Shown here in pieces: positions 1-64,000 of a stretch of DNA of 64,000 bases (positions within the stretch are counted from its first letter, which is position 1; the number at the start of each line of letters is the position of its first letter). Location: assembly GCA_964522435.1 (NCBI GenBank), contig CAZFUL010000001.1, positions 117,075-181,074 of the forward strand, written 5' to 3'. The notes beneath the pieces were generated by a model. That model did no database searches. It saw nothing but the letters and a program-made list of their open reading frames with translations, and was not told the DNA's origin. The position numbers were made by a program, and so were the translations under genes. Source of the stretch: an uncultured Gammaproteobacteria bacterium. Lineage in GTDB: Bacteria; Patescibacteriota; Patescibacteriia; Magasanikbacterales; UBA922.

Positions 1-996
1 TTTCATGTTATTTATAAAACAGATGAAGATGCGGGACGAGAATATGAACTCTCTCATGTCTTAATTGCAAAACACACAGAAGCAGATATTTTACCTCCCT
101 ATAGCGCGTGGAAAACAACAGGGCTATCAGGAAAACAATTAGAACGCGCAGAAGTAGTAACAGATCCAACAACAGGTATGTTACATATTTCTTTACGCTT
201 TGATAAAGAAGGGGCACAACTGTTTGAAGATCTTACGAGAAATAATATTGGTCAGCCTATTGCTATCTTTTTAGACGGCAGCATTATTTCTCAACCAACC
301 GTACAGCAAGCAATTAGTGGTGGAGAAGCGGTAATTACCGGAACCTTTACCTTGCCAGAAGCAAAATTATTGGCGCAACGCTTAAATACGGGTGCCCTTC
401 CTATTCCTATTGAATTAGTCTCACAGCATACGGTAGGGGCAACGCTTGGTGCACTGTCACTCTCAAAGAGCGTACAAGCCGGTATTATTGGTATTGTGAT
501 ATTGATGCTCTTTATGGTGGCATATTATCGCTTACCAGGGGTACTTTCTGTAATTTCCTTACTATTATATATAGCCTTGACATTAGCTATATTTAAGTTT
601 ATTGGTGTTACCTTAACCTTGGCTGGTATTGCGGGATTGATTTTGTCTGTGGGAATGGCGATTGATGCCAATGTATTAATTTTTGAACGTCTCAAAGAAG
701 AACTACGCGCAGGAAAAAATCTTCGCATTGCTTCAGAAGAAGGATTTGTGCGTGCATGGACCTCTATTCGTGATGGAAATGTCTCTACCTTAATTACTTG
801 TGCCATTTTGATTTGGTTTGGTACTAGTTTTGTGCAAGGATTTGCCTTAACGCTTGCTATTGGTATTTGTGTGAGTATGTTTTGTGCGATTACGGTTACC
901 CGTGCATTATTACGTTTTATTATTCCTTGGTTTCCTCGATATGGAAACGCATTATTCTTAGGTGCTCGAAAAGAAGTACCAACCCAAACCGAATAA
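1..996 (+). CDS. secD: Protein translocase subunit SecD, C-terminal portion (5' end lies upstream of window start; frame 1 is open from nt 1)
   Basis: Open frame from position 1 with no upstream stop. C-terminal SecD/SecF-type 6-TM domain (LAGIAGLILSVGMAIDANVLIFERLKEE). Immediately followed by secF. Confidence 0.85.
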   Translation, partial: FHVIYKTDEDAGREYELSHVLIAKHTEADILPPYSAWKTTGLSGKQLERAEVVTDPTTGMLHISLRFDKEGAQLFEDLTRNNIGQPIAIFLDGSIISQPTVQQAISGGEAVITGTFTLPEAKLLAQRLNTGALPIPIELVSQHTVGATLGALSLSKSVQAGIIGIVILMLFMVAYYRLPGVLSVISLLLYIALTLAIFKFIGVTLTLAGIAGLILSVGMAIDANVLIFERLKEELRAGKNLRIASEEGFVRAWTSIRDGNVSTLITCAILIWFGTSFVQGFALTLAIGICVSMFCAITVTRALLRFIIPWFPRYGNALFLGARKEVPTQTE

Positions 997-999
997 TAT

Positions 1000-1923
1000 A
1001 TGATCGATATTATCAAATATAAACATATTCCTTTTATTTTTTCCGCAGTACTATTTCTTACGAGTGTTGTGTTGTTGATTACCATCGGGTTAAAACCGGG
1101 GATTGATTTTACCGGGGGAACTCTTATGGAATTAGATTTTTCTGAGTCACGACCTGATTTAGCGCAAATGCAAGAGGTGTTAGATGCGCAAGAATTGGGC
1201 ACGGTGCTTGTGCAGCCAGTAGATAGCACTGGCTATATTATAAAAATGGCGTATTTGAATGAAGACCAACACCAGCAAGTATTGAATGCGATTCGTACGA
1301 ACTTTCAACAAGGCGAAGAACGTATTTTAGAAAAACGGTTAGAAACCGTCGGGCCGTCTATTAGTAATGAATTAACGGAACGAGCAACAAAAACAGGGGT
1401 CGTCGTCGTGCTCGCCATTGTTATCTATGTTGCCTATGCCTTTCGTAAGGTCACCCAACCGATATCATCATGGAAATTTGGGGTAACAGCAATTATTGCG
1501 TTGTTGCATGATGTGCTTATTACCATGGGGGTGTTTGTGCTCTTGGGTAAATATGCCGGTGTCGAGGTAGATATTCCGTTTATTGTTGCGCTTCTTACTA
1601 TTTTAGGCTATTCCGTCAATGATACGATTGTCGTGTTTGATCGTATTCGCGAAAAATTATTGTTACGTGGTGGACAAGGCTTTGCGGATACGATTAACAA
1701 AAGTATTCACGAAACAATTCCTCGTTCTATTAATACCTCCGGGACAACCGTATTAGTATTGCTTGCCTTATTCTTATTTGGTGGAGAAAGTATTCGTTAT
1801 TTTGCCTTGGCATTAATTATTGGTATTGGATTTGGAACCTATTCATCTATATTCTTGGCAAGTCCGCTGTTACTGGTGTGGCATACGTTGGATGAAAAAT
1901 TTCGTAAAACAAAAAAAGCCTAA
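1000..1923 (+). CDS. secF: Protein translocase subunit SecF
   Basis: N-terminal TM followed by GIDFTGGT motif and a C-terminal SecD/F membrane domain. Start lies 4 nt after the secD stop. Confidence 0.9.
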   Translation: MIDIIKYKHIPFIFSAVLFLTSVVLLITIGLKPGIDFTGGTLMELDFSESRPDLAQMQEVLDAQELGTVLVQPVDSTGYIIKMAYLNEDQHQQVLNAIRTNFQQGEERILEKRLETVGPSISNELTERATKTGVVVVLAIVIYVAYAFRKVTQPISSWKFGVTAIIALLHDVLITMGVFVLLGKYAGVEVDIPFIVALLTILGYSVNDTIVVFDRIREKLLLRGGQGFADTINKSIHETIPRSINTSGTTVLVLLALFLFGGESIRYFALALIIGIGFGTYSSIFLASPLLLVWHTLDEKFRKTKKA

Positions 1924-1926
1924 GCA

Positions 1927-1960
1927 ATAAAAAACCCGAGCTTTCGGGTTTTTTTATTTT
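1927..1960 (+). terminator. Rho-independent terminator after secF
   Basis: aacccga-gctt-tcgggtt hairpin followed by a T-run. Confidence 0.6.
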
Positions 1961-2062
1961 TTGCTATACTTGCTTTATCTATACAGAAAATGATCGACCA
2001 TTCCTAACAAGAGTACATGAGGAATTGGCTCGATACTTAACTATCGTTGTAATACTCTTTGT

Positions 2063-2224
2063 ATGAATGATAAAACCTTACGCCATCTTATTGCAGGTCT
2101 TGTCACCGCCGCGGGCATTGTTATTTACCTTCAAGGCTATGTCTCTGGGGCGCGCGGTTGGTGGTTGACTATTGTTACCTTAATCGGGGTTTATCTTATT
2201 GTGTATAAATTAGTTGAAGCCTAA
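2063..2224 (+). CDS. Small hydrophobic protein (53 aa, about 2 TM)
   Basis: ATG-initiated ORF MNDKTLRHLIAGLVTAAGIVIYLQGYVSGARGWWLTIVTLIGVYLIVYKLVEA. It is below the 60-aa cutoff of the ORF track. It lies in the intergenic gap between secF and the next gene. Confidence 0.3.
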   Translation: MNDKTLRHLIAGLVTAAGIVIYLQGYVSGARGWWLTIVTLIGVYLIVYKLVEA

Positions 2225-2239
2225 TAACGGCATGTTGGT

Positions 2240-3610
2240 ATGCAAATTGGTCCGGTGTTTATTGATATGTCCTATCTGCAAGGTCTTTTGGATCGTGGCT
2301 TGTTTGGTATATTAGGCGAATTATTTATTCTTGGAGGATTTTTACTCTTTGTTTGGGTGTGTTTCTTTTTTGCTTTATCCTATTATCAAGAATATCGAGA
2401 AAATAAATTTACTGCAGATTGGCGATGGGTGGTATTAGCCGTAGACATTCCTCCGTTAAATGTACAAACACCCAAAGCCATTGAACAAATGTTTGCGCAC
2501 TTGGCGGGGGCATTTGATAAACCTGGAATAAAAGATAAGTTTCGTGGGGGCTATAAACAGCGCTGGTTTAGTTTTGAAATTATTAGTATCGAAGGCTATA
2601 TTCAATTTGTGATTCGCACAGAGGCTGCGTTTCAAAAATTGGTAGAAGCGGCATTATATGCCCAGTATCCTGATGCCGAAATTACAGAAGTAGAAGATTA
2701 TGTACAAGGATTACCAGATACCTTTCCAGATAAAACCTATGACATGTGGGCAGCTGACTTTGGTTTAGCCGAAAACGATGCCTTTCCTATCCGCAGTTAT
2801 CATGATTTTGAACATAGTATTTCTAAAGATACGGTGTTAAAAGACCCCATGGGAGCATTTTTAGAAAGTTTTAGCCATATTGGTCCAGGAGAACAAATGT
2901 GGTTTCAGATTATGATTGAGCCAATTGATAATGGCTGGAAAGATAAAGCAATTAAAAAAATTAAAGAACTTATTGGAGAAAAAGAAAAAGCAAAAACCAG
3001 TCCGCTTCAAAAATTATTAGATGTGCCTATTCAGACCGTTGGCTTATTAAGTGATCAGATTTACGGCGCTGTGGAGCGTGGTGGGGCAAAAGAAGAAAAA
3101 GGAGATAAAAATGAATTGCGCTATCTTACCCCAGGACAAAGTAAATTAGTAGAAGCCATGGAACAAAAAATTTCCATGATCGGGTTTAAAACAAAAATTC
3201 GCGGCGTGTATATTGCGCGTAAAGAAGTCTTTAAGCCAGAACGTGGCGTGCCTGCCCTTATTGGGGCAATGAATCAGTTTAATATTCCTACCTCCAATTC
3301 AATTGTGCCAAAATCAGGTGCGTCAAGTAATGAAAAAAAGACCCTGTTTATGATGGCCTATAAAAAGCGAAAATTAAAAATTGGTGCAAATCCATTTGTC
3401 TTGAATGTGGAAGAATTAGCAACCATTTGGCATTTCCCCATGTCTCATGTAAAAACGCCTATGGTGCAAAAAGTGGAAACCAAACAATCAGAGCCTCCTA
3501 TTGGTTTACCTATTGAGCGTGTTGATGCCCCAATTATTGCGGAAAAAAAGAAAAAAACAGAAAGTAGCACCGATGCCTTTGGCTACTCAAGTGATATGCA
3601 TTTTGGATAG
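2240..3610 (+). CDS. Hypothetical membrane-anchored protein (N-terminal TM helices, large soluble domain)
   Basis: 456-aa ORF with host-like AT-rich codon usage. No family recognised from sequence alone. Confidence 0.6.
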   Translation: MQIGPVFIDMSYLQGLLDRGLFGILGELFILGGFLLFVWVCFFFALSYYQEYRENKFTADWRWVVLAVDIPPLNVQTPKAIEQMFAHLAGAFDKPGIKDKFRGGYKQRWFSFEIISIEGYIQFVIRTEAAFQKLVEAALYAQYPDAEITEVEDYVQGLPDTFPDKTYDMWAADFGLAENDAFPIRSYHDFEHSISKDTVLKDPMGAFLESFSHIGPGEQMWFQIMIEPIDNGWKDKAIKKIKELIGEKEKAKTSPLQKLLDVPIQTVGLLSDQIYGAVERGGAKEEKGDKNELRYLTPGQSKLVEAMEQKISMIGFKTKIRGVYIARKEVFKPERGVPALIGAMNQFNIPTSNSIVPKSGASSNEKKTLFMMAYKKRKLKIGANPFVLNVEELATIWHFPMSHVKTPMVQKVETKQSEPPIGLPIERVDAPIIAEKKKKTESSTDAFGYSSDMHFG

Positions 3611-3616
3611 TCAATA

Positions 3617-3695
3617 AAAAAAACCGTTCCACTCTCCCTCGAAAATACTCGTATAGATAAAGTACTTTCGGTGGCGTTGGAACGGTTTTTTTGTT
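3617..3695 (+). terminator. Composite hairpin terminator (long stem aaccgttcca...ggaacggtt followed by T-run)
   Basis: Inverted repeat enclosing an inner hairpin, followed by tttttttg. Confidence 0.45.
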
Positions 3696-3722
3696 CACTG
3701 CCCCCGTTGTTTTTGTCGTCGG

Positions 3723-3908
3723 TCACTTGCGGCGTTTGGGCATCGTGTTTAAGGCAAATGCGCCAGAAATCACGAATAACGTGAGAGAAATATAGGCAAT
3801 CCACTCGGCCAGCCGAGGGAAGCCCAGGCCTTTGGTCGGCAGTGACAGCCAGACCGTAGCGAAGGAAAGCGCAAATGCTTTTGCGCTGATTCTGTTGATA
3901 GTTTCCAT
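3723..3908 (-). CDS. Small 2-TM membrane protein (61 aa) encoded in a G+C-rich islet
   Basis: Strong SD ggagga 6 nt upstream of the ATG on the minus strand. Local GC is about 50% against about 35% in the flanks. Hydrophobic profile with a basic C-terminus (MPKRRK). Confidence 0.45.
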   Translation of the reverse strand: METINRISAKAFALSFATVWLSLPTKGLGFPRLAEWIAYISLTLFVISGAFALNTMPKRRK

Positions 3909-4013
3909 CGATATCCTCCATCCTGTTGGGGGTGTAGGGCTATGCTAATAGCTCTTTTGCTTCTTGTCAACTGCTTGATTTTTTCCTCATGTTTCGCTAG
4001 TATCAATGCTATT

Positions 4014-4988
4014 ATGTGGGTAAACAATATTTTAAAACAAAAAAAACATATTCTTGCCTTGTCACCTATGGCAGACATGACGGATTCTTCGTTTTGCCAA
4101 ATGGTACGCCAAATTGGGGGAGCGGATGTCGTATTTAGAGAAATGGTAAGTAGCGAAGCCATTGTCCGAGAAAATGCCAAAACAATTGGCATGACTGATT
4201 TTGTGGAAGCGGAGCGTCCTATTGTGCAGCAAATTTTTGGCTCTGATCCACTCATTATGGCAAAAGCCGCTGAGATTGTGATGCAGCATGCCGCGCCAGA
4301 GGGGATTGATTTAAACATGGGTTGTCCGGTATATAAAATTACGAGCAATTTTAATGGTTGTGCTTTGATGAAAGATCCAGAACGGGCTGCCGCAATTATT
4401 AAAGAAATTAAACAAGCCATTGGTGATACGCCAGTTTCGGTAAAAATTCGTTTAGGGTGGAGCGATCCAGATGATTTTAAAAAATTTATCCCGGTTATAG
4501 AACAAGCGGGTGCAAGCTTAATTACCGTGCATGGCCGCACCAAAGCGCAAGGCTATAGTGGTAAAAGTGATTGGCAACGGATTGCACAAGCAAAAAAAAT
4601 TGCCACTGTGCCGTTATTAGCGAATGGCGATATTCATGAATGGCATCAGGTTACTGAGGCGCTTGATATTACGGGAGCTGATGGGGTACTCATTGCACGA
4701 GGTGCCTTGGGGAATCCTTGGTTTTTTCAACAATATCTCAAACAAGAGGGGAGTATTTCATTAGAAGAAAGAAAACGAGTGGTACTTGCCCATGCGCAGT
4801 TGCATGTACAACAATATGGAGAGCGAGGCATGGTAACCTTTCGTAAACATTTGGCCTGGTATTTTAAAACAAGTAAAATCGGATTTGAAATTCCAGGTAT
4901 TAAAGAATGGCGGATGAGAGCGATGCAGGTGGAGACCTTGGTAGAATTGCAAGGCTTGTTGCAAGAGCTCGTAGGCGAATCACTATAG
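4014..4988 (+). CDS. dus: tRNA-dihydrouridine synthase (Dus family)
   Basis: LSPMADMTD motif (LAPMAGxTD), FMN-binding TIM-barrel motifs and NMGCP. The real start is probably ATG 4014 or 4068 rather than 3942. Confidence 0.85.
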   Translation: MWVNNILKQKKHILALSPMADMTDSSFCQMVRQIGGADVVFREMVSSEAIVRENAKTIGMTDFVEAERPIVQQIFGSDPLIMAKAAEIVMQHAAPEGIDLNMGCPVYKITSNFNGCALMKDPERAAAIIKEIKQAIGDTPVSVKIRLGWSDPDDFKKFIPVIEQAGASLITVHGRTKAQGYSGKSDWQRIAQAKKIATVPLLANGDIHEWHQVTEALDITGADGVLIARGALGNPWFFQQYLKQEGSISLEERKRVVLAHAQLHVQQYGERGMVTFRKHLAWYFKTSKIGFEIPGIKEWRMRAMQVETLVELQGLLQELVGESL

Positions 4989-5051
4989 GGGGTTCTCTAC
5001 TTTATTAGTCTTTTTTTACTTATTTTAGCAAAATTTAATAATATATATCCC

Positions 5052-5079
5052 AAAAGCCTCTTGACAAAAGGCTTTTTTT
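5052..5079 (+). terminator. Hairpin aaaagcc(11 nt)ggctttt plus T-run after dus
   Basis: Seen in sequence. It overlaps the promoter below. Confidence 0.5.
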
Positions 5080-5089
5080 GTGCTATTAT
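5061..5089 (+). promoter_or_regulatory. Sigma70-like promoter TTGACA-17-TATTAT
   Basis: Perfect -35 TTGACA (5061-5066), 17-nt spacer and -10 TATTAT (5084-5089). It reads into GC-rich islet B and the ORF at 5790. Confidence 0.55.
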
Positions 5090-5255
5090 GTTTCGTTATC
5101 GTCGTATTTCATAACAGCAGCTATTGCCTGTTATTATGAAAACCGACGAGTCGTGTGTTACGACTTACGGTCCAGCGGCATTCCTGCCGCGAGCTGCTAT
5201 AACTGACCCAAGCAGTGTAAATAAATGGGTCCCCGTGGCATGAAGGAGAATACCC

Positions 5256-5516
5256 ATGCCCAATCCCGGTGAAACCCCCAGCACCCCTGCCACCACCTCC
5301 ATGGTGGCGCCCGTCCAGCCGGCCGCCGAGGTGCAGCCGGATCTGGCGTCTGTCGCCCCGGCCGAAGAGCCCCCCACCGTCACGGCGGTGGCCTCTGATA
5401 CCGACGGTAACGGGCTCACCGACCGCGTCGTCATGACCGGGGGGGGGATCATCCCCCTGGGAATCGCGGGAGGGGGGTCCCGTCCCGATCGTCCCCGGAT
5501 GCGCGGTAGCAACTAG
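5256..5516 (+). CDS. Possible small Pro/Ala/Gly-rich protein in a very GC-rich islet (uncertain coding)
   Basis: AAGGAG lies 8 nt upstream of the ATG. The region is over 70% GC and has long ORFs in several frames, so the coding call is weak. Confidence 0.2.
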   Translation: MPNPGETPSTPATTSMVAPVQPAAEVQPDLASVAPAEEPPTVTAVASDTDGNGLTDRVVMTGGGIIPLGIAGGGSRPDRPRMRGSN

Positions 5517-5789
5517 CCCCTCGGCGGGACCTCTTTATATGTACGCGTTCTGCGTATAAAGAGTTCATCTTCTGAACGCAGCACCTGGCCGGTCGCGCTT
5601 TTATAAGCGACCCTGCACAAGCGCTTGACTGTCATCCTCTGACATTCGCGCGACCGGCCCCACAAAAAAGTACATCAATAGTGGTGTGCTTTTTTGTTTT
5701 TATGAGGAATACACTGATATGTAACCAAATTGAATTAAAGGAAAAATAATGATAGTCTAACAAATGAAATTGTATTTAATCGTATTATT

Positions 5790-7181
5790 ATGTTTGCAGA
5801 GTTTAGACCAGAATATTTTTCTATTACAGATATTCATCAATTACCTGCTCAGGAACAGCAACGTCATATTGAATATTATTTAGAAACGAATATACGAGAA
5901 CTTATTCAATCTCGAGGAATACTTTCTGATGAAAGTTATGTGTTTTTAATGGATAGCTTAATGGAAAGGGGGGTATTGGATGCGGTTTTCCGTGATGGAG
6001 AAGATGCTCTGAATCCTCGAGATATACAATATTTAAGTCGATCTGAAAAAGGAAAAGAACTGCTCTTACATTTTTTTTCTAAGATTATGGTGTTGTTTAC
6101 TCCTGAACAATTAATTGATCTGTTAAAACAACAACAAGCCGATGAACAACTTATAGGAACTATTATTGAAAAAGTTCGTTCTCTTGAAAAGAGAAATGAG
6201 TTGGTTCAAGAAGTCTATACAGAATTTTCTAGGGAACCACAGACAGATATATTGGGAATAATAGTCAGCCTATACGAAAAAGGGATATTAACGGCTCGTC
6301 CTATATTTTGGGAAGAACATTCAGAAGATTTATTGCGGTTTAGTGTTCGTACGGGGAAGTCTTTTTCATTAACCTCTTTAGGTTATGTGTATGATACAAG
6401 CCAAAATCGTGAAAGACTTATTGCGGAAATACAAACAGAAAAGACCATTGCTAAAATTGTTATTAATAATGAAGCCGTTTCTGTATTGGAAGTTCTATTT
6501 ATTGCTCCTATAGATCAACAAGATGTCCCTCTTTCGACGGGGAATAATTTTGAAAATCCTAAGGCAGAGTTATATACAAAAGATAGCCCGGAACCAGGAT
6601 CTTCTTTTTGTGTTGGAGGAGCAAATACGTCAGAAGACATAAACAGTTTAGAGAAAATTAACAGTATTGCTATTGATGAAATCGAACGAGTAATGAAATC
6701 ACGAGGTGATCTTGATATCCAAGCGGGAGATTTAAAATTTGCTATTGCTGATAGTGGGTATCTTGGTGCTGAAGATAGCCTTAGGGAAACATTATTAGCT
6801 GATAATGAAACAGTTCAAACATTAGGGACAAATCATCAAACATTAGCTGTAGATTTATTTATTTTTCAGCGCTTAGCATATTTACTTCCTTCTGGTGAAT
6901 CAAAATCTCATATTGATTGTGTGTATGCTGGTGTTCCACTTCGTATTGATTGTAAACTAAGAACGCCAAGTCCTATTGATTCCCCTTTTGGAGATGAGAC
7001 TAGAGGACGTCAAGATATTATTGTAACAAACAAGAAAACAGGAAAATCAATATTTTTTTCTGAGCTACATCCATATATGATGTATCGATATGGGTTTTAT
7101 GAAGGAAAAGGTTGTTCCTATCGTTTAAATCCTAAAGATGTATTCGAGTTATTAAAAACCGATTTAGAAGAAAAAAAATAG
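5790..7181 (+). CDS. Hypothetical protein (463 aa), no recognisable domain
   Basis: Long ATG ORF with host-like composition. No family motifs recognised. Confidence 0.6.
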   Translation: MFAEFRPEYFSITDIHQLPAQEQQRHIEYYLETNIRELIQSRGILSDESYVFLMDSLMERGVLDAVFRDGEDALNPRDIQYLSRSEKGKELLLHFFSKIMVLFTPEQLIDLLKQQQADEQLIGTIIEKVRSLEKRNELVQEVYTEFSREPQTDILGIIVSLYEKGILTARPIFWEEHSEDLLRFSVRTGKSFSLTSLGYVYDTSQNRERLIAEIQTEKTIAKIVINNEAVSVLEVLFIAPIDQQDVPLSTGNNFENPKAELYTKDSPEPGSSFCVGGANTSEDINSLEKINSIAIDEIERVMKSRGDLDIQAGDLKFAIADSGYLGAEDSLRETLLADNETVQTLGTNHQTLAVDLFIFQRLAYLLPSGESKSHIDCVYAGVPLRIDCKLRTPSPIDSPFGDETRGRQDIIVTNKKTGKSIFFSELHPYMMYRYGFYEGKGCSYRLNPKDVFELLKTDLEEKK

Positions 7182-7234
7182 ATATATAGACTGTGTTGAA
7201 TAAGCGCTGAGTATATGCTAGGCTACCCCTAGCT

Positions 7235-9031
7235 ATGACCGATACAGAACGTATTAAAGAGGCAATGGATATCGTCGGCTTTATTGGTGAATATGTGCCC
7301 TTAAAATCTTCTGGCATCCACCATAAAGGGCGCTGTCCATTTCATTCTGAAAAATCACCCTCATTTATGGTAAGCCGAGAGCGAAATTCTTGGCATTGTT
7401 TTGGTTGTAATAAAGGGGGCGATATTTTTAGCTTTGTCCAAGAAATTGAAGGCATGGAATTTGTTGAGGCCTTAACGTTTTTAGCAAATCGTGCAGGTAT
7501 TGAATTAACCGGTAAACGAGCTACGGGAGAAGGTGGCACACAAAAAAATAGATTAAAAGAGATCATGACTGATGCGAGCAAATTTTATCATCATATTTTA
7601 GTCAACATGTCAGCAGCAAAAGCGGCAAGAGACTATGTAGCAACACGCGGCGTGAGTGACCAAAGTATTGTTGACTGGCGCATAGGGTTTGTGCCAGATC
7701 AATGGGATTTACTCACCAAATATTTATTAAAAAAAGGACATGCGATTGATGACCTTGTTGCCGCGGGGCTTACTATTAAACGGGATAATGCCAATCCGCA
7801 AAATTATAAAGGATTTTATGATCGTTTTCGTGGACGCATTATGTTTCCTATTAACGACGTCCATGGATATACCGTTGGTTTTACTGGACGAGTGCTTGTG
7901 GAAACAGAAAAAAGTGGGGGAAAGTATGTAAATACGCCTCAAACACTGTTATATGATAAATCACTGGTAGTATTTGGTTTGGATAAAGCAAAAAAAGTCA
8001 TTAAAGAAAAAAATGTGGCGGTTATTGTAGAAGGACAAATGGATGTGATAGCTTGCCACCAAGCAGGAATGAAGAACGTCGTGGCAAGTAGTGGCACGGC
8101 GCTTACAGAACAGCAGGTAGGCTTATTAAAACGCTATAGTGATAACATGGCTATGGCCTTTGATATGGATGCGGCGGGTCAACGAGCTGCAAAGCGGGGG
8201 ATTGATATTGCCATTGAACAAGGCTGTAGTGTGCGAGTGATTCGTATTCCTGATGGAAAAGGAAAAGATGCGGATGAGTGTATTCAAAAAAACAAAGAGG
8301 TATGGTTTGCCTCGGTGGAGAATGCACAAGATATTATGCAATGGTATTTGGATAAAGCGCTGAGCAAGGTAACCAATATTCATGATCCAAAACAAAAGCA
8401 GCTATTGGCAAATGAATTACTTCCAGATATTGCCCGGATTCCCTTTGCCGTAGAACAAGATCATTGGCTACAACGAGTGGCGCAATTGTTGCAGGTAGAG
8501 GTAGCGGTGTTACGAGAAGACATGAAACGGTATCCGGTAAAACCAGCGCCACAAACAGCCCCACAACAACCAGAGACGCCGCAACCCAAGGCGGCTGTTA
8601 CGGCGGTAAAAAAACCAGTCGCGCTCTCTCGTAAAGAACAATTGCAAGAACGTCTGTATATGTTGTTATTACGATTCACGGATTTACCTCAGATAGATAC
8701 CTTTTTTTCGTATCATAAGGCGCTTGAACAGGGGGCGTATAGCGCTCTTTACGAATATATAAAAAGCAGGTATACTCTTGGGAGTGCCAGTAGCGCTTTT
8801 GTAGGAGATATGCCTCTTTCGTTAGAGGTGCTTTTACTTAAAGCAGATGCTGAATTTGGTCATTTAATGCAAGACCAAGCGAGTATCGAGGCGAAAGGCT
8901 TATTAGAGGCTATTTACAACGAATGGAAAAAAGAACGACGCCAATTTCTTGAACGAGAAATTCAGCAAGCAGAACAGCAGGGCAACAGTGCCCAATTGGC
9001 CGCATTACTTCAAGAAGTACAACAATTATAA
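7235..9031 (+). CDS. dnaG: DNA primase DnaG
   Basis: CHC2 zinc finger ([13 protein letters not shown]...[11 protein letters not shown]) and a Toprim region ([11 protein letters not shown]). Followed by rpoD. Confidence 0.9.
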
Positions 9032-9051
9032 TTTATATTTTTTTTCGGCAC

Positions 9052-10428
9052 ATGCCAGCAAAAAAAAATACAACCAAACGAACTGCCGCGGTGAAAACCG
9101 TTGCAACCAAAAAACGTGGAGTGAAACCCACTGCACGCAATACATCTCATAGTAAGCCTGTTGTTAAAAAGACAACGGCTTCAACAAAAAAAGCTCCTGC
9201 AAAACGCAGTATCATCGTTACCAAAACAAAAAAACCTGTCAGTAAAAAGCCGTCGCCTGATCTGCGACCAACAAATAGTCCTAGTAGAAAAGTACCACTC
9301 GAACCGGTGCTTCCTGTTGTTGAACCAACAGACGAAGCTGTGCGTATCCTGGTGCATAAAGGAAGAGGCAGAGGATTTTTAACAGAAAAAGAAGTAATCG
9401 CATTGTTTGATCGCTTAGAACAATATGTCTTTATTTACGAAGGATTTTTAGATTTACTTGATAAAAATAATATTGCGATTGTGGAAACCCCTGGCGGAGG
9501 GGGAGGATTACTCGGTCACTCAAAAGATCGTGCCGCCTTGTTATCTCATATTCAAGGCAAACAACCAGATGAAGAACGAGGGACATTTGACTTAGGAAAA
9601 ATATCTCAAGATTCTATTCAGATGTACTTGCGTGAAATTGGAAAAATTCCGTTGCTTTCTGCAGAAGATGAAGTGTCATTGGCAAAGAGAAAAGAGCGAG
9701 GAGACAAAATTGCAGAGCAACGCATGATTGAAGCAAATTTGCGCTTGGTGGTCTCTATTGCGAAAAAATTTGTGGGCAAACAACTCACCTTACTTGATTT
9801 GATTCAAGAAGGAAACATTGGGTTGTTTCGTGCGGTAAAAAAATTCGATTATCGTAAAGGATATAAATTTTCCACCTATGCCACGTGGTGGATTCGTCAA
9901 GCCATTACTCGTGCACTTGCAGATCAATCTCGTACCATTCGTATTCCGGTGCACATGGTAGAAACCATTAATCGCTTTAAACAAGTACAACGACGTTTAT
10001 TGCAAGATTTAGGGCGTGATCCAACACCAGAAGAATTGGCTGCGGAAATGGGTGAAGAATTGGTGAAAGTAAAACAAATTATCAAAATTTCTCAAGATAC
10101 GATTTCTTTAGAAACCTCTGTCGGCGATGATGATGACGATGATTCTCCGTTATCTGACTTTATTGAAGACGTAAAGAATGCGAGCCCTTCTCATGTGGCT
10201 GGGGTTGAACTCTTAAAAGAATATATTGATGAAGCCATTTCTCAATTATCTCCTCGAGAACAAAAGATTTTGGAAATGCGCTTTGGGTTGAAAGATGGGG
10301 TAACGCATACCTTGGAAGAAGTAGGAAAAGAATTTGATGTGACACGTGAACGTATCCGTCAAATTGAAGCAAAAGCTTTGGAAAAAATAAAAAACTTTGA
10401 TGTAATCCAAAAGTTGCAGGATTACTAA
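9052..10428 (+). CDS. rpoD: RNA polymerase sigma-70 factor RpoD with a Lys/Ala/Pro-rich N-terminal extension
   Basis: Regions 2-4 motifs ([40 protein letters not shown]; region 4 [22 protein letters not shown]). N-terminal ~90 aa resembles histone H1. Confidence 0.9.
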
Positions 10429-10446
10429 GAGATGTATATAAAAATC

Positions 10447-10482
10447 CGATAGTTCCTCTATCGGATTTTTTTTGTGTATGAT
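10447..10482 (+). terminator. Rho-independent terminator after rpoD
   Basis: atccgatag-ttcct-ctatcggat hairpin plus T8. Confidence 0.55.
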
Positions 10483-10517
10483 ATAATTAGCATAGTTTTT
10501 AACCGAAACATATCCCT

Positions 10518-11648
10518 ATGGGATTATTTCAAAAACAAGAGGGCTATTTAGGAATTGATATTGGTGCGCAAGGCATGAAGCTTGTTGAGTTACGAAAAAC
10601 AAAAAGTCGTCCACAATTGTGGACCTATGCCCTGTTGCATCATCCGATAGATATTCATGAATTAGCTCCTGCTGGGGCTAGTATGGTGCCTCCTGCCGAT
10701 GGGGCGTTTATGTCTGAAGGACAGAAGCAACCGGTATCGCCCATAACTGCAGATGATCCCCGCATTGATGAATACGCGCAGTTGCTGAAAGAATTGGTAA
10801 AAAAATCTCAGGCAACCAGTCGGCGGGCAACGGCCAGTTTACCGGTTTCACAAGTGTTTCATGCGGTGATTACCTTGCCGACGGTCGATCTAAAAGAATT
10901 AGATCATCATGTACGCGCAAAAGTAAAAAAAATGTTGCCGCAATCTATTGATGATATGCAGGTGGTGCACCAGTTGATTCCGAATAAAGAAGAAGATAAA
11001 AAACCAAAATTTATGCGGGTCCTCGTGACTGCCGCACCCAAACCCTTAGTCTCCTTTTATAGCGCGATCTTTCAAAAAGCAGGCTTACAATTAGAAGAGC
11101 TTGAAACAGAAGCCTTTGCTCTCGAGCGATCGTTGGTAGGACATGATCAGTCCACCATTATGCTCGTGGATATTGGTGCAGAGCGGACAAACTTTTTTGT
11201 GGTAGACCAAGGCTTACCCATTACGCATAGAAGTATTGCGCTTGGGGGAGATGCGATTGATAAAGAATTAAGTGCGCGCTTGGGAATTGATATTGCGCTC
11301 GTGAATCAAATGAAAATAGATTTGTCTCGTTCACCCAAAACGGGAAATAGTGCCGCAGTATTTACGAATCTGTTTGACCCTATTGTAAAAGAGATAGAAT
11401 ATAGTGTGGATTTGTTTATTCACCAAACAGGAAATGAAGGAAAACGCTTAGAAAAAATTATTCTAACCGGTGGCGCCGCCTTATTTCCCCCAATTATTGA
11501 TGTGATCCGCCAATCCTTTTCTGTGAATGTCTTTATTGGCGATCCTTGGGCCCGGGTCGTGTATCAACCTGGCTTACGGCAGGTACTTGACGATATCGGT
11601 GCCCGTATGGCGGTAAGTATTGGCCTTGCAATGAGAAATATAGTATAA
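10518..11648 (+). CDS. pilM: Type IV pilus assembly ATPase-like protein PilM (actin-like fold)
   Basis: N-terminal LGIDIG...KLVEL actin/HSP70-like phosphate-1 motif. Lies in a pilin/PilD neighbourhood. Confidence 0.7.
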   Translation: MGLFQKQEGYLGIDIGAQGMKLVELRKTKSRPQLWTYALLHHPIDIHELAPAGASMVPPADGAFMSEGQKQPVSPITADDPRIDEYAQLLKELVKKSQATSRRATASLPVSQVFHAVITLPTVDLKELDHHVRAKVKKMLPQSIDDMQVVHQLIPNKEEDKKPKFMRVLVTAAPKPLVSFYSAIFQKAGLQLEELETEAFALERSLVGHDQSTIMLVDIGAERTNFFVVDQGLPITHRSIALGGDAIDKELSARLGIDIALVNQMKIDLSRSPKTGNSAAVFTNLFDPIVKEIEYSVDLFIHQTGNEGKRLEKIILTGGAALFPPIIDVIRQSFSVNVFIGDPWARVVYQPGLRQVLDDIGARMAVSIGLAMRNIV

Positions 11649-11689
11649 TAGTAATATACCTTTTACGTTAACATTATCTTTATCTACCT

Positions 11690-12070
11690 ATGGCAAAAAA
11701 GAACTATTCCGTCCTTCTTGTCGAAGATGACAGTTTTCTTGCGAATATCTACAAAACAAAGTTTGAAATGGAGGGATTTAAAGTAACTGTTGCCGGCAAC
11801 GGGGAGTTAGGATTAAAAGAAGCAAAGAAAAAAATACCAGATGTGATATTACTGGATATTTTGTTACCCAAAATGGATGGGTTTACGGTATTGGAACATT
11901 TGAAAGAAGATACAGAACTCAAAGCAGTCCCGGTTATTTTGTTAACCAACTTAGGACAAAAAGATGATGTGGATAAAGGATTAAAACTTGGTGCGGCAGA
12001 TTATTTGATTAAGGCACACTTTAAACCATCTGAAACGGTTGAGAAGGTGATGAAAGTGTTGGAGGGTTAA
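11690..12070 (+). CDS. Stand-alone response regulator receiver (CheY-like)
   Basis: VLLVEDD, phospho-acceptor D in ILLDILLP, and the conserved T and K (LIKAHF...KP). Confidence 0.8.
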   Translation: MAKKNYSVLLVEDDSFLANIYKTKFEMEGFKVTVAGNGELGLKEAKKKIPDVILLDILLPKMDGFTVLEHLKEDTELKAVPVILLTNLGQKDDVDKGLKLGAADYLIKAHFKPSETVEKVMKVLEG

Positions 12071-12124
12071 TAATTGAATCGTTATTATGACGAAATTTTT
12101 GAAAAGAGAGGGGGTGACAGAGAT

Positions 12125-12556
12125 ATGAATAAAAAAGGATTTACCTTGATTGAATTATTGGTTGTTATCGCAATCATTGGTCTTTTGTCTACTCTGGCGG
12201 TTGTTGCGCTTGGTAGTGCTCGTGAAAAAGCACGCGACTCAAAACGCTTAGCAGACTTAAAACAAGTACAAACCGCGTTGGAATTGTACTATACCGATAA
12301 TAATGAATACCCAATCGTGGCTGCTCCTGGAGAAGATCTAGGAACAGGAAATTACGCTTGTTTGAATAATGCTGGGTTTGCAGCAACAGGTTGTGCAAGT
12401 CCATACATGGGACAAGTTCCAGTAGGACCACTTCCAGCTGAAGTATACGTCTATACTTCTCCAACCGGAACATCATACACCATTGATGCTACTCTAGAAG
12501 GAGACGTAAATGGGTTAACGGACGATATTCAAGCAACACCATCTGGTATTCAATAG
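12125..12556 (+). CDS. Type IV pilin-like protein (prepilin N-terminal methylation motif)
   Basis: [18 protein letters not shown] class III signal motif. SD-like ggggtga upstream of ATG 12125. Confidence 0.75.
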
Positions 12557-12568
12557 TCTATCGTTATA

Positions 12569-12601
12569 AAAAGACCTGAGCCCATTGCTCGGGTTTTTTT
12601 T
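12569..12601 (+). terminator. Hairpin plus T-run after the pilin gene
   Basis: cctgagcccattgctcggg followed by ttttttttt. Confidence 0.5.
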
Positions 12602-12638
12602 ATTGTTCATTCTGACAAGTTTTGCTATACTACACGCT

Positions 12639-15466
<2,828 letters not shown>

Positions 15467-15475
15467 AGATACTCA

Positions 15476-15600
15476 GTTCTGTCACTCCGAGCGAAAGGAG
15501 GCATTAGCCGACTGAAGTCGAGGAGTTTAGGATATTAGTACTGATGATATAAAGTTCCTTAACCTCTCGACTCCCTACGGTCGCTCGAGGTGACACATGA
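15476..15600. other. Long imperfect palindrome / structured element between ligA and gatC
   Basis: gtcactccgagcga...tcgctcgaggtgac and gtcgaggag...cctctcgac nested inverted repeats. Locally more GC-rich than the flanks. Confidence 0.4.
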
Positions 15601-15644
15601 TGGGTCTTTTCTTCTAGAAATTTTTTTGCTACACTAGCCCTACT

Positions 15645-15950
15645 ATGAAACTGCAAAAAAGTGATGTAGAACATATTGCGCTTCTTGCGAGAATCGCCTT
15701 AACCGAAGAAGAAAAAGAACGCTATACCGAAGAATTATCCGGTATTTTTGGCTATGTTGAGCTGTTGAATGAAGTAGATATTTCTGCGGTAGAAGAAACA
15801 TCACAAGTAACCGGATTACAAGACCTTACCCGCGAGGATATTGCCCTGCCTCAAGATGAGGAAACAACCAAAAAATTGATTGCTGCATTTCCGCAACGCT
15901 TTGGCGTGTTTTTGCAAGTGCCCGGAGTATTTACTGAGCCGGAAGAATAA
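15645..15950 (+). CDS. gatC: Asp/Glu-tRNA amidotransferase subunit C
   Basis: About 100 aa with characteristic LxxVExIAxLARIxLTEEE N-terminus. Directly precedes gatA. Confidence 0.8.
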   Translation: MKLQKSDVEHIALLARIALTEEEKERYTEELSGIFGYVELLNEVDISAVEETSQVTGLQDLTREDIALPQDEETTKKLIAAFPQRFGVFLQVPGVFTEPEE

Positions 15951-15953
15951 TAT

Positions 15954-17393
15954 TTGTTTATGTCACTAAATACCTTAAGCGTTACAGAAGCCTGTATTGG
16001 CTTACGAAAAAAAGAATTTTCCGCGGTAGAATTAACCGAGGCCTGTTTAGATAGAATTGATGCGCGTAATGACCATATTAATGCCTTTATTAGTGTTAAT
16101 AAAGAGCAGGCGCTTGAACAAGCCCGTGAAGCAGATACACAATTAGCACAAGGCACGGCACCCATATTGGCTGGGATTCCGTTTTCGGTAAAAGATGCTA
16201 TTTGTACCAAAGATATTCGTTCCACTGGTTCTGCAAAGATATTAGATAATTATGTTCCACCCTTTGATGCAACGGTGATTGAACGTTTGTGTACAGAAGG
16301 TGGTATTGTGATTGGAAAAACAAATTGCGATAGTTTTGGCCATGGCGCGAGTAATGAAAATTCTATGTATGGCCCGGTGCGAAATCCGCATGATGAAAGC
16401 AAAGTGTCCGGAGGATCAAGTGGTGGTTCTGCGGCGTCTGTTGCCGATGATCAATGTTTGTTTTCTGTTGCAGAAGATACGGGTGGCTCTATTCGTCAGC
16501 CAGCAGCGTTTTGTGGTATTGCTGGGTTACGCCCAAGTTATGGACGCAACTCTCGCTACGGTATTATGCCTATGGCAAGTTCTCTTGATACGGTTGGCCC
16601 CATGGCAAAAAGCGTCGAAGATATTGCGCTCTTAATGGAAATTATGGCAGGGCAAGATCCCTATGATCTTACCTCTGTGCCAGATGCGGTCCCTGCGTAT
16701 CGTGAACTCATTCAACAATCGCTTAAGGGCTTAACCGTCGGGATTCCAGAAGAATATTTTTCACTCGAGGGCATGGATGAGGAATCTCGTCGTATGGTAG
16801 AAGAGGCGATACAGCAATTTACTGAGCTCGGTTGTACGCTTAAACGAGTATCCTTGCCACATACCAAATACGCTATTCCTACCTATTATATTGTGGTTCC
16901 CTGTGAAGACAGTTCTAATTTGGCGCGCATTGATGGTATTCGCTATGGGGTGCAAGAAAAACACGAACGCTTGGTAGATATGTATCGCTATTCTCGTGAT
17001 CGCGGATTTCCCCCAGAAGTAAAACGCCGTATTATGATTGGCACCTATGCTTTATCTGCGGGCTACTATGATGCGTATTATCGGAAAGCACAAAAAGTGC
17101 GCACGCTTATTAAACAAGATTTTGAACAAGTGTTTGCCAACGAAGTGGATGTGTTAGTAACACCAACATCACCTTATCCTGCGTTTGGCATTGGAGAAAA
17201 AGCAAATGATCCCTTAGCAATGTACTTGGCAGATGTGTTTGTGAGTCCTGCGTCTTTGGCCGGAGTGCCCGCATTATCTGTTCCGGTAGGTAAAACGGCT
17301 GCAGGATTACCGGTGGGTATGCAAATTATTGGACCCCGACTTTCTGAAGGGCTTGTGTTACGCGTGGGACACCAATATTCAATGAACAACTAG
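15954..17393 (+). CDS. gatA: Glutamyl-tRNA(Gln) amidotransferase subunit A (amidase signature)
   Basis: GGSSGGSAA amidase signature and a K...S...S catalytic context. Confidence 0.9.
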   Translation: MFMSLNTLSVTEACIGLRKKEFSAVELTEACLDRIDARNDHINAFISVNKEQALEQAREADTQLAQGTAPILAGIPFSVKDAICTKDIRSTGSAKILDNYVPPFDATVIERLCTEGGIVIGKTNCDSFGHGASNENSMYGPVRNPHDESKVSGGSSGGSAASVADDQCLFSVAEDTGGSIRQPAAFCGIAGLRPSYGRNSRYGIMPMASSLDTVGPMAKSVEDIALLMEIMAGQDPYDLTSVPDAVPAYRELIQQSLKGLTVGIPEEYFSLEGMDEESRRMVEEAIQQFTELGCTLKRVSLPHTKYAIPTYYIVVPCEDSSNLARIDGIRYGVQEKHERLVDMYRYSRDRGFPPEVKRRIMIGTYALSAGYYDAYYRKAQKVRTLIKQDFEQVFANEVDVLVTPTSPYPAFGIGEKANDPLAMYLADVFVSPASLAGVPALSVPVGKTAAGLPVGMQIIGPRLSEGLVLRVGHQYSMNN

Positions 17394-17445
17394 CAATTAA
17401 CAATGAACAATTCTTTAAAATTTTTGTTAATTGCTAATTGTTAAA
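17392..17445. promoter_or_regulatory. Perfect 12-bp inverted repeat agcaattaacaa / ttgttaattgct spanning the gatA stop and the LOG start
   Basis: Seen in sequence. AT-rich TTAATTG-type repeats lie between the arms. Confidence 0.3.
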
Positions 17446-18782
17446 TGTTAATTGTCTCTATGGATAAACAATATAGCTTTGGATTAAATGAAACAGGCAA
17501 CTACCGCGAACCGTGGCAGATTTTTCGTATCATGTCTGAATTTGTGGAAGGTTACCAATTTTTAAGCACGCTCAAAAAAGAAGTGACCATATTAGGATCT
17601 GCGCGCTTTTTACCTCATCAAGAATATTACAAAGTTGCGCAAGAGTTAGGCGCACTGCTCGGAAAATCTGGCTATAACACGCTTACTGGTGGCGGACCAG
17701 GGATTATGGAAGCAGCAAACCGTGGTGCGTTTGAAGTAGGGGGAGAATCTATTGGCTTAAATATCGAACTCCCGCTTGAACAAAAACTCAGTCCTTATGT
17801 AAAAAAGTCTGTATCGTTTTCGTACTTTTTTACTCGCAAAGTCATGTTAACTTCACCCGCACATAGTTTTGTGTTTTTTCCCGGAGGCTTTGGGACCTTA
17901 GACGAATTTTTTGAAGTAGTCGACCACATGGATATTGGCAAAATGAGTGAAGTGCCCGTTATTTTGGTAGGAAAAGAATATTGGGAACCCTTGGTTGCCT
18001 TTTTAGAAGATCGCTGTTGTGCGCATGGAACAACCTCGCATACCCGTATTCAATCATGGAAAATCGTTGAAACGGCAGAAGAAGCCTTTGCCCTTATTCA
18101 AGAACATGGAAAAGAAGCAAATAATTGCGAGCTTTCTCCCGCGCGCTTTCATAGTGGAGAATATGATGTGGATTGGAAAGTATTCCGCATTATGGCAGAA
18201 CTGGTGCAAGGCTTTGAGTTTTTAACCGGATTAGTAGAAGACGTCACCGTGCTTGGGACAAAATCCATGGAGCCAACAAATCCTTTTTACGAACAGGCGT
18301 ATCAATTAGGTCGTTCTTTAGGCGAAAATGGCTATGCCGTGGTTACCGGAGGAGCAACGGGCGTTGCCGAAGCAGCAAACAAAGGAGCCATGGCGGTCGG
18401 TGGAGAATCCATTGGGATTGGTATGGAAGTAGAAGGGGAGAATCGCTTAAACGAATTTGTGAATCGTTCTATTACCTTTAAATTTCCCTTTACCCGTAAA
18501 CTTATTGTCACGGCGCCATCCAAAGCCTTTGTCTTTTTTCCTGGTGGATTTGGTACCTTGCATCAACTGTTTGAAGTATTAACCTTAATACAAACCGGCA
18601 AAATGCCTCGCGTGCCAATTATTTTATTTGGAGAAACCTATTGGCAAGGGGTTGATGACTTTATTCGCAATGTGTTGTCTGAACGCTTGCAAACCATTAA
18701 TGTAGAAGATACCAAACTCTATACTATTGTTGATTCTGTAGAAGACAGCCTTACCCTTATTAATGATTTTCGGGGGAAATAA
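17445..18782 (+). CDS. Tandem LOG-family (TIGR00730 / Rossmann-fold nucleotide-binding) protein
   Basis: Two copies of GGGPGIMEAANRGA and PGGFGTL(D/H)E motifs. 445 aa. Confidence 0.75.
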   Translation: MLIVSMDKQYSFGLNETGNYREPWQIFRIMSEFVEGYQFLSTLKKEVTILGSARFLPHQEYYKVAQELGALLGKSGYNTLTGGGPGIMEAANRGAFEVGGESIGLNIELPLEQKLSPYVKKSVSFSYFFTRKVMLTSPAHSFVFFPGGFGTLDEFFEVVDHMDIGKMSEVPVILVGKEYWEPLVAFLEDRCCAHGTTSHTRIQSWKIVETAEEAFALIQEHGKEANNCELSPARFHSGEYDVDWKVFRIMAELVQGFEFLTGLVEDVTVLGTKSMEPTNPFYEQAYQLGRSLGENGYAVVTGGATGVAEAANKGAMAVGGESIGIGMEVEGENRLNEFVNRSITFKFPFTRKLIVTAPSKAFVFFPGGFGTLHQLFEVLTLIQTGKMPRVPIILFGETYWQGVDDFIRNVLSERLQTINVEDTKLYTIVDSVEDSLTLINDFRGK

Positions 18783-18785
18783 TAT

Positions 18786-18876
18786 TGGCGGAAGGTGAGG
18801 GATTCGAACCCTCGATACCCTTTCAGGTATACCACCTTTCCAAGGTGGCGCACTCGACCAACTATGCGAACCTTCC
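18786..18876 (-). tRNA. tRNA-Ser (anticodon GGA), class II with long variable arm, CCA encoded
   Basis: Manual cloverleaf: acceptor GGAAGGT/ACCTTCC, D-stem GCA/TGC, anticodon stem CCACC/GGTGG with loop TTGGAAA, variable arm ATACC-TGAAA-GGGTAT, T-arm GAGGG-TTCGAAT-CCCTC. Confidence 0.85.
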
Positions 18877-19241
18877 GTAAGTGTGACTAAGACTATCACA
18901 AAAAGGGAGCAAAATCAACTCCAAGACAGCTGCTTTTAGGCGGTGATTTTTATTGTTGAAGAATAGGGGAGAATTTGGTAGGATGGGGGAAGGTATATTC
19001 CCTCGCAAAAGCCGTCGAGTTAGTATTCGGAGCTACTGTGTAGTCGTTAAAATGTATAATGATTTCGTATAAGAATGAGTTATCTGAAATATTCCTTTTC
19101 TTTTCCGACGATAGTCGGTTGTTTTAAAAATTTTCAAATTTCTTTTTCCAATGGGGGGTTCCTATTGGAAAAATTATTTTATAGGGGAATAAAGAGGTGT
19201 CCCTCCGTATAATCGGCGGGACGATTATCTAAAATATAAAC

Positions 19242-20048
19242 ATGATTCCACCAAACTATAAAAGCTACTTTGAAATAAACCACTCTAATATTGAACGAGT
19301 GCAAATCTTTTTAAGTAGCAAATATATTTTCACTATCGGGATTTACAAAAAGGAAATGGGATTTTACATTGATTTTCCTAAATTTAACAAGTCAAACACG
19401 ACAGTTGCAAAATATATATTGCCCAAAGGACAAAGCTATATTGAAAAACTTGATCCCACGGCAACCGAACAAAAAAATATTTGTCCGAAATTAAGTTTTC
19501 ATGAATCAGGCTGGGTACTACTATCCAAGAGCGGATTTTTCTTTGATAAAACAATATCTCGCCAAAAAACCAATGATTCAATATTTAAAAATGATGGTAC
19601 GCACGTATTTACCATATCATTGCAAAATCCTAATTTTCTTCCCGACGAACCTCCTGCGATGAAAACACGCACCCGTGATATTGCATTACCGTCTTCTCCA
19701 CTTCCTAATGCAATCAAATTCGTAGGAAATTTATGGAAAAAGAGTGATCTTCAAGAAAGTTTTAAAGAATTTGGAATGCTAAAAAATGAAACTGAGTATC
19801 CCATAATATGGCCACGCAACGATGGAAGTAATTTGGGTGATATTGTGTTCATATTAAAATTTTGCCACTTAGTAGATTCAGAACCACTTTATTTGAGTGT
19901 CCGATGTATGATTATTCCAATTATGGATAAAGAATATTCAAAAGGAACTTTATTGACGTTGATGAGTGGCTTCATTTTTGGTGATGTGATCAATACTGAA
20001 AAAGAGACTGATTTCATCAGTTTTATTGCAAAAAGAGAACGAAATTGA
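19242..20048 (+). CDS. Hypothetical protein (268 aa), first gene of the defence island
   Basis: ATG ORF with no recognisable motif. Lies between tRNA-Ser and the HTH/methyltransferase genes. Confidence 0.5.
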   Translation: MIPPNYKSYFEINHSNIERVQIFLSSKYIFTIGIYKKEMGFYIDFPKFNKSNTTVAKYILPKGQSYIEKLDPTATEQKNICPKLSFHESGWVLLSKSGFFFDKTISRQKTNDSIFKNDGTHVFTISLQNPNFLPDEPPAMKTRTRDIALPSSPLPNAIKFVGNLWKKSDLQESFKEFGMLKNETEYPIIWPRNDGSNLGDIVFILKFCHLVDSEPLYLSVRCMIIPIMDKEYSKGTLLTLMSGFIFGDVINTEKETDFISFIAKRERN

Positions 20049-20100
20049 CATAAAGTAGGCAGAAGAGTAACCTACATTAAAACATATACATTATATTGGT

Positions 20101-20310
20101 ATGCCAAATACAAAAAATACTATTGCAAAAAACATTAAACGTTTGCGAACTGAACAGCAATTATCGCAGGATCGTTTATCAAAATTAGCCGACCTTTCTT
20201 TGAATACGATTGTTACTGTTGAAAGTGGTGCGAATGAAAATCCCACAATCGATACACTAGTAAAAATTGCATCTGCTTTCGGTGTTGGTGTAGATGATTT
20301 AATGAAATGA
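20101..20310 (+). CDS. XRE-family HTH transcriptional regulator (69 aa), possibly a controller for the adjacent R-M genes
   Basis: HTH_3 pattern IKRLRTEQQLSQDRLSKLADLSLNTIVTVESG. Stop is 2 nt before the next ORF. Confidence 0.75.
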   Translation: MPNTKNTIAKNIKRLRTEQQLSQDRLSKLADLSLNTIVTVESGANENPTIDTLVKIASAFGVGVDDLMK

Positions 20311-20311
20311 T

Positions 20312-20980
20312 ATGGCCAACCAGATCATTTCAAAAAAACGTGTCACAGATCATGGTGAAGTGTTTACTTCTGAGCGAGAAGTGAATGCTATGCTGGATCT
20401 TGTAAAACAGGAAACAGAACGTATAGAATCTCGTTTTCTGGAACCTGCGTGTGGTACAGGTAATTTTTTGGATCCAATTCTTAGAAGAAAACTAGAAGTT
20501 ATAAGTAAGCGATATAAAAAAAGTCAGTTGGAATTTGAAAGAAACGGTGTCGTTACGATTGGGAGTATTTACGGTGTCGATATTTTACATGACAATGTCG
20601 TAGAGTGTAGAAACAGGTTGTTTGGTATCTTTGATTCTTGCTATACTGAATTGTATAAGAAAAAATGCACAGATGAATATCGTCGTGTTATACGTTTTAT
20701 TTTGGAGAGAAATATTTTACTTGGAGATGCACTAACACTCAAGACAGTGGGAAGTAAATCAGAGCCAATCGTATTTTCTGAGTGGTCTCTTGTGAGAGGG
20801 AGTGATATCAAACGTAGAGATTATGCCTTTGCTGAATTGATTCCAAATCAATCAAAAGAAAGTACATTATTTACTACAACACAAGTGTCCGATACAGGCT
20901 CTCCTGTATTTATACCAGAACCAAAAACTGAATTTCCTTTGACGCATTTTCTAAAATTACCGTATGAGACTACCCACTAA
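20312..20980 (+). CDS. N6-adenine methyltransferase N-terminal module only (motif X GEVFTS and motif I EPACGTGNFL, no NPPY): truncated paralog or accessory subunit
   Basis: Motifs read from the translation. Overlaps the full methyltransferase by 17 nt. Confidence 0.5.
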   Translation: MANQIISKKRVTDHGEVFTSEREVNAMLDLVKQETERIESRFLEPACGTGNFLDPILRRKLEVISKRYKKSQLEFERNGVVTIGSIYGVDILHDNVVECRNRLFGIFDSCYTELYKKKCTDEYRRVIRFILERNILLGDALTLKTVGSKSEPIVFSEWSLVRGSDIKRRDYAFAELIPNQSKESTLFTTTQVSDTGSPVFIPEPKTEFPLTHFLKLPYETTH

Positions 20981-22469
20981 CTACAATCCAGACGTACTCA
21001 CATGTTTGGCGAACTTGAGTAACGACGAGGTATTTACACCTCCTAGTTTGGTCAATGAGATTCTCGATCTTTTACCAAAAAAAATTTGGAAAAATAAACA
21101 TGCTAAATTTCTTGATCCTGTGACTAAAACAGGCGTATTTCTCAGAGAAATAGCAGCTCGATTGATTGATGGTCTTGAAAAAGAGATACCAGACAGACAA
21201 GAACGAATCAATCATATCTATACCAATCAGCTCTACGGTATTGCAATTACAGAACTCACTGCACTGCTTGCACGACGAAGTGTGTACTGCTCCAAAATAG
21301 CAAACGGAAAATACTCTATCTGTACGGAATTTACAGACGAACAAGGAAATATCCGTTTCAACAGGGTAGAGCATGAGTGGCAAGGAGAAAAATGTCGATA
21401 CTGTGGAGCAAGTAAATCAGAATATGATAGAGAAGATGCACTCGAAACACACGCCTATGAGTTTATTCATACCGATGATCCAAATAACTTGTATAACAAT
21501 ATGAAATTTGATGTCATCATTGGAAATCCACCGTATCAATTGAGTGACGCTGGACACGGTAGAAGTGCAAGTCCTATCTATCATAAGTTTATTGAGCAAG
21601 CGAAAAAGATGAATCCAAGGTATTTGACGATGATTATTCCTGCTCGTTGGTTTGCTGGTGGAAAAGGGCTTGATGAATTTCGTTCTGAAATGCTCGGTGA
21701 TAAGCGTATCCGAAGAATGGTAGACTTTGAAAATTCAAATGATGTATTTTCTGGTGTTGATATTGCTGGTGGTATTTGTTATTTCCTTTGGGATAGGGAT
21801 AATACGGGACTGTGTGAAGTAACTAATTTTATCAATGGTAAAGTAGAAAGTTCTTTGCGATATCTTGATGAGTTTCCAATTTTTATCCGTCATAGTAACG
21901 CAATTCCGATTATCAAAAAAGTGCTTGCAAAAAAAGAAAATGGTGGTAAGAATTTGAGTTCTGTGGTTTCTTCTCGAAAACCATTTGGTCTCCCCACAAA
22001 CTATCCACCAAAAAATTCTGGTGTACCTTGTTGGTTTATCCAAAAAATAGGTCTTAAATACGCAAGTAAAAAAGACGTTATCGATGATGTGGGGTTGTTG
22101 GATAAATGGAAATTGTTAATTCCTCCTGCTCCTATTGCTGGACAAACTGATTTTTCTAAACCAGTAGGCTTTTATTATGATGGAAATGTAAAAATAGCGA
22201 AACCGGGTGAGTGTTGTACTGAATCTTTTATTGTGGGTGGTGCTTTTGATACTAAAAAAGAAGTAGAATCGTTCAAAACATATTTGTTTACAAAAATTGT
22301 TCGATTTTTACTTTTACAAACAGTTGTATCCCAACATGTCACTAAAGATAAATTTATTTTTATACCAGATATCGGCAAATATGAGGGTGTTTTTACAGAT
22401 GAAATGTTATGTAAGCGATGGGGTATAACAAAAGACGAATGGAAGTTTATTGATTCACGCATTAAATAG
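20964..22469 (+). CDS. N6-adenine DNA methyltransferase, gamma-class, Eco57I-like
   Basis: Motif X EVFTPPSLVNEILDLL, motif I FLDPVTKTGVFL and motif IV NPPY (VIIGNPPYQ). C-terminal Eco57I-like region. Confidence 0.8.
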   Translation: MRLPTNYNPDVLTCLANLSNDEVFTPPSLVNEILDLLPKKIWKNKHAKFLDPVTKTGVFLREIAARLIDGLEKEIPDRQERINHIYTNQLYGIAITELTALLARRSVYCSKIANGKYSICTEFTDEQGNIRFNRVEHEWQGEKCRYCGASKSEYDREDALETHAYEFIHTDDPNNLYNNMKFDVIIGNPPYQLSDAGHGRSASPIYHKFIEQAKKMNPRYLTMIIPARWFAGGKGLDEFRSEMLGDKRIRRMVDFENSNDVFSGVDIAGGICYFLWDRDNTGLCEVTNFINGKVESSLRYLDEFPIFIRHSNAIPIIKKVLAKKENGGKNLSSVVSSRKPFGLPTNYPPKNSGVPCWFIQKIGLKYASKKDVIDDVGLLDKWKLLIPPAPIAGQTDFSKPVGFYYDGNVKIAKPGECCTESFIVGGAFDTKKEVESFKTYLFTKIVRFLLLQTVVSQHVTKDKFIFIPDIGKYEGVFTDEMLCKRWGITKDEWKFIDSRIK

Positions 22470-22477
22470 TTTTTTGT

Positions 22478-24994
22478 ATGATCAATCAAACTTTTTTCCC
22501 GCTTCGTCCAGAAGCTAAACCAACAATATATGTGTACAGATTCAAAGGTGTTAATACGCATGAAGGTCTTCTGAAAATTGGATATACTACGAGAAATGCT
22601 AAAGATCGTATCGCTGAACAGCTCACTACGAGTCGCCTTGAGCATGAAATTATTCTTGAAGAATCGGCGATGAGAAATGATGGTACTGCGTTTAGTGATC
22701 ACGATGTACATAGATATTTACGAAAAAACAATATTGAGCATGTAAATGGTGAGTGGTTCCGCTGTACGCTCAAAGATGTGAAATCTGCACTTGTAGCTAT
22801 TAAGTCCGGTGCCTTGAATGTAGAAAATAGAACACAGACTTTTGGTCTTCGCCCAGAACAAGAAAAGGCTATAGAAAAAACAATTACCTATTTCAAAAAT
22901 GTTAAAAAAGAAGGTGATAATAAAACACCACACTTCTTGTGGAATGCAAAAATGCGTTTTGGGAAAACATTTACTTCGTACCAGCTTGCAAAGAAAATGA
23001 ATTGGAAACGAGTACTCGTACTCACATTTAAGCCAGCAGTACAAAATGCGTGGGAAGAGGATCTCAAATCCCATGTTGATTTTGAAGGGTGGCAGTTTAT
23101 CTCACCAAATAGTCTCTCATACGAAGACGCTGATAAAGATAAACCACTTATTTGTTTTGGTTCATTTCAAGATTATCTGGGAAGAAACAAAAGTACAGGT
23201 GGTATTAAAACCAAAAATGAATGGGTACACACAACAAATTGGGACTGTGTCATCCTCGACGAGTACCACTATGGAGCGTGGAGAGAAAACGCAAAAGACT
23301 TGTTTGAGGCTGAAGAAAAACGTGTACAGCAAGATGAAGAGGGGGAAGGGCTTGAGTACTTTAGTGAAAGTGAAATGCCTATTACTACGGGGGCGTATCT
23401 GTATCTGTCGGGTACACCGTTCCGTGCGATTGCATCTGGTGAATTTATCGAAGAGCAAATTTTTAACTGGACATATTCAGATGAACAGCGTGCCAAAGAG
23501 CTGTGGCAAGGGGAGAATAACCCCTACGCATCACTACCTCGCATGGTGATGATGACCTATCAATTGCCCGATACTATTCGTGAAATTGCAATGGGTGGAG
23601 AGTTCAACGAGTTTGATCTCAACCTCTTTTTTTCAGCAGATGGGAAAGAAGAGCAAGCTCGCTTTACCTATGAAGATGAAGTTCAGAAATGGCTTGATCT
23701 GATTCGTGGGTCGTTTCAAGAGACAACAATTGATAACTTGAAACTTGGTGCAAAAAAACCACCACTTCCATTTTCTCATGCTCCGTTGCTGAGTGTATTG
23801 ACTCACACATTTTGGTTTTTACCGAGTGTGTCCTCTTGTTATGCGATGAAGAATCTACTCCAATCGAGACAAAACAAATTTTATAATGACTATAAAATCA
23901 TAGTAGCCGCAGGTAACAAAGCAGGGCTTGGTGCAGATGCACTCGAGCCTGTAGTCAAGGCGATGACACCTCCGCTTGAAACAAAAACAATTACACTCTC
24001 ATGTGGAAAATTAACGACGGGTGTTTCGGTAAAACCATGGACGGGTATTTTTATGTTGCGAAATTCTTCTAGTCCTGAAACATATTTTCAAGCCGCTTTT
24101 CGTGTACAGACACCATGGACGATCAAAAATCCAGACGGTAAGTCTCCTGATGAAGAAATGATACTCAAAAATGAGTGCTATGTGTTCGATTTTGCACCTG
24201 ATCGCGCGCTCCGACAGATTGCTGATTATAGTTGCCGTTTGAGTGTAGGGGACAAGAACCCAGAACAGAAAGTAGCAGAGTTTATCCATTTTTTGCCCGT
24301 TCTTGCGTATGATGGGAGTGCGATGAAACAGATTGATGCGGCTGGTATCTTGGATATGGCGATGAGTGGAACGACAGCGACACTGCTCGCTCGTCGTTGG
24401 GAAAGTGCCCTACTTGTAAACGTCGACAACTATACACTCAAACGCTTGATGGACAATGAAGATGCGATGAACGCCTTGATGAATATCGAGGGATTCCGCA
24501 GTCTCAATGCTGATATTGAAACGATTATCAACAAGTCAGAGGCTGTCGAAAAAACAAAAAAAGAAGCAAATGATAGAGAACTCACCAAAAAAGAAAAACA
24601 AGAACTCTCTGAGCAAGAAAAAGAGTATAAGATCGTGCGTAAACAGATTCAAGAGAAACTCATCAAGTTTGCTACTCGTGTGCCTGTTTTCATGTATCTG
24701 ACAGATTATCGTGAGAGAACTCTCAAAGATGTGATCACCCAATTGGAGCCTGGACTATTCAAAAAGGTCACTGGTTTAAGTGTGAAAGACTTTGAACTGC
24801 TAGTAAGTCTCAATGTGTTCAATAGTGCCCTCATGAACGATGCTGTATATAAATTTAAGCGATACGAAGACGCTAGTCTTAGTTATGCTGGTATCAGTAA
24901 GCACGAAGGAGAAAGTATTGGTCTGTACGACACTGTGATTCAACGAAGTGAGTTTGATCAGGTGTTTGAGAATACGGTAAAGTTGCAAACGTAA
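22478..24994 (+). CDS. T5orf172 (GIY-YIG-like) domain fused to ResIII / SF2 DEAH helicase (838 aa): putative restriction/translocase subunit
   Basis: N-terminus IYVYRF...GLLKIGYTTRNAKDRIAEQL...GEWF (T5orf172 hallmarks). LRPEQEKAI with Walker A FGKTFTS and motif II ILDEYHYGA. About 400-aa C-terminal region of unknown function. Confidence 0.75.
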   Translation: MINQTFFPLRPEAKPTIYVYRFKGVNTHEGLLKIGYTTRNAKDRIAEQLTTSRLEHEIILEESAMRNDGTAFSDHDVHRYLRKNNIEHVNGEWFRCTLKDVKSALVAIKSGALNVENRTQTFGLRPEQEKAIEKTITYFKNVKKEGDNKTPHFLWNAKMRFGKTFTSYQLAKKMNWKRVLVLTFKPAVQNAWEEDLKSHVDFEGWQFISPNSLSYEDADKDKPLICFGSFQDYLGRNKSTGGIKTKNEWVHTTNWDCVILDEYHYGAWRENAKDLFEAEEKRVQQDEEGEGLEYFSESEMPITTGAYLYLSGTPFRAIASGEFIEEQIFNWTYSDEQRAKELWQGENNPYASLPRMVMMTYQLPDTIREIAMGGEFNEFDLNLFFSADGKEEQARFTYEDEVQKWLDLIRGSFQETTIDNLKLGAKKPPLPFSHAPLLSVLTHTFWFLPSVSSCYAMKNLLQSRQNKFYNDYKIIVAAGNKAGLGADALEPVVKAMTPPLETKTITLSCGKLTTGVSVKPWTGIFMLRNSSSPETYFQAAFRVQTPWTIKNPDGKSPDEEMILKNECYVFDFAPDRALRQIADYSCRLSVGDKNPEQKVAEFIHFLPVLAYDGSAMKQIDAAGILDMAMSGTTATLLARRWESALLVNVDNYTLKRLMDNEDAMNALMNIEGFRSLNADIETIINKSEAVEKTKKEANDRELTKKEKQELSEQEKEYKIVRKQIQEKLIKFATRVPVFMYLTDYRERTLKDVITQLEPGLFKKVTGLSVKDFELLVSLNVFNSALMNDAVYKFKRYEDASLSYAGISKHEGESIGLYDTVIQRSEFDQVFENTVKLQT

Positions 24995-25259
24995 TACTTT
25001 GTAGAATATTTTGAAATAATCCATATTAGAGAAGCTTAAAGACATAACCGATGGTACAGAAAAAAGGGATTTAAGTGAATTACATGAGACTATCAAGCCA
25101 AAGTTCCCCAGCTATATCCCTTGGATGATGGCAGCCATTTTAACTGCTGTAATTTTTTGTATAATTTTCTTAATCTATTATTGCAACAAGTAAAATTTTC
25201 ATTACATCCGACAACAGAGACTTTGTTGTTCAATTTATTAAAATAAAGGATAAAAAATC

Positions 25260-25640
25260 TTAGCCTTTCTTGAAATCGTTTCTTCCGACAATAAGTGAAA
25301 TCAATATTGCTGCAGATAATATGAGTCGATACCATACTGTGGTGCCTACTTGTGACAGATCGAGTAGGTGTGTTACTAACCCAAGGCTTACAAGTATTAA
25401 ACCAAGTGTATAAGCCCAATGTTTTGCTTTGAGCAAAAAACAGCCGATCAAAATACCTATAACGGCGGATATAATGTTGATGATTTGGGTCAACTCATTC
25501 GCCGTAGCTTGGAGACTTTCTGGTTCTATGGATGAGGGAGAACTTGTTAGATTTGTGAACGTGACAATCAAATTAATCAATCCTGCTATCATGAAGAGGC
25601 CTGCAGCAACTTTGATAGGGGAGGAAAGAGTATTACTCAT
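25260..25640 (-). CDS. Hypothetical small polytopic membrane protein (126 aa)
   Basis: Hydrophobic segments. ATG ORF on the minus strand between the helicase gene and the mrr cassette. Confidence 0.5.
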   Translation of the reverse strand: MSNTLSSPIKVAAGLFMIAGLINLIVTFTNLTSSPSSIEPESLQATANELTQIINIISAVIGILIGCFLLKAKHWAYTLGLILVSLGLVTHLLDLSQVGTTVWYRLILSAAILISLIVGRNDFKKG

Positions 25641-25676
25641 ATGGGTATAGTTACTATCTGCATTTTTTATATATAA

Positions 25677-25765
25677 ATCATAGCAAATATAGTACGAAAC
25701 ACAAACCTTTGCTATACTTTTTTTAGTATATCCTAGTATTATGCCCCCCTCAATTCCCTACACCC
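25677..25765. repeat. Direct repeat copy 1 (about 89 bp) flanking the mrr cassette
   Basis: Near-identical to 26748-26838 with 1-2 mismatches. Contains the palindromic tatac-T8-gtata element and the first codons (MPPSIPYTL) of a truncated copy of the YgjP-like gene. Confidence 0.8.
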
Positions 25766-26653
25766 TTAAGTTTCTTCAAAAAAGTCTTCGTCTATTTCTT
25801 TTACTTCGTATTTATTTTTAACTTGTAACCCCACTCCATATTCGTGCATTAAATCAACAAGTTTTTTGCCGTCAATGAGTATTATCGAATGATGTGCCTC
25901 TCTTGCTTTGTGTATGGCAGATTCATCGAAAGAAGAAGTCGTGACAAAAACTCCTTTACTTGTATCTCCGCTCATTGCTCCTATAAAATTACGAATCTCT
26001 TTTTCTCTTATTTTATTTTCATTATAACGCTTAGCTTGGATATATATTTTTGCTAGGCCTAATTTGTCTTCGTTAATAATACCATCTATTCCTCCATCAC
26101 CACTTTTCGAAGTTTCGATAAAATCTCCGTAGCCCATCTTATTTAATAGTAGCAAAACAACTTTTTCAAAATAATAAGGGTCTATTTCTTTAAGTCTTTC
26201 GAGAAGCTCATTTTTGACTTGCTTTTCAATAGCACTAAATCCCGAGTCAATCATATCTTGCGGAGAAGCATTTTCATCTTCCAAATCTATTTCAGAATCT
26301 TTTTCTTCTTTTTTTGCTTCCCTATGCGCTTGAAAATCAGGATCGTTAATTAAATCTGATAATGTTAAATTTCCACTCTTTACAACTTTTAAACCTTTTT
26401 CCGATATTTTTACCATCGCTCTTTCTGGTTGTTCAATCATTTTTGCCTGTTTGAGATATGCTTTTCCCCAGCCAATTCTATTTAATATTAGAATGTCTCC
26501 ACTCTTCGTCTTTTTTTCTAATAATTCTTCGCTCAAATTTGAATAATATTCATCCCGAACACGCTTTCGTAATTCGTTGTAATGTAAAATTTGACCATCG
26601 CTCAGTACGTTTAATATTGGTATAAATGTTTCGTGATATTTTGGTAGATCCAT
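25766..26653 (-). CDS. mrr: Mrr-family restriction endonuclease (type IV, modification-dependent)
   Basis: N-terminal winged-helix Mrr_N and C-terminal Mrr_cat motifs GDGGIDGI...IQAKRY. 295 aa. Confidence 0.8.
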   Translation of the reverse strand: MDLPKYHETFIPILNVLSDGQILHYNELRKRVRDEYYSNLSEELLEKKTKSGDILILNRIGWGKAYLKQAKMIEQPERAMVKISEKGLKVVKSGNLTLSDLINDPDFQAHREAKKEEKDSEIDLEDENASPQDMIDSGFSAIEKQVKNELLERLKEIDPYYFEKVVLLLLNKMGYGDFIETSKSGDGGIDGIINEDKLGLAKIYIQAKRYNENKIREKEIRNFIGAMSGDTSKGVFVTTSSFDESAIHKAREAHHSIILIDGKKLVDLMHEYGVGLQVKNKYEVKEIDEDFFEET

Positions 26654-26747
26654 ATTTTTGAGTTAATTTATCAATATTTTGCTTTTTTAAAAAATTTTTA
26701 TCATAAAAAAAGCGTATTTAATATAACTTACTTTTACCCAACCTTAT

Positions 26748-26838
26748 AAATCATAGCAAATATAGTACGAAACACAAACCTTTGCTATACTTTTTTTAGT
26801 ATATCCTAGTATTATGCCCCCCTTAATTCCCTACACCC
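26748..26838. repeat. Direct repeat copy 2, carrying the promoter and start of the YgjP-like gene
   Basis: See copy 1. The ATG of ORF 26814 lies inside the repeat. Confidence 0.8.
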
Positions 26839-27374
26839 TGAAAAAAAACGCTAAGGCTAAGTACCTGCGTATTGTTATTAATAGGGATGCCACTGTTTCT
26901 GTGGTGGCGCCAACACGGGTGAGCATGAAAGAAATAGAACAATTTATTGCAGATAAAACACTGTGGATACAAAAGCACGTGAGAGCGTTTCAAAAAAAGA
27001 AAGAAGCCGTAACCCCCGTACTTCCTGTAGGGTTTTCTCGTACAGACTACCATTCCTGCGTGGCACGAGCCAGAAAATTAGTAAAAGATCGCTTGGCACA
27101 TTTTAATGCTATCTATCAATGTCATTTTGCTCGGGTGAGTATAAAAAAACAAAGCACGGTGTGGGGGAGTTGCTCGGCAAAAAAGAATTTGAATTTTAAT
27201 TATAAAATAGTCTTATTACCCCCACATTTAGCGGATTATATTATTGTGCATGAACTCTGTCATTTGAAAGAAATGAACCATGGCAAACAATTTTGGTTGT
27301 TGGTAGCAAAAACAATACCCGAACATAAACAATATAGAAAAGAATTAGTGGCCTATGAAAGATATTTTTCTTAA
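26814..27374 (+). CDS. DUF45 / YgjP-like metal-dependent hydrolase (HExxH)
   Basis: HELCHLKEMNH zinc-binding motif near the C-terminus. 186 aa. Confidence 0.7.
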   Translation: MPPLIPYTLKKNAKAKYLRIVINRDATVSVVAPTRVSMKEIEQFIADKTLWIQKHVRAFQKKKEAVTPVLPVGFSRTDYHSCVARARKLVKDRLAHFNAIYQCHFARVSIKKQSTVWGSCSAKKNLNFNYKIVLLPPHLADYIIVHELCHLKEMNHGKQFWLLVAKTIPEHKQYRKELVAYERYFS

Positions 27375-27383
27375 TCTGTTTTT

Positions 27384-28127
27384 ATGACCATGCAACTGTT
27401 GGGTGTCTTTTTTGTTGGCCTCGCCGCGAGTTTTTTAAGCGGTATTGCGGGAGGTGGCGCTGGGCTTATTACCATTCCCTTATTAATATTTTTAGGAATT
27501 GATCCAAAAATTACCGCAGCAACAACTACCTTTGGGGGATTAGGATTGGGGATAGGCGCGTTGTTTCGCTTTCGTAAGGAAAAAAATTTACGAAAACAAT
27601 ATAGTAAACCTTTCACTCTTATTTCTATATTTGCCGGATTGTGTGGACCCTTTATATTATTTTTCTTAGAGAGTAGTTGGGTAAAAATCGTTGTGGGTTC
27701 TATTATATTACTTATTGTTCCTTTGTTTTTGTTAAAGAAAAAGATTGGAACAGAACAAAAAGAAACAAGTCAAAGAAAAAAAATTATTGGCTATCTCTTG
27801 TATGCGTTGCTGTTAACCTTGCAAGTGGCCTTTGGCTCTGGGATTGGCATTGCTATCATTTTTGTCTTGGTGGCATTTTTTGGGCTTACCTTAATAGAAA
27901 CAAGTGCAACATTACGGTTACCACAACTGGTTTCTTCTTTTATCTCTCTGTTTTTATATGGCTATCAAGGATTATTAGATTATCGTTATGGAATAGTGCT
28001 TATGCTTGCGATGATTTTGGGAGGGTATCTGGGTTCTCATGTGGCAATAAAAGCGGGTAATGCGGTTATTCGCTGGGTTTTTGCTGCTATGGCAGCGATC
28101 CTCGCGGTAATCTTGTTGATTCAATAA
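27384..28127 (+). CDS. TauE/SafE (TSUP) family membrane transporter
   Basis: GIAGGGAGLITIPLLIFLG repeat motif. Polytopic. Confidence 0.75.
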   Translation: MTMQLLGVFFVGLAASFLSGIAGGGAGLITIPLLIFLGIDPKITAATTTFGGLGLGIGALFRFRKEKNLRKQYSKPFTLISIFAGLCGPFILFFLESSWVKIVVGSIILLIVPLFLLKKKIGTEQKETSQRKKIIGYLLYALLLTLQVAFGSGIGIAIIFVLVAFFGLTLIETSATLRLPQLVSSFISLFLYGYQGLLDYRYGIVLMLAMILGGYLGSHVAIKAGNAVIRWVFAAMAAILAVILLIQ

Positions 28128-28131
28128 AACA

Positions 28132-28164
28132 AAAACCCTATACCGTTCTGGTACAGGGTTTTTG
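28132..28164 (+). terminator. Rho-independent terminator (ccctgtacc.../ggtacaggg + T-run)
   Basis: aaaaaccctataccgttctggtacagggttttt. Confidence 0.55.
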
Positions 28165-28238
28165 AATTGCTCCGACGGGGGTGGGGAACTGCCGAAGCAA
28201 TTCATCCGCGTCGTCGGGGCGGAACTCCTTGTTTGTCG

Positions 28239-28760
28239 TCAGGGGGTCCCTGTATTGTACGGGTCAAGGAAGATGAACCGTTCTTCTTTGGGATAGTACC
28301 CTGGGTATACCGTCCAGACCGTGAAGTGCCATTGCTGGTTGCGCTCTTTGCGCATCCGAACTTTCATGGTGAGTTGGGTAGTTTTTGGAGCCAGGATGAG
28401 CTCCTTGGGGAGGACGGGAATCCCGGATGACGGCCTTCTCAGCTGCTGTTGCAAGTATGGCTGGGTGGGGACACGGGTCACCCAGCCAATATGGCGGGGA
28501 AGACTCAGGGTGATCGAATGATCTTCTTTACCCCGTTCAATTGCGCTGCGCAGGGCCGCGCCCAAGTGTGCAGCAACCTCTTGGTCATCGACGCAGGCTT
28601 GCAGGTTTGGCCAGGCAGAAATATTTCCGGCCAGTGGAGCGCCTGCCAGACGGAAATGGTCAGTTTGTACCTGGACTATGGTCTCGTGGGGAAAGATGAC
28701 CTTGACCACCGGTGCGCCGTCCGGTCCCATAGGAAGGATCAGATATTTGGCGAAAAGCAT
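28239..28760 (-). CDS. Hypothetical protein (173 aa) in GC-rich islet C
   Basis: RBS aaggaa upstream of the ATG on the minus strand. GC about 55%. The + strand ORFs here are shadow ORFs. Confidence 0.45.
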   Translation of the reverse strand: MLFAKYLILPMGPDGAPVVKVIFPHETIVQVQTDHFRLAGAPLAGNISAWPNLQACVDDQEVAAHLGAALRSAIERGKEDHSITLSLPRHIGWVTRVPTQPYLQQQLRRPSSGIPVLPKELILAPKTTQLTMKVRMRKERNQQWHFTVWTVYPGYYPKEERFIFLDPYNTGTP

Positions 28761-28772
28761 GAACGTTTCCTT

Positions 28773-29375
28773 TCAGTTGTTGTGTTTTTTGTTCATGTGG
28801 CGAATTGCGATTGCCACACTGCCGTTGCCCATCACCCCGATGAGGATGGGGTGTACGAGGGATACCAGTTGTTGCTCTGGCTGCCAGTGGATGACCAGGT
28901 TCGTAGTCATGATCATATACGACACCACCGCAATGTACCAGGGCAAGATGTTTTCTTTGTTGCCTTTGAGTACACCGAGGACGGTGGGAATGAACGATAG
29001 CACATATACTGCTTGAAGCAGCAAGTTGGCCATTACATCATCACCGCTGGTACGCCAGTAGTAGACAATGACGCCGGCGATTGCCAGAATCATCCATTCT
29101 GTTGGCCCGATTTTGCTAAAGCGCTTGTTGAACGCTGCGTAGCCAAGGATCAAAAGCGATCCGAGGCATGCTGCGCCAGTTGCTGCCCAGCGGCTCAGGT
29201 CACCATCTACCACTTTGAAATAGGTGACTGAGTTGACCACATTGACGCTGCCCCAAATTGCCCAGGTTGCGGCGTTTGGGGTGATATTGCCCTTGATCAC
29301 GTAGTACAGGTACATGCTGAGCAAGAGTAGCACACCCGACATTGAAATGAGTGAAAGAATATCAATGAGCGCCAT
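28773..29375 (-). CDS. Hypothetical polytopic membrane protein (about 200 aa) in GC-rich islet C
   Basis: RBS aaggag 6 nt upstream of the internal ATG (MALIDIL...). The longer ORF to 29429 was rejected as an upstream extension. Confidence 0.45.
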   Translation of the reverse strand: MALIDILSLISMSGVLLLLSMYLYYVIKGNITPNAATWAIWGSVNVVNSVTYFKVVDGDLSRWAATGAACLGSLLILGYAAFNKRFSKIGPTEWMILAIAGVIVYYWRTSGDDVMANLLLQAVYVLSFIPTVLGVLKGNKENILPWYIAVVSYMIMTTNLVIHWQPEQQLVSLVHPILIGVMGNGSVAIAIRHMNKKHNN

Positions 29376-29427
29376 TGCAGGCTCCTTTGTCTGACGTTTT
29401 TCTTGGCAGAGACTAGAATAGAACATC

Positions 29428-30288
29428 ATGATTTTAATCAGTTGTCAATATAGCGTATGTATGGGAAAATATTCGTATATGCGTGATACCACACACAACA
29501 GAGCATGGGTACGAAACATCGGTATTGTCTGTTTTATTTTTATCCAATTCTTGGGAATTGCCATTAATCTTATAAAGCAGCAAGATTGTTATAAACAAGA
29601 GCAGTCCATAGAGCAACAGTTTTCCAGCAGGCAAGAAGGAGATGTTCGTGTATTAAAAGAAGATATGCTCAATCATTTTGATTGTGGCATGTCGTTTGGC
29701 GTGCCTGCGCCTATTGTCTATGTCAAAGATGATACAGGCAGTGTTGGGGTATTGCCTCAAAGTATTGTGTTTAATATTGTGCTCTATGCTGCCGTTTTTT
29801 TTGCGGTTATGCGTGGGTATGCCTTGTTCAAACAACAGCGCTATACGCGTGTAGGTGTGGAAAGCATATTGTGTATTGTGGGATTGTTTATTGCTGCTAT
29901 ATTATTGCAATTATCGTTTCGGTATAGTGGGCTTATGTATACCGGAGGGCCTGTAATACGATTTCCTTCGTTGATACCATCAACACAGTCGTTTGTGGAT
30001 ATAGGGGCTGAGTATGTGTTTTATGTTCTTACTATGCTTGCCGCAGGATTTTTTTCTGTATATACCTGGTATGGTTATGCGGCAATTATTTTTTTATATC
30101 TTGTATTATTTGGAATCGTTGTATACCGGATACAAAAAATATATATACCACTCTCATATAAAAAATTGTTGACCTGGGGAATTGTTGGATTTATTTTTTT
30201 CTATCTTTTTATGTCGTATAGTGCGTTTATTACGCAAGGGGTGGTTGATCTGAATTGTTTACATAACAATAGTGGTTGTGACGGCTAG
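29428..30288 (+). CDS. Hypothetical polytopic membrane protein
   Basis: ATG ORF with multiple hydrophobic segments. Start uncertain. Confidence 0.5.
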   Translation: MILISCQYSVCMGKYSYMRDTTHNRAWVRNIGIVCFIFIQFLGIAINLIKQQDCYKQEQSIEQQFSSRQEGDVRVLKEDMLNHFDCGMSFGVPAPIVYVKDDTGSVGVLPQSIVFNIVLYAAVFFAVMRGYALFKQQRYTRVGVESILCIVGLFIAAILLQLSFRYSGLMYTGGPVIRFPSLIPSTQSFVDIGAEYVFYVLTMLAAGFFSVYTWYGYAAIIFLYLVLFGIVVYRIQKIYIPLSYKKLLTWGIVGFIFFYLFMSYSAFITQGVVDLNCLHNNSGCDG

Positions 30289-30369
30289 TATGAGGTGTAA
30301 CTCGACACAAAAGAAATAACGGGGTTTGTCAACAACGGTGGTTCATGATAGTGTTATCTATATAGTAGT

Positions 30370-30756
30370 ATGTTTTCTATGAATAATACCCAATGGCAAC
30401 CGCTTACCCCAGAAGAAGAAAACGTTATTGTACACAAAGGTACCGAACGTCCCTTTACTGGTAAATACACCGATCATCAAGAAGAAGGGGGCTATGTGTG
30501 TAAACGCTGCCGTACCTTGTTATATCGCTCTGAAGATAAATTTCAATCGCACTGTGGCTGGCCGAGTTTTGATAGCGAAGTTCCTGGATCAGTAAAACGT
30601 ATTGTGGACGCGGATGGCATTCGCACCGAAATTGTTTGTGCAAATTGTGATGCGCATTTAGGACATGTATTTAGTGGTGAAGGCTATACGGCAAAAAATA
30701 TTCGCCATTGTGTGAATTCTATTTCCATGGATTTTGTTCCGAAAAAAGATTTGTAA
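30370..30756 (+). CDS. msrB: Peptide methionine sulfoxide reductase MsrB
   Basis: GTERPFTGKY, CxxC...CxxC zinc site, GWPSF and HLGHVF motifs. Confidence 0.85.
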   Translation: MFSMNNTQWQPLTPEEENVIVHKGTERPFTGKYTDHQEEGGYVCKRCRTLLYRSEDKFQSHCGWPSFDSEVPGSVKRIVDADGIRTEIVCANCDAHLGHVFSGEGYTAKNIRHCVNSISMDFVPKKDL

Positions 30757-30773
30757 TAGTAATCCGTATATAT

Positions 30774-31073
30774 ATGTTTAAAGAATTTGCGTCATTTATT
30801 AAAGAATATAATATCGTTGGACTTGCGATGGCCTTTATTATGGGCGCGGCAAGTAATTCCTTGGTAAAGTCATTGGTGGATAACATGATTATGCCTTTGG
30901 TAAACCCGCTTATTTCTGGAGGCAATTGGAAAGAGGGACTCCTGAGCATTGGGCCATTTCAGTTTGGGGTGGGCGCATTTTTTTCTGAATTATTACACTT
31001 TTTTATTTTGGCGCTGGTGGTGTTTATTATTGCCAAAAAGATTTTAAAAGAAGAAACCGTGACAAAAAAATAA
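30774..31073 (+). CDS. mscL: Large-conductance mechanosensitive channel MscL
   Basis: N-terminal MFKEFASFIK...NIVGLAMAFIMGAA and a second TM. About 100 aa. Confidence 0.75.
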   Translation: MFKEFASFIKEYNIVGLAMAFIMGAASNSLVKSLVDNMIMPLVNPLISGGNWKEGLLSIGPFQFGVGAFFSELLHFFILALVVFIIAKKILKEETVTKK

Positions 31074-31135
31074 TGCGATTTTCCTATTTTTTTATTTTTT
31101 TCTTGATTTTTTAGAGAAGGAACGTATACTACCTA

Positions 31136-31702
31136 GTGTTCTTATTCTCCTATTCATGTATGTCAACATCAATTCCACCATTGGTACAAAAAATAGGGAA
31201 CTGGGTATCTGCTATTCTTCTTGGTAATACGAGAGAATTTATTGCACGCATTGATGAGCGTACCCTCCACATGTTGCATGATATCGCTGAAATGAAAAAA
31301 GATATGAATGTGGTGAAACAAAAAGTAGATGAAATGAGCCCAACGGTAGAAATTTTATGGAAAAATAAAATTGCCCCAAGTAATTCTCCGCGTCAGTTAA
31401 ATGAACAGGGGCAGATTATTTTACAACAAAGTGGCATTAAAGAAATTGTTGATAGTAAAAAGACAGAATTATTTAATCGGGTCAAAGCACTAGAACCCAA
31501 AAATGCCTATGATGCTGAAAAAGAAATAGAAAAAGTGATGAATCAATTATTAGAGTATTATCCGGAATTGGTTGATACGATTAAAGATGGGGCATTTCGT
31601 ACGGGAGAAGATATTATTACCGTGCTGTATGTTGGCTCGATATATCTGCGTAATTTAATTTTTGCTGACTTAGGTTTTTCTATGGTTGATTCGGAAAAAT
31701 AA
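31136..31702 (+). CDS. Hypothetical protein
   Basis: GTG at 31136 in the ORF track. A more likely ATG start is at 31160. A TTGATT-15-TATACT promoter-like element lies upstream at 31104-31130. Confidence 0.5.
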   Translation: MFLFSYSCMSTSIPPLVQKIGNWVSAILLGNTREFIARIDERTLHMLHDIAEMKKDMNVVKQKVDEMSPTVEILWKNKIAPSNSPRQLNEQGQIILQQSGIKEIVDSKKTELFNRVKALEPKNAYDAEKEIEKVMNQLLEYYPELVDTIKDGAFRTGEDIITVLYVGSIYLRNLIFADLGFSMVDSEK

Positions 31703-31785
31703 TTATTTATACACAAGACAAGGTTTGACAAACATCTATTTAGGGCGTAGGGTAGAAACATCGTATGAAAAGATACTCAGTAAAT

Positions 31786-31876
31786 AATCATCGTCGTTAC
31801 AGCGACCTCGGATAACTTCCGCTAGGAATTGTTATCATTGAGGTCGCAGCAATCCCGCTATAATCGGGATTTTTTA
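31786..31876 (+). ncRNA. Candidate small structured RNA, unit 1 of a tandem paralogous pair (conserved 5' box, long hairpin, intrinsic terminator)
   Basis: aatcatcgtcgt box, then hairpin gacctcggataac...gttatcattgaggtc, then atcccg-ctataa-tcgggat plus T6. Confidence 0.4.
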
Positions 31877-31916
31877 TTTATTTATGAATAAGTGATATAT
31901 GAATTGTTTTGTGTGT

Positions 31917-32010
31917 AATCATCGTCGTCGCGTGGACCTCCGATAACATTCGTTAGGTATTGTTATCGTTGAGGTCCGCTATATCGCCACATTGGGCGAT
32001 ATTTTTTTTC
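31917..32010 (+). ncRNA. Candidate small structured RNA, unit 2 (structure conserved with sequence changes)
   Basis: aatcatcgtcgt box, then hairpin ggacctccgataac...gttatcgttgaggtcc, then atatcgcc-cacatt-gggcgatat plus T8. Confidence 0.4.
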
Positions 32011-32134
32011 CGTACATTATGGGAAGAGAAGGACAGACGATAGCAATATCTGATAGTAGCCTCTTCTCATAATCAGTAGCAATGCTGTTGCTGAACGTGG
32101 GAAGAGTAACGCTGTTGTATAGGAGGACGTTGTC

Positions 32135-32950
32135 ATGGCACCATACTTTTCTTGGCTGGTAGCGTCTGGAGTTATTGAACGAACAATGCCCGATGGAGGG
32201 GTGGTTCATGTTTCCACCTTGCCTGACGCAGCGGTGGCAGCTGCGGGCTGGTGGGGGACGGAAAATCTGCGTCCCGAGTATTGCTTGAGCGGCGGCTGCT
32301 TGTTTGATGCGCGTTGGCAGCTGCAGTTTCCTGCACAAAACAAAGGACACCAAGGCGCTGTTCGTACCTTGTCCTTGCCGCGTGAGCGCGATGATGCGTA
32401 TGCGCGTTTGAAGAAAGGACAAACGCCACTTGCCCTGCACCTGCCGAAAGGGCCTGGCGTGTATCAGCAGACGCTCATTCGCTGGCAAGCAGCGGTGTTT
32501 CGTCGCTTGCAGCCCACACAGATTCTGTACCATCTTCCGACCGATGAATATCGTGTCTACATTCAAGAGATGGAACAACATCTGGGCTATGCCGTTCCTG
32601 CTGCCTACACACAGCTTGACCAGCTCGCTGTCTCTATTCGTGCGCTTATGGTGCGGGAGTTTGGGGCTGCTCTCATGGCACGTGTTCGCTTCGTGCGTCC
32701 TATGCACACGCATGGAGTGAAAGATACGACACAGTCCTACCTGCATCCCTACTTGTTTCCGGAGTTGTATGGGATCACTCCTGCCAATACCGTTGGTGTG
32801 GAAGATCTTGTTGAACTCCGTCTTGCCTACGAAGCATGGCGCATGCGCGGACACCAGATTTCGGTGTACGCAGCTGCCCTTGCCCTGCCTCCTCCCTACG
32901 CAGATAAAACGCTGCGGCCTGGGGAATTCACGACCGTTGAGCTGATGTGA
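32135..32950 (+). CDS. Hypothetical protein (271 aa) in GC-rich islet D, strong SD
   Basis: taggagga lies 8 nt upstream of the ATG. GC is well above the flanks. The antisense ORF 31979-32854 is judged a shadow. Confidence 0.5.
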   Translation: MAPYFSWLVASGVIERTMPDGGVVHVSTLPDAAVAAAGWWGTENLRPEYCLSGGCLFDARWQLQFPAQNKGHQGAVRTLSLPRERDDAYARLKKGQTPLALHLPKGPGVYQQTLIRWQAAVFRRLQPTQILYHLPTDEYRVYIQEMEQHLGYAVPAAYTQLDQLAVSIRALMVREFGAALMARVRFVRPMHTHGVKDTTQSYLHPYLFPELYGITPANTVGVEDLVELRLAYEAWRMRGHQISVYAAALALPPPYADKTLRPGEFTTVELM

Positions 32951-33011
32951 TATACACCTCAGCTCCGGTCACCATCCCATAAATAGTTATTTTTTATTAT
33001 ACTATATCCAT

Positions 33012-34004
33012 ATGTTCTATCTCTCAAAAAAAAATCTTAATGCATTACGCATCGGGAGTTTATGTTGTGCGACGGGTGGTGGTTTATCGTATCGTGATCA
33101 TGGAAAAGCCTTTGATGCTGCGTTATCAAAAAAATCAAAGATTCTCTGTAAAGAAATAGCCGAATTTCACGCAACTGACTATCTTGCGTCTATCTATGGT
33201 GTTGGAGATCCATCACAAGTAAAAGGAGATTTTGTTTCTGTGATTAAGACAGGAGTAAAAAAGTATACACAACTCACTGGGATTACACCGAAAGGAATTA
33301 TTCCTGGAGAAATTGGTGCGGAAGGCTTAGCATTTCAGGCTGCTAGCTATCTTAATTTGCCAGTCGTTGATTCTGATTTAGTTGGTGGAAGGGCTGCTCC
33401 AGAAATTCAAATGGATGTATTTTCTGTGTACGATCTTCCACTTACTCCATTATTAGCGGTGAGTATGAATGGAAAAGAGTTATTTCTCAACGGTGCATTT
33501 GGCGCAAAAGAAATTGAAGGATTGATTCGTTTATTTTTTAAAAATAATGGCAGTAATGGATTACTTATTGGTTATCCTATACAAGCCAAACAGTATCAAC
33601 AATATGGAATGAGTGGAACGATTTCTCGGGCAATTGCTATTGGCGACTGTTTGTTAAAAAAGGATTTGCCGGGAGTATTAGAACATACTCAAGGAAAGAT
33701 TCTTGGTGAAGAAACAATAGACGCCGTCTCGCTCTCTAGTCAGGACGGATTTTTGCAAGGATGGCTTTCTCTTGGTGATATGAGTGTCTTGGTAAAAAAT
33801 GAATATATTCTGGTAAAGAAAAAAAATAAGATGCTTTGCCAGGCACCAGAGAATATTATGCTACTTGATAAAGACTTGTTTCCGATTCACAGCACACAGG
33901 TACAACAATATGCAGGAAAAAAAGTATCTGTGTTCGTTATTCCTGGACAAGGATATTGGAAAGTACAACGAGCAAAAAAATTATGGGATTCAGCAAAAAA
34001 ATAA
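33012..34004 (+). CDS. DUF917-family protein (hydantoinase-like fold)
   Basis: Glycine-rich ATGGGLSY plus overall family resemblance. Moderate confidence. Confidence 0.55.
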   Translation: MFYLSKKNLNALRIGSLCCATGGGLSYRDHGKAFDAALSKKSKILCKEIAEFHATDYLASIYGVGDPSQVKGDFVSVIKTGVKKYTQLTGITPKGIIPGEIGAEGLAFQAASYLNLPVVDSDLVGGRAAPEIQMDVFSVYDLPLTPLLAVSMNGKELFLNGAFGAKEIEGLIRLFFKNNGSNGLLIGYPIQAKQYQQYGMSGTISRAIAIGDCLLKKDLPGVLEHTQGKILGEETIDAVSLSSQDGFLQGWLSLGDMSVLVKNEYILVKKKNKMLCQAPENIMLLDKDLFPIHSTQVQQYAGKKVSVFVIPGQGYWKVQRAKKLWDSAKK

Positions 34005-34221
34005 CGTAGGTAGCCAAATATTTGTCGAAATGAACAAGCCCACTGCATTCTTCCCGTAGAATGAGTGGGCTTTTTTGTTTTTGGAAAGGTTATCCACAAA
34101 GTGGAGAACAACTACTTGCTCGGGGAAGATAAGTGGTATAAAATGGATATATGTGGGGAGAAGTGGGGAAAAAATAAGTAACGTGCTTGTCTACTTAACC
34201 CCCAATCTTGTTCAAACCACT

Positions 34222-34653
34222 ATGTTTATCGGTGAGTACAGCCACAATTTAGATGATAAAGGCCGTTTAGCTGTCCCAAAAAAATTTCGTACCAAATTAG
34301 CAAAAGGTGCGGTAATTACCCGGGGGCTCGATGACTGTCTTTTTCTCTACACCAAAGAAGAGTGGAAAGTGTTGGCAGAAAAATTAGCCAATCTTCCTTT
34401 TTCGCAGGCAAATGCCCGCGCCTTTGCGCGTCTTATGCTTGCTGGTGCTATGGATGTCGTGCTTGATAAACAAGGGAGAATTGTTATCCCTGATTATTTA
34501 CGCACCTACGCTGATTTGACAAAAGAAATTATCGTGGCAGGTTTGTACAACCGCCTCGAAGTGTGGAATCAGCAAAAATGGCGTGAATACACCACAAAAA
34601 GTGAAGCAAATAAAAATGATATTGCAGAACAACTTGGGGCACTTGGCATTTAA
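34222..34653 (+). CDS. mraZ: Transcriptional regulator MraZ
   Basis: MFIGEYSHNLDDKGRLAVPKKFR and a second DxxGR repeat (LDKQGRIVIP). Start at ATG 34222. Confidence 0.85.
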   Translation: MFIGEYSHNLDDKGRLAVPKKFRTKLAKGAVITRGLDDCLFLYTKEEWKVLAEKLANLPFSQANARAFARLMLAGAMDVVLDKQGRIVIPDYLRTYADLTKEIIVAGLYNRLEVWNQQKWREYTTKSEANKNDIAEQLGALGI

Positions 34654-34677
34654 TTCGCACTGATTATCCTCTTTGCT

Positions 34678-35577
34678 ATGAGACATACCCCGGTTCTTCT
34701 TCAAGAAACCTTAGACGCGCTTCATCTTTCTGTAGGAAATATTGTTGTTGATTGTACGCTCGGAGACGCAGGACATACGGAAAAAATAGTGGAACAACTT
34801 GGCCCCGAAGGAAAAGTCCTTGGGATTGATGTTGATCCAGAAGCAATACTTCGGGCAAAACATTTTTTGCATGAGTACGGCGACCGAGTGATTTTTATAC
34901 GAAAGAGCTTTTCGCATTTGAGCGAGATTTTGAAAGAACAGAACATTGCTGGGGTGCATGCCATTTTGATGGATTTAGGCTGGTCAACACCGCAATTTGA
35001 AGAACGAGGACGAGGCTTTAGTTTTTTGAAACCAGAAGAACCCCTTGATATGCGGTTGTCCGCAGATACCGGAATAACGGCGGCGGAACTCTTGGCCACG
35101 GTATCAGAAGAACAACTTGCCTATGTATTGCGAGTCTATGGAGAAGAACCATTAGCCAAAGAAATTGCTGGGGTGGTTATACAAAAACGACAGGATGGTC
35201 CAATAGAGAAGGTAGCCGATTTTGTAGAATGTGTGTTACTTGCCTATAGAAAAAAGCTTAAAACAGATAAAGAAGTCCCGTGGATTGGGGGATTACATCC
35301 GGCAACCAAATCATTTCAGGCACTGCGGATTGCGGTAAATAATGAACTTGATGTATTAGAAGAAAGTCTTCCGCAAGCCATTGATGCCTTACTGCCTGGT
35401 GGAAGATTGGCCGTGATTTCCTTTCATTCACTGGAAGATCGGGTAGTAAAACATTTTTTTAAATCACAAAAAAACATTCGCTTTATTCATAAAAAACCTC
35501 TTGTGTGTGGAGATGAAGAATATCGTTCAAATCCACGGGCGCGTTCTGCAAAATTACGCGTCGTAGAAAAAATATGA
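34678..35577 (+). CDS. rsmH: 16S rRNA (cytosine1402-N4)-methyltransferase RsmH (MraW)
   Basis: HTPVLLQE...VDCTLGDAGH N-terminus. About 300 aa. Follows mraZ. Confidence 0.9.
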   Translation: MRHTPVLLQETLDALHLSVGNIVVDCTLGDAGHTEKIVEQLGPEGKVLGIDVDPEAILRAKHFLHEYGDRVIFIRKSFSHLSEILKEQNIAGVHAILMDLGWSTPQFEERGRGFSFLKPEEPLDMRLSADTGITAAELLATVSEEQLAYVLRVYGEEPLAKEIAGVVIQKRQDGPIEKVADFVECVLLAYRKKLKTDKEVPWIGGLHPATKSFQALRIAVNNELDVLEESLPQAIDALLPGGRLAVISFHSLEDRVVKHFFKSQKNIRFIHKKPLVCGDEEYRSNPRARSAKLRVVEKI

Positions 35578-35912
35578 TCAGACACAATAAACAAACCATT
35601 CGTGAAAAAAGAAATGCGGTAAAGCAGCTATTTATTAGTACTGGATTTCGGGTTGGATTACTGGTGTGTGCGGTGGTGTTATTGGTGTTAGATGTGGTGC
35701 AGGTAAGTGCCATTTCTACGAAAGGCTATGACATTAGTGATTATCAACGACAGATACAAGAATTAGAACGAGAACATGAACGCATTCAACTAGAAATTGC
35801 CAAACATCGCTCTATGAAAAGTATTGAAGAGCGAATAAAAAGATTGCAGTTAGTAGATGCAGAACAGCCACAGTTTACTCGGCTCACGGACACTGCGGTC
35901 GCACGTCGATAA
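35574..35912 (+). CDS. ftsL: Cell division protein FtsL-like (single TM plus coiled coil)
   Basis: Position after rsmH. One TM (VGLLVCAVVLLVL) and a coiled-coil tail. Confidence 0.55.
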   Translation: MIRHNKQTIREKRNAVKQLFISTGFRVGLLVCAVVLLVLDVVQVSAISTKGYDISDYQRQIQELEREHERIQLEIAKHRSMKSIEERIKRLQLVDAEQPQFTRLTDTAVARR

Positions 35913-35986
35913 GAAAAAAAGAATCTCCTGTTATTGGGAGATTTTTTGTTTTATGGTACACTACGAGAAGTGTTATATAAAACAGG

Positions 35987-36361
35987 TTGTATCATATGTT
36001 TCTTCTCATTGCCCAACGCATTCTTCTCGATATTGTTTGGGATATTGTGTATTTTCCTATCTGGTGGTATAGCGCCGGGGCTAAAAAAATATTGCTCGGC
36101 TGCTTTCGCATGATTGCCGAGTATAATAGAAGTCTTGCCCCAGGATTGTGGTTGAAAAACATCTTTGTTCCCATGTACGGTCAATATGATTGGCAGGGGA
36201 GATTGATGAGTTTTTTTATGCGTCTCGTGAATATTATTGGACGCAGTATTGCGTTACTTATTTGTACGAGTATTATCCTCGCATTATTTTTTGTGTGGCT
36301 CGCCTTTCCACTTATCTTATCGTATGTTCTTGTTTCGTCATTGTTGATTCTATTTGTGTAA
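35987..36361 (+). CDS. Small hypothetical membrane protein
   Basis: ATG ORF with 3 hydrophobic segments. Confidence 0.4.
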   Translation: MYHMFLLIAQRILLDIVWDIVYFPIWWYSAGAKKILLGCFRMIAEYNRSLAPGLWLKNIFVPMYGQYDWQGRLMSFFMRLVNIIGRSIALLICTSIILALFFVWLAFPLILSYVLVSSLLILFV

Positions 36362-39035
36362 TATGGGGGCATCATTATTTGATACAATTAAACCATTTTC
36401 ATTGACCACTGATCCCACAAGTAAAGGGAAAAAGAACCCCAGGATAGGACATGTGTTGCGGGATACCTTTTATTATATTGCAGACCCCTTAAGCGTCTAT
36501 CGTATTCGGTTAGCACAAGCCAGAAAGTATGTACGCATATTTCAGATTGCCGGTGCTTGTTTGTTTGCGGGCATGTTTTTGTTGTTTGCGGTGATGAATA
36601 TTCTTTCTGTCGATATAGACGATCTATTGCGTTCTGCGTTTTGGCAACAATCAGGCAATAGTGTGCCTTTGTATATTTGTCTAAGTTTGTTATTTGCGGC
36701 CTTTGCGTTATATAAACGCATGCGTCCGGTATATACCTCTGCCTTGGTTGAAAGTAAGAGCTATACCCAAACAAAAAAACATAAGTCCACTGCGTTAAGA
36801 ATAGATGTTTGGCAAACCCTCGATGAAGAATCAAAACAGCATATTGAACGCGGGTTTTTATTGCTTCGTAAACAAGGCAAAGCACATATGAGTGCGGTTG
36901 ATGTTCTTTCTGCTTTACTTACTGTTCCTCGCATCAGTACCTTATTTGTTCGCTTAGGGGTGAGTGTGAGCATGATACAAGCAAAATTAGCGCCGCTAGT
37001 ATCTGTTGAACAAGCAAAAGAAGATGATTTGTATCAAATTACCTTTCATGCCTATGAACAAGCGCGAGCATCTCGTTTGCAGTATGTTGGCGCATCTGAA
37101 TTTGTGTTGGCGGCTATTTTGCATTCAGAACATATACAAGAAGTATTATATGATTTGAATATTGATAAAGAAAAATTGTTGCATGTGATTGGTTGGGTAC
37201 GATTAAAAGAACGGCTTCGTCAACAATACACTACCTTTCGTAAAGCAGCGGCGACACGCAATAAATATGGTTTAGATAGAGCCATGACCGCTGTCGCAAC
37301 ACCATATTTAAATAGTTTTAGTCAGGATCTTACGATGGCTGCGGTCTTAGGTCATTTGGAACCTTGCGTCTCACGAGAAAAAGAATTGGAAGAAATCTGT
37401 CGTATTGTTGAAAGTGGCCGACAGAGTATTTTATTAGTTGGGGATCATGGAGTAGGAAAATTAAGTATTATTCAAGGACTGGTGGAGCGCATGATTGAAG
37501 ATGATGTGCCTGATCGGATTAAAGATAAACGCTTGGTGCAATTATCTACCTCTGCCTTATTAGCAGGAACAACGGTGAGTGGGGCGCAAGAACGCTTATT
37601 ACATATTGTGAATGAAATACGTCGTGCAGGGAACATTATTTTATTTATCAACAACATTCATGATCTCCTCGCAACAAGTGGCGCCAGTGAAGGCTTAGAT
37701 GTCTCAGAAACCTTGGCAGATGTTATTGGTTCTGGCGACGTACTCGTTATTGCCACCACGACGCCAGAAGGGTATAGTCATGCAATTATGCATTCAGAAA
37801 TTGGGAATGTCATGGTACAGGTGCATATAGAAGAAATGAACGAAGGGCAAACGATTGATGTGTTACAAGCAAAAGCAGGGTTATTTGAATATAAACAAAA
37901 AGTATTTTATTTTTATGATGCCCTTGCGACGGCGGCATCCTTGGCAGGCCGTTTTTTGCATGAACAACGCTTACCAGAAAGTGCTATTGAGCTTATGAGT
38001 GAAGCCGCGAGTTATGTTCATAGCCAACAAGGGGATAATGCTTTTGTGACAAAAAATGACGTTGCGCATATTATTTCGCAAAAAACAGGTATTTTGGCAA
38101 CGAGTATTACAGAAAATGAATCTGCAAAATTACTGCGGTTAGAAGAGGCCATGCATGAACGGGTCATTGGCCAACATGAAGCGGTGGTTGTTGTGGCAAA
38201 TGCCTTGCGTCGCGCGCGGGCAGAAGTTCGCTCAACAAAGCGGCCTATTGCAAACTTTTTATTTTTAGGGTCAACTGGTGTAGGTAAAACTGAATTAGCC
38301 AAAACAATTGCAGAAGTATATTTTGGGGGAGAGCAACGCATGATTCGGGTGGATATGAGTGAATATCAAGAAAGCAGTAGTATGTATCGCTTAATTGGTC
38401 AGCCTGGGCAACAGGGGACAGGATTGTTAACGGAAGCCGTACGCCAACAACCATTTTCATTGGTCCTGTTAGATGAAATGGAAAAAGCGGATCCAAAAAT
38501 ACTCGATTTATTTTTGCAAGTATTTGACGATGGTCGTTTAACTGATAGTATGGGACGAGTGATTGATTTTACGAATAGTATTATTATTGCTACCTCAAAC
38601 GCTGGAACGAGTTTTGTGCAAGATGCGATCCGACAAGGTATGAGTGTGGCACAGATGCAAGAGCAACTATTGCGAAGCGAATTAAAAAAATATTTTCGTC
38701 CTGAATTTTTAAACCGCTTTGATAGTATTGTTGTCTTTCATCCTTTGGAAAAAGACGATATTAAAAAAATTGCGCGACTTATGCTTAACCGTGTGGCGAA
38801 AGATTTGGAACAAAAAGGAGTTATGTTCCAAGTAACGGACCCTGGCTTAGATGCCTTGGCTGCTGTTGGCTATGATCCAGAATTTGGTGCACGCCCCATG
38901 CGACGAGCGATTCAAGAGTTGGTTGAAAATAAATTGGCTGATTTGCTATTATCTGGAAAAGTGCAGCGTCGGGATGTGATTATTTTTGAAGGAGAAAACA
39001 ATTTACGCGTAGAAAGGGGAGTAGGAATTAGATAA
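36354..39035 (+). CDS. ClpC/ClpB-like AAA+ ATPase with N-terminal membrane anchor. First AAA module has a degenerate Walker A
   Basis: D2 has the canonical GSTGVGKTELAKTIA and a sensor region. D1 reads GDHGVGKLS instead of GxPGVGKT. N-terminal about 150 aa has 2-3 TM segments. Confidence 0.8.
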   Translation: MCNMGASLFDTIKPFSLTTDPTSKGKKNPRIGHVLRDTFYYIADPLSVYRIRLAQARKYVRIFQIAGACLFAGMFLLFAVMNILSVDIDDLLRSAFWQQSGNSVPLYICLSLLFAAFALYKRMRPVYTSALVESKSYTQTKKHKSTALRIDVWQTLDEESKQHIERGFLLLRKQGKAHMSAVDVLSALLTVPRISTLFVRLGVSVSMIQAKLAPLVSVEQAKEDDLYQITFHAYEQARASRLQYVGASEFVLAAILHSEHIQEVLYDLNIDKEKLLHVIGWVRLKERLRQQYTTFRKAAATRNKYGLDRAMTAVATPYLNSFSQDLTMAAVLGHLEPCVSREKELEEICRIVESGRQSILLVGDHGVGKLSIIQGLVERMIEDDVPDRIKDKRLVQLSTSALLAGTTVSGAQERLLHIVNEIRRAGNIILFINNIHDLLATSGASEGLDVSETLADVIGSGDVLVIATTTPEGYSHAIMHSEIGNVMVQVHIEEMNEGQTIDVLQAKAGLFEYKQKVFYFYDALATAASLAGRFLHEQRLPESAIELMSEAASYVHSQQGDNAFVTKNDVAHIISQKTGILATSITENESAKLLRLEEAMHERVIGQHEAVVVVANALRRARAEVRSTKRPIANFLFLGSTGVGKTELAKTIAEVYFGGEQRMIRVDMSEYQESSSMYRLIGQPGQQGTGLLTEAVRQQPFSLVLLDEMEKADPKILDLFLQVFDDGRLTDSMGRVIDFTNSIIIATSNAGTSFVQDAIRQGMSVAQMQEQLLRSELKKYFRPEFLNRFDSIVVFHPLEKDDIKKIARLMLNRVAKDLEQKGVMFQVTDPGLDALAAVGYDPEFGARPMRRAIQELVENKLADLLLSGKVQRRDVIIFEGENNLRVERGVGIR

Positions 39036-39064
39036 TCGTGATATGACGTCTGACCAGTGAGCCT

Positions 39065-40120
39065 ATGCTGTGGTTTTACTTTATTACAACCATATTGATC
39101 AGTTTTTTTCTCACCCCGCTCGTGATTTTTATTATGAGACGAACGGGTATTATTGACCGTGCAAAAAAAGAGAAAAGAAAAATTCACAAAAAGCATATTC
39201 CCCTTGGGGGAGGCATTGTTATTTTTGTCTCCTTTTTTGTTGCCCTTGCCTTGGCTGTGTTTGCCTTTGGTGATGTCGGCACAGATATTAGTAAAAAAAC
39301 CTTACTTGGTGTTGCGCTCGGCGGATTAGTTATTATTATTGGCGGGCTTCTGGATGATGCGTACACCTTACGACCAAGATATCAAATTATTTTTCCTGTA
39401 CTGGCCAGTAGTATTGCGATTCTTTCTGGTATTGGCATAGAAAGCATCTCGCACCCCACTGGGGGAATCATCCACTTAACCGGGATTACTATTTCCGTAA
39501 GTGGCCTAGGAAAATTTTTAGTCTTGGCTGATTTACTCGTCTTTTTTTGGCTTATGGGCTTAATGATGAGTACCAAATTTTTAGATGGGTTAGACGGCCT
39601 TGTTTCTGGTATTGCGGCCATTGGCGGCATTGTTATCTTTTTTGTCAGCAGGCAAGCACAATGGTTTCAACCAGAAGTGGGGTTAGTTTCCTTGCTATTT
39701 GCGGCGGCCTGTATTGGCTTTCTTGTATGGAATTTTCATCCAGCAAAAATATTTTTAGGAGAAGGAGGCAGTGTGTTTACTGGCTATATGCTTGGGGTGC
39801 TTGCGCTTATTTCGGGCAGTAAAATAGCCACCACCTTATTAGTGATGGGATTTCCTATGTTAGATCTCTGTCGCGTGATTATCATGCGGTTACTCAAAAA
39901 AAGACCCGTTTTTGTTGGAGATCAAGAGCATTTGCATTTTCGTTTGATTCATTCTGGCTTAAGTCAACGGCAAGCAGTCCTTTTGTTATATAGTATTTCA
40001 TTACTCTTTGGTCTGAGTGTCTTATTTTTGCAGCAGCATCAACAAGTGGTTGCCTTGGGGCTGTTGGGAGTTACCATGCTGTTGCTGTCATTGTTTTTAG
40101 TCAAAAATCAACCATCATAG
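39065..40120 (+). CDS. Glycosyltransferase family 4, polyprenyl-phosphate sugar-1-phosphate transferase (MraY/WecA type)
   Basis: LDDAYTL and DGLDGL motifs. About 10 TM. Cell-division gene neighbourhood. Confidence 0.75.
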   Translation: MLWFYFITTILISFFLTPLVIFIMRRTGIIDRAKKEKRKIHKKHIPLGGGIVIFVSFFVALALAVFAFGDVGTDISKKTLLGVALGGLVIIIGGLLDDAYTLRPRYQIIFPVLASSIAILSGIGIESISHPTGGIIHLTGITISVSGLGKFLVLADLLVFFWLMGLMMSTKFLDGLDGLVSGIAAIGGIVIFFVSRQAQWFQPEVGLVSLLFAAACIGFLVWNFHPAKIFLGEGGSVFTGYMLGVLALISGSKIATTLLVMGFPMLDLCRVIIMRLLKKRPVFVGDQEHLHFRLIHSGLSQRQAVLLLYSISLLFGLSVLFLQQHQQVVALGLLGVTMLLLSLFLVKNQPS

Positions 40121-40124
40121 GCCT

Positions 40125-40607
40125 ATGTTTGTTGGAAAAAAAGAAGGATCAAAAAAAGGACATATCCTATTTGGCGTAGTGTTTATTATTGGCTTATTAT
40201 TGAGTGTTTGGTGGCAACACACGTGGCCAGAAGAGCGTATTATCGTCGCCCAACAAGAACTTACCCTGTTGGTTGCGAAAACCCCTTGGCATTGGCAACG
40301 GGGCTTAGGAAAGCGAGAAAGTCTTCCGGATGGAATAGACGGGATGTTGTTTGTCTTTCCTTTTTCGGATAGACATGGCTTTGTGATGAGAAATATGGAG
40401 TTTCCTCTAGATATTCTCTGGATTGATAATAGTATTATTGTCGATATTGCCCCATCTGTTCCCACAGAGCCAGGGATAGCCGAAGAGCGCTTAACCGTGT
40501 ATCGCCCTCGTCAGGAGGCACAATTAGTTATCGAACTGCCTGCTGGCTGGGTAGAAAAGCATGGGGTAGCCATTGGGGATAGGATAGCGCTTCCTCCACG
40601 TCCCTGA
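40125..40607 (+). CDS. DUF192-family protein
   Basis: MLFVFPF...FVMRNMEFPLDILWID motif pattern. Confidence 0.65.
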   Translation: MFVGKKEGSKKGHILFGVVFIIGLLLSVWWQHTWPEERIIVAQQELTLLVAKTPWHWQRGLGKRESLPDGIDGMLFVFPFSDRHGFVMRNMEFPLDILWIDNSIIVDIAPSVPTEPGIAEERLTVYRPRQEAQLVIELPAGWVEKHGVAIGDRIALPPRP

Positions 40608-40671
40608 TATTGACATTTTTTTCAGGGTGGTCTATACTAAGCCCACGTTATTATATAACAAGTCATATTCT

Positions 40672-40983
40672 ATGTTTGCCGTTATTGAAAGTGGTTCAAA
40701 ACAATACTTAGTTCAAACCGGTGCTCTTCTAAAAATTGAAAAATTAGACGGAGATGTTGGTGCTGAAGTCGTGTTTGATAAAGTGTTACTTCTTGCAAAA
40801 GATGATGGAAGTGATGTTCAAATCGGCACACCCTATCTTGATGGTGTGAGCATTGCTGCAACCGTAGAAGAACAGTCAAGATCAAAAAAGATTCGTGTAG
40901 TCAAATTTAAACGAAAAGTACGCTACAAACGTGTCCATGGACACCGCCAAGCCGTGAGTAAAGTAAGTATCAAAAAAGTATAA
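40672..40983 (+). CDS. rplU: 50S ribosomal protein L21
   Basis: MFAVIESGSKQY N-terminus. 104 aa. Start ATG at 40672. Confidence 0.9.
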   Translation: MFAVIESGSKQYLVQTGALLKIEKLDGDVGAEVVFDKVLLLAKDDGSDVQIGTPYLDGVSIAATVEEQSRSKKIRVVKFKRKVRYKRVHGHRQAVSKVSIKKV

Positions 40984-40987
40984 CGAA

Positions 40988-41024
40988 AAAACCCCCGACT
41001 CAATCGGGGTTTTTTATTTTTCTA
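40988..41024 (+). terminator. Rho-independent terminator after rplU
   Basis: cccccgactcaatcgggg plus T-run. Confidence 0.65.
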
Positions 41025-41039
41025 TATGGTGCTATGATA

Positions 41040-41330
41040 CGGGCAACGTCTGGTGCGGGTGAAGAAACACCCGATTGGATGCGGTTATTGTTTCTTGTTC
41101 CTAACGCTCAAGAAACAATAGGAGAGTCCTTTGACTCTTGAGAGGGGGGGGTAACCTCACTCTCCCGAGTATCAGTGCGCTGCACTGGATCAGACGCCAG
41201 GGGGCTGAATCATAAACAGAGAAACGTTTTTTCCTCACTTCACACGCACAAAACGTACACCCTGCGGGGAATACTGCATGAAGTCAGAAGGAATAACGAT
41301 TCACTGGAGTGGTTCAGCTCCCGCTCCAAT
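41040..41330. other. GC-rich non-coding structured region (islet E) between convergent rplU and recR: candidate ncRNA
   Basis: No convincing ORF. Several stable hairpins (aagaaaca...tgtttctt; ctcaaga...gagtc-cttt-gactc...tgag; cagtgc-gct-gcactg). GC is well above the flanks. Confidence 0.3.
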
Positions 41331-41334
41331 TCCC

Positions 41335-41928
41335 TTATCTTCTGTTTTCAAATGCGCTTTGTAAGGTAATATCATCGGCGTACTGCACGTCAGAGCCCAT
41401 CGGCAGTCCACGGGCAAGGCGAGTTACCTTTATCTGGGGTGAACCCTGTTTTATTTTTCCACTAATATATATCATCGTGCTTTCTCCTTGCATGTCAGGA
41501 TTTAAGGCAAGGATAACTTCTCTTATTGTTTCTTTTTGTAAACGATCAAACAATTCAGGCAGTTTTAATTGCGCTTGTTGTTGTTCATCTGTGGTATCAA
41601 TGGTACCGCGTAATATATGGTAGAGACCTCTATAGGCCTTTGTTTTTTCAATAGCTTCTCGATCTTGGGGAGTAGCAACGACGCAGAGTATATCTTGCCC
41701 TCTGGTTTGATCACGGCATACCTCGCAAGGGGAGCTGTCTGAAAAGGTATAACAGCGTTCACAACTTTTAATCGTGTCCATGACTTGCTTTAAAGCAACT
41801 AACAGTTCTCCTACATCTTTTTTCCCTCTATGAAGGAGTGAAAAAACAAAACGCTCTGCTGTACGAGGACCAACTCCAGGCAGGCGTTTGAGTGCTTGGA
41901 TGAGTTGTCGGATTGGTTGAGCGTACAT
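41335..41928 (-). CDS. recR: Recombination protein RecR
   Basis: LIQALKRLPGVGPRTAERF HhH, a C4 zinc finger (CERC...CEVC) and a Toprim. ATG at 41928 is preferred over the GTG at 42003. Confidence 0.85.
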   Translation of the reverse strand: MYAQPIRQLIQALKRLPGVGPRTAERFVFSLLHRGKKDVGELLVALKQVMDTIKSCERCYTFSDSSPCEVCRDQTRGQDILCVVATPQDREAIEKTKAYRGLYHILRGTIDTTDEQQQAQLKLPELFDRLQKETIREVILALNPDMQGESTMIYISGKIKQGSPQIKVTRLARGLPMGSDVQYADDITLQSAFENRR

Positions 41929-41971
41929 ACAGAGCGTGAAAGGGCGGAGAGATTGTAGGACTGATTCCGGG

Positions 41972-42274
41972 TTATGATAATCCTGGAATGTTTGGAAGGC
42001 CACCCATTTCTTTGAGTTTCATTGCCATGACCCGTTGCATTTTTTTACTTGCGTCTTCATGAGCGCTTTTAATTGCTTCTTGGAGTTGTTCTTTTTTATT
42101 TGGGCTGAGCATCTCATCATCAATTGCTAAACCTACCATAGCCATGTTTCCGTCCATGGTCATAACCACTTTATCACCGGCAGCTTTTACAGTAATTGTT
42201 TCTCCTGCCAATTTTTCTTGAAGTTCTTTCGCTTGTTTACGAATGTCTTGAAATTGTTTTAGTTTGTTAAACAT
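41972..42274 (-). CDS. ybaB: Nucleoid-associated protein YbaB/EbfC
   Basis: About 100 aa with characteristic MxxLxxxAxxLQxxL...GGLP pattern. Lies upstream of recR. Confidence 0.85.
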   Translation of the reverse strand: MFNKLKQFQDIRKQAKELQEKLAGETITVKAAGDKVVMTMDGNMAMVGLAIDDEMLSPNKKEQLQEAIKSAHEDASKKMQRVMAMKLKEMGGLPNIPGLS

Positions 42275-42355
42275 ATTCAGAATAATAATTAAATGATAGT
42301 TGTGTTTCCATCAGCATACTATAGCGAAAAAGCGTTGCTCTTTCAAGAGGGGGCG

Positions 42356-43798
42356 CTATGGCAACGGCCCACCACTGTACATACCCGGACTACTTGGTTG
42401 TGTTGGTCCTGGGTCTCCGCTACTTGCACCTATATGCATATCAACGTTTTTAAAGCTGGTGCGGGCACCATCAAAAAATAATTTCACCATGCCCGTTGGC
42501 CCGTTACGGTGCTTCGCAATATGCACCTCGGCAATATGGCGTTCGTCGGGGGGGATATCTTCTAGTTGATAATTTCGATCAACGGCTTTTCTATATAAAA
42601 ATAGTACCACATCCGCATCTTGCTCAATACTTCCAGAATCGCGTAAATGAGATAGTTTTGGGATTGCTGGTTTTGTTTGTTCTACTGCACGTGAGAGCTG
42701 CGAAAGCGCAATAACAGGAATATTGAGTTCGCGGGCAATTCCTTTTAAATGTCGACTCATCTCCGCGACTTCTTGCACCCGATTTTCTGTTTGTTTGGTG
42801 CTATGTGGGGTCATGAGCTGTAAATAATCAATAATAATCATGCCTAAGCCATGTTCTGCTTGTAAGCGTCGTGCTTTTGCACGAATTTGCATCACCGTGT
42901 TTCCGGGATGATCATCAATATAAATTGGTGCATCAGAGAGTACTCCCATCGCGCGCCCAATACGGGGAAAATCATCACTATCAGGATGATCAGATAAGTT
43001 TCCTGTGCGCATTTTCCATAAATCAACACCTGCTTCTGCACAAAGCATTTTATCTACCAATTGTTCTTTGCTCATTTCAAGCGAAAAAACGCCTACTGGG
43101 ACATTTCCTTTAATCGCTGCGTTACGCGCAATATCCAAACAAAATGATGTTTTTCCTACAGAAGGACGTGCTGCCAAAATAATTAAGTCAGAGTTTTGAA
43201 ATCCCGCAAGGACATTATCTAAATCACGAAAGCCACTTGGCACGCCACGCAATTTTCCCTTATCACGATGCAGTTCATCAATACGCTCAAACGCGCTATG
43301 CAGGACGGATTGAATGGAACTAAAATTACTTTGTAAATGTTTTTGGGTAATGGAGTACAGTTGTTGTTGTGCTTGATCTAATATATCTTCAACCACTTCG
43401 GCATCTTCTTTATAGCCTAATTCGGTAATGCGTTCTGCTGCAGCCAACAGTTTTCGATGGATAGATTTTTTTGAAACAATTTTTGCATATTCTTCGATAT
43501 GCGTGGCTGTGGGAACAACATTTGATAAACGAACCACATAGCTATGACCACCGGCTTGATCTAATAAATTTTTTTCTTTTAAGCGGTTGCTTAGGGTTAA
43601 GACATCAATCGGTTCATTGCGCCCATATAAATCAAGCATGGTCGCATAAATATCTTTATGACTATGTTGATAAAAATCTTCTGGACTCATTGAGTCTACA
43701 ATTTTTATCATGGACTCTTTATCCAGCAAAATAGAGCCTAACAAGGACATTTCTGCATCGATATTTTGAGGAGGAATTTTACCAAGAATGTTGTTCAT
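42356..43798 (-). CDS. dnaB: Replicative DNA helicase DnaB
   Basis: N-terminal PPQNIDAEMSLLGSILLD, Walker A ARPSVGKTSF and RecA-like C-terminal domain. 480 aa with no intein. Confidence 0.9.
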   Translation of the reverse strand: MNNILGKIPPQNIDAEMSLLGSILLDKESMIKIVDSMSPEDFYQHSHKDIYATMLDLYGRNEPIDVLTLSNRLKEKNLLDQAGGHSYVVRLSNVVPTATHIEEYAKIVSKKSIHRKLLAAAERITELGYKEDAEVVEDILDQAQQQLYSITQKHLQSNFSSIQSVLHSAFERIDELHRDKGKLRGVPSGFRDLDNVLAGFQNSDLIILAARPSVGKTSFCLDIARNAAIKGNVPVGVFSLEMSKEQLVDKMLCAEAGVDLWKMRTGNLSDHPDSDDFPRIGRAMGVLSDAPIYIDDHPGNTVMQIRAKARRLQAEHGLGMIIIDYLQLMTPHSTKQTENRVQEVAEMSRHLKGIARELNIPVIALSQLSRAVEQTKPAIPKLSHLRDSGSIEQDADVVLFLYRKAVDRNYQLEDIPPDERHIAEVHIAKHRNGPTGMVKLFFDGARTSFKNVDMHIGASSGDPGPTQPSSPGMYSGGPLP

Positions 43799-44032
43799 AT
43801 CGATGGAGAGGATGCTAAATAGTAGAGCTATGATATCCTAGAGCCGATTCTTTTTCAACAGGTCTTTGGTTAAACTCTGTTAAGAAGAGTGTGCAAAAGC
43901 TGTGGATTAATAGGTAATTATCACTTCTCAGCATACAAGCACGAAAGCAACTCGCTTCGGGTGCCAAGATGCACCCTGCGCTGCGACTGCTTTCTTTGCT
44001 TATATGCTGTAGAAGGATATTCGTGATACCGA

Positions 44033-44061
44033 TTGAAAAAAATACCGAACTCTTCTATACT
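44033..44061 (+). promoter_or_regulatory. Sigma70-like promoter TTGAAA-17-TATACT; the GT4 ATG is only 8 nt after the -10 (near-leaderless)
   Basis: Seen in sequence. Confidence 0.5.
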
Positions 44062-44069
44062 CGCTGCAT

Positions 44070-45305
44070 ATGATACCCAATACAGAAGCGTCATCAGATA
44101 CACAAACACAGCCACTGAGCGTGTGCGTTATTAATAATATCTATCCACCCTTTCATCGTGGGGGAGCCGAACAGGTGGTGGTAAAAACCGTCGAAGGGCT
44201 TATTGCTGCCGGCCATCGAGTTATCCTTATCACGAGCACCCCAGAGGAGGAACATGTTGAAACACAGGGGAGACTTACGATCTATCGTATTCATCCAAAA
44301 AATGTGTATTTTTATACACAAGCAGAGCACTATCATCCACTCGTTCGGTTGCTTTGGCATGTGGTGAATGTGTTTCACCTATCGGTTGCGTCAACAATAC
44401 AAGGTATTTTACAAAAAGAACAACCCACTATTGTGCATACGCATAATTTAATGGGACTGAGTTTTTTTATTCCTCGCATGATTCGCCGCTTGGGGATAGC
44501 CCATGTGCATACGGTGCACGACGTGCAGTTGGTAGAACCCAGTGGGATTATTTTAAAAGAAAAAGAACATACCTGGCGCTACACCGGATGGCATAGTCGT
44601 ATATACACCGCCCTTGTTCGCGGATTATTTGGATCTCCGCATGTGGTTATTTCTCCATCAAAATTTTTATTAAAGTTGTATCAAGAACGAGGATTTTTTT
44701 CGCACTCTCGTACGGTTTTGGTACGCAATCCACTCACGTTTCAATCTGTGTTGCCCCCACAAAGCCGCTCACATACAAAAGAAGTGAAGTATATTTATGT
44801 GGGGCAAATAGAATCGCATAAAGGAATTACCTTGTTAATTGACGCGTTTATGCGTATCAATAATCCGCATATTCGTTTACATGTGGTAGGAAATGGATCA
44901 CTCCTTGCGGAGATTAAAAAACAGAGTGCGCCAGATTCTCGTATTACGGTCTATGGTCGATTAGAACGAGAGTCATTAGCTGCCTTATTTATGCGTATGG
45001 ATATGACGATTGTTCCCTCACTCTGCTATGAAAATTCTCCAACCGTTATTTTTGAAAGTTTTTCTTTTGGCATTCCTGTGTTAGCAAGTAATGTAGAAGG
45101 AATCGCCGAGTTAATTGAAGAAGGAAACAATGGCATGACCTTTCAGCCAGGAAACAGTGCCTCGCTCGAAGAAAAAATGCTGTGGTCTATTGAACACCGG
45201 TCAGAGATTGCTGCTATGGGAAAAAACACGCAACGGTTTTTACGCGAGATTACCAAAGAAGAATATCTTACGGAACTGTTGGCGCTGTATCGCGGCTGTA
45301 TATAA
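44070..45305 (+). CDS. Glycosyltransferase, GT4 family
   Basis: N-terminal PPFHRGGAEQVV and C-terminal GT1/4 E-x7-E region. Confidence 0.8.
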   Translation: MIPNTEASSDTQTQPLSVCVINNIYPPFHRGGAEQVVVKTVEGLIAAGHRVILITSTPEEEHVETQGRLTIYRIHPKNVYFYTQAEHYHPLVRLLWHVVNVFHLSVASTIQGILQKEQPTIVHTHNLMGLSFFIPRMIRRLGIAHVHTVHDVQLVEPSGIILKEKEHTWRYTGWHSRIYTALVRGLFGSPHVVISPSKFLLKLYQERGFFSHSRTVLVRNPLTFQSVLPPQSRSHTKEVKYIYVGQIESHKGITLLIDAFMRINNPHIRLHVVGNGSLLAEIKKQSAPDSRITVYGRLERESLAALFMRMDMTIVPSLCYENSPTVIFESFSFGIPVLASNVEGIAELIEEGNNGMTFQPGNSASLEEKMLWSIEHRSEIAAMGKNTQRFLREITKEEYLTELLALYRGCI

Positions 45306-47379
45306 AAATGTGTATGTGATCATTGTTGAGCGATACCCATTCATCCGCACTTTCTTTTGCCTTCGCAACAATAGTTGTATAGTTATCCCAAAAACTACTC
45401 ATCACAAAATAGCCGGTATCTGCGCCAGTAAGTGCAAGCGCGTCTTGCATATCAGAACGTTGTTGTCCTTCATACACGAGTTTATTGTAGTAGCCGTATA
45501 ACGGGCCCCCAGTTGGAATAGCATAATAAAACAGTTCGCCTTGTTCGGTCATAAAATGTTTGGCAAAGCTATATTTACTGAGCGCGGCAATACTCGTGAG
45601 TGAGTTTGCCAAGACAATATAATTATCATCAGTGCCTTGCTTGTTATGAATCCATTCAACTGCGGTGATGTCGTTATTGGTTACATTATAGCCAGGGAAA
45701 AACACTTTGGGATTTCGTTGGGGGTAAGAAAAATATAAAGAGACTGTTAATACTACCCCAATCCCTATAGCAGCTGCAACACGAATAAACAGCTGTTTGG
45801 TAAGCCCTGCAAAGCGTGTCTGGATCTGTTTTATTATCACAAATATACCGACACAACTGAGGGGCAGTAAAAATAACACGCTTGCCCACAAGAGCCGAAG
45901 GGGATAGTTATCTTGTTCTGCTGCAGCAACATTAGGGAAAAATAACCAGGTACGTAAAAACCAGGCAGCAATTACAAAAGTCACAAAGCCTATCCAAAAA
46001 AAGAGCGGAGAAGTTTTTATTTTTTTGCTATAACTGCCTACTATCGCCAAAAGAATAATAAAAAGAGGAATAACCCGTTGATATTGATACAGCATATCAA
46101 ACAGAGGAGTACTTGTTTGTGCATACCAATAGGGTCTATCAAATAGTGATAAAAAGAGATCAGTTTTCGTAAAGGGATTGATGAGTGCTGGGAATCCAAA
46201 GCCACCTAAATAATTATTGAAAGAAAACATGGCGCTTGGCAAAAGAGAGACGATACCACCATACAGCGCAATAAGTACGGCCGTAGGAAGTTTTTTTGTC
46301 TGATAAAGATACCAGGTGATAGAAAATAATAGGAGCGGGAGTCCTAACAAGGGGTGCATGACGAGCGCAACAACAGAGAGCGCAAGAGGAATGGCAATAG
46401 GCAGTCGTTGTTGTGCATAGGCAAACAGAGAACATATGGTGAGGACACACAACAGCAACACCAGATTATGTGGCGTGGTGAGGTTTAAGGTAATAAAATA
46501 CAAAAAGGGAACACTGTAGCTGCATACCGCTGCGAGCCAGTCTGGCAGCGTCTGTTTAAGTGCATACATGATCGTTCTGGGGAGCAATAAACACGAGGCA
46601 ATAGGCACGAGCCAGGTATCCAGAATAAATACCGGCAGTTGGGTGAGGAGCGCAAAAAACGCAATTAGACTATATTGTCCAATATAGTAGGGTGTTTTTG
46701 GTTCAATAACACCATGCTGTACGATCCATTCTTCTGTGGCGCGGTGAATAAATCCATCAAAGCCAAATCCATACACATACAGAATTGCAGCAATGCTATA
46801 CCAGATAAACAGGTACAGACTAATAATGCTGCTTTGTTGTAAGGCGTTTTTTGCATAATACGAAGACAGCATACTTGCGGCAATGCCAAGGGCAAAGAGC
46901 ATAAAAAACCACGCCTCCAGTGTTTGCCAGGGAGAAACAAGGAGCCCGGTGGTACGATTCATAATGAGGGTACTCATGAGTATCACGGCAATGAGAACCG
47001 AGAGGCTCGTTGAGAGAATATATTGTGTAGAGAATGAGTTGCGTGAGACAGGGAGGTGAGAAAGGGGAGCAGGTTTTTTGGGATAGAAATAGATACTCAA
47101 TAGTAATAGCATGATGATACTCACACTGTGCGTGGTGATCCCAACCACATAGTAGCTAAGGGTGCTGAGAATAATAAGAATACTCCCGGCACAAAGGATA
47201 CCCCAATAGTGGCGGAATTCTGTGATCGTATGGGGCAATAGTGTTCCAATATGTTTTCCAAGCAACACAAAAAATATAGCTAGCAGGGGAATGCCGACGA
47301 GGGGTATTTGGAACCACCATAAATTTATGAGGAGGCCGAGTGTTGTCGCGATACTAATAAACAGGTGTTTTGTATTCAT
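45268..47379 (-). CDS. Large polytopic membrane protein (about 700 aa, 15+ TM), possible glycosyl/ligase-type transferase partner of the GT4
   Basis: Continuous hydrophobic profile with a C-terminal soluble domain. Exact start not resolved. Confidence 0.55.
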   Translation of the reverse strand: MNTKHLFISIATTLGLLINLWWFQIPLVGIPLLAIFFVLLGKHIGTLLPHTITEFRHYWGILCAGSILIILSTLSYYVVGITTHSVSIIMLLLLSIYFYPKKPAPLSHLPVSRNSFSTQYILSTSLSVLIAVILMSTLIMNRTTGLLVSPWQTLEAWFFMLFALGIAASMLSSYYAKNALQQSSIISLYLFIWYSIAAILYVYGFGFDGFIHRATEEWIVQHGVIEPKTPYYIGQYSLIAFFALLTQLPVFILDTWLVPIASCLLLPRTIMYALKQTLPDWLAAVCSYSVPFLYFITLNLTTPHNLVLLLCVLTICSLFAYAQQRLPIAIPLALSVVALVMHPLLGLPLLLFSITWYLYQTKKLPTAVLIALYGGIVSLLPSAMFSFNNYLGGFGFPALINPFTKTDLFLSLFDRPYWYAQTSTPLFDMLYQYQRVIPLFIILLAIVGSYSKKIKTSPLFFWIGFVTFVIAAWFLRTWLFFPNVAAAEQDNYPLRLLWASVLFLLPLSCVGIFVIIKQIQTRFAGLTKQLFIRVAAAIGIGVVLTVSLYFSYPQRNPKVFFPGYNVTNNDITAVEWIHNKQGTDDNYIVLANSLTSIAALSKYSFAKHFMTEQGELFYYAIPTGGPLYGYYNKLVYEGQQRSDMQDALALTGADTGYFVMSSFWDNYTTIVAKAKESADEWVSLNNDHIHIFIYSRDTAPTVP

Positions 47380-47511
47380 AGATCGTATTTTAGCGAAGAT
47401 TTATGGTTATATCAACTGAGAGAATAGATAAAACAGAGTTAGCTATACACAGTTGAAGCAATAATTATAATACGGTATACTGATAAAATATCATTTATTT
47501 ATGTACTCGTT

Positions 47512-47865
47512 ATGCAAGATATTCAAGCTATTTTTCATCGCATTGAAGAGAATAAAGCAAAAATGAAAGATTTAAAAAATGTTCTCAAAGATGCGCTTTC
47601 TAATAATCAATCGTATGTTGAAGCGAGTGATGTCGCAAAAAATGCCACAGAAAAAAAGAAAAGTATTAAAAAAGAAATTGAAAGTGGTATCAGCGATGTC
47701 ATGATGAAATTACAAGATTTAAAAATTGATATGGATTCTGATTTGGAATTATTGAGTGATGCCGCTATGACCATGATTACCCAAGGACAAAGTGTGTCAC
47801 TGTCAGATAAATACGAAAATGAATATGAGCCCGTGTTTAAAGTGAATTTTAAAAAAATAACTTAG
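47512..47865 (+). CDS. Hypothetical coiled-coil protein
   Basis: ATG ORF, charged and alpha-helical in composition. Confidence 0.45.
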   Translation: MQDIQAIFHRIEENKAKMKDLKNVLKDALSNNQSYVEASDVAKNATEKKKSIKKEIESGISDVMMKLQDLKIDMDSDLELLSDAAMTMITQGQSVSLSDKYENEYEPVFKVNFKKIT

Positions 47866-47942
47866 GTTTTCTGAAGGTGCTCATTTTTATTGCGTAACTA
47901 CGTTCATTCAGCTAACTAAGAAGATTCTTTAATGAAATATAT

Positions 47943-48173
47943 ATGTCAGTAACTGTTTACTCCACTCCATCTTGTCCTTTTTGCCACAAAGCAAAAGACT
48001 ATTTAACAGAAAAAGGAATTGCGTTTGAAGATGTGAATGTTGCCGAAGACGAAGTTCGTGCGCATGAAATGATTGAAAAATCCGGGCAAATGGGTGTCCC
48101 TGTGTTGGACATCAACGGCAAGATTATTGTTGGCTACGATGTGCCAAAAATTGATGCGGCACTTTCTGCATAA
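47943..48173 (+). CDS. Glutaredoxin-like protein (NrdH/Grx, CPFC active site)
   Basis: VYSTPSCPFCHKAK...GVPVL fold motifs. 76 aa. Confidence 0.8.
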   Translation: MSVTVYSTPSCPFCHKAKDYLTEKGIAFEDVNVAEDEVRAHEMIEKSGQMGVPVLDINGKIIVGYDVPKIDAALSA

Positions 48174-48255
48174 CAACTATTTATTTATCTAAAGAAAAAA
48201 TCCACTGTAACAGGTGGTTTTTTTATACCTACCCTGTGATATACTTATTAAACAT

Positions 48256-48876
48256 ATGAAATATATTCCCTCCACTATTATTTTTATTTTTTTATGTTGC
48301 CTTCCCAGTAGTACATTGGCGCATCCAGGTAGAACAGATGGATCAGGTTGTCATACTTGTCGTACAAATTGTAGCGATTGGGGTTTAGATACAGGTGAGT
48401 ATCATTGTCACAATGCAAAAGCGCTTCCTCAACCAGAGGAGCCGGTTACGAGTCATTACGGAGAACAGGGAACAGGCTATACCACTCCTGTGGCGGAACA
48501 TACCCCCGTAGCAGAAGTGGTTGTACCTTCTGTTAATCCTGTTGTAAAAGAATTAGAAAGAGAGCCTGTGAGTACTATCGAGCGTCAAGAAGTGTCAAAA
48601 GATCCTATTGTTTCGGTATCACCAACAAAGAAGGTAACAGATGAAATAAAAGAAGAATTGCTTGTTCCACTCCCTGCTGTTGAAAAAAAACAGATTCCGA
48701 AACAACCACAAAATGAAGGAGCTATTCCTCCAACTTCTTCTGTAAATATTATTTCTGACCTGAGCAGACCCCACAGACAAGAAGAAAAAAAACTTGAGAC
48801 AACTGTACCCGTAAAAAAAGAAAAAGCACCTCGTTGGGTATTGCGTTTTTTGAAGTTTATTATTACCCGAACGTAG
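48256..48876 (+). CDS. Secreted YHYH-motif protein
   Basis: Signal peptide, then GEYHCHN (YHYH family) and a Cys-rich N-terminal region. Start at ATG 48256. Confidence 0.55.
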   Translation: MKYIPSTIIFIFLCCLPSSTLAHPGRTDGSGCHTCRTNCSDWGLDTGEYHCHNAKALPQPEEPVTSHYGEQGTGYTTPVAEHTPVAEVVVPSVNPVVKELEREPVSTIERQEVSKDPIVSVSPTKKVTDEIKEELLVPLPAVEKKQIPKQPQNEGAIPPTSSVNIISDLSRPHRQEEKKLETTVPVKKEKAPRWVLRFLKFIITRT

Positions 48877-48895
48877 TAAAAAATATAAAGAAATA

Positions 48896-48925
48896 AAAAT
48901 TCCACATGCTGTGGAATTTTTTATA
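48896..48925 (+). terminator. Rho-independent terminator (attccaca-tgct-gtggaat + T-run)
   Basis: Seen in sequence. Confidence 0.6.
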
Positions 48926-49070
48926 TTGTGAACCTAAGAATAATTGATTGGAATTATAGTCTATGAAGAATTGAAGCAATGGAAAAAACTAAGAGAATCT
49001 TATTGACATAATTATCATTTTATGATATTGATCTCTGATCAATCAAATTTCTACCAGAGGAGGTACTCCT

Positions 49071-49463
49071 GTGCTGAATAAAATCCTGCTCATTGAAGAC
49101 GACATCGAGACAGGGATCTTGATCCGGGGGGGGCTGCAGGGCGTAGAGGATGAAAACTGGGAACCCCTGTATGACGTGTTCTACGCAACCAACCTGAACG
49201 ATGCACGGTTGCGGCTCGACAAAGGGGACATCGACCTCTTGATATCCGACACCTGCGTCGATAGCAAGAACCGGCCTGATGCCCACGTGCTGATCGAGGA
49301 GGTACGGCAACGCTACCCCAATATGCCGATTCTCGGAATGTCTAGTTCTGACTTCTACCGAGATATCATGTTGGAGGCGGGATGCAACCGCTTCTACACC
49401 AAATCACCCCGTGACCTGCAGTTCGCAGGGCTGCTGGAATTAGTGCAGGAGCTTCTGCCTTGA
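49071..49463 (+). CDS. Stand-alone CheY-like receiver domain protein, GTG start, in GC-rich islet F
   Basis: gaggagg lies 7 nt before the GTG. ILLIEDD, phospho-acceptor D in DLLISD, and T/K positions are conserved. GC is about 55% against AT-rich flanks. Confidence 0.6.
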   Translation: MLNKILLIEDDIETGILIRGGLQGVEDENWEPLYDVFYATNLNDARLRLDKGDIDLLISDTCVDSKNRPDAHVLIEEVRQRYPNMPILGMSSSDFYRDIMLEAGCNRFYTKSPRDLQFAGLLELVQELLP

Positions 49464-49564
49464 CGTAGCGACCCTCCATTTGTGAAGACTCAAAGGCAAG
49501 CGCGAGTATAAACGCTTCCAATCCCCATCCTAAAATTATTTTGAAAAAAAGTAGTTTGAGGATA

Positions 49565-49598
49565 AAAAATCACCGTTAAAACGGTGGTTTTTTATTTC
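49565..49598 (+). terminator. Bidirectional rho-independent terminator (caccgtt-aaaa-cggtg flanked by A- and T-runs)
   Basis: Seen in sequence. Confidence 0.6.
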
Positions 49599-49632
49599 TG
49601 TGACCCCGGTGGGGAATCTCACTGCTCGTGAC
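49599..49632 (-). pseudogene. Degenerate partial copy of the tRNA-Lys 3' end (variable loop, T-arm, acceptor 3' strand)
   Basis: tgtgaccccggtggggaatctcactgctcgtgacca versus the intact gtgaccccggtggggatcgaacccacgacca. About 30 nt of homology with a 7-nt insertion and substitutions. Confidence 0.45.
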
Positions 49633-49787
49633 CAGCTAAAGCGCTGGTCACTGCGCTTTGAGAAACCTTCGGGTTTCTCAATACTCATCCTCCGCAAGTA
49701 AGGGGGCGCTGCCCCCTTACCATCCCCCAATTCGATCCCCCTCGACCCAAAAATAAAACCCCCACATAAGTGGAGGTTTTATTTTAG

Positions 49788-49860
49788 TGACCCCGGTGGG
49801 GATCGAACCCACGACCATTGGCTTAAAAGGCCACTGCTCTACCGGCTGAGCTACAGGGTC
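49788..49860 (-). tRNA. tRNA-Lys (anticodon UUU); CCA not encoded
   Basis: Manual cloverleaf: acceptor GACCCTG/CGGGGTC, D-arm GCTC-AGCCGGTA-GAGC, anticodon loop CTTTTAA, T-arm GTGGG-TTCGATC-CCCAC. Confidence 0.85.
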
Positions 49861-49930
49861 ATTATTTTATAGAGAAATAATCGTTGACTATGATATACTA
49901 TAGCCTGAAAAAAGTCAATAATATTTTTCT

Positions 49931-52567
49931 ATGGATATTCACGCAATGAGTATAGCACAAACAGTGGCGCAATATAAGACCCATGAGACAAAAGGCTTAA
50001 AAACCGCTGAGGCACAAAAACGGCAAGCCTTGGGGAAAAATATATTGCCACAAACGCAAGCAAAAGCAAATCGGATGCGCATTTTTTTACATCAATGGAA
50101 AAGTCCATTGATTATTATTTTATTAGTCGCCGCAACGATTAGTGGTATTTTGGGTGAAACCGTCGATATGGTAATTATTTATGTCACCGCATTAGTAAAT
50201 GCCATTATTGGATTTTTTCAAGAATATAAAGCCAATGCTGCGTTAGAGCGCTTGCAACATTTTGTTTCATTTTATTCATTTTGTTTACGAGATGGAAAAA
50301 AACAGCGGGTATCGAGTGATGAATTGGTTTGTGGAGACATTGTCTTTTTAGAAGCAGGGGATTATGTTCCTGCTGACGGACGCTTACTTATTGCGAATGA
50401 ATTATCCATAAATGAAGCAGCGCTTACCGGAGAATCGCAGCCCGTGCTAAAAAAAACGGCTATTTGTGATGCTGCACTGCCCTTGGCGGAAAGAATAAAT
50501 ATGGTATTTAAAGGAACGGCTGTAATAAACGGGTCTGGGCAATTTATTGTGACGCAGATTGGTATTGATACGCAATTAGGAAACATTGCCATGCTGGTAA
50601 AAGAAACAAAAGATGAATTGACTCCCTTACAAAAACAATTAGAATTGGTGGCAAAAAAATTGAGTATCATTATCATTATATTAGCGCTGAGTATTTTTAT
50701 TATTGGTTTGTTATTTGGCAAAGATCAATACACGGCGTTTGAATTATTTGAAACCGCAATCGCTGTGGCTGTTGCGGCAATTCCTGAAGGATTAGTTATT
50801 TCATTAACCGTTATTCTCGCTATTGGTATGCAGTTTATTTTAAAACGGCATGCCCTGGTGCGTCGTCTGGTTGCCGCAGAAACCTTAGGATCGGTGAGTG
50901 TTATTTGTACAGATAAGACAGGCACCTTAACAGAAGGAAATATGTCTGTGGTGCAAATGTACACGGCTGAGGGAATGATAGAAGGAATTGCATTAAAACA
51001 ATTGAGCGATATGTCTGATGCCCGATTGGCCTTAGATATTGGGGCATTATGTAACAATGCAATAGAACATACGAAAGAGGGCAAGACCGTCTATTTAGGT
51101 GATACCACAGAGACTGCCTTACTCGCCGCTGCGCATCGTGCAGGTATTAACAAACAGGCATTGGAAAAAGACATGCCTCGTTTGCAAGAGTTGCCCTTTT
51201 CGAGTGAACGCAAATACATGGCAACGCTGCATCGGTTTGGAAAAGGAAAACGCCTATTAGTAAAAGGCGCACCAGAAATTATGTTGGATGCGTCAGCGTT
51301 GTATATAGACAGCGGGAAACAAAAAAAATTATCTGCAAAACAACGAACATTCTTTTTATCACAAGCAGCAGGCGCAGCTGCCGCAGGTTATCGTACCCTT
51401 GCGTTATGTTATAAAGAGAGTGAAAGTAACAAGGTACAACAGAGCGATATTGATGCACTTGTATTTGTTGGCTTGGTGGCGATTGCAGATCCGGTAAGAA
51501 GTGATGTAAAAGAAATGTTGGGTCTGGCACAGCAAGCGGGTATTCGCGTTATTATGATGACGGGGGACCATGCTGATACCGCAAAAGCGATTGCAAAACA
51601 ATTAGGATTATTTGATGCAGAGAGTAACCAGCAGGTCTGTGAAGGAAAAGAGTTAGATACCTTAACGACCGCACAACTGAAAAAAACCTTGTCGCAGGTA
51701 ACGGTATTTGCCCGTGTTGCTCCAGAACACAAAATACGCTTAGTACAACTCTTGCAACAACAAGGAGAAGTGGTTGCGATGACCGGAGACGGCGTAAATG
51801 ATGCCCCTGCTATTAAAGCGGCGGATATTGGTATTGCGGTTGGGTCTGGAACAGACGTAGCAAAAGAAACAGCAGATATGGTGTTGTTGAATGATAGTTT
51901 TTCTACCATTGTTGCTGCGATTCAAGAAGGCAGAAATATTTATCAAAATATAAAAAAAATAGTGTTGTATTTATTGTCGAGTAGCTTTGCGGAAGTGGTG
52001 ATGATTACGGGCAGTATTTTAGCAGGCTTGCCAGTGGCTGCATTACCTGCACAAATTTTGTGGGTAAATGTGCTGCAAGATTCTTTTCCTACCATGGCGC
52101 TGGCCTTTGACCGTTCTGATAAAGATGCGATGAGTGATCCGCCACGAAAAAAAGATGAACCGCTTATTGATAAAGACATGAAAATCATGATATTGTTAAA
52201 GAGTATTCTTTCAAATATTGCGCTTTTTTGTATCTTTGTCTACATCTTAAAAAGCACAGAAGATGTTGCATTGGCACGAACCATGGTGTTTGTGGGTTTT
52301 GCGGTCGATGCGTTGTTTTACATCTTTTCTATTCGCAGTTTGCGACATTCTGTGTGGCAAATTAATCCCTTTGGAAATAGATATTTACTGGCGGCCATTG
52401 CCTTTGGGTGGATTATGCTGGTCGCGGCTATTTATGTAGCGCCATTACAATTTTTTCTCCATACTGTGCCGCTCAGTCTTACCCACTGGGGAATGATGAT
52501 TGCCTTTGGTATATTTAACCTCTGTATTATGGAGGCAATGAAACGACTCTTTTTTATAAAAAAATAA
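49931..52567 (+). CDS. P-type cation-transporting ATPase (type IIA-like)
   Basis: DKTGTLT phosphorylation site, TGES, MTGDGVNDAPA hinge and 10 TM. 878 aa. Confidence 0.9.
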   Translation: MDIHAMSIAQTVAQYKTHETKGLKTAEAQKRQALGKNILPQTQAKANRMRIFLHQWKSPLIIILLVAATISGILGETVDMVIIYVTALVNAIIGFFQEYKANAALERLQHFVSFYSFCLRDGKKQRVSSDELVCGDIVFLEAGDYVPADGRLLIANELSINEAALTGESQPVLKKTAICDAALPLAERINMVFKGTAVINGSGQFIVTQIGIDTQLGNIAMLVKETKDELTPLQKQLELVAKKLSIIIIILALSIFIIGLLFGKDQYTAFELFETAIAVAVAAIPEGLVISLTVILAIGMQFILKRHALVRRLVAAETLGSVSVICTDKTGTLTEGNMSVVQMYTAEGMIEGIALKQLSDMSDARLALDIGALCNNAIEHTKEGKTVYLGDTTETALLAAAHRAGINKQALEKDMPRLQELPFSSERKYMATLHRFGKGKRLLVKGAPEIMLDASALYIDSGKQKKLSAKQRTFFLSQAAGAAAAGYRTLALCYKESESNKVQQSDIDALVFVGLVAIADPVRSDVKEMLGLAQQAGIRVIMMTGDHADTAKAIAKQLGLFDAESNQQVCEGKELDTLTTAQLKKTLSQVTVFARVAPEHKIRLVQLLQQQGEVVAMTGDGVNDAPAIKAADIGIAVGSGTDVAKETADMVLLNDSFSTIVAAIQEGRNIYQNIKKIVLYLLSSSFAEVVMITGSILAGLPVAALPAQILWVNVLQDSFPTMALAFDRSDKDAMSDPPRKKDEPLIDKDMKIMILLKSILSNIALFCIFVYILKSTEDVALARTMVFVGFAVDALFYIFSIRSLRHSVWQINPFGNRYLLAAIAFGWIMLVAAIYVAPLQFFLHTVPLSLTHWGMMIAFGIFNLCIMEAMKRLFFIKK

Positions 52568-52595
52568 TAGGCTATTCACCGTAATCACTATATCT

Positions 52596-53177
52596 ATGCC
52601 TCTCGATAAAAAATATCTGAATCAACTCCGAAATACCTTGCATGATCAAGCGCTAATGCGCCGAGAAATTATTAAGCAAGGTGGGGATGCGTTACACCAT
52701 GCAAAGCGCGCAATTTTTGCCTTGCATCGCGATCAGCTTGGTGAGGCAAAAAAGAAACTCGATGAGGCACTCAGTTTATTGAAACAATTATCCAAGCGGT
52801 ATGGGAAACAGCCAGAGATGCATACGGAAGGATCATATAAAGCAGCACTCGAAGAATATGTGGAAGCAGTATTGCTGTACCAATTTGTAGAAAAAAGAAG
52901 CGTGGGAAAAATTACCTCCATTGCCGTGCCGACCGATGTGTATTTGGCAGGGTTGTCTGATGTGCCCGGAGAATTATATCGCTACGCTATTCGCGCAGCA
53001 ACCGCAGGGGATACAAAAACGGTACAGGATTGTGAGGCTATGTCGAGTGATATATTAGCGGAACTTATTGAATTTGATGTGACCAAATATCTTCGCACCA
53101 AATTTGATCAAGCAAAAGCCGCCCATCAAAAATTAGAAATTGTCTTATACGAATTAGCGATTCGCGATAAAAAATAA
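52596..53177 (+). CDS. Translin-family-like protein (tentative)
   Basis: Overall helical pattern resembling archaeal/bacterial translin. Based on recall only. Confidence 0.4.
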   Translation: MPLDKKYLNQLRNTLHDQALMRREIIKQGGDALHHAKRAIFALHRDQLGEAKKKLDEALSLLKQLSKRYGKQPEMHTEGSYKAALEEYVEAVLLYQFVEKRSVGKITSIAVPTDVYLAGLSDVPGELYRYAIRAATAGDTKTVQDCEAMSSDILAELIEFDVTKYLRTKFDQAKAAHQKLEIVLYELAIRDKK

Positions 53178-53271
53178 AACAGCACCCGTTGACGGGTACT
53201 GTATAATTGACTAGGATAATCGGGTCGGTGGCGCAGGCCTCCAGACCCGCGCCGATTTCGTTTGTTTCTCC

Positions 53272-53493
53272 TTATCGATCGCGATGCTCTCGAGTGTTTT
53301 TGCTCACTCGTTGCATCAGTCGTTGCCATGTTTTGACAACCCAGCCGCGCTCGCGCTTGTGCAGATATTTGTTCTGCCGGCGATTGCAGTGTTTGCATTG
53401 GAACGTTGCGTAGACGCCTTCTCCTTTCATGAAGCGATCCCGATAGACCATTGTCTTTCGACAACATTTCGGTCCTTGGGGTAACCGTCCCAT
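53272..53493 (-). CDS. Small basic zinc-ribbon protein (74 aa) in GC-rich islet G
   Basis: ggagaaagg SD upstream of the ATG (minus strand). CC...CxxC pattern (PKCC...CKHC). Highly basic. Confidence 0.35.
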   Translation of the reverse strand: MGRLPQGPKCCRKTMVYRDRFMKGEGVYATFQCKHCNRRQNKYLHKRERGWVVKTWQRLMQRVSKNTREHRDR

Positions 53494-53575
53494 CACGTAG
53501 GCCTTTCTCCCGCATAGGGGGTGTGTGGGTGCCGATAGTATAGCGAAGTATATTGTCTTGTCAATTGTTTTGCGT

Positions 53576-54934
53576 ATGAAATCATATATAAAAAAAATTC
53601 TTCCTAAGTCTGTGCGTAACCTCAAGCATTTGTTTTATGCCTGGTATGGTGCGCAGGTGTATCATCATCCCTCAGAGGAATTGTTTGTGATTGGGGTAAC
53701 CGGAACCAGTGGCAAATCAAGTACGATTGCATTTTTGCGTCAGGTGCTGGAGTCTGCCGGATTTCGCGTGGGGTCATTATCCACCGTGGATTTTGTTATT
53801 GCCGGAGAGCAAAAAATGAATGATCAAAAAATGACCATGCTCGGAAAAATGAAAATACAACAGTATTTGCGAGAAATGGTAGATGCGCAGTGTGATATTG
53901 CGATTATTGAAACGACCTCAGAAGGTCGGGTGCAGCATCGGCATCGTTTTATTAATTATGACATGATGCTCTTAACGAATTTATATCCAGAGCATATTGA
54001 ATCCCATGGCAGTTTTGAAAAATATCGTCAAGCAAAAGTAGATATATTTCGTGCAGTGGCAACTGCTCGACGAAAAAAGAGTGCTCGTTTTAAAACATTG
54101 GCAGCACTCAATCAACGTTCAGAAATTTTTATTAAAAAAACTGCCATTGTGAACGGGGATAGTGACGACCGTGCATTCTTTTTATTAGATACCTTTGATG
54201 AACGCTATACCTTTGGTAAAGAAAAACAGAACACTCAACACACGATTCATCTTAGGGCGAGTGATCGCGAGCTCAGTAAACAAGGCCTGCGCTTTAGCGT
54301 TGACGGGCATGCGTTTGTTGCACCCATACTTGGTGAATATAACATCATGAATATTCTTTCTGTTATTGCGACCTGCCGCGCACTTGGATTAGATTGGAAA
54401 AGCATTATCGCAGGCGTTGCACAGGTGCAGGGTGTGCCCGGGCGTTTAGAATTTATTCCTGAAGCAAAAAAACAGGGCGTTGATGTTATTGTTGATTATG
54501 CGTTTGAACCAGTTGCAATAAAAGCCTTATATAAAATGGTGCGCTTATACAAACCAACACGTATTATTCATGTGTTTGGCTCAACGGGCGGAGGGCGCGA
54601 TGTTTCTCGTCGTACGACAGTGGGAGAATATGTCGGAAAAAAAGCAGATATTTGTATTGTGACGGATGAAGACCCTTACGATGATAATCCAGAAACGATT
54701 ATTGCTGATGTGATGTCTGCCGTAGTATCTGCAGGAAAAGAAGAAGGGAAAAATGCTTTTCGCTTTTTGGATCGTGGCAAAGCAATTCAGGCAGCCATTG
54801 ATATGGCACAAAAAGGAGATATGATCCTTGTGACAGGAAAGGGCAGTGAACAAGCCATGGTCGTAAAAGGAAAACTGATTCCGTGGGATGATAGAGAAGC
54901 AGTACGACGTGCCTTGGCACAAAAAAAGAAATAA
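53576..54934 (+). CDS. Mur ligase family protein
   Basis: VIGVTGTSGKSST P-loop, Mur ligase middle and C-terminal domains. Start at ATG 53576. Confidence 0.75.
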   Translation: MKSYIKKILPKSVRNLKHLFYAWYGAQVYHHPSEELFVIGVTGTSGKSSTIAFLRQVLESAGFRVGSLSTVDFVIAGEQKMNDQKMTMLGKMKIQQYLREMVDAQCDIAIIETTSEGRVQHRHRFINYDMMLLTNLYPEHIESHGSFEKYRQAKVDIFRAVATARRKKSARFKTLAALNQRSEIFIKKTAIVNGDSDDRAFFLLDTFDERYTFGKEKQNTQHTIHLRASDRELSKQGLRFSVDGHAFVAPILGEYNIMNILSVIATCRALGLDWKSIIAGVAQVQGVPGRLEFIPEAKKQGVDVIVDYAFEPVAIKALYKMVRLYKPTRIIHVFGSTGGGRDVSRRTTVGEYVGKKADICIVTDEDPYDDNPETIIADVMSAVVSAGKEEGKNAFRFLDRGKAIQAAIDMAQKGDMILVTGKGSEQAMVVKGKLIPWDDREAVRRALAQKKK

Positions 54935-54995
54935 ATAACATGGCAGCAGCCTCTTCTCGCCGTTTTATATTAAATTTGCTATACTCGAGCGTAGT

Positions 54996-55415
54996 ATGAC
55001 TATGCGAAACCAAGACAATCCTTTTCGGCGTTTTTTTGCATCACGCTTATTTTTGATTATATTGTTTATTGTGATTGCGCTTATTGCCATGAGTTATACG
55101 CGTGCGTATTATCAACATTATAAAATTCAAAAAGAAATTGCATCCCTAAAACAAGAAATTGGCTTGTTAGAAAAAAAGAAGTTGGAGTCTATCAGTATTT
55201 TAGAATATGTACAGAGCGATACCTTTGTAGAAGAAAAAGCACGGACCGAATTACATAAGAAAAAACCAGGGGAACAAGTGCTCTTTATAGAATCAGAAGA
55301 GATAGATATTTCAGAAAAAGAGACGAGCCTATCCGCAGAAAACAGTAGACAAGATATGCCAAACCCAGTAAAATGGTGGTATTACTTTACTCATTCAACT
55401 CCTCAAGAGGAATAA
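54996..55415 (+). CDS. Septum formation initiator FtsB/DivIC-like
   Basis: Single TM followed by a coiled coil (KIQKEIASLKQEIGLLEKK). Confidence 0.55.
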   Translation: MTMRNQDNPFRRFFASRLFLIILFIVIALIAMSYTRAYYQHYKIQKEIASLKQEIGLLEKKKLESISILEYVQSDTFVEEKARTELHKKKPGEQVLFIESEEIDISEKETSLSAENSRQDMPNPVKWWYYFTHSTPQEE

Positions 55416-55425
55416 TTTATATTGT

Positions 55426-56487
55426 ATGGAAGAAACACCTATGCAAACGTCTATGAAAGAATCAGCAATGCCTGCTCATGATCAGACGTCAGAGACTACA
55501 CCCAAAAAAAATATGCTACCACTCGTAGCAGGACTAGCGATTGTGCTTGTGTTATTTGGTATTGGCGCCTATGCCGTAACCCGTATGCAAGTAGCGCGTC
55601 TTTCTGAAAGCCCTCTGGTGCTCACTGCGGCCCGATTGTTTCATATTCCTGCGGTAAAGGTGAATGGCGATGCTATATTGTATAGTGATTATGTTGATGA
55701 TAAAAAAACACTCGCTTATTTTTACGGTCAACAACCAGAAGCACAAGTAAACCCTTCAACCGATGAGGATATTTCTGACATGGCGATTAGCCGGTTAATT
55801 GCCACAACCGTTATTACGGATTTTGCAAAAAAATGGAATGTAGAGGTAACAAAAGAGGATATTCAAGATAAAAAAGATATTTTGATTACCAATATTGGGA
55901 GTGAAGAAGCTGCAGAACAAGAAGTAATGGCAAATTATGGATGGAGTTTAAATATGTATATTGATCGCGTGGTTGTGCCTCTTATTCGTGAAGAAAAAAT
56001 AAAAGCCTATTTTGAAACACAACAAGTAGAGGGTGCTGACGCGTTTGGACAAGAAGAAGTGCATGCGCGACATATTTTATTCCGCGTTGAAGAAGAGAGT
56101 GAAGATGCAACCGTAAAACAAGCTGCAACAGATGTGTTAACGAGAATTAAAAATGGAGAAGACTTTGCAACCCTAGCAAAAGAATTTGGCAGTGATGGCA
56201 CTGCAGAAGTGGGTGGCGACTTAGGCTGGTTTGGCCGTGGCGTAATGGTACCAGAGTTTGAAGTAGGCGTATTTGCGCTTAACCCTGGGCAAGTAGGGGA
56301 TGAATTAGTGAAAACAGATTTTGGCTATCACATTGTTCAAGTAGATGAAAAACGCCAAGGAAAAAACTTTATTGCTTTTATGGATGAACAGTTTAATACC
56401 GCGGATATTGATTTCCTTATCCCTATCCATAACCCATTTGAAGAAGCCGCAATGATGCAAATAGAAGAAGGGGAAATGCAACAATAA
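55426..56487 (+). CDS. Parvulin-type peptidyl-prolyl cis-trans isomerase (PrsA/SurA-like), membrane anchored
   Basis: PpiC domain HARHILF...GGDLGWF...GYHIVQV. Confidence 0.75.
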   Translation: MEETPMQTSMKESAMPAHDQTSETTPKKNMLPLVAGLAIVLVLFGIGAYAVTRMQVARLSESPLVLTAARLFHIPAVKVNGDAILYSDYVDDKKTLAYFYGQQPEAQVNPSTDEDISDMAISRLIATTVITDFAKKWNVEVTKEDIQDKKDILITNIGSEEAAEQEVMANYGWSLNMYIDRVVVPLIREEKIKAYFETQQVEGADAFGQEEVHARHILFRVEEESEDATVKQAATDVLTRIKNGEDFATLAKEFGSDGTAEVGGDLGWFGRGVMVPEFEVGVFALNPGQVGDELVKTDFGYHIVQVDEKRQGKNFIAFMDEQFNTADIDFLIPIHNPFEEAAMMQIEEGEMQQ

Positions 56488-56559
56488 ATTGTTTGACAGC
56501 AGAAACAAGAAAAGGTACGCTTATATGCGCGAAAGCGCTGTATTCGTACCTTTTTTTAT

Positions 56560-56632
56560 GCCCGCGTAGCTCAATTGGCAGAGCGACGGTATCGTAAACC
56601 GTAGGTTACCAGTTCGATTCTGGTCGTGGGCT
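56560..56632 (+). tRNA. tRNA-Thr (anticodon CGU)
   Basis: Manual cloverleaf: acceptor GCCCGCG/CGTGGGC, D-arm GCTC-AATTGGCA-GAGC, anticodon stem ACGGT/ACCGT with loop ATCGTAA, T-arm ACCAG-TTCGATT-CTGGT. Preceded by a gcgc-gaaa-gcgc hairpin and T7 terminator. Confidence 0.85.
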
Positions 56633-56679
56633 CAGAAATGACAATTAACGATGAGCATTTAACAATTAACAAAATATAT

Positions 56680-57267
56680 ATGAATGCAGAGCGGTTGAAA
56701 AGTATTATTGCGTTTATGGATGTAACAGAACGCATGAAAATTATTTATCGCACCGTAAAAGTGTCTACCCTGGATAGGGGAGAAAGTGATGCAGAACATT
56801 CCTGGCATTTGGCATTGTTGCTTATGTTACTTGAAAAAGAATTACCTGCAGAAATTAATATCCTAAAATTATACAAAATGTTGTTGATCCATGATTTGGT
56901 AGAAGTATATGCTGGAGATACGTCTGTTTATGATACCGTAGGACGGCTCGATAAGGCAGAACGTGAAGCCAAAGCCGCTGAAACATTGTTTAGTCAACTT
57001 CCCTCTGACCTAAAAGAAGAATTTTTTGCCTTGTTTCATGAATTTGAAGCACGAGAAACGCTTGAAGCAAACATAGCAAAAGCCTTGGATAAATTGCACC
57101 CACTTATGCAAAATTTATCTTCTGAGGGGACAGATTATTTGGAATTTTCTGCGACTTATGAAGATGAAAAGCAGAGAATAAAACCATATGTTGACTTTCA
57201 TCCTACGTTAGCGCAAATGGCCACTGTCTTACTCGATGAAGCAAAAAGTCGGGGGTACATAGAATAA
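56680..57267 (+). CDS. HD-domain phosphohydrolase (YfbR-like)
   Basis: HSWHLALL...LIHDLVEVYAGD HD motif. Confidence 0.7.
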   Translation: MNAERLKSIIAFMDVTERMKIIYRTVKVSTLDRGESDAEHSWHLALLLMLLEKELPAEINILKLYKMLLIHDLVEVYAGDTSVYDTVGRLDKAEREAKAAETLFSQLPSDLKEEFFALFHEFEARETLEANIAKALDKLHPLMQNLSSEGTDYLEFSATYEDEKQRIKPYVDFHPTLAQMATVLLDEAKSRGYIE

Positions 57268-57270
57268 CAT

Positions 57271-58098
57271 ATGATGACAAATATTCTCAAAAGAACTGAC
57301 CCTGCTTGGCTTGATAAACAATATGCTAGTCCTTCTAATTTAGAAGATCGTGTGGCACTACATCGCGTTTGTGGGAGTGATGCGGGTAAGTGGTATGAGT
57401 GGGTATTTGATCAAATGAAACAGGTCATACCTCCTACTGAAAAAAGTAGGCTCTTAGAAATAGGTGGGGGAAGTGGAAATATCTGGATACAAAATCATCA
57501 TCTTATTCCACCAAATTGGGAAATTTTTTTTACGGACAGATCAGAGGGCATGGTGACTGCTGCCAGTGCAGCACTGTCTCAGAATGCGCAGTTTCATTTT
57601 TCTGTGTTAGATGCAAGTCAGGTATTTCCGTTTGTAAGTGGCTCGTTTGATATTGTTGTCGCCAATCACGTGCTCTATCATATTGAGAAATTAGATGAGT
57701 GTTTGGGTGAAATACGACGAGTATTAACGGATGCTGGTGTGCTCTTTGCGACTTGTACTGGCAAGCAGCATATGCAGCAGTTATATGAATGGTTGCATGA
57801 ATTTGAACCTTCTGTTCCTGCGTTTGTATCTCGACATATGAATATGCAAGATGGAAAAGCAATATTAGAAAAATATGCCACATCAGTCGATGTGATTATG
57901 CCGGCTAGTCAACTCACCATTACAGAAGAGCATATTCCTTTATTAGTACGCTACGCATACTCTATTGATGAGGTAAAACAGCATGTTGGGGAAGAAAATA
58001 AAAGACAACTCCATGATTTTTTCATACAAAAATTACAGGAACAGCAAGGAACATTAGTCATTCCCAAAGAAGAGGGACTGTTTATCGCAAAAAAATAA
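57271..58098 (+). CDS. Class I SAM-dependent methyltransferase
   Basis: Motif I LLEIGGGSGNIW and post-I/II VVANHVLYHI. Confidence 0.75.
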   Translation: MMTNILKRTDPAWLDKQYASPSNLEDRVALHRVCGSDAGKWYEWVFDQMKQVIPPTEKSRLLEIGGGSGNIWIQNHHLIPPNWEIFFTDRSEGMVTAASAALSQNAQFHFSVLDASQVFPFVSGSFDIVVANHVLYHIEKLDECLGEIRRVLTDAGVLFATCTGKQHMQQLYEWLHEFEPSVPAFVSRHMNMQDGKAILEKYATSVDVIMPASQLTITEEHIPLLVRYAYSIDEVKQHVGEENKRQLHDFFIQKLQEQQGTLVIPKEEGLFIAKK

Positions 58099-58100
58099 AT

Positions 58101-58661
58101 ATGACACAAAAAAAAGAGCAAATACTTTTGTCAGAGGGGGTATTAAAAAATTTTGGTGTTGATATTTCTTTATGGGGAAAAGAATCTGGGAATAAAACAA
58201 TTATTGATTTACAAAAAGAAATAGATCAGGGTGAAAGTGTACTTATAGAAGAACAAGGCCGGCTCATTAGAAAAGTTGCGGGTATTCAGGCTGACGTATA
58301 TTATGAAGAATTTCCAAAAAAAAAATTACGTCTGATTGAGGAAAAACAAGTATTTCTTAATGGTGAGGAAAGAAAAAGATCATTTGTGCGTTCTATAGGA
58401 GAAAAGATGAAAACCAAAGAACAACCTCATGAGGCACTTATAAGAGGGTTGCAAGAAGAATTGGGAGTAATGGGGGCAATAAATTATGTTCAAAAAGATC
58501 TATTGGTTGAAACAAAATACTCTCAAAGTTATGTTGGGTTATTATCTGAGTTTACCACCTATATATTTTCTGTGTTTTTAACAAAAGATCAGTTTAAACA
58601 AGATGGGTATATTGAAATCGGGGATAATTGCACTACCTATTTTGTTTGGATAGAAGAATAA
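58101..58661 (+). CDS. Nudix-like hydrolase (divergent Nudix box)
   Basis: GEKMKTKEQPHEALIRGLQEELGV approximates GX5EX7REUXEEXGU with substitutions. Confidence 0.4.
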   Translation: MTQKKEQILLSEGVLKNFGVDISLWGKESGNKTIIDLQKEIDQGESVLIEEQGRLIRKVAGIQADVYYEEFPKKKLRLIEEKQVFLNGEERKRSFVRSIGEKMKTKEQPHEALIRGLQEELGVMGAINYVQKDLLVETKYSQSYVGLLSEFTTYIFSVFLTKDQFKQDGYIEIGDNCTTYFVWIEE

Positions 58662-58664
58662 TGT

Positions 58665-59528
58665 ATGTTTATGGAAATAAATAATAATATACATATATTT
58701 GCACAAAAAAAGAATTGGATGTTTGTTGGGGAGGGGCTTGATAATCTGGTCTATACCAATAGCAAAAAAGAGCTTGTATTTCGTGTACCAAAAAAAGAAG
58801 ATACTCAAGAGGCAATCAAAAAAGAAGCTGTTGTTTTACCTCGTTTAGCGGGTAACGTGAAGAATATACATATTCCCATACCAACGATATTCGATAGCGA
58901 AGAAATTTGGTATGCGTCATATCCGTTTGTCAAAGGAGTATGTCTGGATACGGTCAAAGATGTCGCACGACGACAAAACGCATTTGAACAACTAGGCGTT
59001 GCTTTAGCTGAATTACATACACAGGATGTGTCTTTATTTTCAGAAATCACTCGCATCGTTCCTGAAAAAAAATATCACATCGTGCAGGAAAAGGCTGTTC
59101 AGTTGCCAAAGAATGTATTGAATGATGAGCAACGGAGGTATATTCAAGAATTATTTGCAGCATTTTTTTCTTTTATAAAACCACAAACAATTCCTTTAGC
59201 TCTGGTGCATGGGGATATTTCCGAAGAGCATATATATTATAACGAGGCACAACATGTTGTTAGCATTATTGATTGGAGTGATATAACGATGACTGATCCT
59301 GCATATGAATTTTATCATCTGCTGCGCGATGTCTCTGCTAGAGAGCAAGAGTTTTTTATACAAGCTTATAATACGACTGATCCGTTATTTTGGAAACGCG
59401 CAGAGTATTACATGTATTTGGATACAATTGAGGTATTATGTCTGTTTGTAGAGAAACATAATACAGAACAAATTAAACAGTTTATCGCTTGTGTAGATCA
59501 AGATAGCAAGAATTGGAAAGCGATGTAG
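58665..59528 (+). CDS. Aminoglycoside/choline-kinase-like phosphotransferase (APH fold)
   Basis: LVHGDISEEHI...IIDWSD (Brenner HGD...N and DxxD motifs). Confidence 0.7.
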   Translation: MFMEINNNIHIFAQKKNWMFVGEGLDNLVYTNSKKELVFRVPKKEDTQEAIKKEAVVLPRLAGNVKNIHIPIPTIFDSEEIWYASYPFVKGVCLDTVKDVARRQNAFEQLGVALAELHTQDVSLFSEITRIVPEKKYHIVQEKAVQLPKNVLNDEQRRYIQELFAAFFSFIKPQTIPLALVHGDISEEHIYYNEAQHVVSIIDWSDITMTDPAYEFYHLLRDVSAREQEFFIQAYNTTDPLFWKRAEYYMYLDTIEVLCLFVEKHNTEQIKQFIACVDQDSKNWKAM

Positions 59529-59595
59529 CGATTGGTTGTATTGTTTGGGTATCTATTCTATACTACCTCTATCTATTTTTAACGATTTTTATTCT

Positions 59596-60318
59596 ATGAA
59601 AACAATTATTGGTGCAGTTCTTGGCTTTTTTATTGGAGGGATTATTGGCTTTTTGGTTGTATGGGGAGGCGGGTTTGAACAAACTTCAGAAGAAATCGCT
59701 ATCGATAATACCGCGAGTGCTCCCATGCATACGAACGATGACCATGGTGCCATGTCTGGGGCAATGGATGCGATGACCGGATCGTTAGAAGGAAAACAAG
59801 GTGATGATTTTGACCGTGCGTTTATCAATGAAATGATTGTGCATCATGAAGGAGCTGTAGCAATGGCAGAGTTAGCAAAACAATATGCTGGGCATGCTGA
59901 AATAAAAACCCTTGCAGATGCGATTATTGCGGCTCAAACAGCAGAAATCGCTCAAATGCAAGAATGGAGAAAAAATTGGTTTGAACAAAATGCAATGATG
60001 ATGGCAGAGATGCCCGCAGCAAATGCGACCACCGAGGTTATTGCCGTCGGAAGTAAAAACTTTTCTTTCTTTGTAAATGGAAAAGAAAATCCTGATATTA
60101 CCGTAAAAGAAGGCGATATCGTGCGAATTGAGTTTACGAGTGACGGTGGATTTCATGACTTTGTGATTGACGAATTTAGTGCCGCAACAGAAAAAATTCA
60201 AACAGGCGGAAAAAGTACGGTAGAATTTGTTGCAAACAAAAAAGGAAGTTTTGAATATTACTGTAGTGTTGGTTCTCATCGAGAGATGGGGATGAAAGGA
60301 CGCTTTATTGTCGAGTAG
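59596..60318 (+). CDS. DUF305 (ferritin-like) domain fused to a C-terminal cupredoxin (type-1 copper site)
   Basis: HHEGAVAMAE...AEIAQMQEW (DUF305). Then FHDF...YYCSVGSHREMGM (H...C...H...M blue-copper ligands). Confidence 0.65.
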   Translation: MKTIIGAVLGFFIGGIIGFLVVWGGGFEQTSEEIAIDNTASAPMHTNDDHGAMSGAMDAMTGSLEGKQGDDFDRAFINEMIVHHEGAVAMAELAKQYAGHAEIKTLADAIIAAQTAEIAQMQEWRKNWFEQNAMMMAEMPAANATTEVIAVGSKNFSFFVNGKENPDITVKEGDIVRIEFTSDGGFHDFVIDEFSAATEKIQTGGKSTVEFVANKKGSFEYYCSVGSHREMGMKGRFIVE

Positions 60319-60335
60319 TGCCTGAGTCAGTAAGG

Positions 60336-60392
60336 GACGTCATTGAGACCTAGCTCGATGTATCGAGAGCACGCTCAATGACGTTTTTTATT
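60336..60392 (+). terminator. Composite terminator: long stem gacgtcattgag...ctcaatgacgt with inner hairpin, then T6
   Basis: Seen in sequence. Confidence 0.55.
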
Positions 60393-60506
60393 TATGCGTG
60401 TTTCTCTCTGGTTGAGATATTGACTTTTTGTTCTTATTCCTATATACTCGAGGCTCTTGAATGCCTCTTTGAGATGGCTTCCTTTATTTGTTATTAATTT
60501 GTCTGT

Positions 60507-62291
60507 ATGGATATTCGAAATATCGCTATTATTGCCCACGTTGACCACGGAAAAACGACATTAACCGATGCCTTGTTGCGTTTTGCTGGTATGGTTGATG
60601 ACGAACGAAGTATGGATAGTAATGCCTTGGAACAAGAGCGCGGTATTACCATTTATGCAAAAAATACGACGCTTTTTTATAAAGATACCAAAGTAAATAT
60701 TGTGGATACGCCAGGCCATGCGGATTTTGGTTCTGAAGTGGAACGCGTTCTTCGATCAATCGATGCCGTTATTTTAGTGGTAGATGCGCAAGAAGGACCA
60801 ATGCCTCAAACAAAATTTGTGTTGAAAAAAAGTTTAGAATTGGGATTAAAACCACTTGTCGTGTTAAATAAAATAGATAAACCAGCTGCACGTCCAAAAG
60901 AAGTGTACGATGAAGTATTGGAATTATTTATTGACTTGGGTGCTAATGATGATCAATTAAATTTTCCTTATTGTTACGCTATTGGAAAACAAGGTATTGC
61001 AAAAAGAACATTGGATGATGACTCAACAACCGTTGCGCCATTACTCGACATGATTTTAGAACATGTTCCTCAAGCGCCACATAACACTGGCGCGGCATTT
61101 CGTATGCAGCCATTTAATTTGGCATATGATGATTATGTCGGACGCTTAGCGATTGGTCGTATTTATGAAGGAACCGTTCATGTGGGTGACAAAGTGGTGA
61201 TTAAAAAACCAGAAGGAGCAACCCGCCAAGGAAGTATTACCAAATTACAACAATTTAAAGGATTTGATCGTATTGAAGTTACCGAAGCCTCTGCTGGAGA
61301 TATTGTTATGATCGCTGGTATTGCGGATATTGATATTGGAGAAACGATTTGTGAGAATGTTGATCAAGAAGCACTTCCAGCAATTCATGTAGACGAACCG
61401 ACAATTGCGGTGTTCTTTTTAGTAAACAATTCTCCTTTTGCAGGAAAAGAAGGAAAATTTGTGACGAGTCGTCAAATTCGTGAACGCTTAGAAAAAGAAT
61501 TGGAAGTAAATGTGGGATTAAAAGTTGATTTTAGTGAGATTGATCGATTTAAGGTGTATGGACGAGGAGAATTGCATATTGCGATTTTACTTGAACAAAT
61601 GCGCCGAGAAGGCTTTGAATTACAAGTAAGCCAGCCCCAAGTTATTTTGAAAGAAATTGATGGAGTAAAATGTGAACCATTTGAAGAAGTAACCGTGGAT
61701 GTCCCTGATGTTTCTGCTGGTATTGTTATTGAAAAAATGGGAAGACGAAAAGGTACTATGACAAAAATGTCTAATATCCATGGACAAACCCGTATGGTGT
61801 TTGAAATTCCTTCTCGTGGATTATTAGGTTACCGAGGACAATTTATCATGGATACAAAGGGAGAAGGAATTATGGCGAGTCAAGGAATTGGTTTCCGTCC
61901 ATATGTCGGAGAAATTGAAAAACGTGCGGTTGGCTCTATGATTTCTATGGTTCCTGGAAAAGCATTAGGATACTCATTGTATAACCTACAAGATCGTGGT
62001 GTATTGTATATTCCACCAAATACTGAGGTATATGAAGGTATGGTTATTGGAAATACGGCAAAAGGAGAAGATATGGCAGTAAACCCAATTAAAGGAAAAC
62101 AATTAACCAATATGCGGGCGAGTGGGTCTGATGATGCTATTCAGTTAACCCCACCCCTTCTTGTTACTTTAGAGCGAGGAATGGAGATTATGGCAGAGGA
62201 TGAATACCTAGAAATTACCCCAAAAAACATTCGTATCCGAAAGCAATTATTAACAGAAAATGATCGTAAGCGCGCAGGAAGAAAGGCATAA
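60507..62291 (+). CDS. typA: Translational GTPase TypA/BipA
   Basis: [16 protein letters not shown]1, DTPGHADF G3, NKID G4 and EF-G-like domains. 594 aa. Confidence 0.9.
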
Positions 62292-62315
62292 AAGGAAAAG
62301 CATGCACAGGAGGAC

Positions 62316-62344
62316 TTGAATTATATCTCAAAGTGTGCTATTAT
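62316..62344 (+). promoter_or_regulatory. Sigma70-like promoter TTGAAT-17-TATTAT upstream of csp, giving an ~100-nt 5' UTR
   Basis: Seen in sequence. The ORF-track start at 62316 is just the TTG of the -35 box. Confidence 0.5.
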
Positions 62345-62450
62345 ATTGACAATACTTCCACTCATTGGAAGAACAAGTATAGTTTTGGGAATAGTGTCGA
62401 GTATTCTCACAAAGCTAACTATCTTATTTACAGACACAATTTCCCAACCT

Positions 62451-62651
62451 ATGACAGGGACAATCCGACGTTTGATGGATAAAGGATATGGTTTCATTGG
62501 CGTAGATGGCCAAGAAAAAGATATCTTTTTCCATGCAAAAAACTTAGTTGGTGGTGCGCAATTTTCTGACCTCAAAGAAGGTGACATGGTTACTTTCGAG
62601 ATGGAAGACTCTCCACGTGGTCCACAAGCGATCAACGTTGCACGCGCATAA
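62451..62651 (+). CDS. Cold-shock protein (CspA family)
   Basis: MTGTIRRLMDKGYGFIGVDGQEKDIFFH RNP1/RNP2 motifs. 66 aa. Confidence 0.85.
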   Translation: MTGTIRRLMDKGYGFIGVDGQEKDIFFHAKNLVGGAQFSDLKEGDMVTFEMEDSPRGPQAINVARA

Positions 62652-62667
62652 TAGCAACACAAACCAT

Positions 62668-62698
62668 AAAAAAATCCTGATTCGTCAGGATTTTTTAT
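62668..62698 (+). terminator. Rho-independent terminator (atcctga-ttcg-tcaggat + T6)
   Basis: Seen in sequence. Confidence 0.65.
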
Positions 62699-63757
62699 TT
62701 GAAAAAATATCTACTATTCTGTATTATACCTCTATTATTAGTATTCATGAGTATGACACCAGAAGAATGGAAACAGTGGGCAACAGCAGTTGCAGAGAGC
62801 CAAGGATACCGCTTGGGGGATCAACTCTCTGTAGGAACATTTTATAAAAAAGATCATATACGAAATATGATCTATCGTGTGCATACAAAAGATGGGAAAA
62901 GCGCTATATTAAAATTATATGCTGATTTTAAAATTACCGATGAACCCATTGCCATGCAGGCGTTTGAGCAACAAAATAAGAGTACTCGGCTCATAAATAT
63001 TCCCTTAGTTGCGATGCATATTGAGTCACCCAAAAAAGGCTGGTTTATCATGGAAGAACTTCCTTTGGATATTGAAAGATTTGCTTCTCCGTTAAGCGCA
63101 GAGCAAATAGATACATTTGTTCAGGTATATATAGAATATAGAAAATATTTTCCTAAAGAGCCGACAAGAGAATTACGTTTGAGTGAATATTTATCTGCTT
63201 CTGAGTTTCATACGATTCGTATATATTCCTGGTTTCGCTTAGCAAATGAACAAGAAGAAGCAAGAAGACAACAGGGTATACCGCTGTTATTAGCACCTCA
63301 TAGCTTTGTTCCTCTATATGAAAAAGCATTAGCAGCTATCCGTGATGCCTATGCAAATAAACAAATGATCTGGTCACATGGGCATGTGAAACCGCAGGAG
63401 ATTTTGTATTCTCCATCAAAAGATTTGTATTACCTGTTAGATTTTGCGCATACCAAGATGTATCCCGTAGGCTATGAACAAGGATTTATTATTTGGGCGG
63501 ATCTGTTTATGGGAGATTGGAATACCGCTATTCATAATAGCTATGATTCTTGGAGAACTGCTATTTCACGCTGGGAAGAAGTACTTTGTCCGACCTTGAC
63601 TGTTGACGCAAACAGTCCATTTTGGCGGGCAATCGTATTAGAGCGCTGTCTTGGCACCATTCTTGCTGATGTCACCGCCAGTGATCAATTAGCCCGTGAA
63701 TTACAAGAAAAGAAACGAGACTATGTGTTACGGTTGGTAGAAGAATTATTGGCTTAA
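62699..63757 (+). CDS. Kinase-like phosphotransferase (APH/HSK-II-like fold), hypothetical
   Basis: WSHGHVKPQEIL...YLLDFAHT resembles the Brenner and DFG-like motifs. Start may be the ATG at 62747. Confidence 0.45.
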   Translation: MKKYLLFCIIPLLLVFMSMTPEEWKQWATAVAESQGYRLGDQLSVGTFYKKDHIRNMIYRVHTKDGKSAILKLYADFKITDEPIAMQAFEQQNKSTRLINIPLVAMHIESPKKGWFIMEELPLDIERFASPLSAEQIDTFVQVYIEYRKYFPKEPTRELRLSEYLSASEFHTIRIYSWFRLANEQEEARRQQGIPLLLAPHSFVPLYEKALAAIRDAYANKQMIWSHGHVKPQEILYSPSKDLYYLLDFAHTKMYPVGYEQGFIIWADLFMGDWNTAIHNSYDSWRTAISRWEEVLCPTLTVDANSPFWRAIVLERCLGTILADVTASDQLARELQEKKRDYVLRLVEELLA

Positions 63758-64000
63758 TTTGTTCCTTTGTATATACTTAAAAGGAGACCGGTACCAATAG
63801 GAATGATGCTGTGTTGAAATGCGCTGTCTGCATGCATGTTGTTAAGAAATGGTTGCATCTCTTTAGCATGTGAGATAACATTATCACTAATCACGAGTGC
63901 ATGAGGGGATAATTTTCCTTTGAGTGCCTCAACATAGAGAGGATGTTCTTGCTTGGTCGCGTCTAAAAAAACCAAATCAAAGGTATAGGGAAGATCAACA
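63754..64000 (-). CDS. Class I SAM-dependent O-methyltransferase (family 3, CCoAOMT-like), C-terminal part; N-terminus beyond window end
   Basis: VFLDA(T/D)KxxYxxYxE...LVISDNV motif typical of PF01596-type O-methyltransferases. The minus-strand frame stays open to nt 64000. Confidence 0.55.
   Translation of the reverse strand, partial: VDLPYTFDLVFLDATKQEHPLYVEALKGKLSPHALVISDNVISHAKEMQPFLNNMHADSAFQHSIIPIGTGLLLSIYKGTN

Follow-up and report, generated by a model that had tools for sequence, protein, structure and literature searches.

The window (the whole 64-kb stretch of DNA that was analysed, 64,000 nt) carries on its forward strand a promoter, two short ORFs with similar hairpins and two intrinsic terminators, followed by a structured leader segment and an operon of two genes, with the short ORFs being placed behind a TTGACA promoter and ahead of the gene start at 32135. 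The features are as follows, with positions counted from the first letter of the window.

31725-31753, forward strand: leader promoter, read from the sequence, with TTGACA at 31725-31730, a 17-nt spacer and TAGGGT at 31748-31753
31765-31815, forward strand: leader ORF 1, encoding MKRYSVNNHRRYSDLG, with its TAA stop codon within the 5' arm of hairpin P1
31786-31797, forward strand: conserved box 1, AAT CAT CGT CGT (Asn-His-Arg-Arg), the same in both copies
31802-31847, forward strand: hairpin P1 of unit 1 (region 1:2), -25.7 kcal/mol
31851-31877, forward strand: intrinsic terminator T1, a 7-bp stem (AAUCCCG/CGGGAUU), a 7-nt loop and U6, -8.0 kcal/mol
31899-31946, forward strand: leader ORF 2, encoding MNCFVCNHRRRVDLR, with its TAA stop codon within the 5' arm of hairpin P1'
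31917-31928, forward strand: conserved box 2, AAT CAT CGT CGT (Asn-His-Arg-Arg), followed by CGC (Arg)
31932-31979, forward strand: hairpin P1' of unit 2, -25.1 kcal/mol
31981-32010, forward strand: intrinsic terminator T2, an 8-bp stem (AUAUCGCC/GGCGAUAU), a 6-nt loop and U8, -11.0 kcal/mol
32011-32134, forward strand: structured distal leader (z -3.0), ending in an AGGAGG Shine-Dalgarno sequence (32121-32126)
32135-32950, forward strand: first gene under the proposed regulation, encoding a 271-aa protein of a small CPR-restricted family, with an AGGAGG-led ATG at 32135
33012-34004, forward strand: second gene under the proposed regulation, encoding a DUF917/S-Me-THD-like (hydantoinase-like) protein according to Pfam/NCBIfam

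The two units share a 61-nt direct repeat (31785-31845 and 31916-31976) with an identity of 82%, and over their full lengths (31786-31877 and 31917-32010) they were found to be 74% identical (71 of 96 columns in a global alignment), both opening with AATCATCGTCGT; an earlier note on this DNA had likewise described two units of about 75% identity with a common start. Both copies present the same architecture, in which a long hairpin precedes a terminator hairpin with its U-tract; the folding energies are -33.7 and -36.1 kcal/mol, respectively (z about -6), and 0 of 200 shuffles were equally stable. The earlier note's reading of the stem differences as base-pair-preserving was borne out by RNAalifold on the two copies, which returned 16 pairs and, in 2 of these, changes on both sides, the two paralogues being the whole alignment. 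P1' differs from P1 by one added G-C pair and one G.U-to-C-G exchange, and in a further paired change a G-to-C substitution in the 5' arm is answered by A-to-G in the 3' arm. The terminator scan picked up T1 and T2, located 1-3 nt after P1 and P1', so that each unit does have a different terminator of its own, as had been stated; no sequence relationship exists between the two, despite the great similarity of the repeated 61 nt upstream. The placement of the pair immediately upstream of a GC-rich, Shine-Dalgarno-led gene also held, the gene with its AGGAGG-led ATG at 32135 having a GC content of 55.6% compared with 40.5% in the window. Between these terminators and that gene, the distal leader contains two copies of GGGAAGAG, each able to pair with CCUCUUCUC.

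Between the two copies the box is identical at 13/13 positions and the stem differences are all compensated, while divergence is seen in the N-terminal part of the ORF, in the loop and in the stretch that links the box to P1, suggesting that the codons and the hairpin are both under selection. The duplication of these modules is most likely recent. A reading of the palindromes as DNA operators was also considered. An RNA hairpin is favoured by their position at +40 to +90 of the transcript, twice, by arms of at least 13 bp with loops of 12-14 nt and by the G.U pairs, which fall on the sense strand; the minus-strand fold is, however, of about equal stability, which leaves the operator reading as a less likely one. 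The degenerate hairpin pattern has 2 exact sites in 64 kb, compared with 0.00 expected, and the 12-mer AATCATCGTCGT has 2 exact sites and one site with a single mismatch (10133-10144), the latter within chance expectation (0.31). The exact hairpin pattern gave 0 matches in one genome per GTDB species, and a covariance model built from the two copies recovered nothing beyond the pair in the window or in 18 related loci, where the earlier note had looked to such a search for further copies. This particular RNA sequence therefore seems to be confined to the one genome.

The leader promoter was not listed by a generic scan because TAGGGT matches the consensus at only 3/6 positions. The ATG of the first ORF lies 11 nt past the -10 element, so the mRNA would be near-leaderless, and a Shine-Dalgarno sequence is absent ahead of both ORF 1 and ORF 2. 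Unit 1 may be leaderless, and unit 2, whose ORF lacks a separate promoter and begins 21 nt past the U-tract of T1, sits inside the transcript. Both units overlap the short ORFs in one and the same frame, and the 12-mer is therefore coding; the predicted leader peptides are 15-16 aa long per module and a His-Arg-Arg(-Arg) codon cluster is present in both ORFs. The Asn-His-Arg-Arg codons of the box are proposed to be the regulatory (stall) codons. Stop-codon reassignment was rejected, with TAA being the stop of 28 of the 45 long frames in the window, and so was stalling at rare codons, with CGT being the commonest Arg codon here.

Both genes of the operon are intact. The fold of the 271-aa protein was found to be closest to class-Ic aminoacyl-tRNA synthetases (aaRS; TrpRS-like) and to cyclodipeptide synthases (CDPSs), and the class-Ic aaRS-like Rossmann fold that characterizes the latter is present. 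The protein has no Pfam match even at E = 10, the CDPS family included, and no NCBIfam family, and it displays neither the sequence membership nor the catalytic Ser of CDPSs. A G53-x-C55 motif after the first Rossmann strand is invariant in the family and may correspond to the G-x-S nucleophile of CDPSs. The family comprises 95 clusters among 1.8 billion representatives, and its named members belong to CPR/Patescibacteria MAGs. The closest homologues show 41% identity for the 271-aa protein and 52% for the DUF917 protein, and no close relative of the window locus was found in the protein collections. In every locus with downstream DNA at hand, the DUF917 gene was found directly after the gene for the 271-aa protein. 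The DUF917/S-Me-THD-like proteins are probable hydantoinase-like ring-opening enzymes (cyclodipeptide oxidase paper, 10.1101/2023.09.25.559410).

The upstream DNA of homologues of the 271-aa protein was taken from Logan, ENA, JGI, NCBI and GTDB contigs, with lineage labels that correspond to Magasanikbacteria, Saccharibacteria, Parcubacteria/Minisyncoccia and Kerfeldbacteria, all of them CPR. A common plan was evident in 14/14 usable loci, consisting of a promoter, an ORF, an intrinsic terminator and then the strongly Shine-Dalgarno-led gene of the 271-aa family. With the window included, 15/15 loci have the promoter layout TTGAC[A/C/T], a 17-nt spacer and a -10-like hexamer (weak in several), and in 15/15 an ATG follows 5-19 nt after that hexamer. 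The homologous leader ORFs have 20-41 codons, and the intrinsic terminator lies 20-60 nt past the leader stop codon. Tandem units occur in four loci (the window, L002, L008 and L010), the second unit being without a promoter. Leader peptides of the related loci include the following.

L001: MSNFKSINNHRRSWRPNGLGGFYVFEIFMR
L002, unit 1: MNFTNHTIHRWNNRSSFGDFVCA
L002, unit 2: MIRKTVNIFTHRWSHGFFFY
L008, unit 1: MKYIQNTFRRWHTESVSAIL
L008, unit 2: MITYSAYNNCSRRWSRILSAH
L010, unit 1: MSSFNYKQQHWLRRRSDEIGCFFVFEIRY
L010, unit 2: MIKNTPKLNHWGRRNFDSKIGVFLRFVLQ
L025: MDFKTKSNLFCKFYRNHRWMEISSGVYFSFTLHKTA
L026: MLFKQTKILFRRNWRHFYLLPIFIC
L029 (Kerfeldbacteria): MIITATIQQNRRHNNRHKPRVACFYLYSA

Most of the leaders contain a His/Arg/Trp cluster, often with Asn (NHRR, HRW, RRW, HWLRRR, NRRHNNRH and RRNWRH), and compared with the proteins of the window, these peptides are about 2-3-fold richer in each of R, H, W, F and N. 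H, R and W are ordered differently from leader to leader (HRW, RRWH, HWLRRR, RRNWRH and RWYH), and the Arg codons of the clusters vary as well (CGT, CGC, AGA and AGG); L001 encodes the box residues with other codons (CAT CGC CGC), and L029 presents AAT CGT CGT CAT, with the residue order N-R-R-H. Leaders of more distant clades are rich in Phe/Tyr/Trp (L016 and L017) or hydrophobic (L021 and L023), and the leaders of L016 and L017 are separated by eight non-synonymous changes and no indel. Outside the H/R/W cluster, the length, the C-terminus and the remainder of the peptides vary freely, and together with the varying order this favours codon content over a shaped peptide.

These peptides were also evaluated as functional products in their own right, either as RiPP-like substrates or precursors for the operon enzymes or as arrest peptides of the SpeFL/TnaC type, which would sense a metabolite while the terminators merely set the peptide:enzyme ratio. 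Small ORFs, at times in tandem, that lie directly upstream of two enzymes of unknown function and have a basic/aromatic motif in common are consistent with such a role, as is the aromatic or hydrophobic C-terminal part that follows the basic motif in the relatives, an arrangement that presumably resembles the SpeFL layout (HIRRxxH, then a Phe-rich part). Nevertheless, the unconserved order of H/R/W and the variability of the rest are more in keeping with regulatory codons than with a recognised substrate or an arrest peptide of a particular shape, and the significant complementarity between ORF and terminator described below is a hallmark of attenuation. Moreover, no known RiPP enzyme family was found by Pfam or NCBIfam, and a conserved recognition or core sequence like that of RiPP precursors is missing, the peptides being alike only in a short H/R/W cluster of varying order. 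A function of the peptides themselves was thus considered improbable.

In 14 of the 15 homologous units, the 3' part of the ORF was found to be complementary to the 5' arm of the terminator beyond dinucleotide shuffles, in a duplex test of about the last 16 ORF codons against that arm with 500 shuffles. The duplex energies ranged from -14.5 to -25 kcal/mol (z -2.8 to -6.4), and of the 500 shuffles, none was equally good for 10 units and no more than 6 were for the remaining 4. The sole unit that failed the test, L011, has its complementary segment just upstream of the tested part and switches in constrained folds. Constrained folding of the homologues with the ribosomal A-site at the H/R/W codons led to an antiterminator formed by the ORF segment and the terminator arm, while the terminator formed with the ribosome at the stop codon; owing to this complementarity, the folding switches between antiterminator and terminator with the position of the ribosome. 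The full 1:2, 2:3 and 3:4 scheme was displayed by the second units of L002 and L008 (L002-2 and L008-2) and by L016/17, with the free RNA adopting the 1:2 hairpin and the terminator, and the stalled state the 2:3 antiterminator. Compensatory differences were observed between the 2:3 helices of L002-2 (GAUCGUCUU with AAGACGCGGUC) and L008-2 (GAUCGCUUUU with AAAAUGCGGUC), and the ORF of L033 holds a near copy of the 3' arm of its terminator (GGGAAGAAGGUUGG compared with GGAAGAAGGUCGG). As modelled by folding, the regulation in the leaders of the homologous CPR loci is classical ribosome-mediated attenuation.

Apart from tRNAs, no Rfam family reached its threshold in the window or in the 14 related loci. 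The best match in the window was Trp_leader (RF00513), with 19.6 bits compared with a cut-off of 41 and E = 0.23, and the matches obtained at permissive thresholds (Trp_leader, snoRNA-like) were rejected as sub-threshold noise. In full-text searches of the literature, no paper turned up that dealt with leader-peptide attenuation in CPR bacteria or with their cyclodipeptide synthases. The kind of attenuator is not new, having been known for decades, but the CPR leader-peptide family is previously undescribed and is absent from Rfam and from the searched literature.

The units had been put forward in the earlier note as candidate small RNA genes, and stand-alone or dual-function sRNAs were accordingly weighed, in which T1- or T2-ended transcripts would act in trans through the single-stranded AAUCAUCGUCGU as seed, with P1 and the terminator as scaffold. 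A conserved single-stranded box at the 5' side, a stable hairpin and a terminator do make up a layout like that of bacterial sRNAs. The transcripts also probably end mostly at T1/T2; for this reason, any of the models would predict discrete RNAs of about 110-120 nt. The box is, however, coding, and lineages as far apart as phyla keep its amino-acid motif while the codons vary synonymously. A promoter is missing ahead of unit 2, the window contains just these two copies, with the chance-level site mentioned above as the sole other near-match of the box, no Rfam family matches, and in all relatives the position is fixed ahead of one operon, in synteny with one gene pair across CPR lineages. The units therefore do not combine a promoter and terminator of their own with a position independent of one operon, as trans-acting sRNAs do, and the small RNA genes were judged improbable. 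RNA antitoxins, another suggestion, were not supported either, with no small hydrophobic, toxin-like ORF on the opposite strand or nearby in the ORF lists over 31700-32010, where the minus-strand frames are extensions of antisense frames of neighbouring genes. For the hairpin, it was reasonable to argue from covariation between the paralogues to a function as RNA, but this does not turn the units into RNA genes.

The remaining suggestion, an attenuator pair, gained support from the operon leader, the coding box and the switching homologues, although no switch element was found in this genome. The window units are collinear with the homologous leaders, with P1 as the counterpart of the 1:2 hairpin in units of the second type. 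The 3' arm of P1 (TCATTGAGGTCGC) is identical at 12/13 positions to region 2 (TCATTGAGATCGC) in the second L008 attenuator, and the arms of P1 in the window, GACCUC...UCAUUGAGGUCGC, compare with GGUCUC...UCAUUGAGAUCGC in the 1:2 hairpin of L008-2 and L002-2. Like attenuators in general, the window has a leader ORF, a cluster of regulatory codons and an intrinsic terminator before the structural genes. However, the terminator hairpin was kept in the minimum-energy fold at every simulated ribosome position, with no antiterminator in the window, and a defining feature of the attenuator class is thus missing from these folds. The 2:3 duplexes of the window are weak (-6.5 and -3.9 kcal/mol) and do not surpass shuffles, blocking of region 2 gave no credible alternative to the terminators, and T1 and T2 are both without a complement of region 2 (GCGACCUCAAUG). 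Pairing between regions 1 and 3 (-8.6 and -8.5 kcal/mol, with p = 0.04 and 0.13-0.34) was rejected as an antiterminator, with shuffles or swapped partners being equally good. The layout of this 1:3 pairing is alike in both copies, with two short helices around an ACCUC bulge. An in-frame TAA, found at one and the same site in the two copies, makes the window ORFs shorter than any other ORF of the family, and they stop inside region 1. Taken together, the window modules are homologues of the attenuator family that should terminate at T1 and T2 by default. The window's copy, with no detectable antiterminator, is the one puzzling aspect of the family.

The failure to detect an antiterminator in either copy is also what an attenuator relic or constitutive insulator would show, in which the antiterminator was lost and two unregulated terminators remain in series. 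These would then stop transcripts that come from the leader promoter or from the gene upstream, the operon would be kept at a low basal level or silent, and P1 would serve only as a stabilising or processing hairpin. The truncation of the ORFs with respect to all homologues, by an in-frame TAA in the same place, and the unrelated T1 and T2 behind 61 nt with 82% identity are further points in favour of a relic. Nevertheless, the 13/13 box and the compensated stems amid diverged neighbours indicate continuing selection on codons and hairpin, the operon genes are intact, and the conservation of the NHRR codons makes little sense without a translation-linked function. A relic was consequently regarded as unlikely.

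The best explanation is that the two units are probably duplicated leader-peptide attenuator modules in tandem, located in the leader of an operon for an aaRS/CDPS-fold protein and a DUF917 protein. The promoter at 31725-31753 would alone drive a near-leaderless transcript, and in each module the ORF would end in the 5' arm of P1, with an intrinsic terminator following 1-3 nt on; P1 would be homologous to the region 1:2 hairpin of the related attenuators. In the relatives, a ribosome held at the His/Arg/Trp codons would allow the 3' part of the ORF to pair with the 5' arm of the terminator, resulting in read-through, and a ribosome reaching the stop codon would allow the terminator to form. 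In the window modules, most transcripts would end at T1 or T2, and RNA polymerase would enter the operon only under a translation-dependent condition, which is most plausibly a poor supply of Arg-tRNA or His-tRNA. For the window, we infer that the ORFs are translated and that ribosomes stall at the codon cluster, and likewise which signal would be sensed.

A non-canonical variant of this attenuator, working without an RNA antiterminator, was considered quite unlikely. It could possibly take the form of a terminating ribosome that melts P1 and thereby alters the efficiency of the adjacent marginal terminator, or of a protein or tRNA-related factor that binds P1. Occasional read-through of the TAA, which would carry ribosomes into the terminator, is a low-probability speculation; the frame past the TAA reads LGIVI(I/V)EV, like the C-termini of related leaders, and that of unit 1 stops in the loop of T1. 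If the variant were true, the His/Arg/Trp(+Asn) cluster would report the charging of the tRNAs used by the regulated enzyme, this enzyme, with a hydantoinase-like partner, would be a relative of the cyclodipeptide synthases that contains Cys and is specific to CPR, and a previously unknown tRNA-dependent small-molecule pathway in CPR bacteria would be under the control of tRNA charging.

CPR/Patescibacteria have tiny genomes in which gene regulation is little known, and the attenuator family described here spans several of their lineages. What is new in this family is the CPR host, the near-leaderless ORFs, the mixed His/Arg/Trp cluster, the duplication in series at several loci and the position ahead of an uncharacterised enzyme pair with a presumed link to tRNA biology. 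The family also highlights an uncharacterised, CPR-restricted operon, and the regulation through His/Arg/Trp codons hints at a link to tRNA charging for the aaRS/CDPS-fold protein. As a caution, an sRNA gene does not follow from structure-preserving changes between paralogous hairpins together with a "seed" of perfect conservation; in the present case the seed consists of a cluster of codons, and the hairpin belongs to a leader that acts in cis.

Several known systems resemble the window in part. The terminated transcripts have the shape of Hfq-type trans-acting sRNAs (a 5' seed, a stem-loop and a terminator), but the window differs in that its "seed" codes for amino acids, the units always lie in the leader of one operon, unit 2 is promoterless and no further copies occur in it. 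With the SpeFL (the speF leader) and TnaC peptides, stalling takes place at the stop codon and the effect depends on Rho. By analogy, the CPR leaders would share with them a short leader peptide, a His/Arg-rich motif, an aromatic C-terminal part in the relatives and control of downstream transcription; they differ in their intrinsic terminators, in the unconserved order of the motif and in a productive stall that is modelled at the H/R/W codons. The window elements are members of none of the Rfam leader families. With the trpL, hisL, pheL, thrL and ilv leaders and pheM of pheST, the window shares a promoter-proximal short ORF with regulatory codons, and an intrinsic terminator after the leader ORF and upstream of the structural genes, and the ribosome-dependent alternative structures 1:2, 2:3 and 3:4 of these classical attenuators also occur in the homologous CPR loci. 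The differences lie in the CPR/Patescibacteria lineage, in the near-leaderless transcripts, in a mixed set of His/Arg/Trp codons, often with Asn, instead of a run for a single amino acid, in regulated genes that are not a biosynthetic operon, in the two modules in series and in the lack of a detected antiterminator in the window. In tandem T-boxes and tandem riboswitches, the sensors are RNAs that bind tRNA or a metabolite. The window has in common with these two complete sensor-terminator modules in series under one promoter, the sensor being instead a translated short ORF, as predicted here, and two such modules in series would multiply the regulatory response.

In most of the loci, the gene of the 271-aa family, which has an aaRS/CDPS-like fold, was found to be richer in GC than its own genome (positions 32001-33000 of the window, and also L001, L002, L008, L009, L010 and L021). 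In the window, this gene reached 55.6% GC, compared with 40.5% for the whole window, and its adjoining DUF917 partner had 37.5%. Similarly, the gene in L008 displayed 55.4% GC against a background of 42.5%. The GC step of the window starts directly 3' of T2, the intrinsic terminator of the second hairpin unit, and the high GC of the gene could be caused by repeated horizontal transfer or by a constraint on the mRNA. Elsewhere in the window (40% GC), six more regions reach 50% GC or above, one of them with two minus-strand ORFs:

3651-4000, GC-rich stretch
5051-5750, GC-rich stretch
28051-29400, GC-rich stretch with the two ORFs
28239-28760, minus strand, ORF without a Pfam family
28773-29429, minus strand, ORF without a Pfam family
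41151-41450, GC-rich stretch
49051-49900, GC-rich stretch with tRNA-Lys within it
53151-53550, GC-rich stretch

The distal leader (32011-32134) was also found to be structured, with a fold of -40 kcal/mol and a z of -3.0. It carries two copies of GGGAAGAG, at 32021 and 32099, either of which can pair with the anti-SD-like sequence CCUCUUCUC (32059-32067), and its minimum-energy fold leaves the AGGAGG Shine-Dalgarno sequence partly paired. In L011, L016/L017, L021, L023 and L025, the segment from the terminator to the SD likewise contains additional strong hairpins, which lack U-tracts.

Outside the core of leader, 271-aa-family gene and DUF917 gene, the flanking genes vary and are different in every locus, as in these examples:

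L029 (Kerfeldbacteria), genes for a GATase/Peptidase_C26 protein and a creatinase-like protein
L002, GCS2 and GATase genes

In the lineage of L002 (128-699; also L003-L007), a RelB/YafQ-ParE toxin-antitoxin pair lies directly 5' of the tandem leader. Between the upstream 188-aa ORF of the window (31136-31702), to which no family could be assigned, and the leader promoter, no terminator belonging to that ORF was found, and its transcripts would also run into T1 and T2, the terminators of the two units.

The sole further near-match in the window to the 12-mer encoding Asn-His-Arg-Arg in the short leader ORFs (10133-10144, AATCATCGTCAT on the minus strand, reading ATGACGATGATT on the plus strand) lies within the range expected by chance (0.31). 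Read through its in-frame TAA, unit 1 (31813-31866) continues from a glycine and the stop into LPLGIVIIEVAAIPL, ending at a second stop in the T1 loop, and unit 2 (31944-32071) from an arginine and the stop into HSLGIVIVEVRYIATLGD and onward. Beyond the TAA, the units differ by two synonymous changes (CTA/TTA and GGA/GGT) and one Ile/Val exchange, too few for a test and at bases that are also constrained by the hairpin. The read-through sequence GIVI(I/V)EV resembles the C-termini of the L001 (GFYVFEI) and L010 (GCFFVFEI) leaders.

Follow-up and report, generated by a model that had tools for sequence, protein, structure and literature searches.

The window, meaning the whole 64,000-nucleotide stretch of DNA that was analysed, holds a 271-aa protein gene (gene X) preceded by two leader units and followed directly by a gene of the DUF917/S-Me-THD type. 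The features of this locus, in order of position, are as follows.

31725..31753, + strand: putative leader promoter, read from the sequence (-35 TTGACA at 31725-31730, 17-nt spacer, -10 TAGGGT at 31748-31753)
31765..31815, + strand: leader ORF 1, 16 codons, MKRYSVNNHRRYSDLG and stop, with H-R-R as residues 9-11
31801..31848, + strand: hairpin P1 of unit 1, whose 5' arm includes the last codons and TAA stop of leader ORF 1
31851..31877, + strand: intrinsic terminator 1, AATCCCG-ctataat-CGGGATT, then a T run
31899..31946, + strand: leader ORF 2, 15 codons, MNCFVCNHRRRVDLR and stop
31932..31979, + strand: hairpin P1' of unit 2, including the TAA stop of leader ORF 2
31979..32854, - strand: antisense ORF of 291 aa, a shadow and not a gene
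31981..32010, + strand: intrinsic terminator 2, ATATCGCC-acattg-GGCGATAT, then T8
32019..32112, + strand: structured 5'-UTR segment; going by the minimum free energy fold of the whole leader and the sequence, a pyrimidine stretch, CCTCTTCTC (~32060-32068), can pair with either copy of GGGAAGAG (~32021 and ~32101)
32120..32127, + strand: Shine-Dalgarno (SD) sequence of gene X, TAGGAGGA, 7 nt 5' of the ATG
32135..32950, + strand: gene X, 271 aa, of an unnamed family with a predicted HUP/class-I aminoacyl-tRNA synthetase (aaRS)-like alpha/beta fold plus N-terminal beta strands; C55, Y110, P135, and Y139 are invariant
32998-33003, + strand: -10-like TATACT before the partner gene
33012..34004, + strand: partner gene, DUF917/S-Me-THD-like, 330 aa, PF06032 and PF20906
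34028..34080, + strand: terminator-like hairpin at the end of the X-DUF917 pair

Gene X is a genuine protein gene of an unnamed family, found mostly in Patescibacteria, and its composition looks foreign. The ORF and the perfect SD reported in the original prediction are both present, and the contrasts with the backbone that it described, in composition and in strength of the ribosome binding site, hold when quantified. The GC content of the ORF is 0.556, against 0.403 for the remaining window, and its GC3 is 0.544, against a backbone mean of 0.320 (sd, 0.051; n = 36 genes; z = 4.4). In 200-nt windows, GC is 0.52 to 0.60 across 32100-32999 and approximately 0.33 to 0.44 in the flanks on both sides, and the borders of the GC-rich stretch coincide with the ends of the ORF. 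None of the 31 Leu codons is TTA, which makes up 35% of Leu codons in the backbone, and AGT and AGA do not occur. AGGAGG is found upstream of gene X alone among the 40 genes of the window, the rest having a match of at most 4 nt. The SD is also of the GGAGG type throughout the homologues of X, apart from one locus (L004) that has only GGAG. The original prediction had allowed for the GC anomaly to vanish on quantitative analysis or for the protein to match a common housekeeping family; the anomaly is quantitatively real, and X lies outside any housekeeping family. A second GC-rich islet gene, at 28773-29374 on the minus strand, likewise has a Shine-Dalgarno sequence, AAGGAG.

High GC in an AT-rich genome and long ORFs on both strands are also typical of RNA genes, and the GC-rich stretch could in principle be a structured noncoding RNA or the bearer of an antisense gene. 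This explanation is effectively refuted. Rfam returned nothing at an E value of ≤1 within the X ORF, and only tRNAs and subthreshold noise were found when the window, the leader, and eight homologous loci were searched. The folding z-score of the X ORF is just -1.74, which rejects an embedded structured RNA, and the sense protein is conserved, with a confidently modeled structure (see below). The original prediction was also right to regard the 291-aa antisense ORF as a shadow: because X uses no TTA, CTA, or TCA codons, codon-shuffled versions of X are equally open on the opposite strand. The antisense strand is closed in seven of the eight homologues of the first-found loci; L004 alone is fully open, as is its own codon-shuffled null. 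The antisense frame was rejected as a gene on the basis of the codon-usage null together with this closure.

The first homologues of X recovered (n = 8) share 30 to 41% identity and 22 invariant columns. A profile search extended the family to 95 representatives, 62 of them below 1e-30, and C55, Y110, P135, and Y139 are invariant over 64 family members; a second, word-indexed protein search added no further relatives. Four of the loci come from named genomes, all of which are Patescibacteria metagenome-assembled genomes (MAGs). The claim that the protein has no recognizable domain stands for the sequence libraries (Pfam, PHROGs, NCBIfam, PADLOC, and PDB sequences) and fails for the predicted fold. 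Searching PDB sequences with the 64-member profile gave coiled-coil noise only, no significant match was found in a viral fold library, and neither X nor its DUF917 partner matched anything in defense-system and phage libraries. The AF2 model of X, by comparison, has a pLDDT of 92.7 and a pTM of 0.89. Foldseek against the PDB gave nothing below 1e-3, and the matches with the highest probability or TM-score, none of them significant, are class-Ic aaRSs and cyclodipeptide synthases. The N-terminal 85 residues modeled alone reached a pLDDT of 52, too poor for a structure search, which we take to mean that this part is not an independent domain; the N-terminal portions of three fusion members of the family (P0032, P0091, and P0098) contain no Pfam domain. 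Going by the model, X is a HUP-class alpha/beta enzyme whose nearest structural kin are these two groups of proteins, a new structural relative of both.

The gene directly downstream matches PF06032 and PF20906 (E = 4e-19 and 5e-19; 69.7 and 69.0 bits against gathering cutoffs of 27), and both Pfam domains are shared with the DUF917/S-Me-THD family, which contains thiohydantoin desulfurases and is predicted to be hydantoinase-like. Its scores against the NCBIfam thiohydantoin desulfurase models NF058532 and NF058529 are only 44.5 and 36.6 bits, far under the equivalog cutoffs of 450 and 440, indicating that it is no orthologue of the characterized desulfurases. X lies directly upstream of such a gene in about 15 independent contigs. 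A same-strand DUF917 gene was found directly 3' of X in the window and in L001, L002, L004, L010 to L014, L019, L020, L022 to L028, L033, and L034, and the sole exceptions among the loci with enough sequence are the L021 group and L037. The original prediction had joined X and the two upstream units in a possible module of three; the units do go with X, but it overlooked a further member, the DUF917 gene. Our literature search found no description of a DUF917/S-Me-THD gene paired with an X-like gene. In the window genome the partner gene has a -10-like box of its own, and it may be transcribed independently of X there.

The recurrence of this arrangement bears upon the possibility that misassembly or contamination of a MAG produced the islet. 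The sharp compositional edges that match the ends of the ORF would fit such an artifact, as would the single source contig and the lack of another copy of protein X in the collection searched. However, the order of H-R-R leader ORF, X, and DUF917 gene recurs in about 15 contigs that are independent and stem from different studies, so that both junctions are biologically expected, and we regard an artifact as highly improbable.

The suggestion that the locus is a mobile module was not borne out. We found no direct or inverted repeats bracketing X and no integrase or transposase; the neighbors are msrB, mscL, an unknown gene, and mraZ/rsmH, and no tRNA lies within 13 kb. A distinct question is whether X alone came in recently by horizontal transfer from an SD-using donor of higher GC, as a xenologous replacement in a leader-DUF917 locus that was already there, with the contrast in GC and SD being the scar of that transfer. 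The GC3 and foreign codon usage of X and its sole strong SD among 40 genes agree with such an origin, as do the backbone-like composition of the partner (GC3, 0.258) and the second GC-rich gene with an AAGGAG SD in the window. The nearest relatives are also discordant, being L011 for the window X and L022 for the window DUF917, and the X of the L021 soil group is AT-rich amid GC-rich flanks and lacks a DUF917 gene, which indicates that the gene moves. Against this, across the 17 loci compared the GC3 of X is never below that of the DUF917 gene, and in 14 of them X exceeds its surroundings in GC. A single insertion event is insufficient to explain a GC excess in all 17, and the pattern points to high GC as a property of the X gene family rather than to 17 separate transfers. 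Furthermore, the pairwise identities of X and DUF917 correlate (r = 0.86), an overall codivergence; the closest known relative is at 41% identity, with no nearer donor, and the borders carry neither repeats nor mobility genes. Recent transfer is somewhat less likely than not; it concerns the origin of X and is compatible with the function proposed below.

Upstream of X, the tandem "sRNA-like units" of the original prediction exist (31785-31877 and 31916-32010), but they are leader-peptide ORFs with terminators and not sRNA genes. The two repeats are 82% identical across 61 nt and are absent from the rest of the window. RNAfold gives unit 1, which contains the stable hairpin P1, a dG of -38.1 kcal/mol, and the sequence changes between P1 and P1' preserve the pairing of the stem. 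The arrangement has two features of a leader-peptide attenuator, a short, potentially translated ORF between the putative promoter and X and an intrinsic terminator 3' of each leader ORF. We infer that 31725..31753 is the leader promoter, although its -10 box is weak and it was not called by a consensus scan. Between the second terminator and X, the pyrimidine stretch could, by our reading, pair with the SD of X, and the 5'-UTR segment at 32019..32112 may mask that SD. No antiterminator was detectable in the window units, where 94 of 200 and 156 of 200 shuffles do equally well, and the terminators persist in folds with the ribosome footprint masked. The support for an attenuation switch thus comes only from the relatives; the window units instead hold a stable hairpin that encloses the stop codon.

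Whether homologues of X co-occur with such hairpin units was a check proposed at the outset, and elsewhere X homologues are indeed preceded by a promoter, a tiny ORF, and a terminator. Leader-ORF equivalents can be read in more than 15 loci. The leader ORF is preceded, at the same position as in the window, by a TTGACA-type -35 box, a 17-nt spacer, and a TAnnnT -10 box in L001, L002, L004, L010 to L014, L034, and L035, with the -35 variants TTGACT in L012 and TTGACC in L034. H-R-R occurs at the same distance from the start as in leader ORF 1 in L001, L002, L004, L011, L012, L013, L014, L022, and L035, with Arg encoded by CGT, CGC, CGA, AGA, or AGG. Overall, H-R-[RW] is found in 14 leader ORFs from 11 loci, with the first Arg at residue 9 to 13 in 12 of the 14, and the Arg codons vary synonymously. 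At least three classes of leader peptide, unrelated to each other, can be told apart, namely, H-R-R/W, KEIKGLILFILLKVGSRP, and SRMFxFFxFKTAKGWLL; no single sensed ligand is implied.

In the relatives, an alternative 2:3 duplex has a dG about equal to, or stronger than, that of the terminator. Its end lies between about 50 nt before and 20 nt after the leader stop codon, mostly within about 25 nt of it, and the duplex was matched by only 0 to 1 of 200 shuffles in 11 units (L004a, L010, L011a/b, L012, L013a/b, L019, L020, L022, and L026). Judging from these sequences, an antiterminator over the end of the leader ORF appears to compete with the terminator, as in classic ribosome-mediated attenuation. 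The same strand over the ORF end represents a regulatory design and argues against reading the tiny ORFs as precursor peptides of a ribosomally made, posttranslationally modified product, with X and DUF917 as modifying enzymes and the terminators serving only to keep the precursor in large excess over the enzymes. Short ORFs that lie right before two enzymes, are frequently doubled in tandem, and conserve a motif within them would suit a precursor. So would the apparently constitutive terminators of the window, from which abundant short transcripts would be expected, and a fold for X that is used by enzymes handling activated amino acids. However, class 2 and 3 leaders of closely related X/DUF917 pairs share no motif, some peptides have just 15 to 20 residues, and there is no conserved transporter, protease, recognition-domain, or immunity gene nearby. 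A precursor role is distinctly unlikely.

We consider it probable, taken as a whole, that X heads the structural genes of a conserved regulated module, under attenuation control in relatives, and that the X-DUF917 pair acts on an amino-acid-derived compound. The module would run from a promoter through a single tiny leader ORF or a pair of them, each with its intrinsic terminator, to X and the DUF917/S-Me-THD-like gene. In the relatives, a ribosome that reaches the end of the leader ORF would cover the 5' strand of the antiterminator, allowing the terminator to form and transcription to stop, whereas a ribosome held at the H-R-R/W codons would let the antiterminator form, and transcription would go on into X and DUF917. 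Either scarce charged tRNA or ligand-dependent arrest of the nascent peptide, as in SpeFL, could cause the hold. The sequences and the model show that X is a real gene, its family and fold, its pairing with DUF917, the leader ORFs, the terminators, and, in relatives, the alternative pairing, whereas we infer the sensed signal, the enzymatic chemistry, and the reason for the GC excess. X would use ATP or aminoacyl-tRNA to activate or transfer an aminoacyl group, possibly through the invariant Cys55, and the opening or closing of a cyclic amide of the hydantoin or diketopiperazine type would fall to the hydantoinase-like partner. The likeliest purpose of the pair would be amino-acid salvage in an auxotrophic patescibacterium.

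Patescibacteria (CPR) are reduced, largely uncultured symbionts. The majority of the genes specific to their lineages lack an assigned function, and their gene regulation is poorly understood. The compact two-enzyme module recurs in each of the named Patescibacteria genomes found with it, which suggests a specific metabolic capability, probably related to amino acids. Leader-peptide attenuation, here with a conserved peptide motif, appears to be unreported in Patescibacteria, and a literature search on the subject found no paper. We conclude that the leader ORFs with their terminators, X, and DUF917 probably form a previously undescribed regulated operon and no mobile islet; a GC islet with sRNA-like hairpins does not have to be mobile DNA and may turn out to be a regulated operon.

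Comparison with known enzymes places X near, and apart from, both groups of structural kin. Its sequence identity to the cyclodipeptide synthases AlbC, YvmC, and Rv2275 and to the class-Ic aaRSs TrpRS and TyrRS is 6 to 13%. There is no match to the Pfam CDPS family at an E value of ≤0.1, and hhalign of YvmC (confirmed as the synthase against PDB 3oqh) with the 64-member X alignment gave a null result (probability, 0.5%). The model nevertheless has the fold of a cyclodipeptide synthase, a class-Ic aaRS-like Rossmann fold of about 220 to 250 aa with no anticodon domain. The catalytic Ser of the cyclodipeptide synthases (GxS-P, after the first Rossmann strand) corresponds tentatively, the local alignment being nonsignificant, to the residue preceding P104, which is hydrophobic in X and is L, V, I, or Y in nine of nine sequences. 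The class I aaRS signatures HIGH and KMSKS are absent; at the topologically equivalent places the family consensus has PxxPGxYH and PHPYxxK, and the window X has PKGPGVYQ and PPPYADK. The anticodon-binding domain of class I aaRSs is also absent, since nothing follows the Rossmann fold in the 271-aa model. Relative to both groups, X bears approximately 78 additional N-terminal beta-strand residues, which do not fold alone. Cyclodipeptide-oxidase clusters that have no cyclodipeptide synthase are enriched in DUF917 genes (10.1101/2023.09.25.559410).

Like trpL, hisL, pheL, and leuL (Rfam Trp/His/Leu/Phe_leader), the homologous loci have a short promoter-proximal ORF and an intrinsic terminator ahead of the structural genes. 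They also share an antiterminator that cannot coexist with the terminator and has its 5' strand within the last part of the ORF. Candidate tandem control codons are RR or RRR, with four Leu in class 2 and a Phe/Tyr-rich stretch in class 3. However, no Rfam leader family matches (the best, Trp_leader, has 19.6 bits and an E value of 0.53 against a cutoff of 41), and the motif at X loci blends His, Arg, and Trp, unlike classical leaders with their repeats of a single amino acid. Nor do the controlled genes make up a biosynthetic operon; the antiterminator is missing from the window copy, and the hosts are Patescibacteria.

SpeFL, the ornithine-sensing arrest peptide upstream of speF, is likewise encoded by a short leader ORF. 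Its sensor motif, HIRRXXH at residues 10 to 16 with R12 and R13 strictly conserved (bioRxiv 10.1101/604074), is followed by an aromatic/hydrophobic C-terminal part. X leaders have H-R-R at residues 9 to 12, often with His or Trp 2 to 4 residues on; more broadly, H-R-R or R-R-x-(x)-H/W falls at residues 8 to 15. The exact HIRRXXH is absent, there being no Ile between His and Arg-Arg, and Phe-rich tails are seen in some loci only (L001, L013, and L014, with 28 to 30 residues). The distance from RR to the stop is 4 to 19 residues, compared with 21 in SpeFL, and the window peptides are short for the SpeFL type, at 15 to 16 residues. SpeFL acts by Rho-dependent termination in gammaproteobacteria, whereas X loci have intrinsic terminators; the resemblance is a lead and not a test. 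At its most speculative, and rather unlikely in our judgment, X would found a new aaRS/cyclodipeptide-synthase branch in which the invariant Cys replaces Ser as the aminoacyl carrier. X and the hydantoinase-like DUF917 enzyme together would synthesize a cyclic amino-acid derivative or recycle one, and expression in Patescibacteria would be governed by a family of nascent-peptide sensors like SpeFL in principle, whose H-R-R/W would read a basic amino acid or the charge of its tRNA.

The open reading frame at the center of this GC-rich islet (ORF X), its two upstream leader units, and a downstream gene encoding a DUF917/S-Me-THD-like protein together constitute a regulated operon. The anatomy of the operon is well supported, and we offer a biochemical function for its two proteins as a hypothesis. 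The original prediction joined X and two "sRNA-like" hairpin units in one mobile module; the grouping stands and also takes in DUF917, but no evidence of a mobile element was found, and the units, although real and associated with X, are leader-peptide ORFs with terminators rather than sRNAs. The features are as follows:

31765-31815, plus strand: leader ORF 1, MKRYSVNNHRRYSDLG
31785-31877: hairpin unit 1, 82% identical to unit 2 over 61 nt
31899-31946, plus strand: leader ORF 2, MNCFVCNHRRRVDLR
31916-32010: hairpin unit 2
32019-32112, plus strand: structured segment between terminator 2 and the Shine-Dalgarno sequence (SD) of X, in which two GGGAAGAG copies flank CCTCTTCTC and an inner hairpin
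32120-32127, plus strand: SD of X, TAGGAGGA, 7 nt before the ATG
32135-32950, plus strand: X, 271 aa
31979-32854, minus strand: antisense ORF, 291 aa, a shadow of X
33012-34004, plus strand: DUF917/S-Me-THD-like gene (PF06032, 3.9e-19; PF20906, 4.5e-19)

The GC anomaly and the contrast in ribosome-binding-site strength originally claimed for X are both borne out. In 200-nt windows, GC climbs from ~0.44 to 0.57-0.60 at 32100 and drops to 0.42 at 32900-33099, with values of 0.33-0.44 on both flanks; viewed at 1 kb, the window (0.40) has two peaks of 0.53, of which this region is one. The ORF has a GC content of 0.556, versus 0.403 for the remainder of the window, and a third-position GC (GC3) of 0.544, versus a mean of 0.320 (sd 0.051; z = 4.4) for the 36 credible window genes that served as the backbone set for GC3 and codon comparisons. 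Synonymous codon usage is foreign to the backbone: TTA accounts for 0 of 31 Leu codons (backbone, 35%) and CTG for 35% (8%), while AGT and AGA are absent (34% and 14%). X also uses more Ala, Pro, and Arg and fewer Lys, Asn, and Ile residues. Among 40 window genes, X alone is preceded by AGGAGG; SD matches at the remaining genes (40 starts, X aside) reach at most 4 nt, which is the chance level. Backbone genes often have a TATACT/TATAAT-like box 7 to 10 nt upstream of the ATG (e.g., 12639, 33012, 44070, and 48256), a proximity which suggests that leaderless mRNAs may be widespread in this organism. The antisense ORF, previously taken for a shadow, is likewise rejected here as a gene and attributed to codon usage. 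Since X contains no TTA, CTA, or TCA codons, the codon-aligned antisense frame is open by construction, and it is equally open in codon-shuffled versions of X. Of the eight homologues in the initial comparison, only that of locus L004 has an open antisense strand, as does its shuffled null; the strand is closed in the other seven.

At the sequence level, X has no recognizable domain, as had been stated: it matched no Pfam, PHROG, NCBIfam, or PADLOC model and no PDB sequence. X is a real gene, from a family without a name. A search of 5.8 billion proteins returned eight relatives (30-41% identity; 235-282 aa) that align with X over their full length and share 22 invariant columns, and a profile searched against 1.84 billion representatives returned 95 proteins, of which 62 fell below 1e-30. 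Residues C55, Y110, P135, and Y139 are invariant in 64 family members, and Y4, G53, W61, P104, P189, Y206, E223, D224, E227, and P254 are nearly so. All four X loci found in named genomes are from Patescibacteria metagenome-assembled genomes (Magasanikbacteria, Saccharibacteria, Parcubacteria, and an unclassified Patescibacteria bacterium). The mRNA shows no unusual folding (z = -1.74) and Rfam has no match inside the ORF; the region is therefore protein coding, and these results, together with the conserved protein, led us to reject an RNA gene. Two family members, P0032 (619 aa) and P0031 (337 aa), have long N-terminal extensions and a CC where the family has a single conserved Cys, and they may derive from a non-Patescibacteria or eukaryote-like source; in P0032, a membrane-like stretch and three nearly identical repeats, each ~50 residues long, are also present.

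The AlphaFold2 model of X, built from nine sequences only (mean pLDDT, 92.7; pTM, 0.89), has ~78 N-terminal beta-strand residues followed by a Rossmann-like alpha/beta fold. This model places X in the HUP class, with the class-Ic aminoacyl-tRNA synthetases (aaRS) and cyclodipeptide synthases as the nearest branch. Judged by its sequence, X is a member of neither family: hhalign against a verified cyclodipeptide synthase gave a probability of 0.5% and aligned nothing beyond the first Rossmann helix, the residue tentatively aligned with the catalytic Ser of the synthase is hydrophobic, and the HIGH and KMSKS motifs of aaRS are missing. The N-terminal 85 residues collapsed when modeled alone (pLDDT, 52), and we regard this part as integral to the fold. 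The N-terminal part carries the most conserved motif, GxC(L/I)(F/W)DARW, which includes the invariant Cys.

A DUF917 gene lies 3' of X on the same strand, after a gap of ~80-280 nt and with 41-56% identity, in all contigs with enough downstream sequence (L001, L002, L004, L010-L014, L019, L020, L022-L028, L033, and L034), with two exceptions. The other neighbors are different in each locus. Across 12 loci, pairwise identity for X tracks that for DUF917 (r = 0.86), and therefore the two diverge together. The window DUF917 scores far under the NCBIfam equivalog cutoffs for thiohydantoin desulfurases. The first exception is a soil-metagenome group (L021 and L029-L032) with no DUF917 within 1.1 kb downstream of X; the L021 gene (2983-3807) is AT-rich (GC 0.40) amid GC-rich flanks, as are the others, which is evidence that X can move alone into non-Patescibacteria-like genomes. 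The second is L037, in which a distant X lies behind an ABC-ATPase gene and adjoins a polar amino-acid transporter. A class-II aaRS of ~410 aa, HisRS-like (tRNA-synt_2b plus HGTP_anticodon), is encoded directly 3' of DUF917 in L033 (4442-5671) and within a few genes in L001 (12969-14216) and L002 (15935-17167). In the L010 lineage, a DIT1/PvcA-like ORF (PF05141; L010, 8444-8872) follows DUF917.

Each window leader ORF enters a stable hairpin that holds its own TAA stop and is followed by an intrinsic terminator; no further copies of the units occur within the window. Upstream of X homologues, the layout is a TTGACA-type -35 element, a 17-nt spacer, a TAnnnT -10 element, an ORF of 20 to 36 codons, and a terminator, often duplicated. 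An H-R-[R/W] motif (class 1) is common to 14 leader ORFs from 11 loci: NNHRRSW (L001), NNHRRNWH (L014), HWLRRR and HWGRR (L013), HRW (both units of L004, and L035), FRRWH and SRRW (L011), FRRNWRH (L002), NHRH (L012), and NRRH (L022). Its first Arg is at residue 9-13 in 12 of the 14, and because the Arg codons vary synonymously (CGT, CGC, CGA, AGA, and AGG), the motif is conserved at the amino-acid level. Class 2 leaders (L010 and L023-L026) read M(Y/H)KEIxKEIKGLILFILLKVGSRP, and the aromatic-rich class 3 leaders (L019 and L020) read MxxTxSRM(F/Y)x(F/Y)FxFKTAKGWLLxYFKN. No Rfam leader family matches the leaders of the window or homologous loci. Beyond the window TAA stops (31813-31863; 31944 onward), the same frame reads LGIVI(I/V)EV, a sequence similar to the G-x-F-x-VFEI tails found on the longer leaders of L001 and L013a; in L014, however, the matching nucleotides (GTTTTT..GTATT.GAAAT) are translated in a different frame, and the resemblance may therefore be one of RNA. 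Next to their relatives, the leaders of the window seem truncated. In other intergenic regions, subthreshold Phe_leader/Leu_leader-like Rfam matches (L004, 3208-3307, 32.3 bits, E 0.15; window, 49511-49596, 29.9 bits, E 0.011) hint at leader-peptide attenuators elsewhere in these genomes.

In 11 units from homologous loci, the terminator's 5' arm has an alternative pairing partner, a segment ending near the leader stop (mostly within ~25 nt); the energy of this pairing is about equal to or better than that of the terminator and is reached by 0 or 1 of 200 shuffles. This predicted arrangement is that of a classical four-segment attenuator. A ribosome at the leader stop would mask the antiterminator strand and cause termination; one held upstream on the conserved codons would leave that strand free and allow read-through. 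In window units 1 and 2, the alternative pairing was undetected (94 and 156 of 200 shuffles equal it), and masking of ribosome footprints leaves the terminators intact. The switch may have been lost here or may operate differently, or else making the short transcripts may be the purpose of the units. Upstream of the X SD, CCTCTTCTC can pair with either GGGAAGAG copy and, by our reading, could also pair with the SD, and the segment could thus be a translational switch or anti-SD element. A 17-codon ORF (32019-32072) lies within it.

Judged within this genome, X looks transferred, given its foreign GC3, codon usage, and SD. Its GC3 equals or exceeds that of DUF917 in all 17 loci examined, and its GC exceeds that of the surroundings in 14 of them. 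The extreme is L028 (1052-2861), with a GC content of 0.543 for X, 0.274 for DUF917, and 0.316 for the remaining locus (GC3, 0.584 for X and 0.176 for DUF917). The L028 X protein is only 55% identical to those of L010/L026, versus 72-80% for DUF917. The excess could stem from recurrent replacement of X by GC-richer alleles or from selection acting on its composition; a search of the X region turned up no structured RNA, antisense gene, or mobile-element feature that would explain it. The gene order across both junctions recurs in ~15 independent contigs, which makes an assembly chimera very unlikely. Two more islets were noted in the window:

28001-29429: second GC-rich islet, GC 0.52, two ORFs on the minus strand
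28239-28760, minus strand: ORF, 173 aa
28773-29374/29429, minus strand: membrane protein, ~200 aa, with TTGACA-17-TATTCT and an AAGGAG SD upstream
5051-5750: third GC-rich islet, GC 0.55
5256-5516, plus strand: Pro/Ala/Thr-rich ORF, 86 aa, with an antisense partner of 115 aa

The ORFs of the second islet have a GC3 of 0.63 (z ~6) and no Pfam, NCBIfam, or PADLOC matches; the 28773-29374 gene, like X, is SD-led amid an otherwise SD-less backbone. The third islet has no plus-strand ORF of ≥100 aa and no Rfam match at E ≤ 0.03.

Two readings fit the leader sequences. Under the first, hungry codons would couple the operon to amino-acid starvation, the candidate control codons being the tandem Arg of class 1, four TTG Leu of class 2, and Phe/Tyr/Trp of class 3. 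The second, by analogy, is ligand-dependent nascent-peptide arrest as in SpeFL, which senses ornithine via HIRRXXH (residues 10-16, with strictly conserved R12/R13) and has a Phe-rich tail (10.1101/604074). Class 1 leaders resemble SpeFL in motif and position, and in the tail at some loci only, but the number of residues from RR to the stop varies among them, and the peptides of the window are very short. The coupling of an aaRS/cyclodipeptide-synthase-like X, with its invariant Cys and conserved Tyr and Glu, to a hydantoinase-like enzyme suggests aminoacyl activation or transfer plus opening or closing of a cyclic amide. Cyclodipeptide-oxidase clusters without a cyclodipeptide synthase are enriched in DUF917 genes (10.1101/2023.09.25.559410), which, with the nearby HisRS-like genes, is circumstantially in line with this chemistry. 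Since attenuation would switch the operon on when certain codons are poorly translated, our most economical guess is a role in salvage in auxotrophic bacteria. We did not find the combination, the X family, the leader motif, or the host group described in the literature and databases searched; the pieces themselves are of known kinds, namely, a HUP-fold enzyme, a DUF917 protein, and leader-peptide attenuation.

Follow-up and report, generated by a model that had tools for sequence, protein, structure and literature searches.

The question raised by this locus is what occupies the long space between rplU (plus strand, 40672-40983) and recR (minus strand, 41335-41928), two convergent genes whose stop codons (at 40983 and 41335) lie 351 nt apart in a 64,000-nt stretch of DNA (hereafter the window, in whose numbering all positions are given). 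The RecR of the window belongs with the Patescibacteria (CPR), close to Magasanikbacteria. A sequence-only reading had described positions 41040-41330 as a non-coding islet with no credible ORF over about 290 bp, several stable local hairpins and a G+C content clearly above that of both flanks, and had proposed a structured RNA whose identity was left open, to be checked by an Infernal/Rfam scan and by a comparative alignment with related genomes.

The islet does sit between the two convergent genes, and on average it is indeed richer in G+C (50.9% for 41040-41330) than rplU (38.1%), recR (42.9%) and the window as a whole (40.5%). Only 4% of the 291-nt windows in the 64 kb are equally G+C-rich, and the rplU/recR gap has the highest G+C content among the intergenic gaps longer than 120 nt. 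Nevertheless, the excess is moderate rather than striking, since single 100-nt coding stretches nearby reach 54-57% G+C, and the word "clearly" applies to the averages only. The claim that no credible ORF is present holds: the ORFs in the gap are at most 64 aa long, and none is kept in the two homologous copies described below, where the frames shift or the start codons are missing. A small protein gene, which together with an intron-interrupted tRNA gene (considered further on) we regard as scarcely credible, would have to be read from these short ORFs, which lie in different frames or have no start codon in the other copies.

The closest RecR relatives that we found are those of loci L001 (73% identity) and L002 (65%), whose rplU/recR gaps measure 375 and 396 nt, and among the relatives examined only these two carry homologues of the element at the same junction. 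The conservation in related genomes on which the sequence-only reading had made its candidate depend thus takes the form of two syntenic copies. The RecR proteins of the three carriers form a clade, with 65-73% mutual identity and at most 65% identity to all others. At the DNA level the three gaps have only short blocks in common; a covariance model built from the rod of the window alone (R1; the rod is described below) nevertheless recovers the syntenic copies of L002 (36.6 bits, E 2e-7) and L001 (34 bits, E 1e-6) and, elsewhere in the 233 kb of fetched loci, nothing more than the reverse strand of the window copy.

The convergent arrangement of rplU and recR is kept across the group and the intervening content varies. 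In L004, L006, L025 and L028 the gap is short (25-61 nt), with a terminator only; in L026 and L027 it measures 130 nt, also without the element; in L003, L005, L007, L030, L073 and the P0086 locus it holds unrelated ORFs or genes. Across Magasanikbacteria, this junction behaves as a hot spot for insertions: some genomes have an empty gap (25-61 nt), others unrelated inserts, such as a Methyltransf_21 gene with a small ORF, or ORFs of 156, 159, 183 and 456 aa (the 156-aa called "gene" at the L003 junction looks non-coding, being of low complexity and belonging to no family). Since sister lineages do without the element, it is dispensable for the group.

Searches beyond the three carriers were negative within their respective scopes. 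A three-sequence covariance model (R3) gave no further match in 573 kb, nor in L003 and L073 with the filters off; additional relatives reached through L21, RecR and DUF192 neighbours are all without the element; and a RecR scan of the genome collection returned four loci, none of which carries it. A metagenome scan with the three-copy pattern gave 17 loci, all of them due to chance (GxGxxG motifs read in antisense, for instance) and none recognized by the models, and a viral scan gave 41 loci, none matched by the covariance models. Proteins identical to the RecR and L21 of the window are not on record, and the contig of the same organism in Logan (L072) ends inside rplU, short of the element, and so offers no second assembly of it. 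In the collection scans a locus had to match exactly a pattern taken from the three copies, a procedure that may be of low sensitivity, and the true range of the element may be wider than one clade.

Read on the rplU strand, the three copies have one layout in common: a TATNNT box, a multi-hairpin domain closed by a helix that we call P1 (domain 1), a YYAGG linker, a long rod (domain 2) and a C-rich tail. The parts of the window copy, together with the neighbouring terminator, are as follows.

40986-41015, both strands: bidirectional intrinsic terminator of rplU (AAAAAACCCCCGACUCAAUCGGGGUUUUUU), with an equivalent after rplU in L001 and L002
41030-41038, plus strand: putative extended -10 element (TG-n-TATGAT), with the counterparts TATTGT in L001 and TATACT in L002
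41047-41054, plus strand: 5' strand of P1 (CGUCUGGU), which closes domain 1
41056-41073, plus strand: hairpin Ha (CGGGUG-AAGAAA-CACCCG), with a hairpin at the same place in L001 (GGGGUGAAU/AUUCCCC) and in L002 (GCUGCGG/CCGCGGC)
41085-41120, 41122-41139 and 41140-41164, plus strand: hairpins Hb, Hc and Hd, variable in number and sequence among the three copies
41173-41187, plus strand: hairpin He (CAGUGC-GCU-GCACUG), always directly 5' of the 3' strand of P1
41189-41196, plus strand: 3' strand of P1 (AUCAGACG)
41197-41201, plus strand: conserved YYAGG linker, with the sequence UUAGG in L001 and CCAGG in the other two copies, the last two G of which (41200-41201) belong to the rod base
41200-41322, plus strand: rod, with about 36 conserved pairs in the covariance-model alignment of the three copies
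41200-41212 with 41310-41322, plus strand: G+C-rich base of the rod
41227-41242, plus strand: conserved U-rich block of the rod (UUUUUUCCUCACUUCA), opposite a purine block (UGAAGUCAGAAGGAA) at 41279-41293
41243-41278, plus strand: variable apex of the rod, with 21-39 nt unaligned in the three copies
41321-41334, plus strand: conserved C-rich 3' tail (CCGCUCCAAUUCCC; consensus CCGCNCCAAYYCC), unpaired in the minimum free energy (MFE) structure, its last base directly preceding the recR stop codon

The evidence for a maintained fold comes mainly from the comparison of the three copies. MAFFT alignments made from sequence alone give no consistent structure for domain 1 or for the central part of the rod, and for this reason model-based alignments and a hand-made table were used instead. 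In the rod, which contains small bulges only, 95.3% of the pair cells of the model-based three-copy alignment form standard pairs (32-51% with slid partners), 15 of the 36 pairs carry two-sided changes (one to three with slid partners) and these values are attained by 0 of 500 shuffles; the counts are supportive and do not amount to a formal test, because the alignment was fitted to the structure, which inflates pairing, and because there are only three sequences. The changes are readily seen at the base of the rod, where GGGGCUG...CAGCUCC of the window is replaced by GGGAAGU/ACUUCCC in L002 and by GGAGAG/CUCUCC in L001.

Domain 1 is poorly conserved (a model of the window's domain 1, R2, detects L001 at an E-value of 0.009 only and misses L002), and the elements that delimit it are kept. 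When the predicted start is used, P1 is the closing helix of the unconstrained MFE structure of each copy; in the hand table all five shared pairs of P1 are maintained in the three copies, four of them with two-sided changes. Hairpin He has 17 of its 18 cells paired, with two-sided changes in four of six pairs across the three copies. Between the window and L001, twelve pairs of domain 1 show two-sided changes, and Hd aligns with seven two-sided changes; Hb of the window has no aligned counterpart in L001, and the L002 copy contains additional hairpins and an additional enclosing helix.

The comparative alignment proposed by the sequence-only reading yields two-sided compensatory changes in the rod, P1 and He, in three sequences of one small clade. 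Since the sequence has diverged to short blocks and the helices have been kept by two-sided changes, we conclude that selection acts on the RNA fold. The alignments show homologous elements at one junction in three genomes, with a common, predicted two-domain fold maintained by compensatory substitutions.

This bears directly on the idea that a mobile or accessory element (a miniature transposon, a piece of an intron or the end of an island) once inserted here and is now in decay and functionless, an idea to which the variability of the junction across Magasanikbacteria and the absence of the element from sister lineages do lend some weight. A remnant in decay would not be expected to have compensated helices, nor to be kept at the same site in carriers whose RecR proteins are only 65-73% identical. 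Additionally, blastn reveals no transposon-type terminal inverted repeats beyond the hairpins themselves, the element is a single copy in the window (blastn and covariance models), and there is no similarity to the ORFs inserted at the junction of relatives (which also speaks against a pseudogene of one of these) and no match in phage and plasmid records (blastn) or among the viral loci. A repetitive palindromic element or miniature transposon, which would be marked by many copies per genome and by terminal inverted repeats with a target duplication, was rejected on the same grounds, and we consider decay a quite unlikely explanation.

The predicted stability of the folded element agrees with the comparative evidence, as does the orientation in which it is found. 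The plus strand has an MFE of -124.7 kcal/mol, with a z-score of -7.0 (-4.8 for the minus strand), and our own shuffles of the element give plus-strand z-scores from -5.6 to -6.9, so that the several stable local hairpins noticed by eye do correspond to folding far better than that of shuffled sequences. Fifteen control windows of 315 nt have z-scores between -3.6 and +1.8; the observation is real, because the element lies outside this range and because of its G+C excess. By copy, the z-scores in the plus orientation and on the opposite strand are -5.6 and -4.2 for the window, -5.9 and -1.1 for L001, and -4.1 and -1.3 for L002. In the rod alignment of the three copies there are ten G:U cells and no A:C cells, the latter being what G:U pairs of the opposite strand would look like. 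G:U pairs are thus tolerated and A:C never seen, which argues that the selected molecule is an RNA read in the rplU direction, towards recR (plus strand).

A promoter for such an RNA can be proposed. The TATNNT box lies exactly 8 nt upstream of P1 in three of three copies, a distance that places the 5' end in P1, and from it we infer that the RNA would start near A41045/A41046, from its own sigma-70-type promoter. The -35 element is weak in the window and in L002, with a TTGCAA found 17 nt upstream in L001, and in the window the expected -35 position is occupied by the T-run of the 40986-41015 terminator. Promoters of the sigma-70 type do operate here, since rplU has TTGACA-17-TATACT at 40610-40638. 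Alternatively, the TATNNT block could form a helix, in which 41035-41040 would pair with 41167-41172 in a pseudoknot that can be drawn in the window and L001 and is unclear in L002. As a side observation, rplU stands alone in the window, with its own promoter and terminator and no rpmA after it (in most bacteria rpmA follows rplU), and neither the ATG of rplU nor recR is preceded by a Shine-Dalgarno sequence.

No terminator belonging to the element itself was found, either from the tail towards recR or from recR towards the element. A T-run 110 nt into recR was considered as a terminator of the RNA and rejected, being the antisense of conserved Lys codons and equally present in genomes without the element. 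On the opposite strand, there is a weak terminator-like site at 41138-41123; otherwise recR has no terminator before 41015, and the bidirectional terminator at 40986-41015 is probably also the only one available to recR transcripts. Because recR would run to this shared terminator, the (ybaB-)recR mRNA would carry the full complement of the element as its 3' UTR.

These terminators are the basis for a different explanation, in which the islet is no gene at all and consists of a cluster of transcript-end hairpins, acting in the recR 3' UTR, as a back-up terminator or as a block to exonucleases on read-through transcripts, with no promoter of its own. The position between convergent genes and beside a shared bidirectional terminator, the near-perfect hairpins, the lack of a terminator of the element's own and the existence of other dense hairpin clusters with terminators in the window (for example, at 49464-49786) all fit this explanation, as does the fact that recR transcripts lacking the element would end directly behind the gene, in the way they would in the relatives with gaps of 25-61 nt. 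However, the strand evidence points to the plus strand, downstream of the strong rplU terminator, and not to the recR strand, and a generic block would not be expected to show P1, a fixed order of parts, a conserved unpaired linker and tail, and a TATNNT box at a fixed distance. The element is also single-copy. We consider this explanation unlikely, although it has more in its favour than decay.

If the element is an RNA gene, the known families have to be weighed as candidates. The Infernal/Rfam scan returned no family match in any of the three copies: with Rfam 15 at gathering thresholds the whole 64 kb contains only three tRNAs, each of the three copies at E-values up to 10 gives only terminator-like and long-hairpin (miRNA-like) noise, and seven related loci give nothing beyond tRNAs, terminator look-alikes and hairpin noise. 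ARAGORN finds neither a tmRNA (standard or permuted) nor a tRNA in the element. The absence of RNase P, SRP and tmRNA motifs noticed in the sequence-only reading is therefore borne out by both tools.

In this lineage, standard tools are known to miss RNA genes. RNase P RNA was visible only at thresholds far under the noise cutoff in 10 of 35 complete CPR genomes (PMC8172020), and intron-containing genes for tRNA-Asn/Asp of Patescibacteria have been missed by annotation tools (PMC13011429). For this reason both ideas were also examined by eye.

RNase P RNA was rejected. Its P4 helix is formed by the CR-I strand (GGAAAGUCC) and the CR-V strand (ACAGAA...GGCUUA), and the window does contain a segment, AGGAGAGUCC, that differs by one base from the P4 motif AGGAAAGUCC. 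This segment is the 5' arm of the local hairpin Hc and has no conserved equivalent in the other two copies, and inspection of the element by eye revealed no CR-V strand. The AGAGA strings of the element lie in the rod, paired with its 3' strand; P1 encloses 41047-41196 only, so that the rod and tail fall outside it, and the 5' and 3' ends of the element do not pair with each other. RF00010 and RF00011 give no match in the three copies at E-values up to 10, which covers scores above about 10 bits.

The remaining universal RNAs were discarded on similar grounds. The helix 8 of SRP RNA has a GNRA tetraloop apex with symmetric and asymmetric loops (AGCA and AGG), and the rod apex, where these motifs should sit, is the most variable part of the element; no Rfam SRP match was obtained. 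A tmRNA combines a tRNA-like domain (5'/3' acceptor pairing, T-arm and CCA) with a tag reading frame; ARAGORN and Rfam are blank, and GGGGCUG...CAGCUCC is the covarying base of the rod. 6S RNA consists of one rod, about 180 nt long, whose closing and terminal stems flank a large central bubble. The element is comparable with it in being stable, largely double-stranded and little conserved in sequence, a type of bacterial RNA often missed outside well-studied phyla, but its rod has no large central bubble, an additional branched domain of 150 nt is present and Rfam gives no 6S match.

The closest resemblance in topology is to the large (Bacillus-type) SRP RNA, of about 270-300 nt, in which a helix-closed 5' hairpin domain is likewise followed by a long irregular hairpin and a short unpaired tail; in B. 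subtilis the SRP RNA gene adjoins dnaX-ybaB-recR. The element differs in having no helix-8 motif, in the low conservation of its apex, in the four to six hairpins of its 5' domain (two in the SRP RNA) and in its absence from this site in sister genomes.

A diverged universal RNA (RNase P, SRP, tmRNA or 6S) that the standard models miss thus draws on this topology and neighbourhood, on the P4-like segment, on the fact that Rfam finds none of these RNAs elsewhere in the 64-kb window, and on the reported CPR RNase P RNAs that escape normal thresholds. It would, however, be expected to match the three-copy pattern in more than three organisms and to be present at this site in the sister genomes, and no RNase P, SRP, tmRNA, 6S or intron model matches any of the three copies at E-values up to 10. 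With ends that do not pair with each other, the variable apex and the lack of conservation of AGGAGAGUCC, we hold this explanation to be very unlikely.

Less probable still is a tRNA gene split by a group I intron, with tRNA halves on either side of an intron that has the P3-P9 core. This reading would rely on a kind of gene common in Patescibacteria, has a precedent in the missed tRNA genes mentioned above and finds an echo in the 3' part of the element, where GGUUCAGCUCCCGCUCCA recalls a T-loop and an acceptor end with CCA. This T-loop-like segment is, however, the 3' strand of the rod base, which covaries with its 5' strand and differs in L001 and L002. Neither ARAGORN nor Rfam (E up to 10) gives a tRNA or group I signal, and by eye no halves of an acceptor stem, D-arm or anticodon arm can be placed at the ends.

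The element is more readily compared with the orphan structured ncRNA candidates described in those long intergenic regions (IGRs) of AT-rich bacteria that are rich in GC by the GC-IGR approach (PMC6429828, PMC8632094, PMC11109978), with which it shares a long intergenic region of high G+C content, the absence of an ORF, a compensated fold, a narrow phylogenetic range and the absence of an assigned function. It differs from them in matching no published motif in Rfam 15 and in having only three representatives, from a CPR lineage, which is fewer than those studies usually require. As no Rfam entry resembles it, the element can be called a new family; by its kind, it is one of the many orphan structured RNAs from GC-rich intergenic regions. 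Taking together the syntenic copies, the two-sided changes and the lack of any Rfam match in the three copies, we conclude that the earlier proposal of a structured ncRNA with identity left open is supported, and that the element is probably a stand-alone structured ncRNA gene of about 290 nt, on the plus strand at about 41045-41334, specific to a small Magasanikbacteria-like clade of the CPR.

What such an RNA might do is a more speculative matter. One possible role, which we put forward only tentatively, is that of a structured cis-antisense regulator of the (ybaB-)recR transcript. In this mechanism, the element would be transcribed from its own TATNNT promoter towards recR, without a terminator of its own, while the (ybaB-)recR mRNA would carry its exact complement as 3' UTR; the stable hairpins and the free C-rich tail would start the pairing with the recR 3' UTR, and, combined with the effect of convergent transcription, the resulting duplex would adjust how stable or how abundant the recR-operon mRNA is. 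Pairing initiated by hairpins or tails is used by plasmid and toxin antisense systems, and the element has in common with plasmid copy-control and Sok-type antisense RNAs its position opposite the transcript of another gene, the full complementarity, and the combination of stable stem-loops with a free segment. Those RNAs are, however, 60-110 nt long and lie over a 5' leader or a coding start, whereas the element is about 290 nt long and would cover the 3' UTR only, with no toxin or replication gene beside it.

The tail is of particular interest in this respect. Its only long complement in the 64-kb window is the recR 3' UTR itself, no other target having been found in the 64 kb. Within the RNA, the only recurrent pairing partner of the tail is the 3' strand of the rod, with which it can form an alternative hairpin. 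In the window this joins 41305-41312 (UGGAGUGG) to 41321-41328 (CCGCUCCA); L002 has UGGCGC/GCGCCA, and the L001 hairpin is weaker. Since this hairpin excludes the base of the rod, it may act as a conformational switch. A pairing of the tail with the 5' strand of Ha was rejected, as it shows no compensatory change.

It is not obvious why antisense regulation should require an RNA as long as 290 nt and conserved in its fold, and a role in trans, exerted through a protein or through G-rich targets bound by the tail, is about equally possible. A bolder version, to which we give little credence, sees in the element the first representative of a new CPR class of large structured RNAs, whose conserved fold would serve a job beyond antisense pairing. 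If this were true, the RNA might form part of a ribonucleoprotein or, in these reduced genomes, take over or assist a housekeeping RNA function in a lineage-specific manner, and the other dense hairpin islets of the window might belong with it to a set of CPR RNAs that has so far stayed hidden.

Several other stretches of the window are structured or unusual. The strongest fold signal lies on the minus strand at 49464-49786 (323 nt, 46% G+C), directly downstream of tRNA-Lys (49787-49860), with z-scores of about -9.8 and -9.4 with our own shuffles and -7.2 with the tool. In minus-strand order it consists of a terminator, a domain closed by GGGGGAUC/GAUUCCCC with three near-perfect hairpins, and a second terminator; it has no Rfam match and no similarity to the rplU/recR element, and it looks like another candidate for a small structured RNA gene. 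On the plus strand, 31703-31978 contains two direct copies, of about 60 nt, of a hairpin unit (AAUCAUCGUCGU...GACCUCnGAUAAC...GUUAUC...GAGGUC) with a terminator-like hairpin between them (z-score of -7.0 with our own shuffles and -4.8 with the tool). Strong minus-strand folds are also found at 43799-44069 (z-score of -6.1), 60319-60506 (-6.1) and 4989-5164 (-5.7), all of them intergenic and none with an Rfam match at gathering thresholds; part of their fold signal will be due to terminators. Finally, positions 5250-5520 reach 70-75% G+C in a genome of 40% G+C and hold a plus-strand ORF of about 86 aa (ATG at 5256, stop near 5516), rich in Pro, Ala and Gly, with AAGGAGAA upstream, for which the ORF list gives instead a minus-strand ORF of 115 aa (5165-5512); this segment looks foreign, or could be an assembly chimera.

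At present, the rplU/recR element, known from three copies, adds to the list of orphan structured RNAs, which makes it a useful lead and no surprise. Nevertheless, since the genomes of CPR/Patescibacteria are small and tightly packed, a 300-nt non-coding insert under structural selection likely earns its keep. The Patescibacteria are an uncultured group that makes up a large share of bacterial diversity and, to our knowledge, almost nothing is known about their regulatory RNAs. If it is expressed, the element would be among the few concrete candidates for RNA-based regulation in the CPR, and its position would link an RNA to the DNA-repair and replication operon dnaB-ybaB-recR.

Follow-up and report, generated by a model that had tools for sequence, protein, structure and literature searches.

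The stretch of DNA that we analyzed, referred to here as the window, is 64 kb long and carries housekeeping genes by ORF annotation. Its DnaB is 70 to 76% identical to proteins named Candidatus Magasanikbacteria, and on sequence grounds we assign the host to a Magasanikbacteria-like CPR/Patescibacteria bacterium. Host ORFs have a mean GC3 of 0.321 (sd, 0.053). The window holds four islets that are raised in GC content and led by Shine-Dalgarno (SD) sequences, and four of the five islet ORFs have an SD core of 5 nt or longer, versus two of the 46 host ORFs (p = 3e-4). The islet described here consists of a gene for a stand-alone receiver domain, a bidirectional terminator, a cluster of GC-rich hairpins, and a second terminator, which is followed by a tRNA-Lys gene on the opposite strand.

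The receiver (REC/CheY-like) gene encodes 130 aa at 49071..49463 on the plus strand, as supported by profile, model, and dN/dS. An SD sequence, GAGGAGG, read directly at 49057..49063 on the same strand, stands 7 nt before the GTG start codon at 49071. It is kept in L003, a related metagenomic locus, with a spacer of 5 nt. The ORF has a GC content of 0.545 with a proper periodicity across codon positions (GC1/2/3 = 0.61/0.32/0.72), and its GC3 of 0.715 lies 7.5 sd above the host ORF mean (z = 7.5). A preliminary description of this DNA had read a GAGGAGG-7-GTG initiation site and about 55% GC here and had called for a GC and codon profile; the coordinates, the GC value, and the departure from the host in both composition and SD usage were all borne out.

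Upstream of the gene, a putative promoter/operator block, TTATTGACATAATTATCATTtTATGATAT, occupies 49000..49028 on the plus strand as a single copy within the window. It contains TTGACA at 49003-49008 or, alternatively, the extended -10-like TGaCATAAT at 49004-49012, together with the palindrome TATCAT-N3-ATGATA at 49013-49027. Of its 29 nt, 28 are identical between the window and L002/L003, against 67% identity in the coding sequences, a pattern that suggests promoter and operator roles. In strain L005, a natural deletion of 78 bp affects this block. No match to the promoter motif was found in viral contigs or JGI metagenomes. On the 3′ side, a conserved AT-rich spacer or untranslated region (49484..49561, plus strand), 81% identical to that of L003, carries a small hairpin, GGCAAGCG...CGCTTCC (49495-49519, -6.8 kcal/mol); its motif had no match in viral contigs. 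The bidirectional intrinsic terminator that had been noted after the gene was located at 49562..49595, active in prediction on both strands (-16.2 and -12.3 kcal/mol), with 16-nt arms that are 94% complementary. L003 has another stem sequence at this position and retains a hairpin with A and T runs. This terminator would end the receiver transcript on the plus strand, and on the minus strand it would have ended a decayed tRNA copy described below.

The receiver protein was modeled with AlphaFold2 from a family alignment as a (beta-alpha)5 fold with a pLDDT of 96.7 (36 for the single sequence), with the elements E3-8, H12-23, E34-39, H42-50, E56-60, H71-81, E87-91, H94-103, E107-110, and H119-128. 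In Foldseek, the top PDB matches were all receiver domains, with TM-scores of 0.7 to 0.8 against the CheY4, TrrA, and PhoP receivers. The acidic pocket (E9/D10/D11), the acceptor D60, C62, S91, C105, and K111 are in place, and the catalytic residues line up with those of the PDB receivers. Across a 22-member alignment, D60 and S91 never vary, and at least 90% of the members have D10 and K111. The CheY-like protein with an intact D-D...D...T/S...K series of the earlier account is thus recovered as E9/D10, D60, S91, and K111 within a modeled fold. The single sequence scores 22.2 bits against Pfam Response_reg (PF00072), below the gathering score of 30.2, but the subfamily profile reaches an E value of 1.6e-16 against PDB receiver domains; the sub-threshold score is therefore due to divergence and not to a different fold. 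In a set of 1.84 billion proteins, just 27 representatives match at E < 1e-3. The hallmarks of this subfamily are a Cys two residues past the acceptor Asp (D+2) and an insertion after helix 1. Comparison of the window gene with the L003 orthologue gave a dN/dS of 0.33, which points to purifying selection.

Single-domain response regulators work through protein-protein contacts (PMC8995066, PMC12802240). The protein resembles CheY, Spo0F, DivK, and VemR/McvR in being a receiver without an output domain, with the (beta-alpha)5 fold, the acidic pocket, and Asp, Ser, and Lys at the ends of beta3, beta4, and beta5, respectively. It differs from the known single-domain regulators in its strong divergence, its D+2 Cys, its insertion after helix 1, and its CPR host, as well as in having no kinase encoded in the 64-kb window or beside its relatives: no histidine kinase was found among the window ORFs scanned or next to the distant members of the family. 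Neither phage records, plasmid records, nor JGI metagenomes yielded a match to the protein, and its sole match in the GTDB genomes was a 32%-identical receiver in Bosea. PADLOC matched neither the receiver nor the other islet ORFs to a defense family, and our search of the literature on CPR two-component systems and on horizontal gene transfer (HGT) with GC content found nothing specific. By its model, the protein is a genuine but ordinary single-domain response regulator.

A 56%-identical copy of the receiver was found in four independent metagenome assemblies from four different samples (L002 to L005), each with the same module of an AT-rich promoter with palindrome, SD, GTG, 3′ spacer, bidirectional terminator, and tRNA-Lys remnant. 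The L003 to L005 populations are represented by ERZ2271402, ERZ2272275, ERZ2270788, and ERZ2227786. Between the window and L003, identity is 82% in the promoter and 5′ untranslated region, 67% in the coding sequence, 81% in the 3′ spacer, and 85% in the pseudo-tRNA, and the sequences beyond the remnant are unrelated. The receiver genes have a dS of 1.12, and their third-position differences are mostly exchanges between GC and AT. With K at ~0.2 in the flanks versus a dS of ~1.1, the flanks are five times more conserved than the synonymous sites. Plain vertical descent does not predict this mismatch, which could reflect replacement of the cassette or a raised mutation rate of the coding sequence. 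To judge from these comparisons, the receiver gene is not a recent import. The term islet, as first applied to this segment, holds for its foreign GC content and SD but overstated its recency, since the gene and its flanks are shared with a lineage at a dS of ~1.1. In other genomes, a family member at L008 has a GC content equal to that of its own 57.5% GC genome, and in several other CPR genomes, too, genes of the receiver family have an elevated GC content and are preceded by an SD. The recurrence of this pattern hints at a trait of the family as a whole rather than at one HGT event.

At the far end of the islet, an intact tRNA-Lys(UUU) gene occupies 49787..49860 on the minus strand (ARAGORN; Rfam RF00005, 70.4 bits). 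A second copy, predicted from a direct repeat and a colinear alignment, lies at 49600..49651 on the same strand and was recognized by neither ARAGORN nor Rfam, which marks it as a pseudogene. Its 3′ 16 nt at 49600-49615 are identical to those of the live gene, so that GTGACCCCGGTGGGGA occurs at both 49600-49615 and 49787-49802 as an exact direct repeat with a spacing of 187 bp; in 100 shuffles, two or more matches never arose. This repeat had escaped the first reading of the sequence. What had been described as a tRNA-Lys fragment is indeed tRNA-Lys sequence, although it resolves into a full gene and a separate decayed copy. In the latter, GAGCAGTG at 49620-49627 corresponds to the junction of the D stem and the anticodon stem, followed up to 49651 by a degenerate D arm and 5′ acceptor, while the anticodon and T arms are deleted. 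This non-3′ part aligns colinearly to tRNA positions 1-29 with a shuffle p of 0.0125, which is modest alone. The remnant in L003 retains CAGCAGGTAGAGCA, 13 of whose 14 positions agree with the D arm (p = 0.005). As in decayed tandem tRNA duplicates, the acceptor, D arm, and 3′ end are colinear, each copy has a terminator, and the two lineages retain different tRNA subsets, as independent decay predicts. Unlike in such duplicates, the 3′ 16 nt are perfect in both lineages, whereas the remainder is wrecked, a mild hint that gene conversion has acted or that the segment serves as a recombination site. An inverted T-arm-like sequence, TTCGATCCCC, at 49731-49740 was considered as a foreign tRNA remnant or att site and rejected, as 55 of 500 shuffles scored equally.

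The decayed copy and the DNA between it and the live gene form a zone of hairpins that fold more stably than chance would give. Hairpin A (gtgaccagc/gctggtcac, 49628-49651, -15.8 kcal/mol) is built from the 5′ half of the pseudo-tRNA, and hairpin B (aaagcgc/gcgcttt, 49638-49659, -9.2 kcal/mol) is an overlapping alternative. Their perfect stems of 9 and 7 bp, respectively, share 49638-49651 and are mutually exclusive, as had been reported. Hairpin 2 (ttgagaaacc-ttcg-ggtttctcaa, 49658..49681, both strands, -13.1 kcal/mol) is a perfect 10-bp stem with a UUCG tetraloop, whose core gagaaacc-ttcg-ggtttctc had also been recorded. Hairpin 3 (gtaagggggc-gct-gcccccttac, 49698..49720, both strands, -17.7 kcal/mol) is likewise perfect over 10 bp and GC-rich. 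Its earlier rendering, aagggggc-agc-gccccctt, was correct as to the hairpin but not as to the loop, which is GCT on the plus strand, agc being the minus-strand reading. Neither hairpin 2 nor hairpin 3 has a flanking T-run or a counterpart in L003. A second bidirectional intrinsic terminator, absent from the earlier account, lies at 49750..49785 (both strands; -20.7 kcal/mol on the minus strand) and adjoins the 3′ end of the live tRNA-Lys. The folding z-scores were -9.0 for 49464-49800 on the plus strand and -8.2 for 49596-49790 on the minus strand, with no shuffle equaling either value. The whole 64-kb window has nine perfect hairpins whose stems reach 9 bp or more, and three of these fall within 93 bp here. 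In the predicted fold of the minus strand, a long-range helix that involves the T-stem segment of the pseudo-tRNA closes three hairpins. Neither the islet nor its hairpins have a second copy in the window.

Several readings of this arrangement were weighed. The GC steps at 49057 and about 49480 are sharp, as would be expected if GC-rich stretches had been mis-joined from the reads of another organism. However, the same junctions between AT-rich flank and GC-rich coding sequence recur in contigs from four other samples, the ORF has its codon-position periodicity and is under purifying selection, and the promoter, SD, and terminator are correctly placed around it. We regard such a chimera as extremely improbable and the region as real. 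The preliminary description had taken hairpins A and B for an alternative antiterminator/terminator pair that sets read-through past the receiver gene. The two overlapping stems are the only feature shared with amino acid operon leaders and T-boxes. Hairpin B is 6 to 7 kcal/mol weaker than A, with an equilibrium probability of 2e-5, and is followed on its 3′ side by UUUGAG rather than a U-run; hairpin A is accounted for as tRNA debris. Furthermore, the hairpins come after a strong bidirectional terminator and before only the antisense side of a tRNA, so there is nothing there to regulate. The region is unconserved in L003 and L005, with L003 being unrelated there, and the Rfam scan that had been proposed returned only tRNAs at gathering and permissive thresholds, with weak leader and sRNA matches far below threshold and centered on the two terminators. 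Unlike attenuators based on intrinsic terminators, the site thus offers no U-tract, leader, downstream gene, conservation, or family match. Attenuation is very improbable, and this reading is close to refuted. A different possibility is that the cluster at 49616-49749 is kept for a function of its own, either as a structured small RNA gene or as a DNA-level site for recombination or protein binding. Its extreme folding z-scores on both strands, its perfect stems with one C(UUCG)G tetraloop, and the long-range helix that joins three hairpins on the minus strand speak for this. Against it, the only promoter-like site in the hairpin zone is a 9/12 match inside hairpin 2, the cluster is enclosed by two terminators, and it is a single copy in the window with no homologue in phage or plasmid records and with unrelated sequence at this position in L003. 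The zone is known from a single sequence. We consider a dedicated function here quite improbable, and yet hairpins 2 and 3 are too good for chance, and an explanation by tRNA debris leaves both uncovered.

The 16-nt repeat could also be the scar of an integration event, in which a tyrosine-integrase element would have inserted itself into tRNA-Lys at its 3′ end and element sequence would have regenerated the live gene. On this account, 49600-49615 would mark the far end of the element, and its cargo would have been mostly deleted, leaving 171 bp of hairpin DNA and an element-borne terminator. Islands in tRNA genes are delimited by a regenerated tRNA and a displaced fragment, and the locus matches this Islander-type layout in that an intact tRNA-Lys and an exact, same-orientation 16-nt copy of its 3′ end enclose foreign-looking GC-rich DNA (PMC4383910). 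Furthermore, structural variation in the related strains sits close to the tRNA remnant: L004 departs from L003 immediately past its 3′ part, and at an abrupt boundary L003 and L005 pass into divergent alleles of a GC-rich minus-strand gene. Unlike in Islander-type islands, however, the repeats are separated by only 171 bp, which hold no integrase and no credible ORF. The integrase gene is usually tRNA-proximal in tRNA-targeted islands, and none of the window ORFs scanned showed an integrase domain. The fragment also differs from that of an island in carrying D-arm remnants (in the window, the 5′ acceptor too) that are common to a second lineage; in both lineages, the remnant continues into the D arm in colinear order, an arrangement that a 3′-end att duplication would not give, and it is older than the split of two lineages with a dS of ~1.1. 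Phage, plasmid, and viral contigs yielded neither the tRNA end nor the insert: the segment 49464-49790, which spans the 3′ region and the hairpin zone, had no match in phage or plasmid records, and two tRNA-end patterns had none in viral contigs. The GC-rich receiver gene lies outside the repeat pair. Upstream of it, no tRNA-derived repeat was found in either the window or L003, so that it is not within any recognizable att-bounded island. An integration scar appears unlikely to us.

On balance, it is probable that two unrelated things abut here, namely a functional orphan receiver gene and the debris of a tRNA-Lys locus, and that the debris is not a riboregulator. For the receiver gene, transcription would start from the conserved AT-rich promoter, which overlaps the 6-3-6 palindrome, probably a repressor site; translation would start from the strong SD and GTG; and the transcript would stop at the first bidirectional terminator. 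D60 is most likely phosphorylated, with acetyl phosphate or a kinase whose gene lies elsewhere as the donor. Lacking an output domain, the protein would work through contacts with partner proteins or as a phosphate sink. The gene would have entered before the split of the window and L003 lineages and been kept under purifying selection, with only partial amelioration, and its donor was probably among GC-richer, SD-using relatives in which the receiver family looks native. As for the tRNA-Lys debris, the second copy would have lost its anticodon and T arms and kept its 3′ 16 nt, while its 5′ half became hairpin A. Past it come ~100 bp of GC-rich hairpin DNA, then the terminator of the live tRNA-Lys, and then the live gene. 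Lying between two bidirectional terminators, the hairpin zone is probably little transcribed.

For annotation, the locus is useful as a further case of a divergent single-domain regulator and of a tRNA pseudogene, both of which are unsurprising alone. For CPR biology, it presents a signaling protein that selection has kept in a minimal genome poor in kinases, next to a tRNA-Lys locus with strain-level structural churn. The most intriguing aspect is the recurring link between strong SD sequences and raised GC. In addition to the four islets of the window, the receiver homologues are SD-led in five lineages, and contig L010 has six SD-led genes with a median GC3 of 0.63, versus 0.53 in its SD-less genes. 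Many Parcubacteria 16S genes appear to be without an anti-SD (PMC9297842). The receiver might be one member of a distinct class of small, mostly orphan genes with higher GC3 and a strong SD in SD-poor Parcubacteria, an idea that we advance as tentative and rather unlikely. If it is true, traits kept this long (dS > 1) would suggest either that these genes have a translation regime or regulon of their own that depends on the SD or that a mobile gene pool extends across the CPR, and in the latter case the pseudo-tRNA-Lys, with its preserved 3′ end, could be a landing site for variable GC-rich cargo. The link between SD and GC in genomes whose core genes start without an SD bears on translation initiation in Parcubacteria.

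The 130-codon ORF at 49071-49463 (+) starts with GTG, seven nucleotides after a Shine-Dalgarno (SD) sequence, GAGGAGG, readable at 49057-49063 (+), as the preliminary description had it. Its product taken as a single sequence fell below the Pfam threshold for Response_reg (22.2 versus 30.2 bits), and an exhaustive HMMER search of 1.84 billion representatives returned only 27 relatives at E < 1e-3, one of them 56% identical and the others 25-43%. Most of these matches are stand-alone proteins of 107-143 residues that have D10, D60-x-C62, S91, G104, and K111 in common. A 22-sequence profile, built from an alignment that leaves out a few longer proteins (234-286 aa, two matched stretches each), matched solved receiver domains at E = 1.6e-16, and AlphaFold2 with this alignment gave a textbook (beta-alpha)5 fold (pLDDT, 96.7), whose closest structural neighbors were the receivers of CheY4, TrrA, PhoP, VicR, and RcsB (TM-scores, 0.7-0.8). 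The conserved residues, profile match, predicted fold, and structural neighbors thus identify the product as a true single-domain response regulator, divergent and with its phospho-acceptor pocket intact, confirming the initial assignment. We found no histidine kinase gene in the window or beside the distant receiver relatives, and the receiver is therefore an orphan. In the mechanism we propose, this SD-led orphan would be under the control of a putative operator and, probably phosphorylated on D60 (a prediction), would act via protein contacts. The hallmark of the subfamily is a Cys two residues past the acceptor Asp (C62), kept in at least 90% of the aligned sequences, while C105 belongs to an AGC at the start of beta5 in many members and is replaced by Val in the closest relative. 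Judging from the sequences, a redox role for C62/C105 is conceivable.

The other genes of the window are housekeeping genes, including those for SecDF, DnaG, RpoD, PilM, LigA, GatA, MraZ/RsmH, DnaB, RecR, and a Mur ligase, and its DnaB shares 70-76% identity with proteins named Candidatus Magasanikbacteria (Patescibacteria/CPR). The GC3 of the receiver gene was 0.715, compared with 0.321 ± 0.053 in the host ORFs (z = 7.5), and its GC content by codon position (0.61/0.32/0.72) showed a clean periodicity. An SD core of at least 5 nt preceded four of the five ORFs in the GC-rich islets of the window but 2 of 46 host ORFs (Fisher p = 3e-4), so that the foreign GC content and initiation signals first ascribed to the receiver gene hold quantitatively. 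Across the whole window, the only host ORFs with such a core were 12074 and possibly 12675. A Translin-family protein (PF01997, E = 5e-18) is also encoded in this bacterial chromosome, at 52596-53177.

Three more GC-rich islets lie at 5100-5680, 28100-29430, and 32000-32950, reaching 75%, 64%, and 64% GC in 100-nt windows in a genome of 40% GC. Their four ORFs, at 5256-5516 (+, 86 aa), 28239-28760 (-), 28773-29429 (-), and 32135-32950 (+, 271 aa), had no Pfam, NCBIfam, or PADLOC family match. GC3 was 0.63-0.82 in three and lower (0.54) in 32135-32950, where an overlapping minus-strand frame had 0.64; AGGAG or AGGAGG stood ahead of the start in three of the four. More distant receiver homologues on other contigs were preceded by AGGAGG (L006, a tandem pair of paralogues), AGGAG (L008), or GGAGG with a GTG start (L010), and their GC3 exceeded that of their neighbors in L006, L010, and L013. 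On L010 (GCA_028717285.1 contig, 1-16384), the six SD-led genes, five of them small ORFs without a Pfam match, had a median GC3 of 0.63 versus 0.53 for the 14 SD-less genes (p = 0.0075). The two classes seen in the window thus recurred in CPR contigs with receiver homologues (L010, L006, and L013): SD-led, mostly orphan genes with raised GC3 and SD-less housekeeping genes with lower GC3. In a published survey, only 48% of the 16S genes of Parcubacteria had a detected anti-SD motif (PMC9297842); the window itself contains no 16S gene. The SD/GC pattern may represent genes from a mobile pool or a separate class of genes whose expression depends on SD sites.

The 56%-identical relative was found, within the same module, on short contigs of four different ENA assemblies. 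A 29-nt promoter block, TTATTGACATAATTATCATTnTATGATAT, is identical at 28 of 29 positions between the window and two of these contigs, L002 and L003, and includes TTGACA, an extended -10-like TGaCATAAT, and the palindrome TATCAT-N3-ATGATA. The relatives' module also has GAGGAGG with a GTG start, a GC-rich coding sequence (GC3, 0.70), a 3' spacer rich in AT, a bidirectional terminator that keeps its shape with a different stem sequence, and, likewise, the tRNA-Lys 3' end. Identity to L003, our reference among these contigs, was 82% for the promoter and 5' UTR, 67% for the coding sequence, 81% for the 3' spacer, and 85% for the tRNA remnant, beyond which the sequences are unrelated. Between the receiver gene and its L003 orthologue, dS was 1.12 and dN 0.37 (dN/dS = 0.33, Nei-Gojobori), with mostly GC<->AT differences at third positions. 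Together, these results show that the locus is not an assembly artefact, that the gene is under purifying selection, and that it did not arrive recently: the common ancestor of two well-separated lineages already had it, along with its flanks and the tRNA remnant. That GC3 is equal in the two lineages fits an amelioration that started from a GC-richer source and has run in parallel without being completed, and since one member of the family, in a genome of 57.5% GC, matches its genome's composition exactly, GC-rich relatives are plausible donors. Conservation of the non-coding flanks (49000-49070 and 49484-49561; K ~0.2 against L003) was about fivefold that of synonymous sites (dS ~1.1), possibly reflecting constraint on regulatory/UTR sequences, a coding sequence in which GC decays to AT more quickly, or a past swap of the coding sequence between conserved flanks.

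Downstream, the layout described before needed only small corrections. A near-perfect bidirectional terminator (49562-49595, both strands), about 100 bp past the ORF end, is followed by three perfect GC-rich hairpins, A (49628-49651), 2 (49658-49681), and 3 (49698-49720), and by a second bidirectional terminator (49750-49785). A tRNA-Lys 3' end does lie here, but what had been called a fragment is a complete tRNA-Lys(UUU) gene at 49787-49860 (-), and an exact copy of its 3'-terminal 16 nt, GTGACCCCGGTGGGGA, had gone unreported at 49600-49615, in the same orientation and 187 bp apart. The whole zone folded far better than shuffles (z = -9.0, plus strand; -8.2, minus strand). The 64 kb contain nine perfect hairpins whose stems reach 9 bp or more, and three of these fall within 93 bp here; unlike host terminators, the three have no A/T tails. 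One of hairpins 2 and 3 carries a C(UUCG)G tetraloop, and neither had a homologue in phage records, plasmid records, or the rest of the window. Hairpin A (GTGACCAGC/GCTGGTCAC) is formed from the degenerate 5' half of what appears to be a second tRNA-Lys copy (see below). An overlapping alternative, hairpin B (49638-49659), exists as proposed, but the regulatory role given to this mutually exclusive pair, that of a terminator/antiterminator, was rejected: B is 6-7 kcal/mol weaker than A (equilibrium probability, 2e-5) and is not followed by a U-run, a strong terminator precedes the pair and all that lies ahead of it is the antisense side of the tRNA gene, conservation with L003 ends at the tRNA remnant, and Rfam gave no match for the zone. 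We read the hairpins downstream as mostly debris, left by a tRNA-Lys duplicate or by an integration hotspot.

None of 100 shuffles reproduced the two matches of GTGACCCCGGTGGGGA, and the repeat lengthens to 26 nt, at 92%, when the T-run next to it is included. An integration scar at tRNA-Lys would explain both the repeat and the intervening DNA, and the repeat geometry fits integration in a tRNA gene (PMC4383910). Related strains also vary structurally right at the tRNA remnant; we counted three differences among the near-identical strains of L003, L004, and L005. The L004 tail departs from L003 through a rearrangement directly past the 3' part of the remnant, with loss of the D-arm piece; a 78-bp deletion in L005 takes out the conserved promoter/palindrome block (L003 305-433 versus L005 300-330); and after a common hairpin, L003 (from ~1170) and L005 (from ~1100) abruptly take up divergent alleles of a convergent GC-rich gene, with LRADxAxVL...LKSP common to their C-termini. 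Against a scar, which is the less likely reading, stand the absence of an integrase and the D-arm remnants in the tRNA copy. A simple att duplication would hold only sequence 3' of the crossover. Read in the tRNA sense, the window copy stays colinear with the live gene past the 16-nt repeat (shuffle p = 0.0125), with GACC, TAGCT, GGT, and GAGCAGTG, a gap over the anticodon and T arms, and then the 3' 16 nt, while the L003 copy retains some of the T stem as well as CAGCAGGTAGAGCA, which agrees with the D arm at 13 of 14 positions (p = 0.005). With these D-arm remnants aligning colinearly, the repeat looks, at the sequence level, less like a simple att duplication than like an entire second copy of tRNA-Lys whose decay took a different course in each lineage.

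Elsewhere in the window (18786-26800), tRNA-Ser(GGA) at 18786-18876 (-) is directly adjoined by an AT-rich stretch (29-37% GC), and the GC skew is inverted over 25.6-26.8 kb. This region encodes an Eco57I-type methylase (20964-22469), a ResIII/T5orf172 Type IIG-like enzyme (22478-24994), and Mrr (25766-26653, -), and resembles a defence island next to a tRNA gene.

Overall, a receiver of foreign composition stands from the preliminary description, without the riboregulator and with its tRNA element redescribed. The receiver and tRNA-Lys locus add members to kinds already known, and the locus is of modest interest, a little more so for its SD/GC dichotomy and for flanks conserved beyond the level of synonymous sites.
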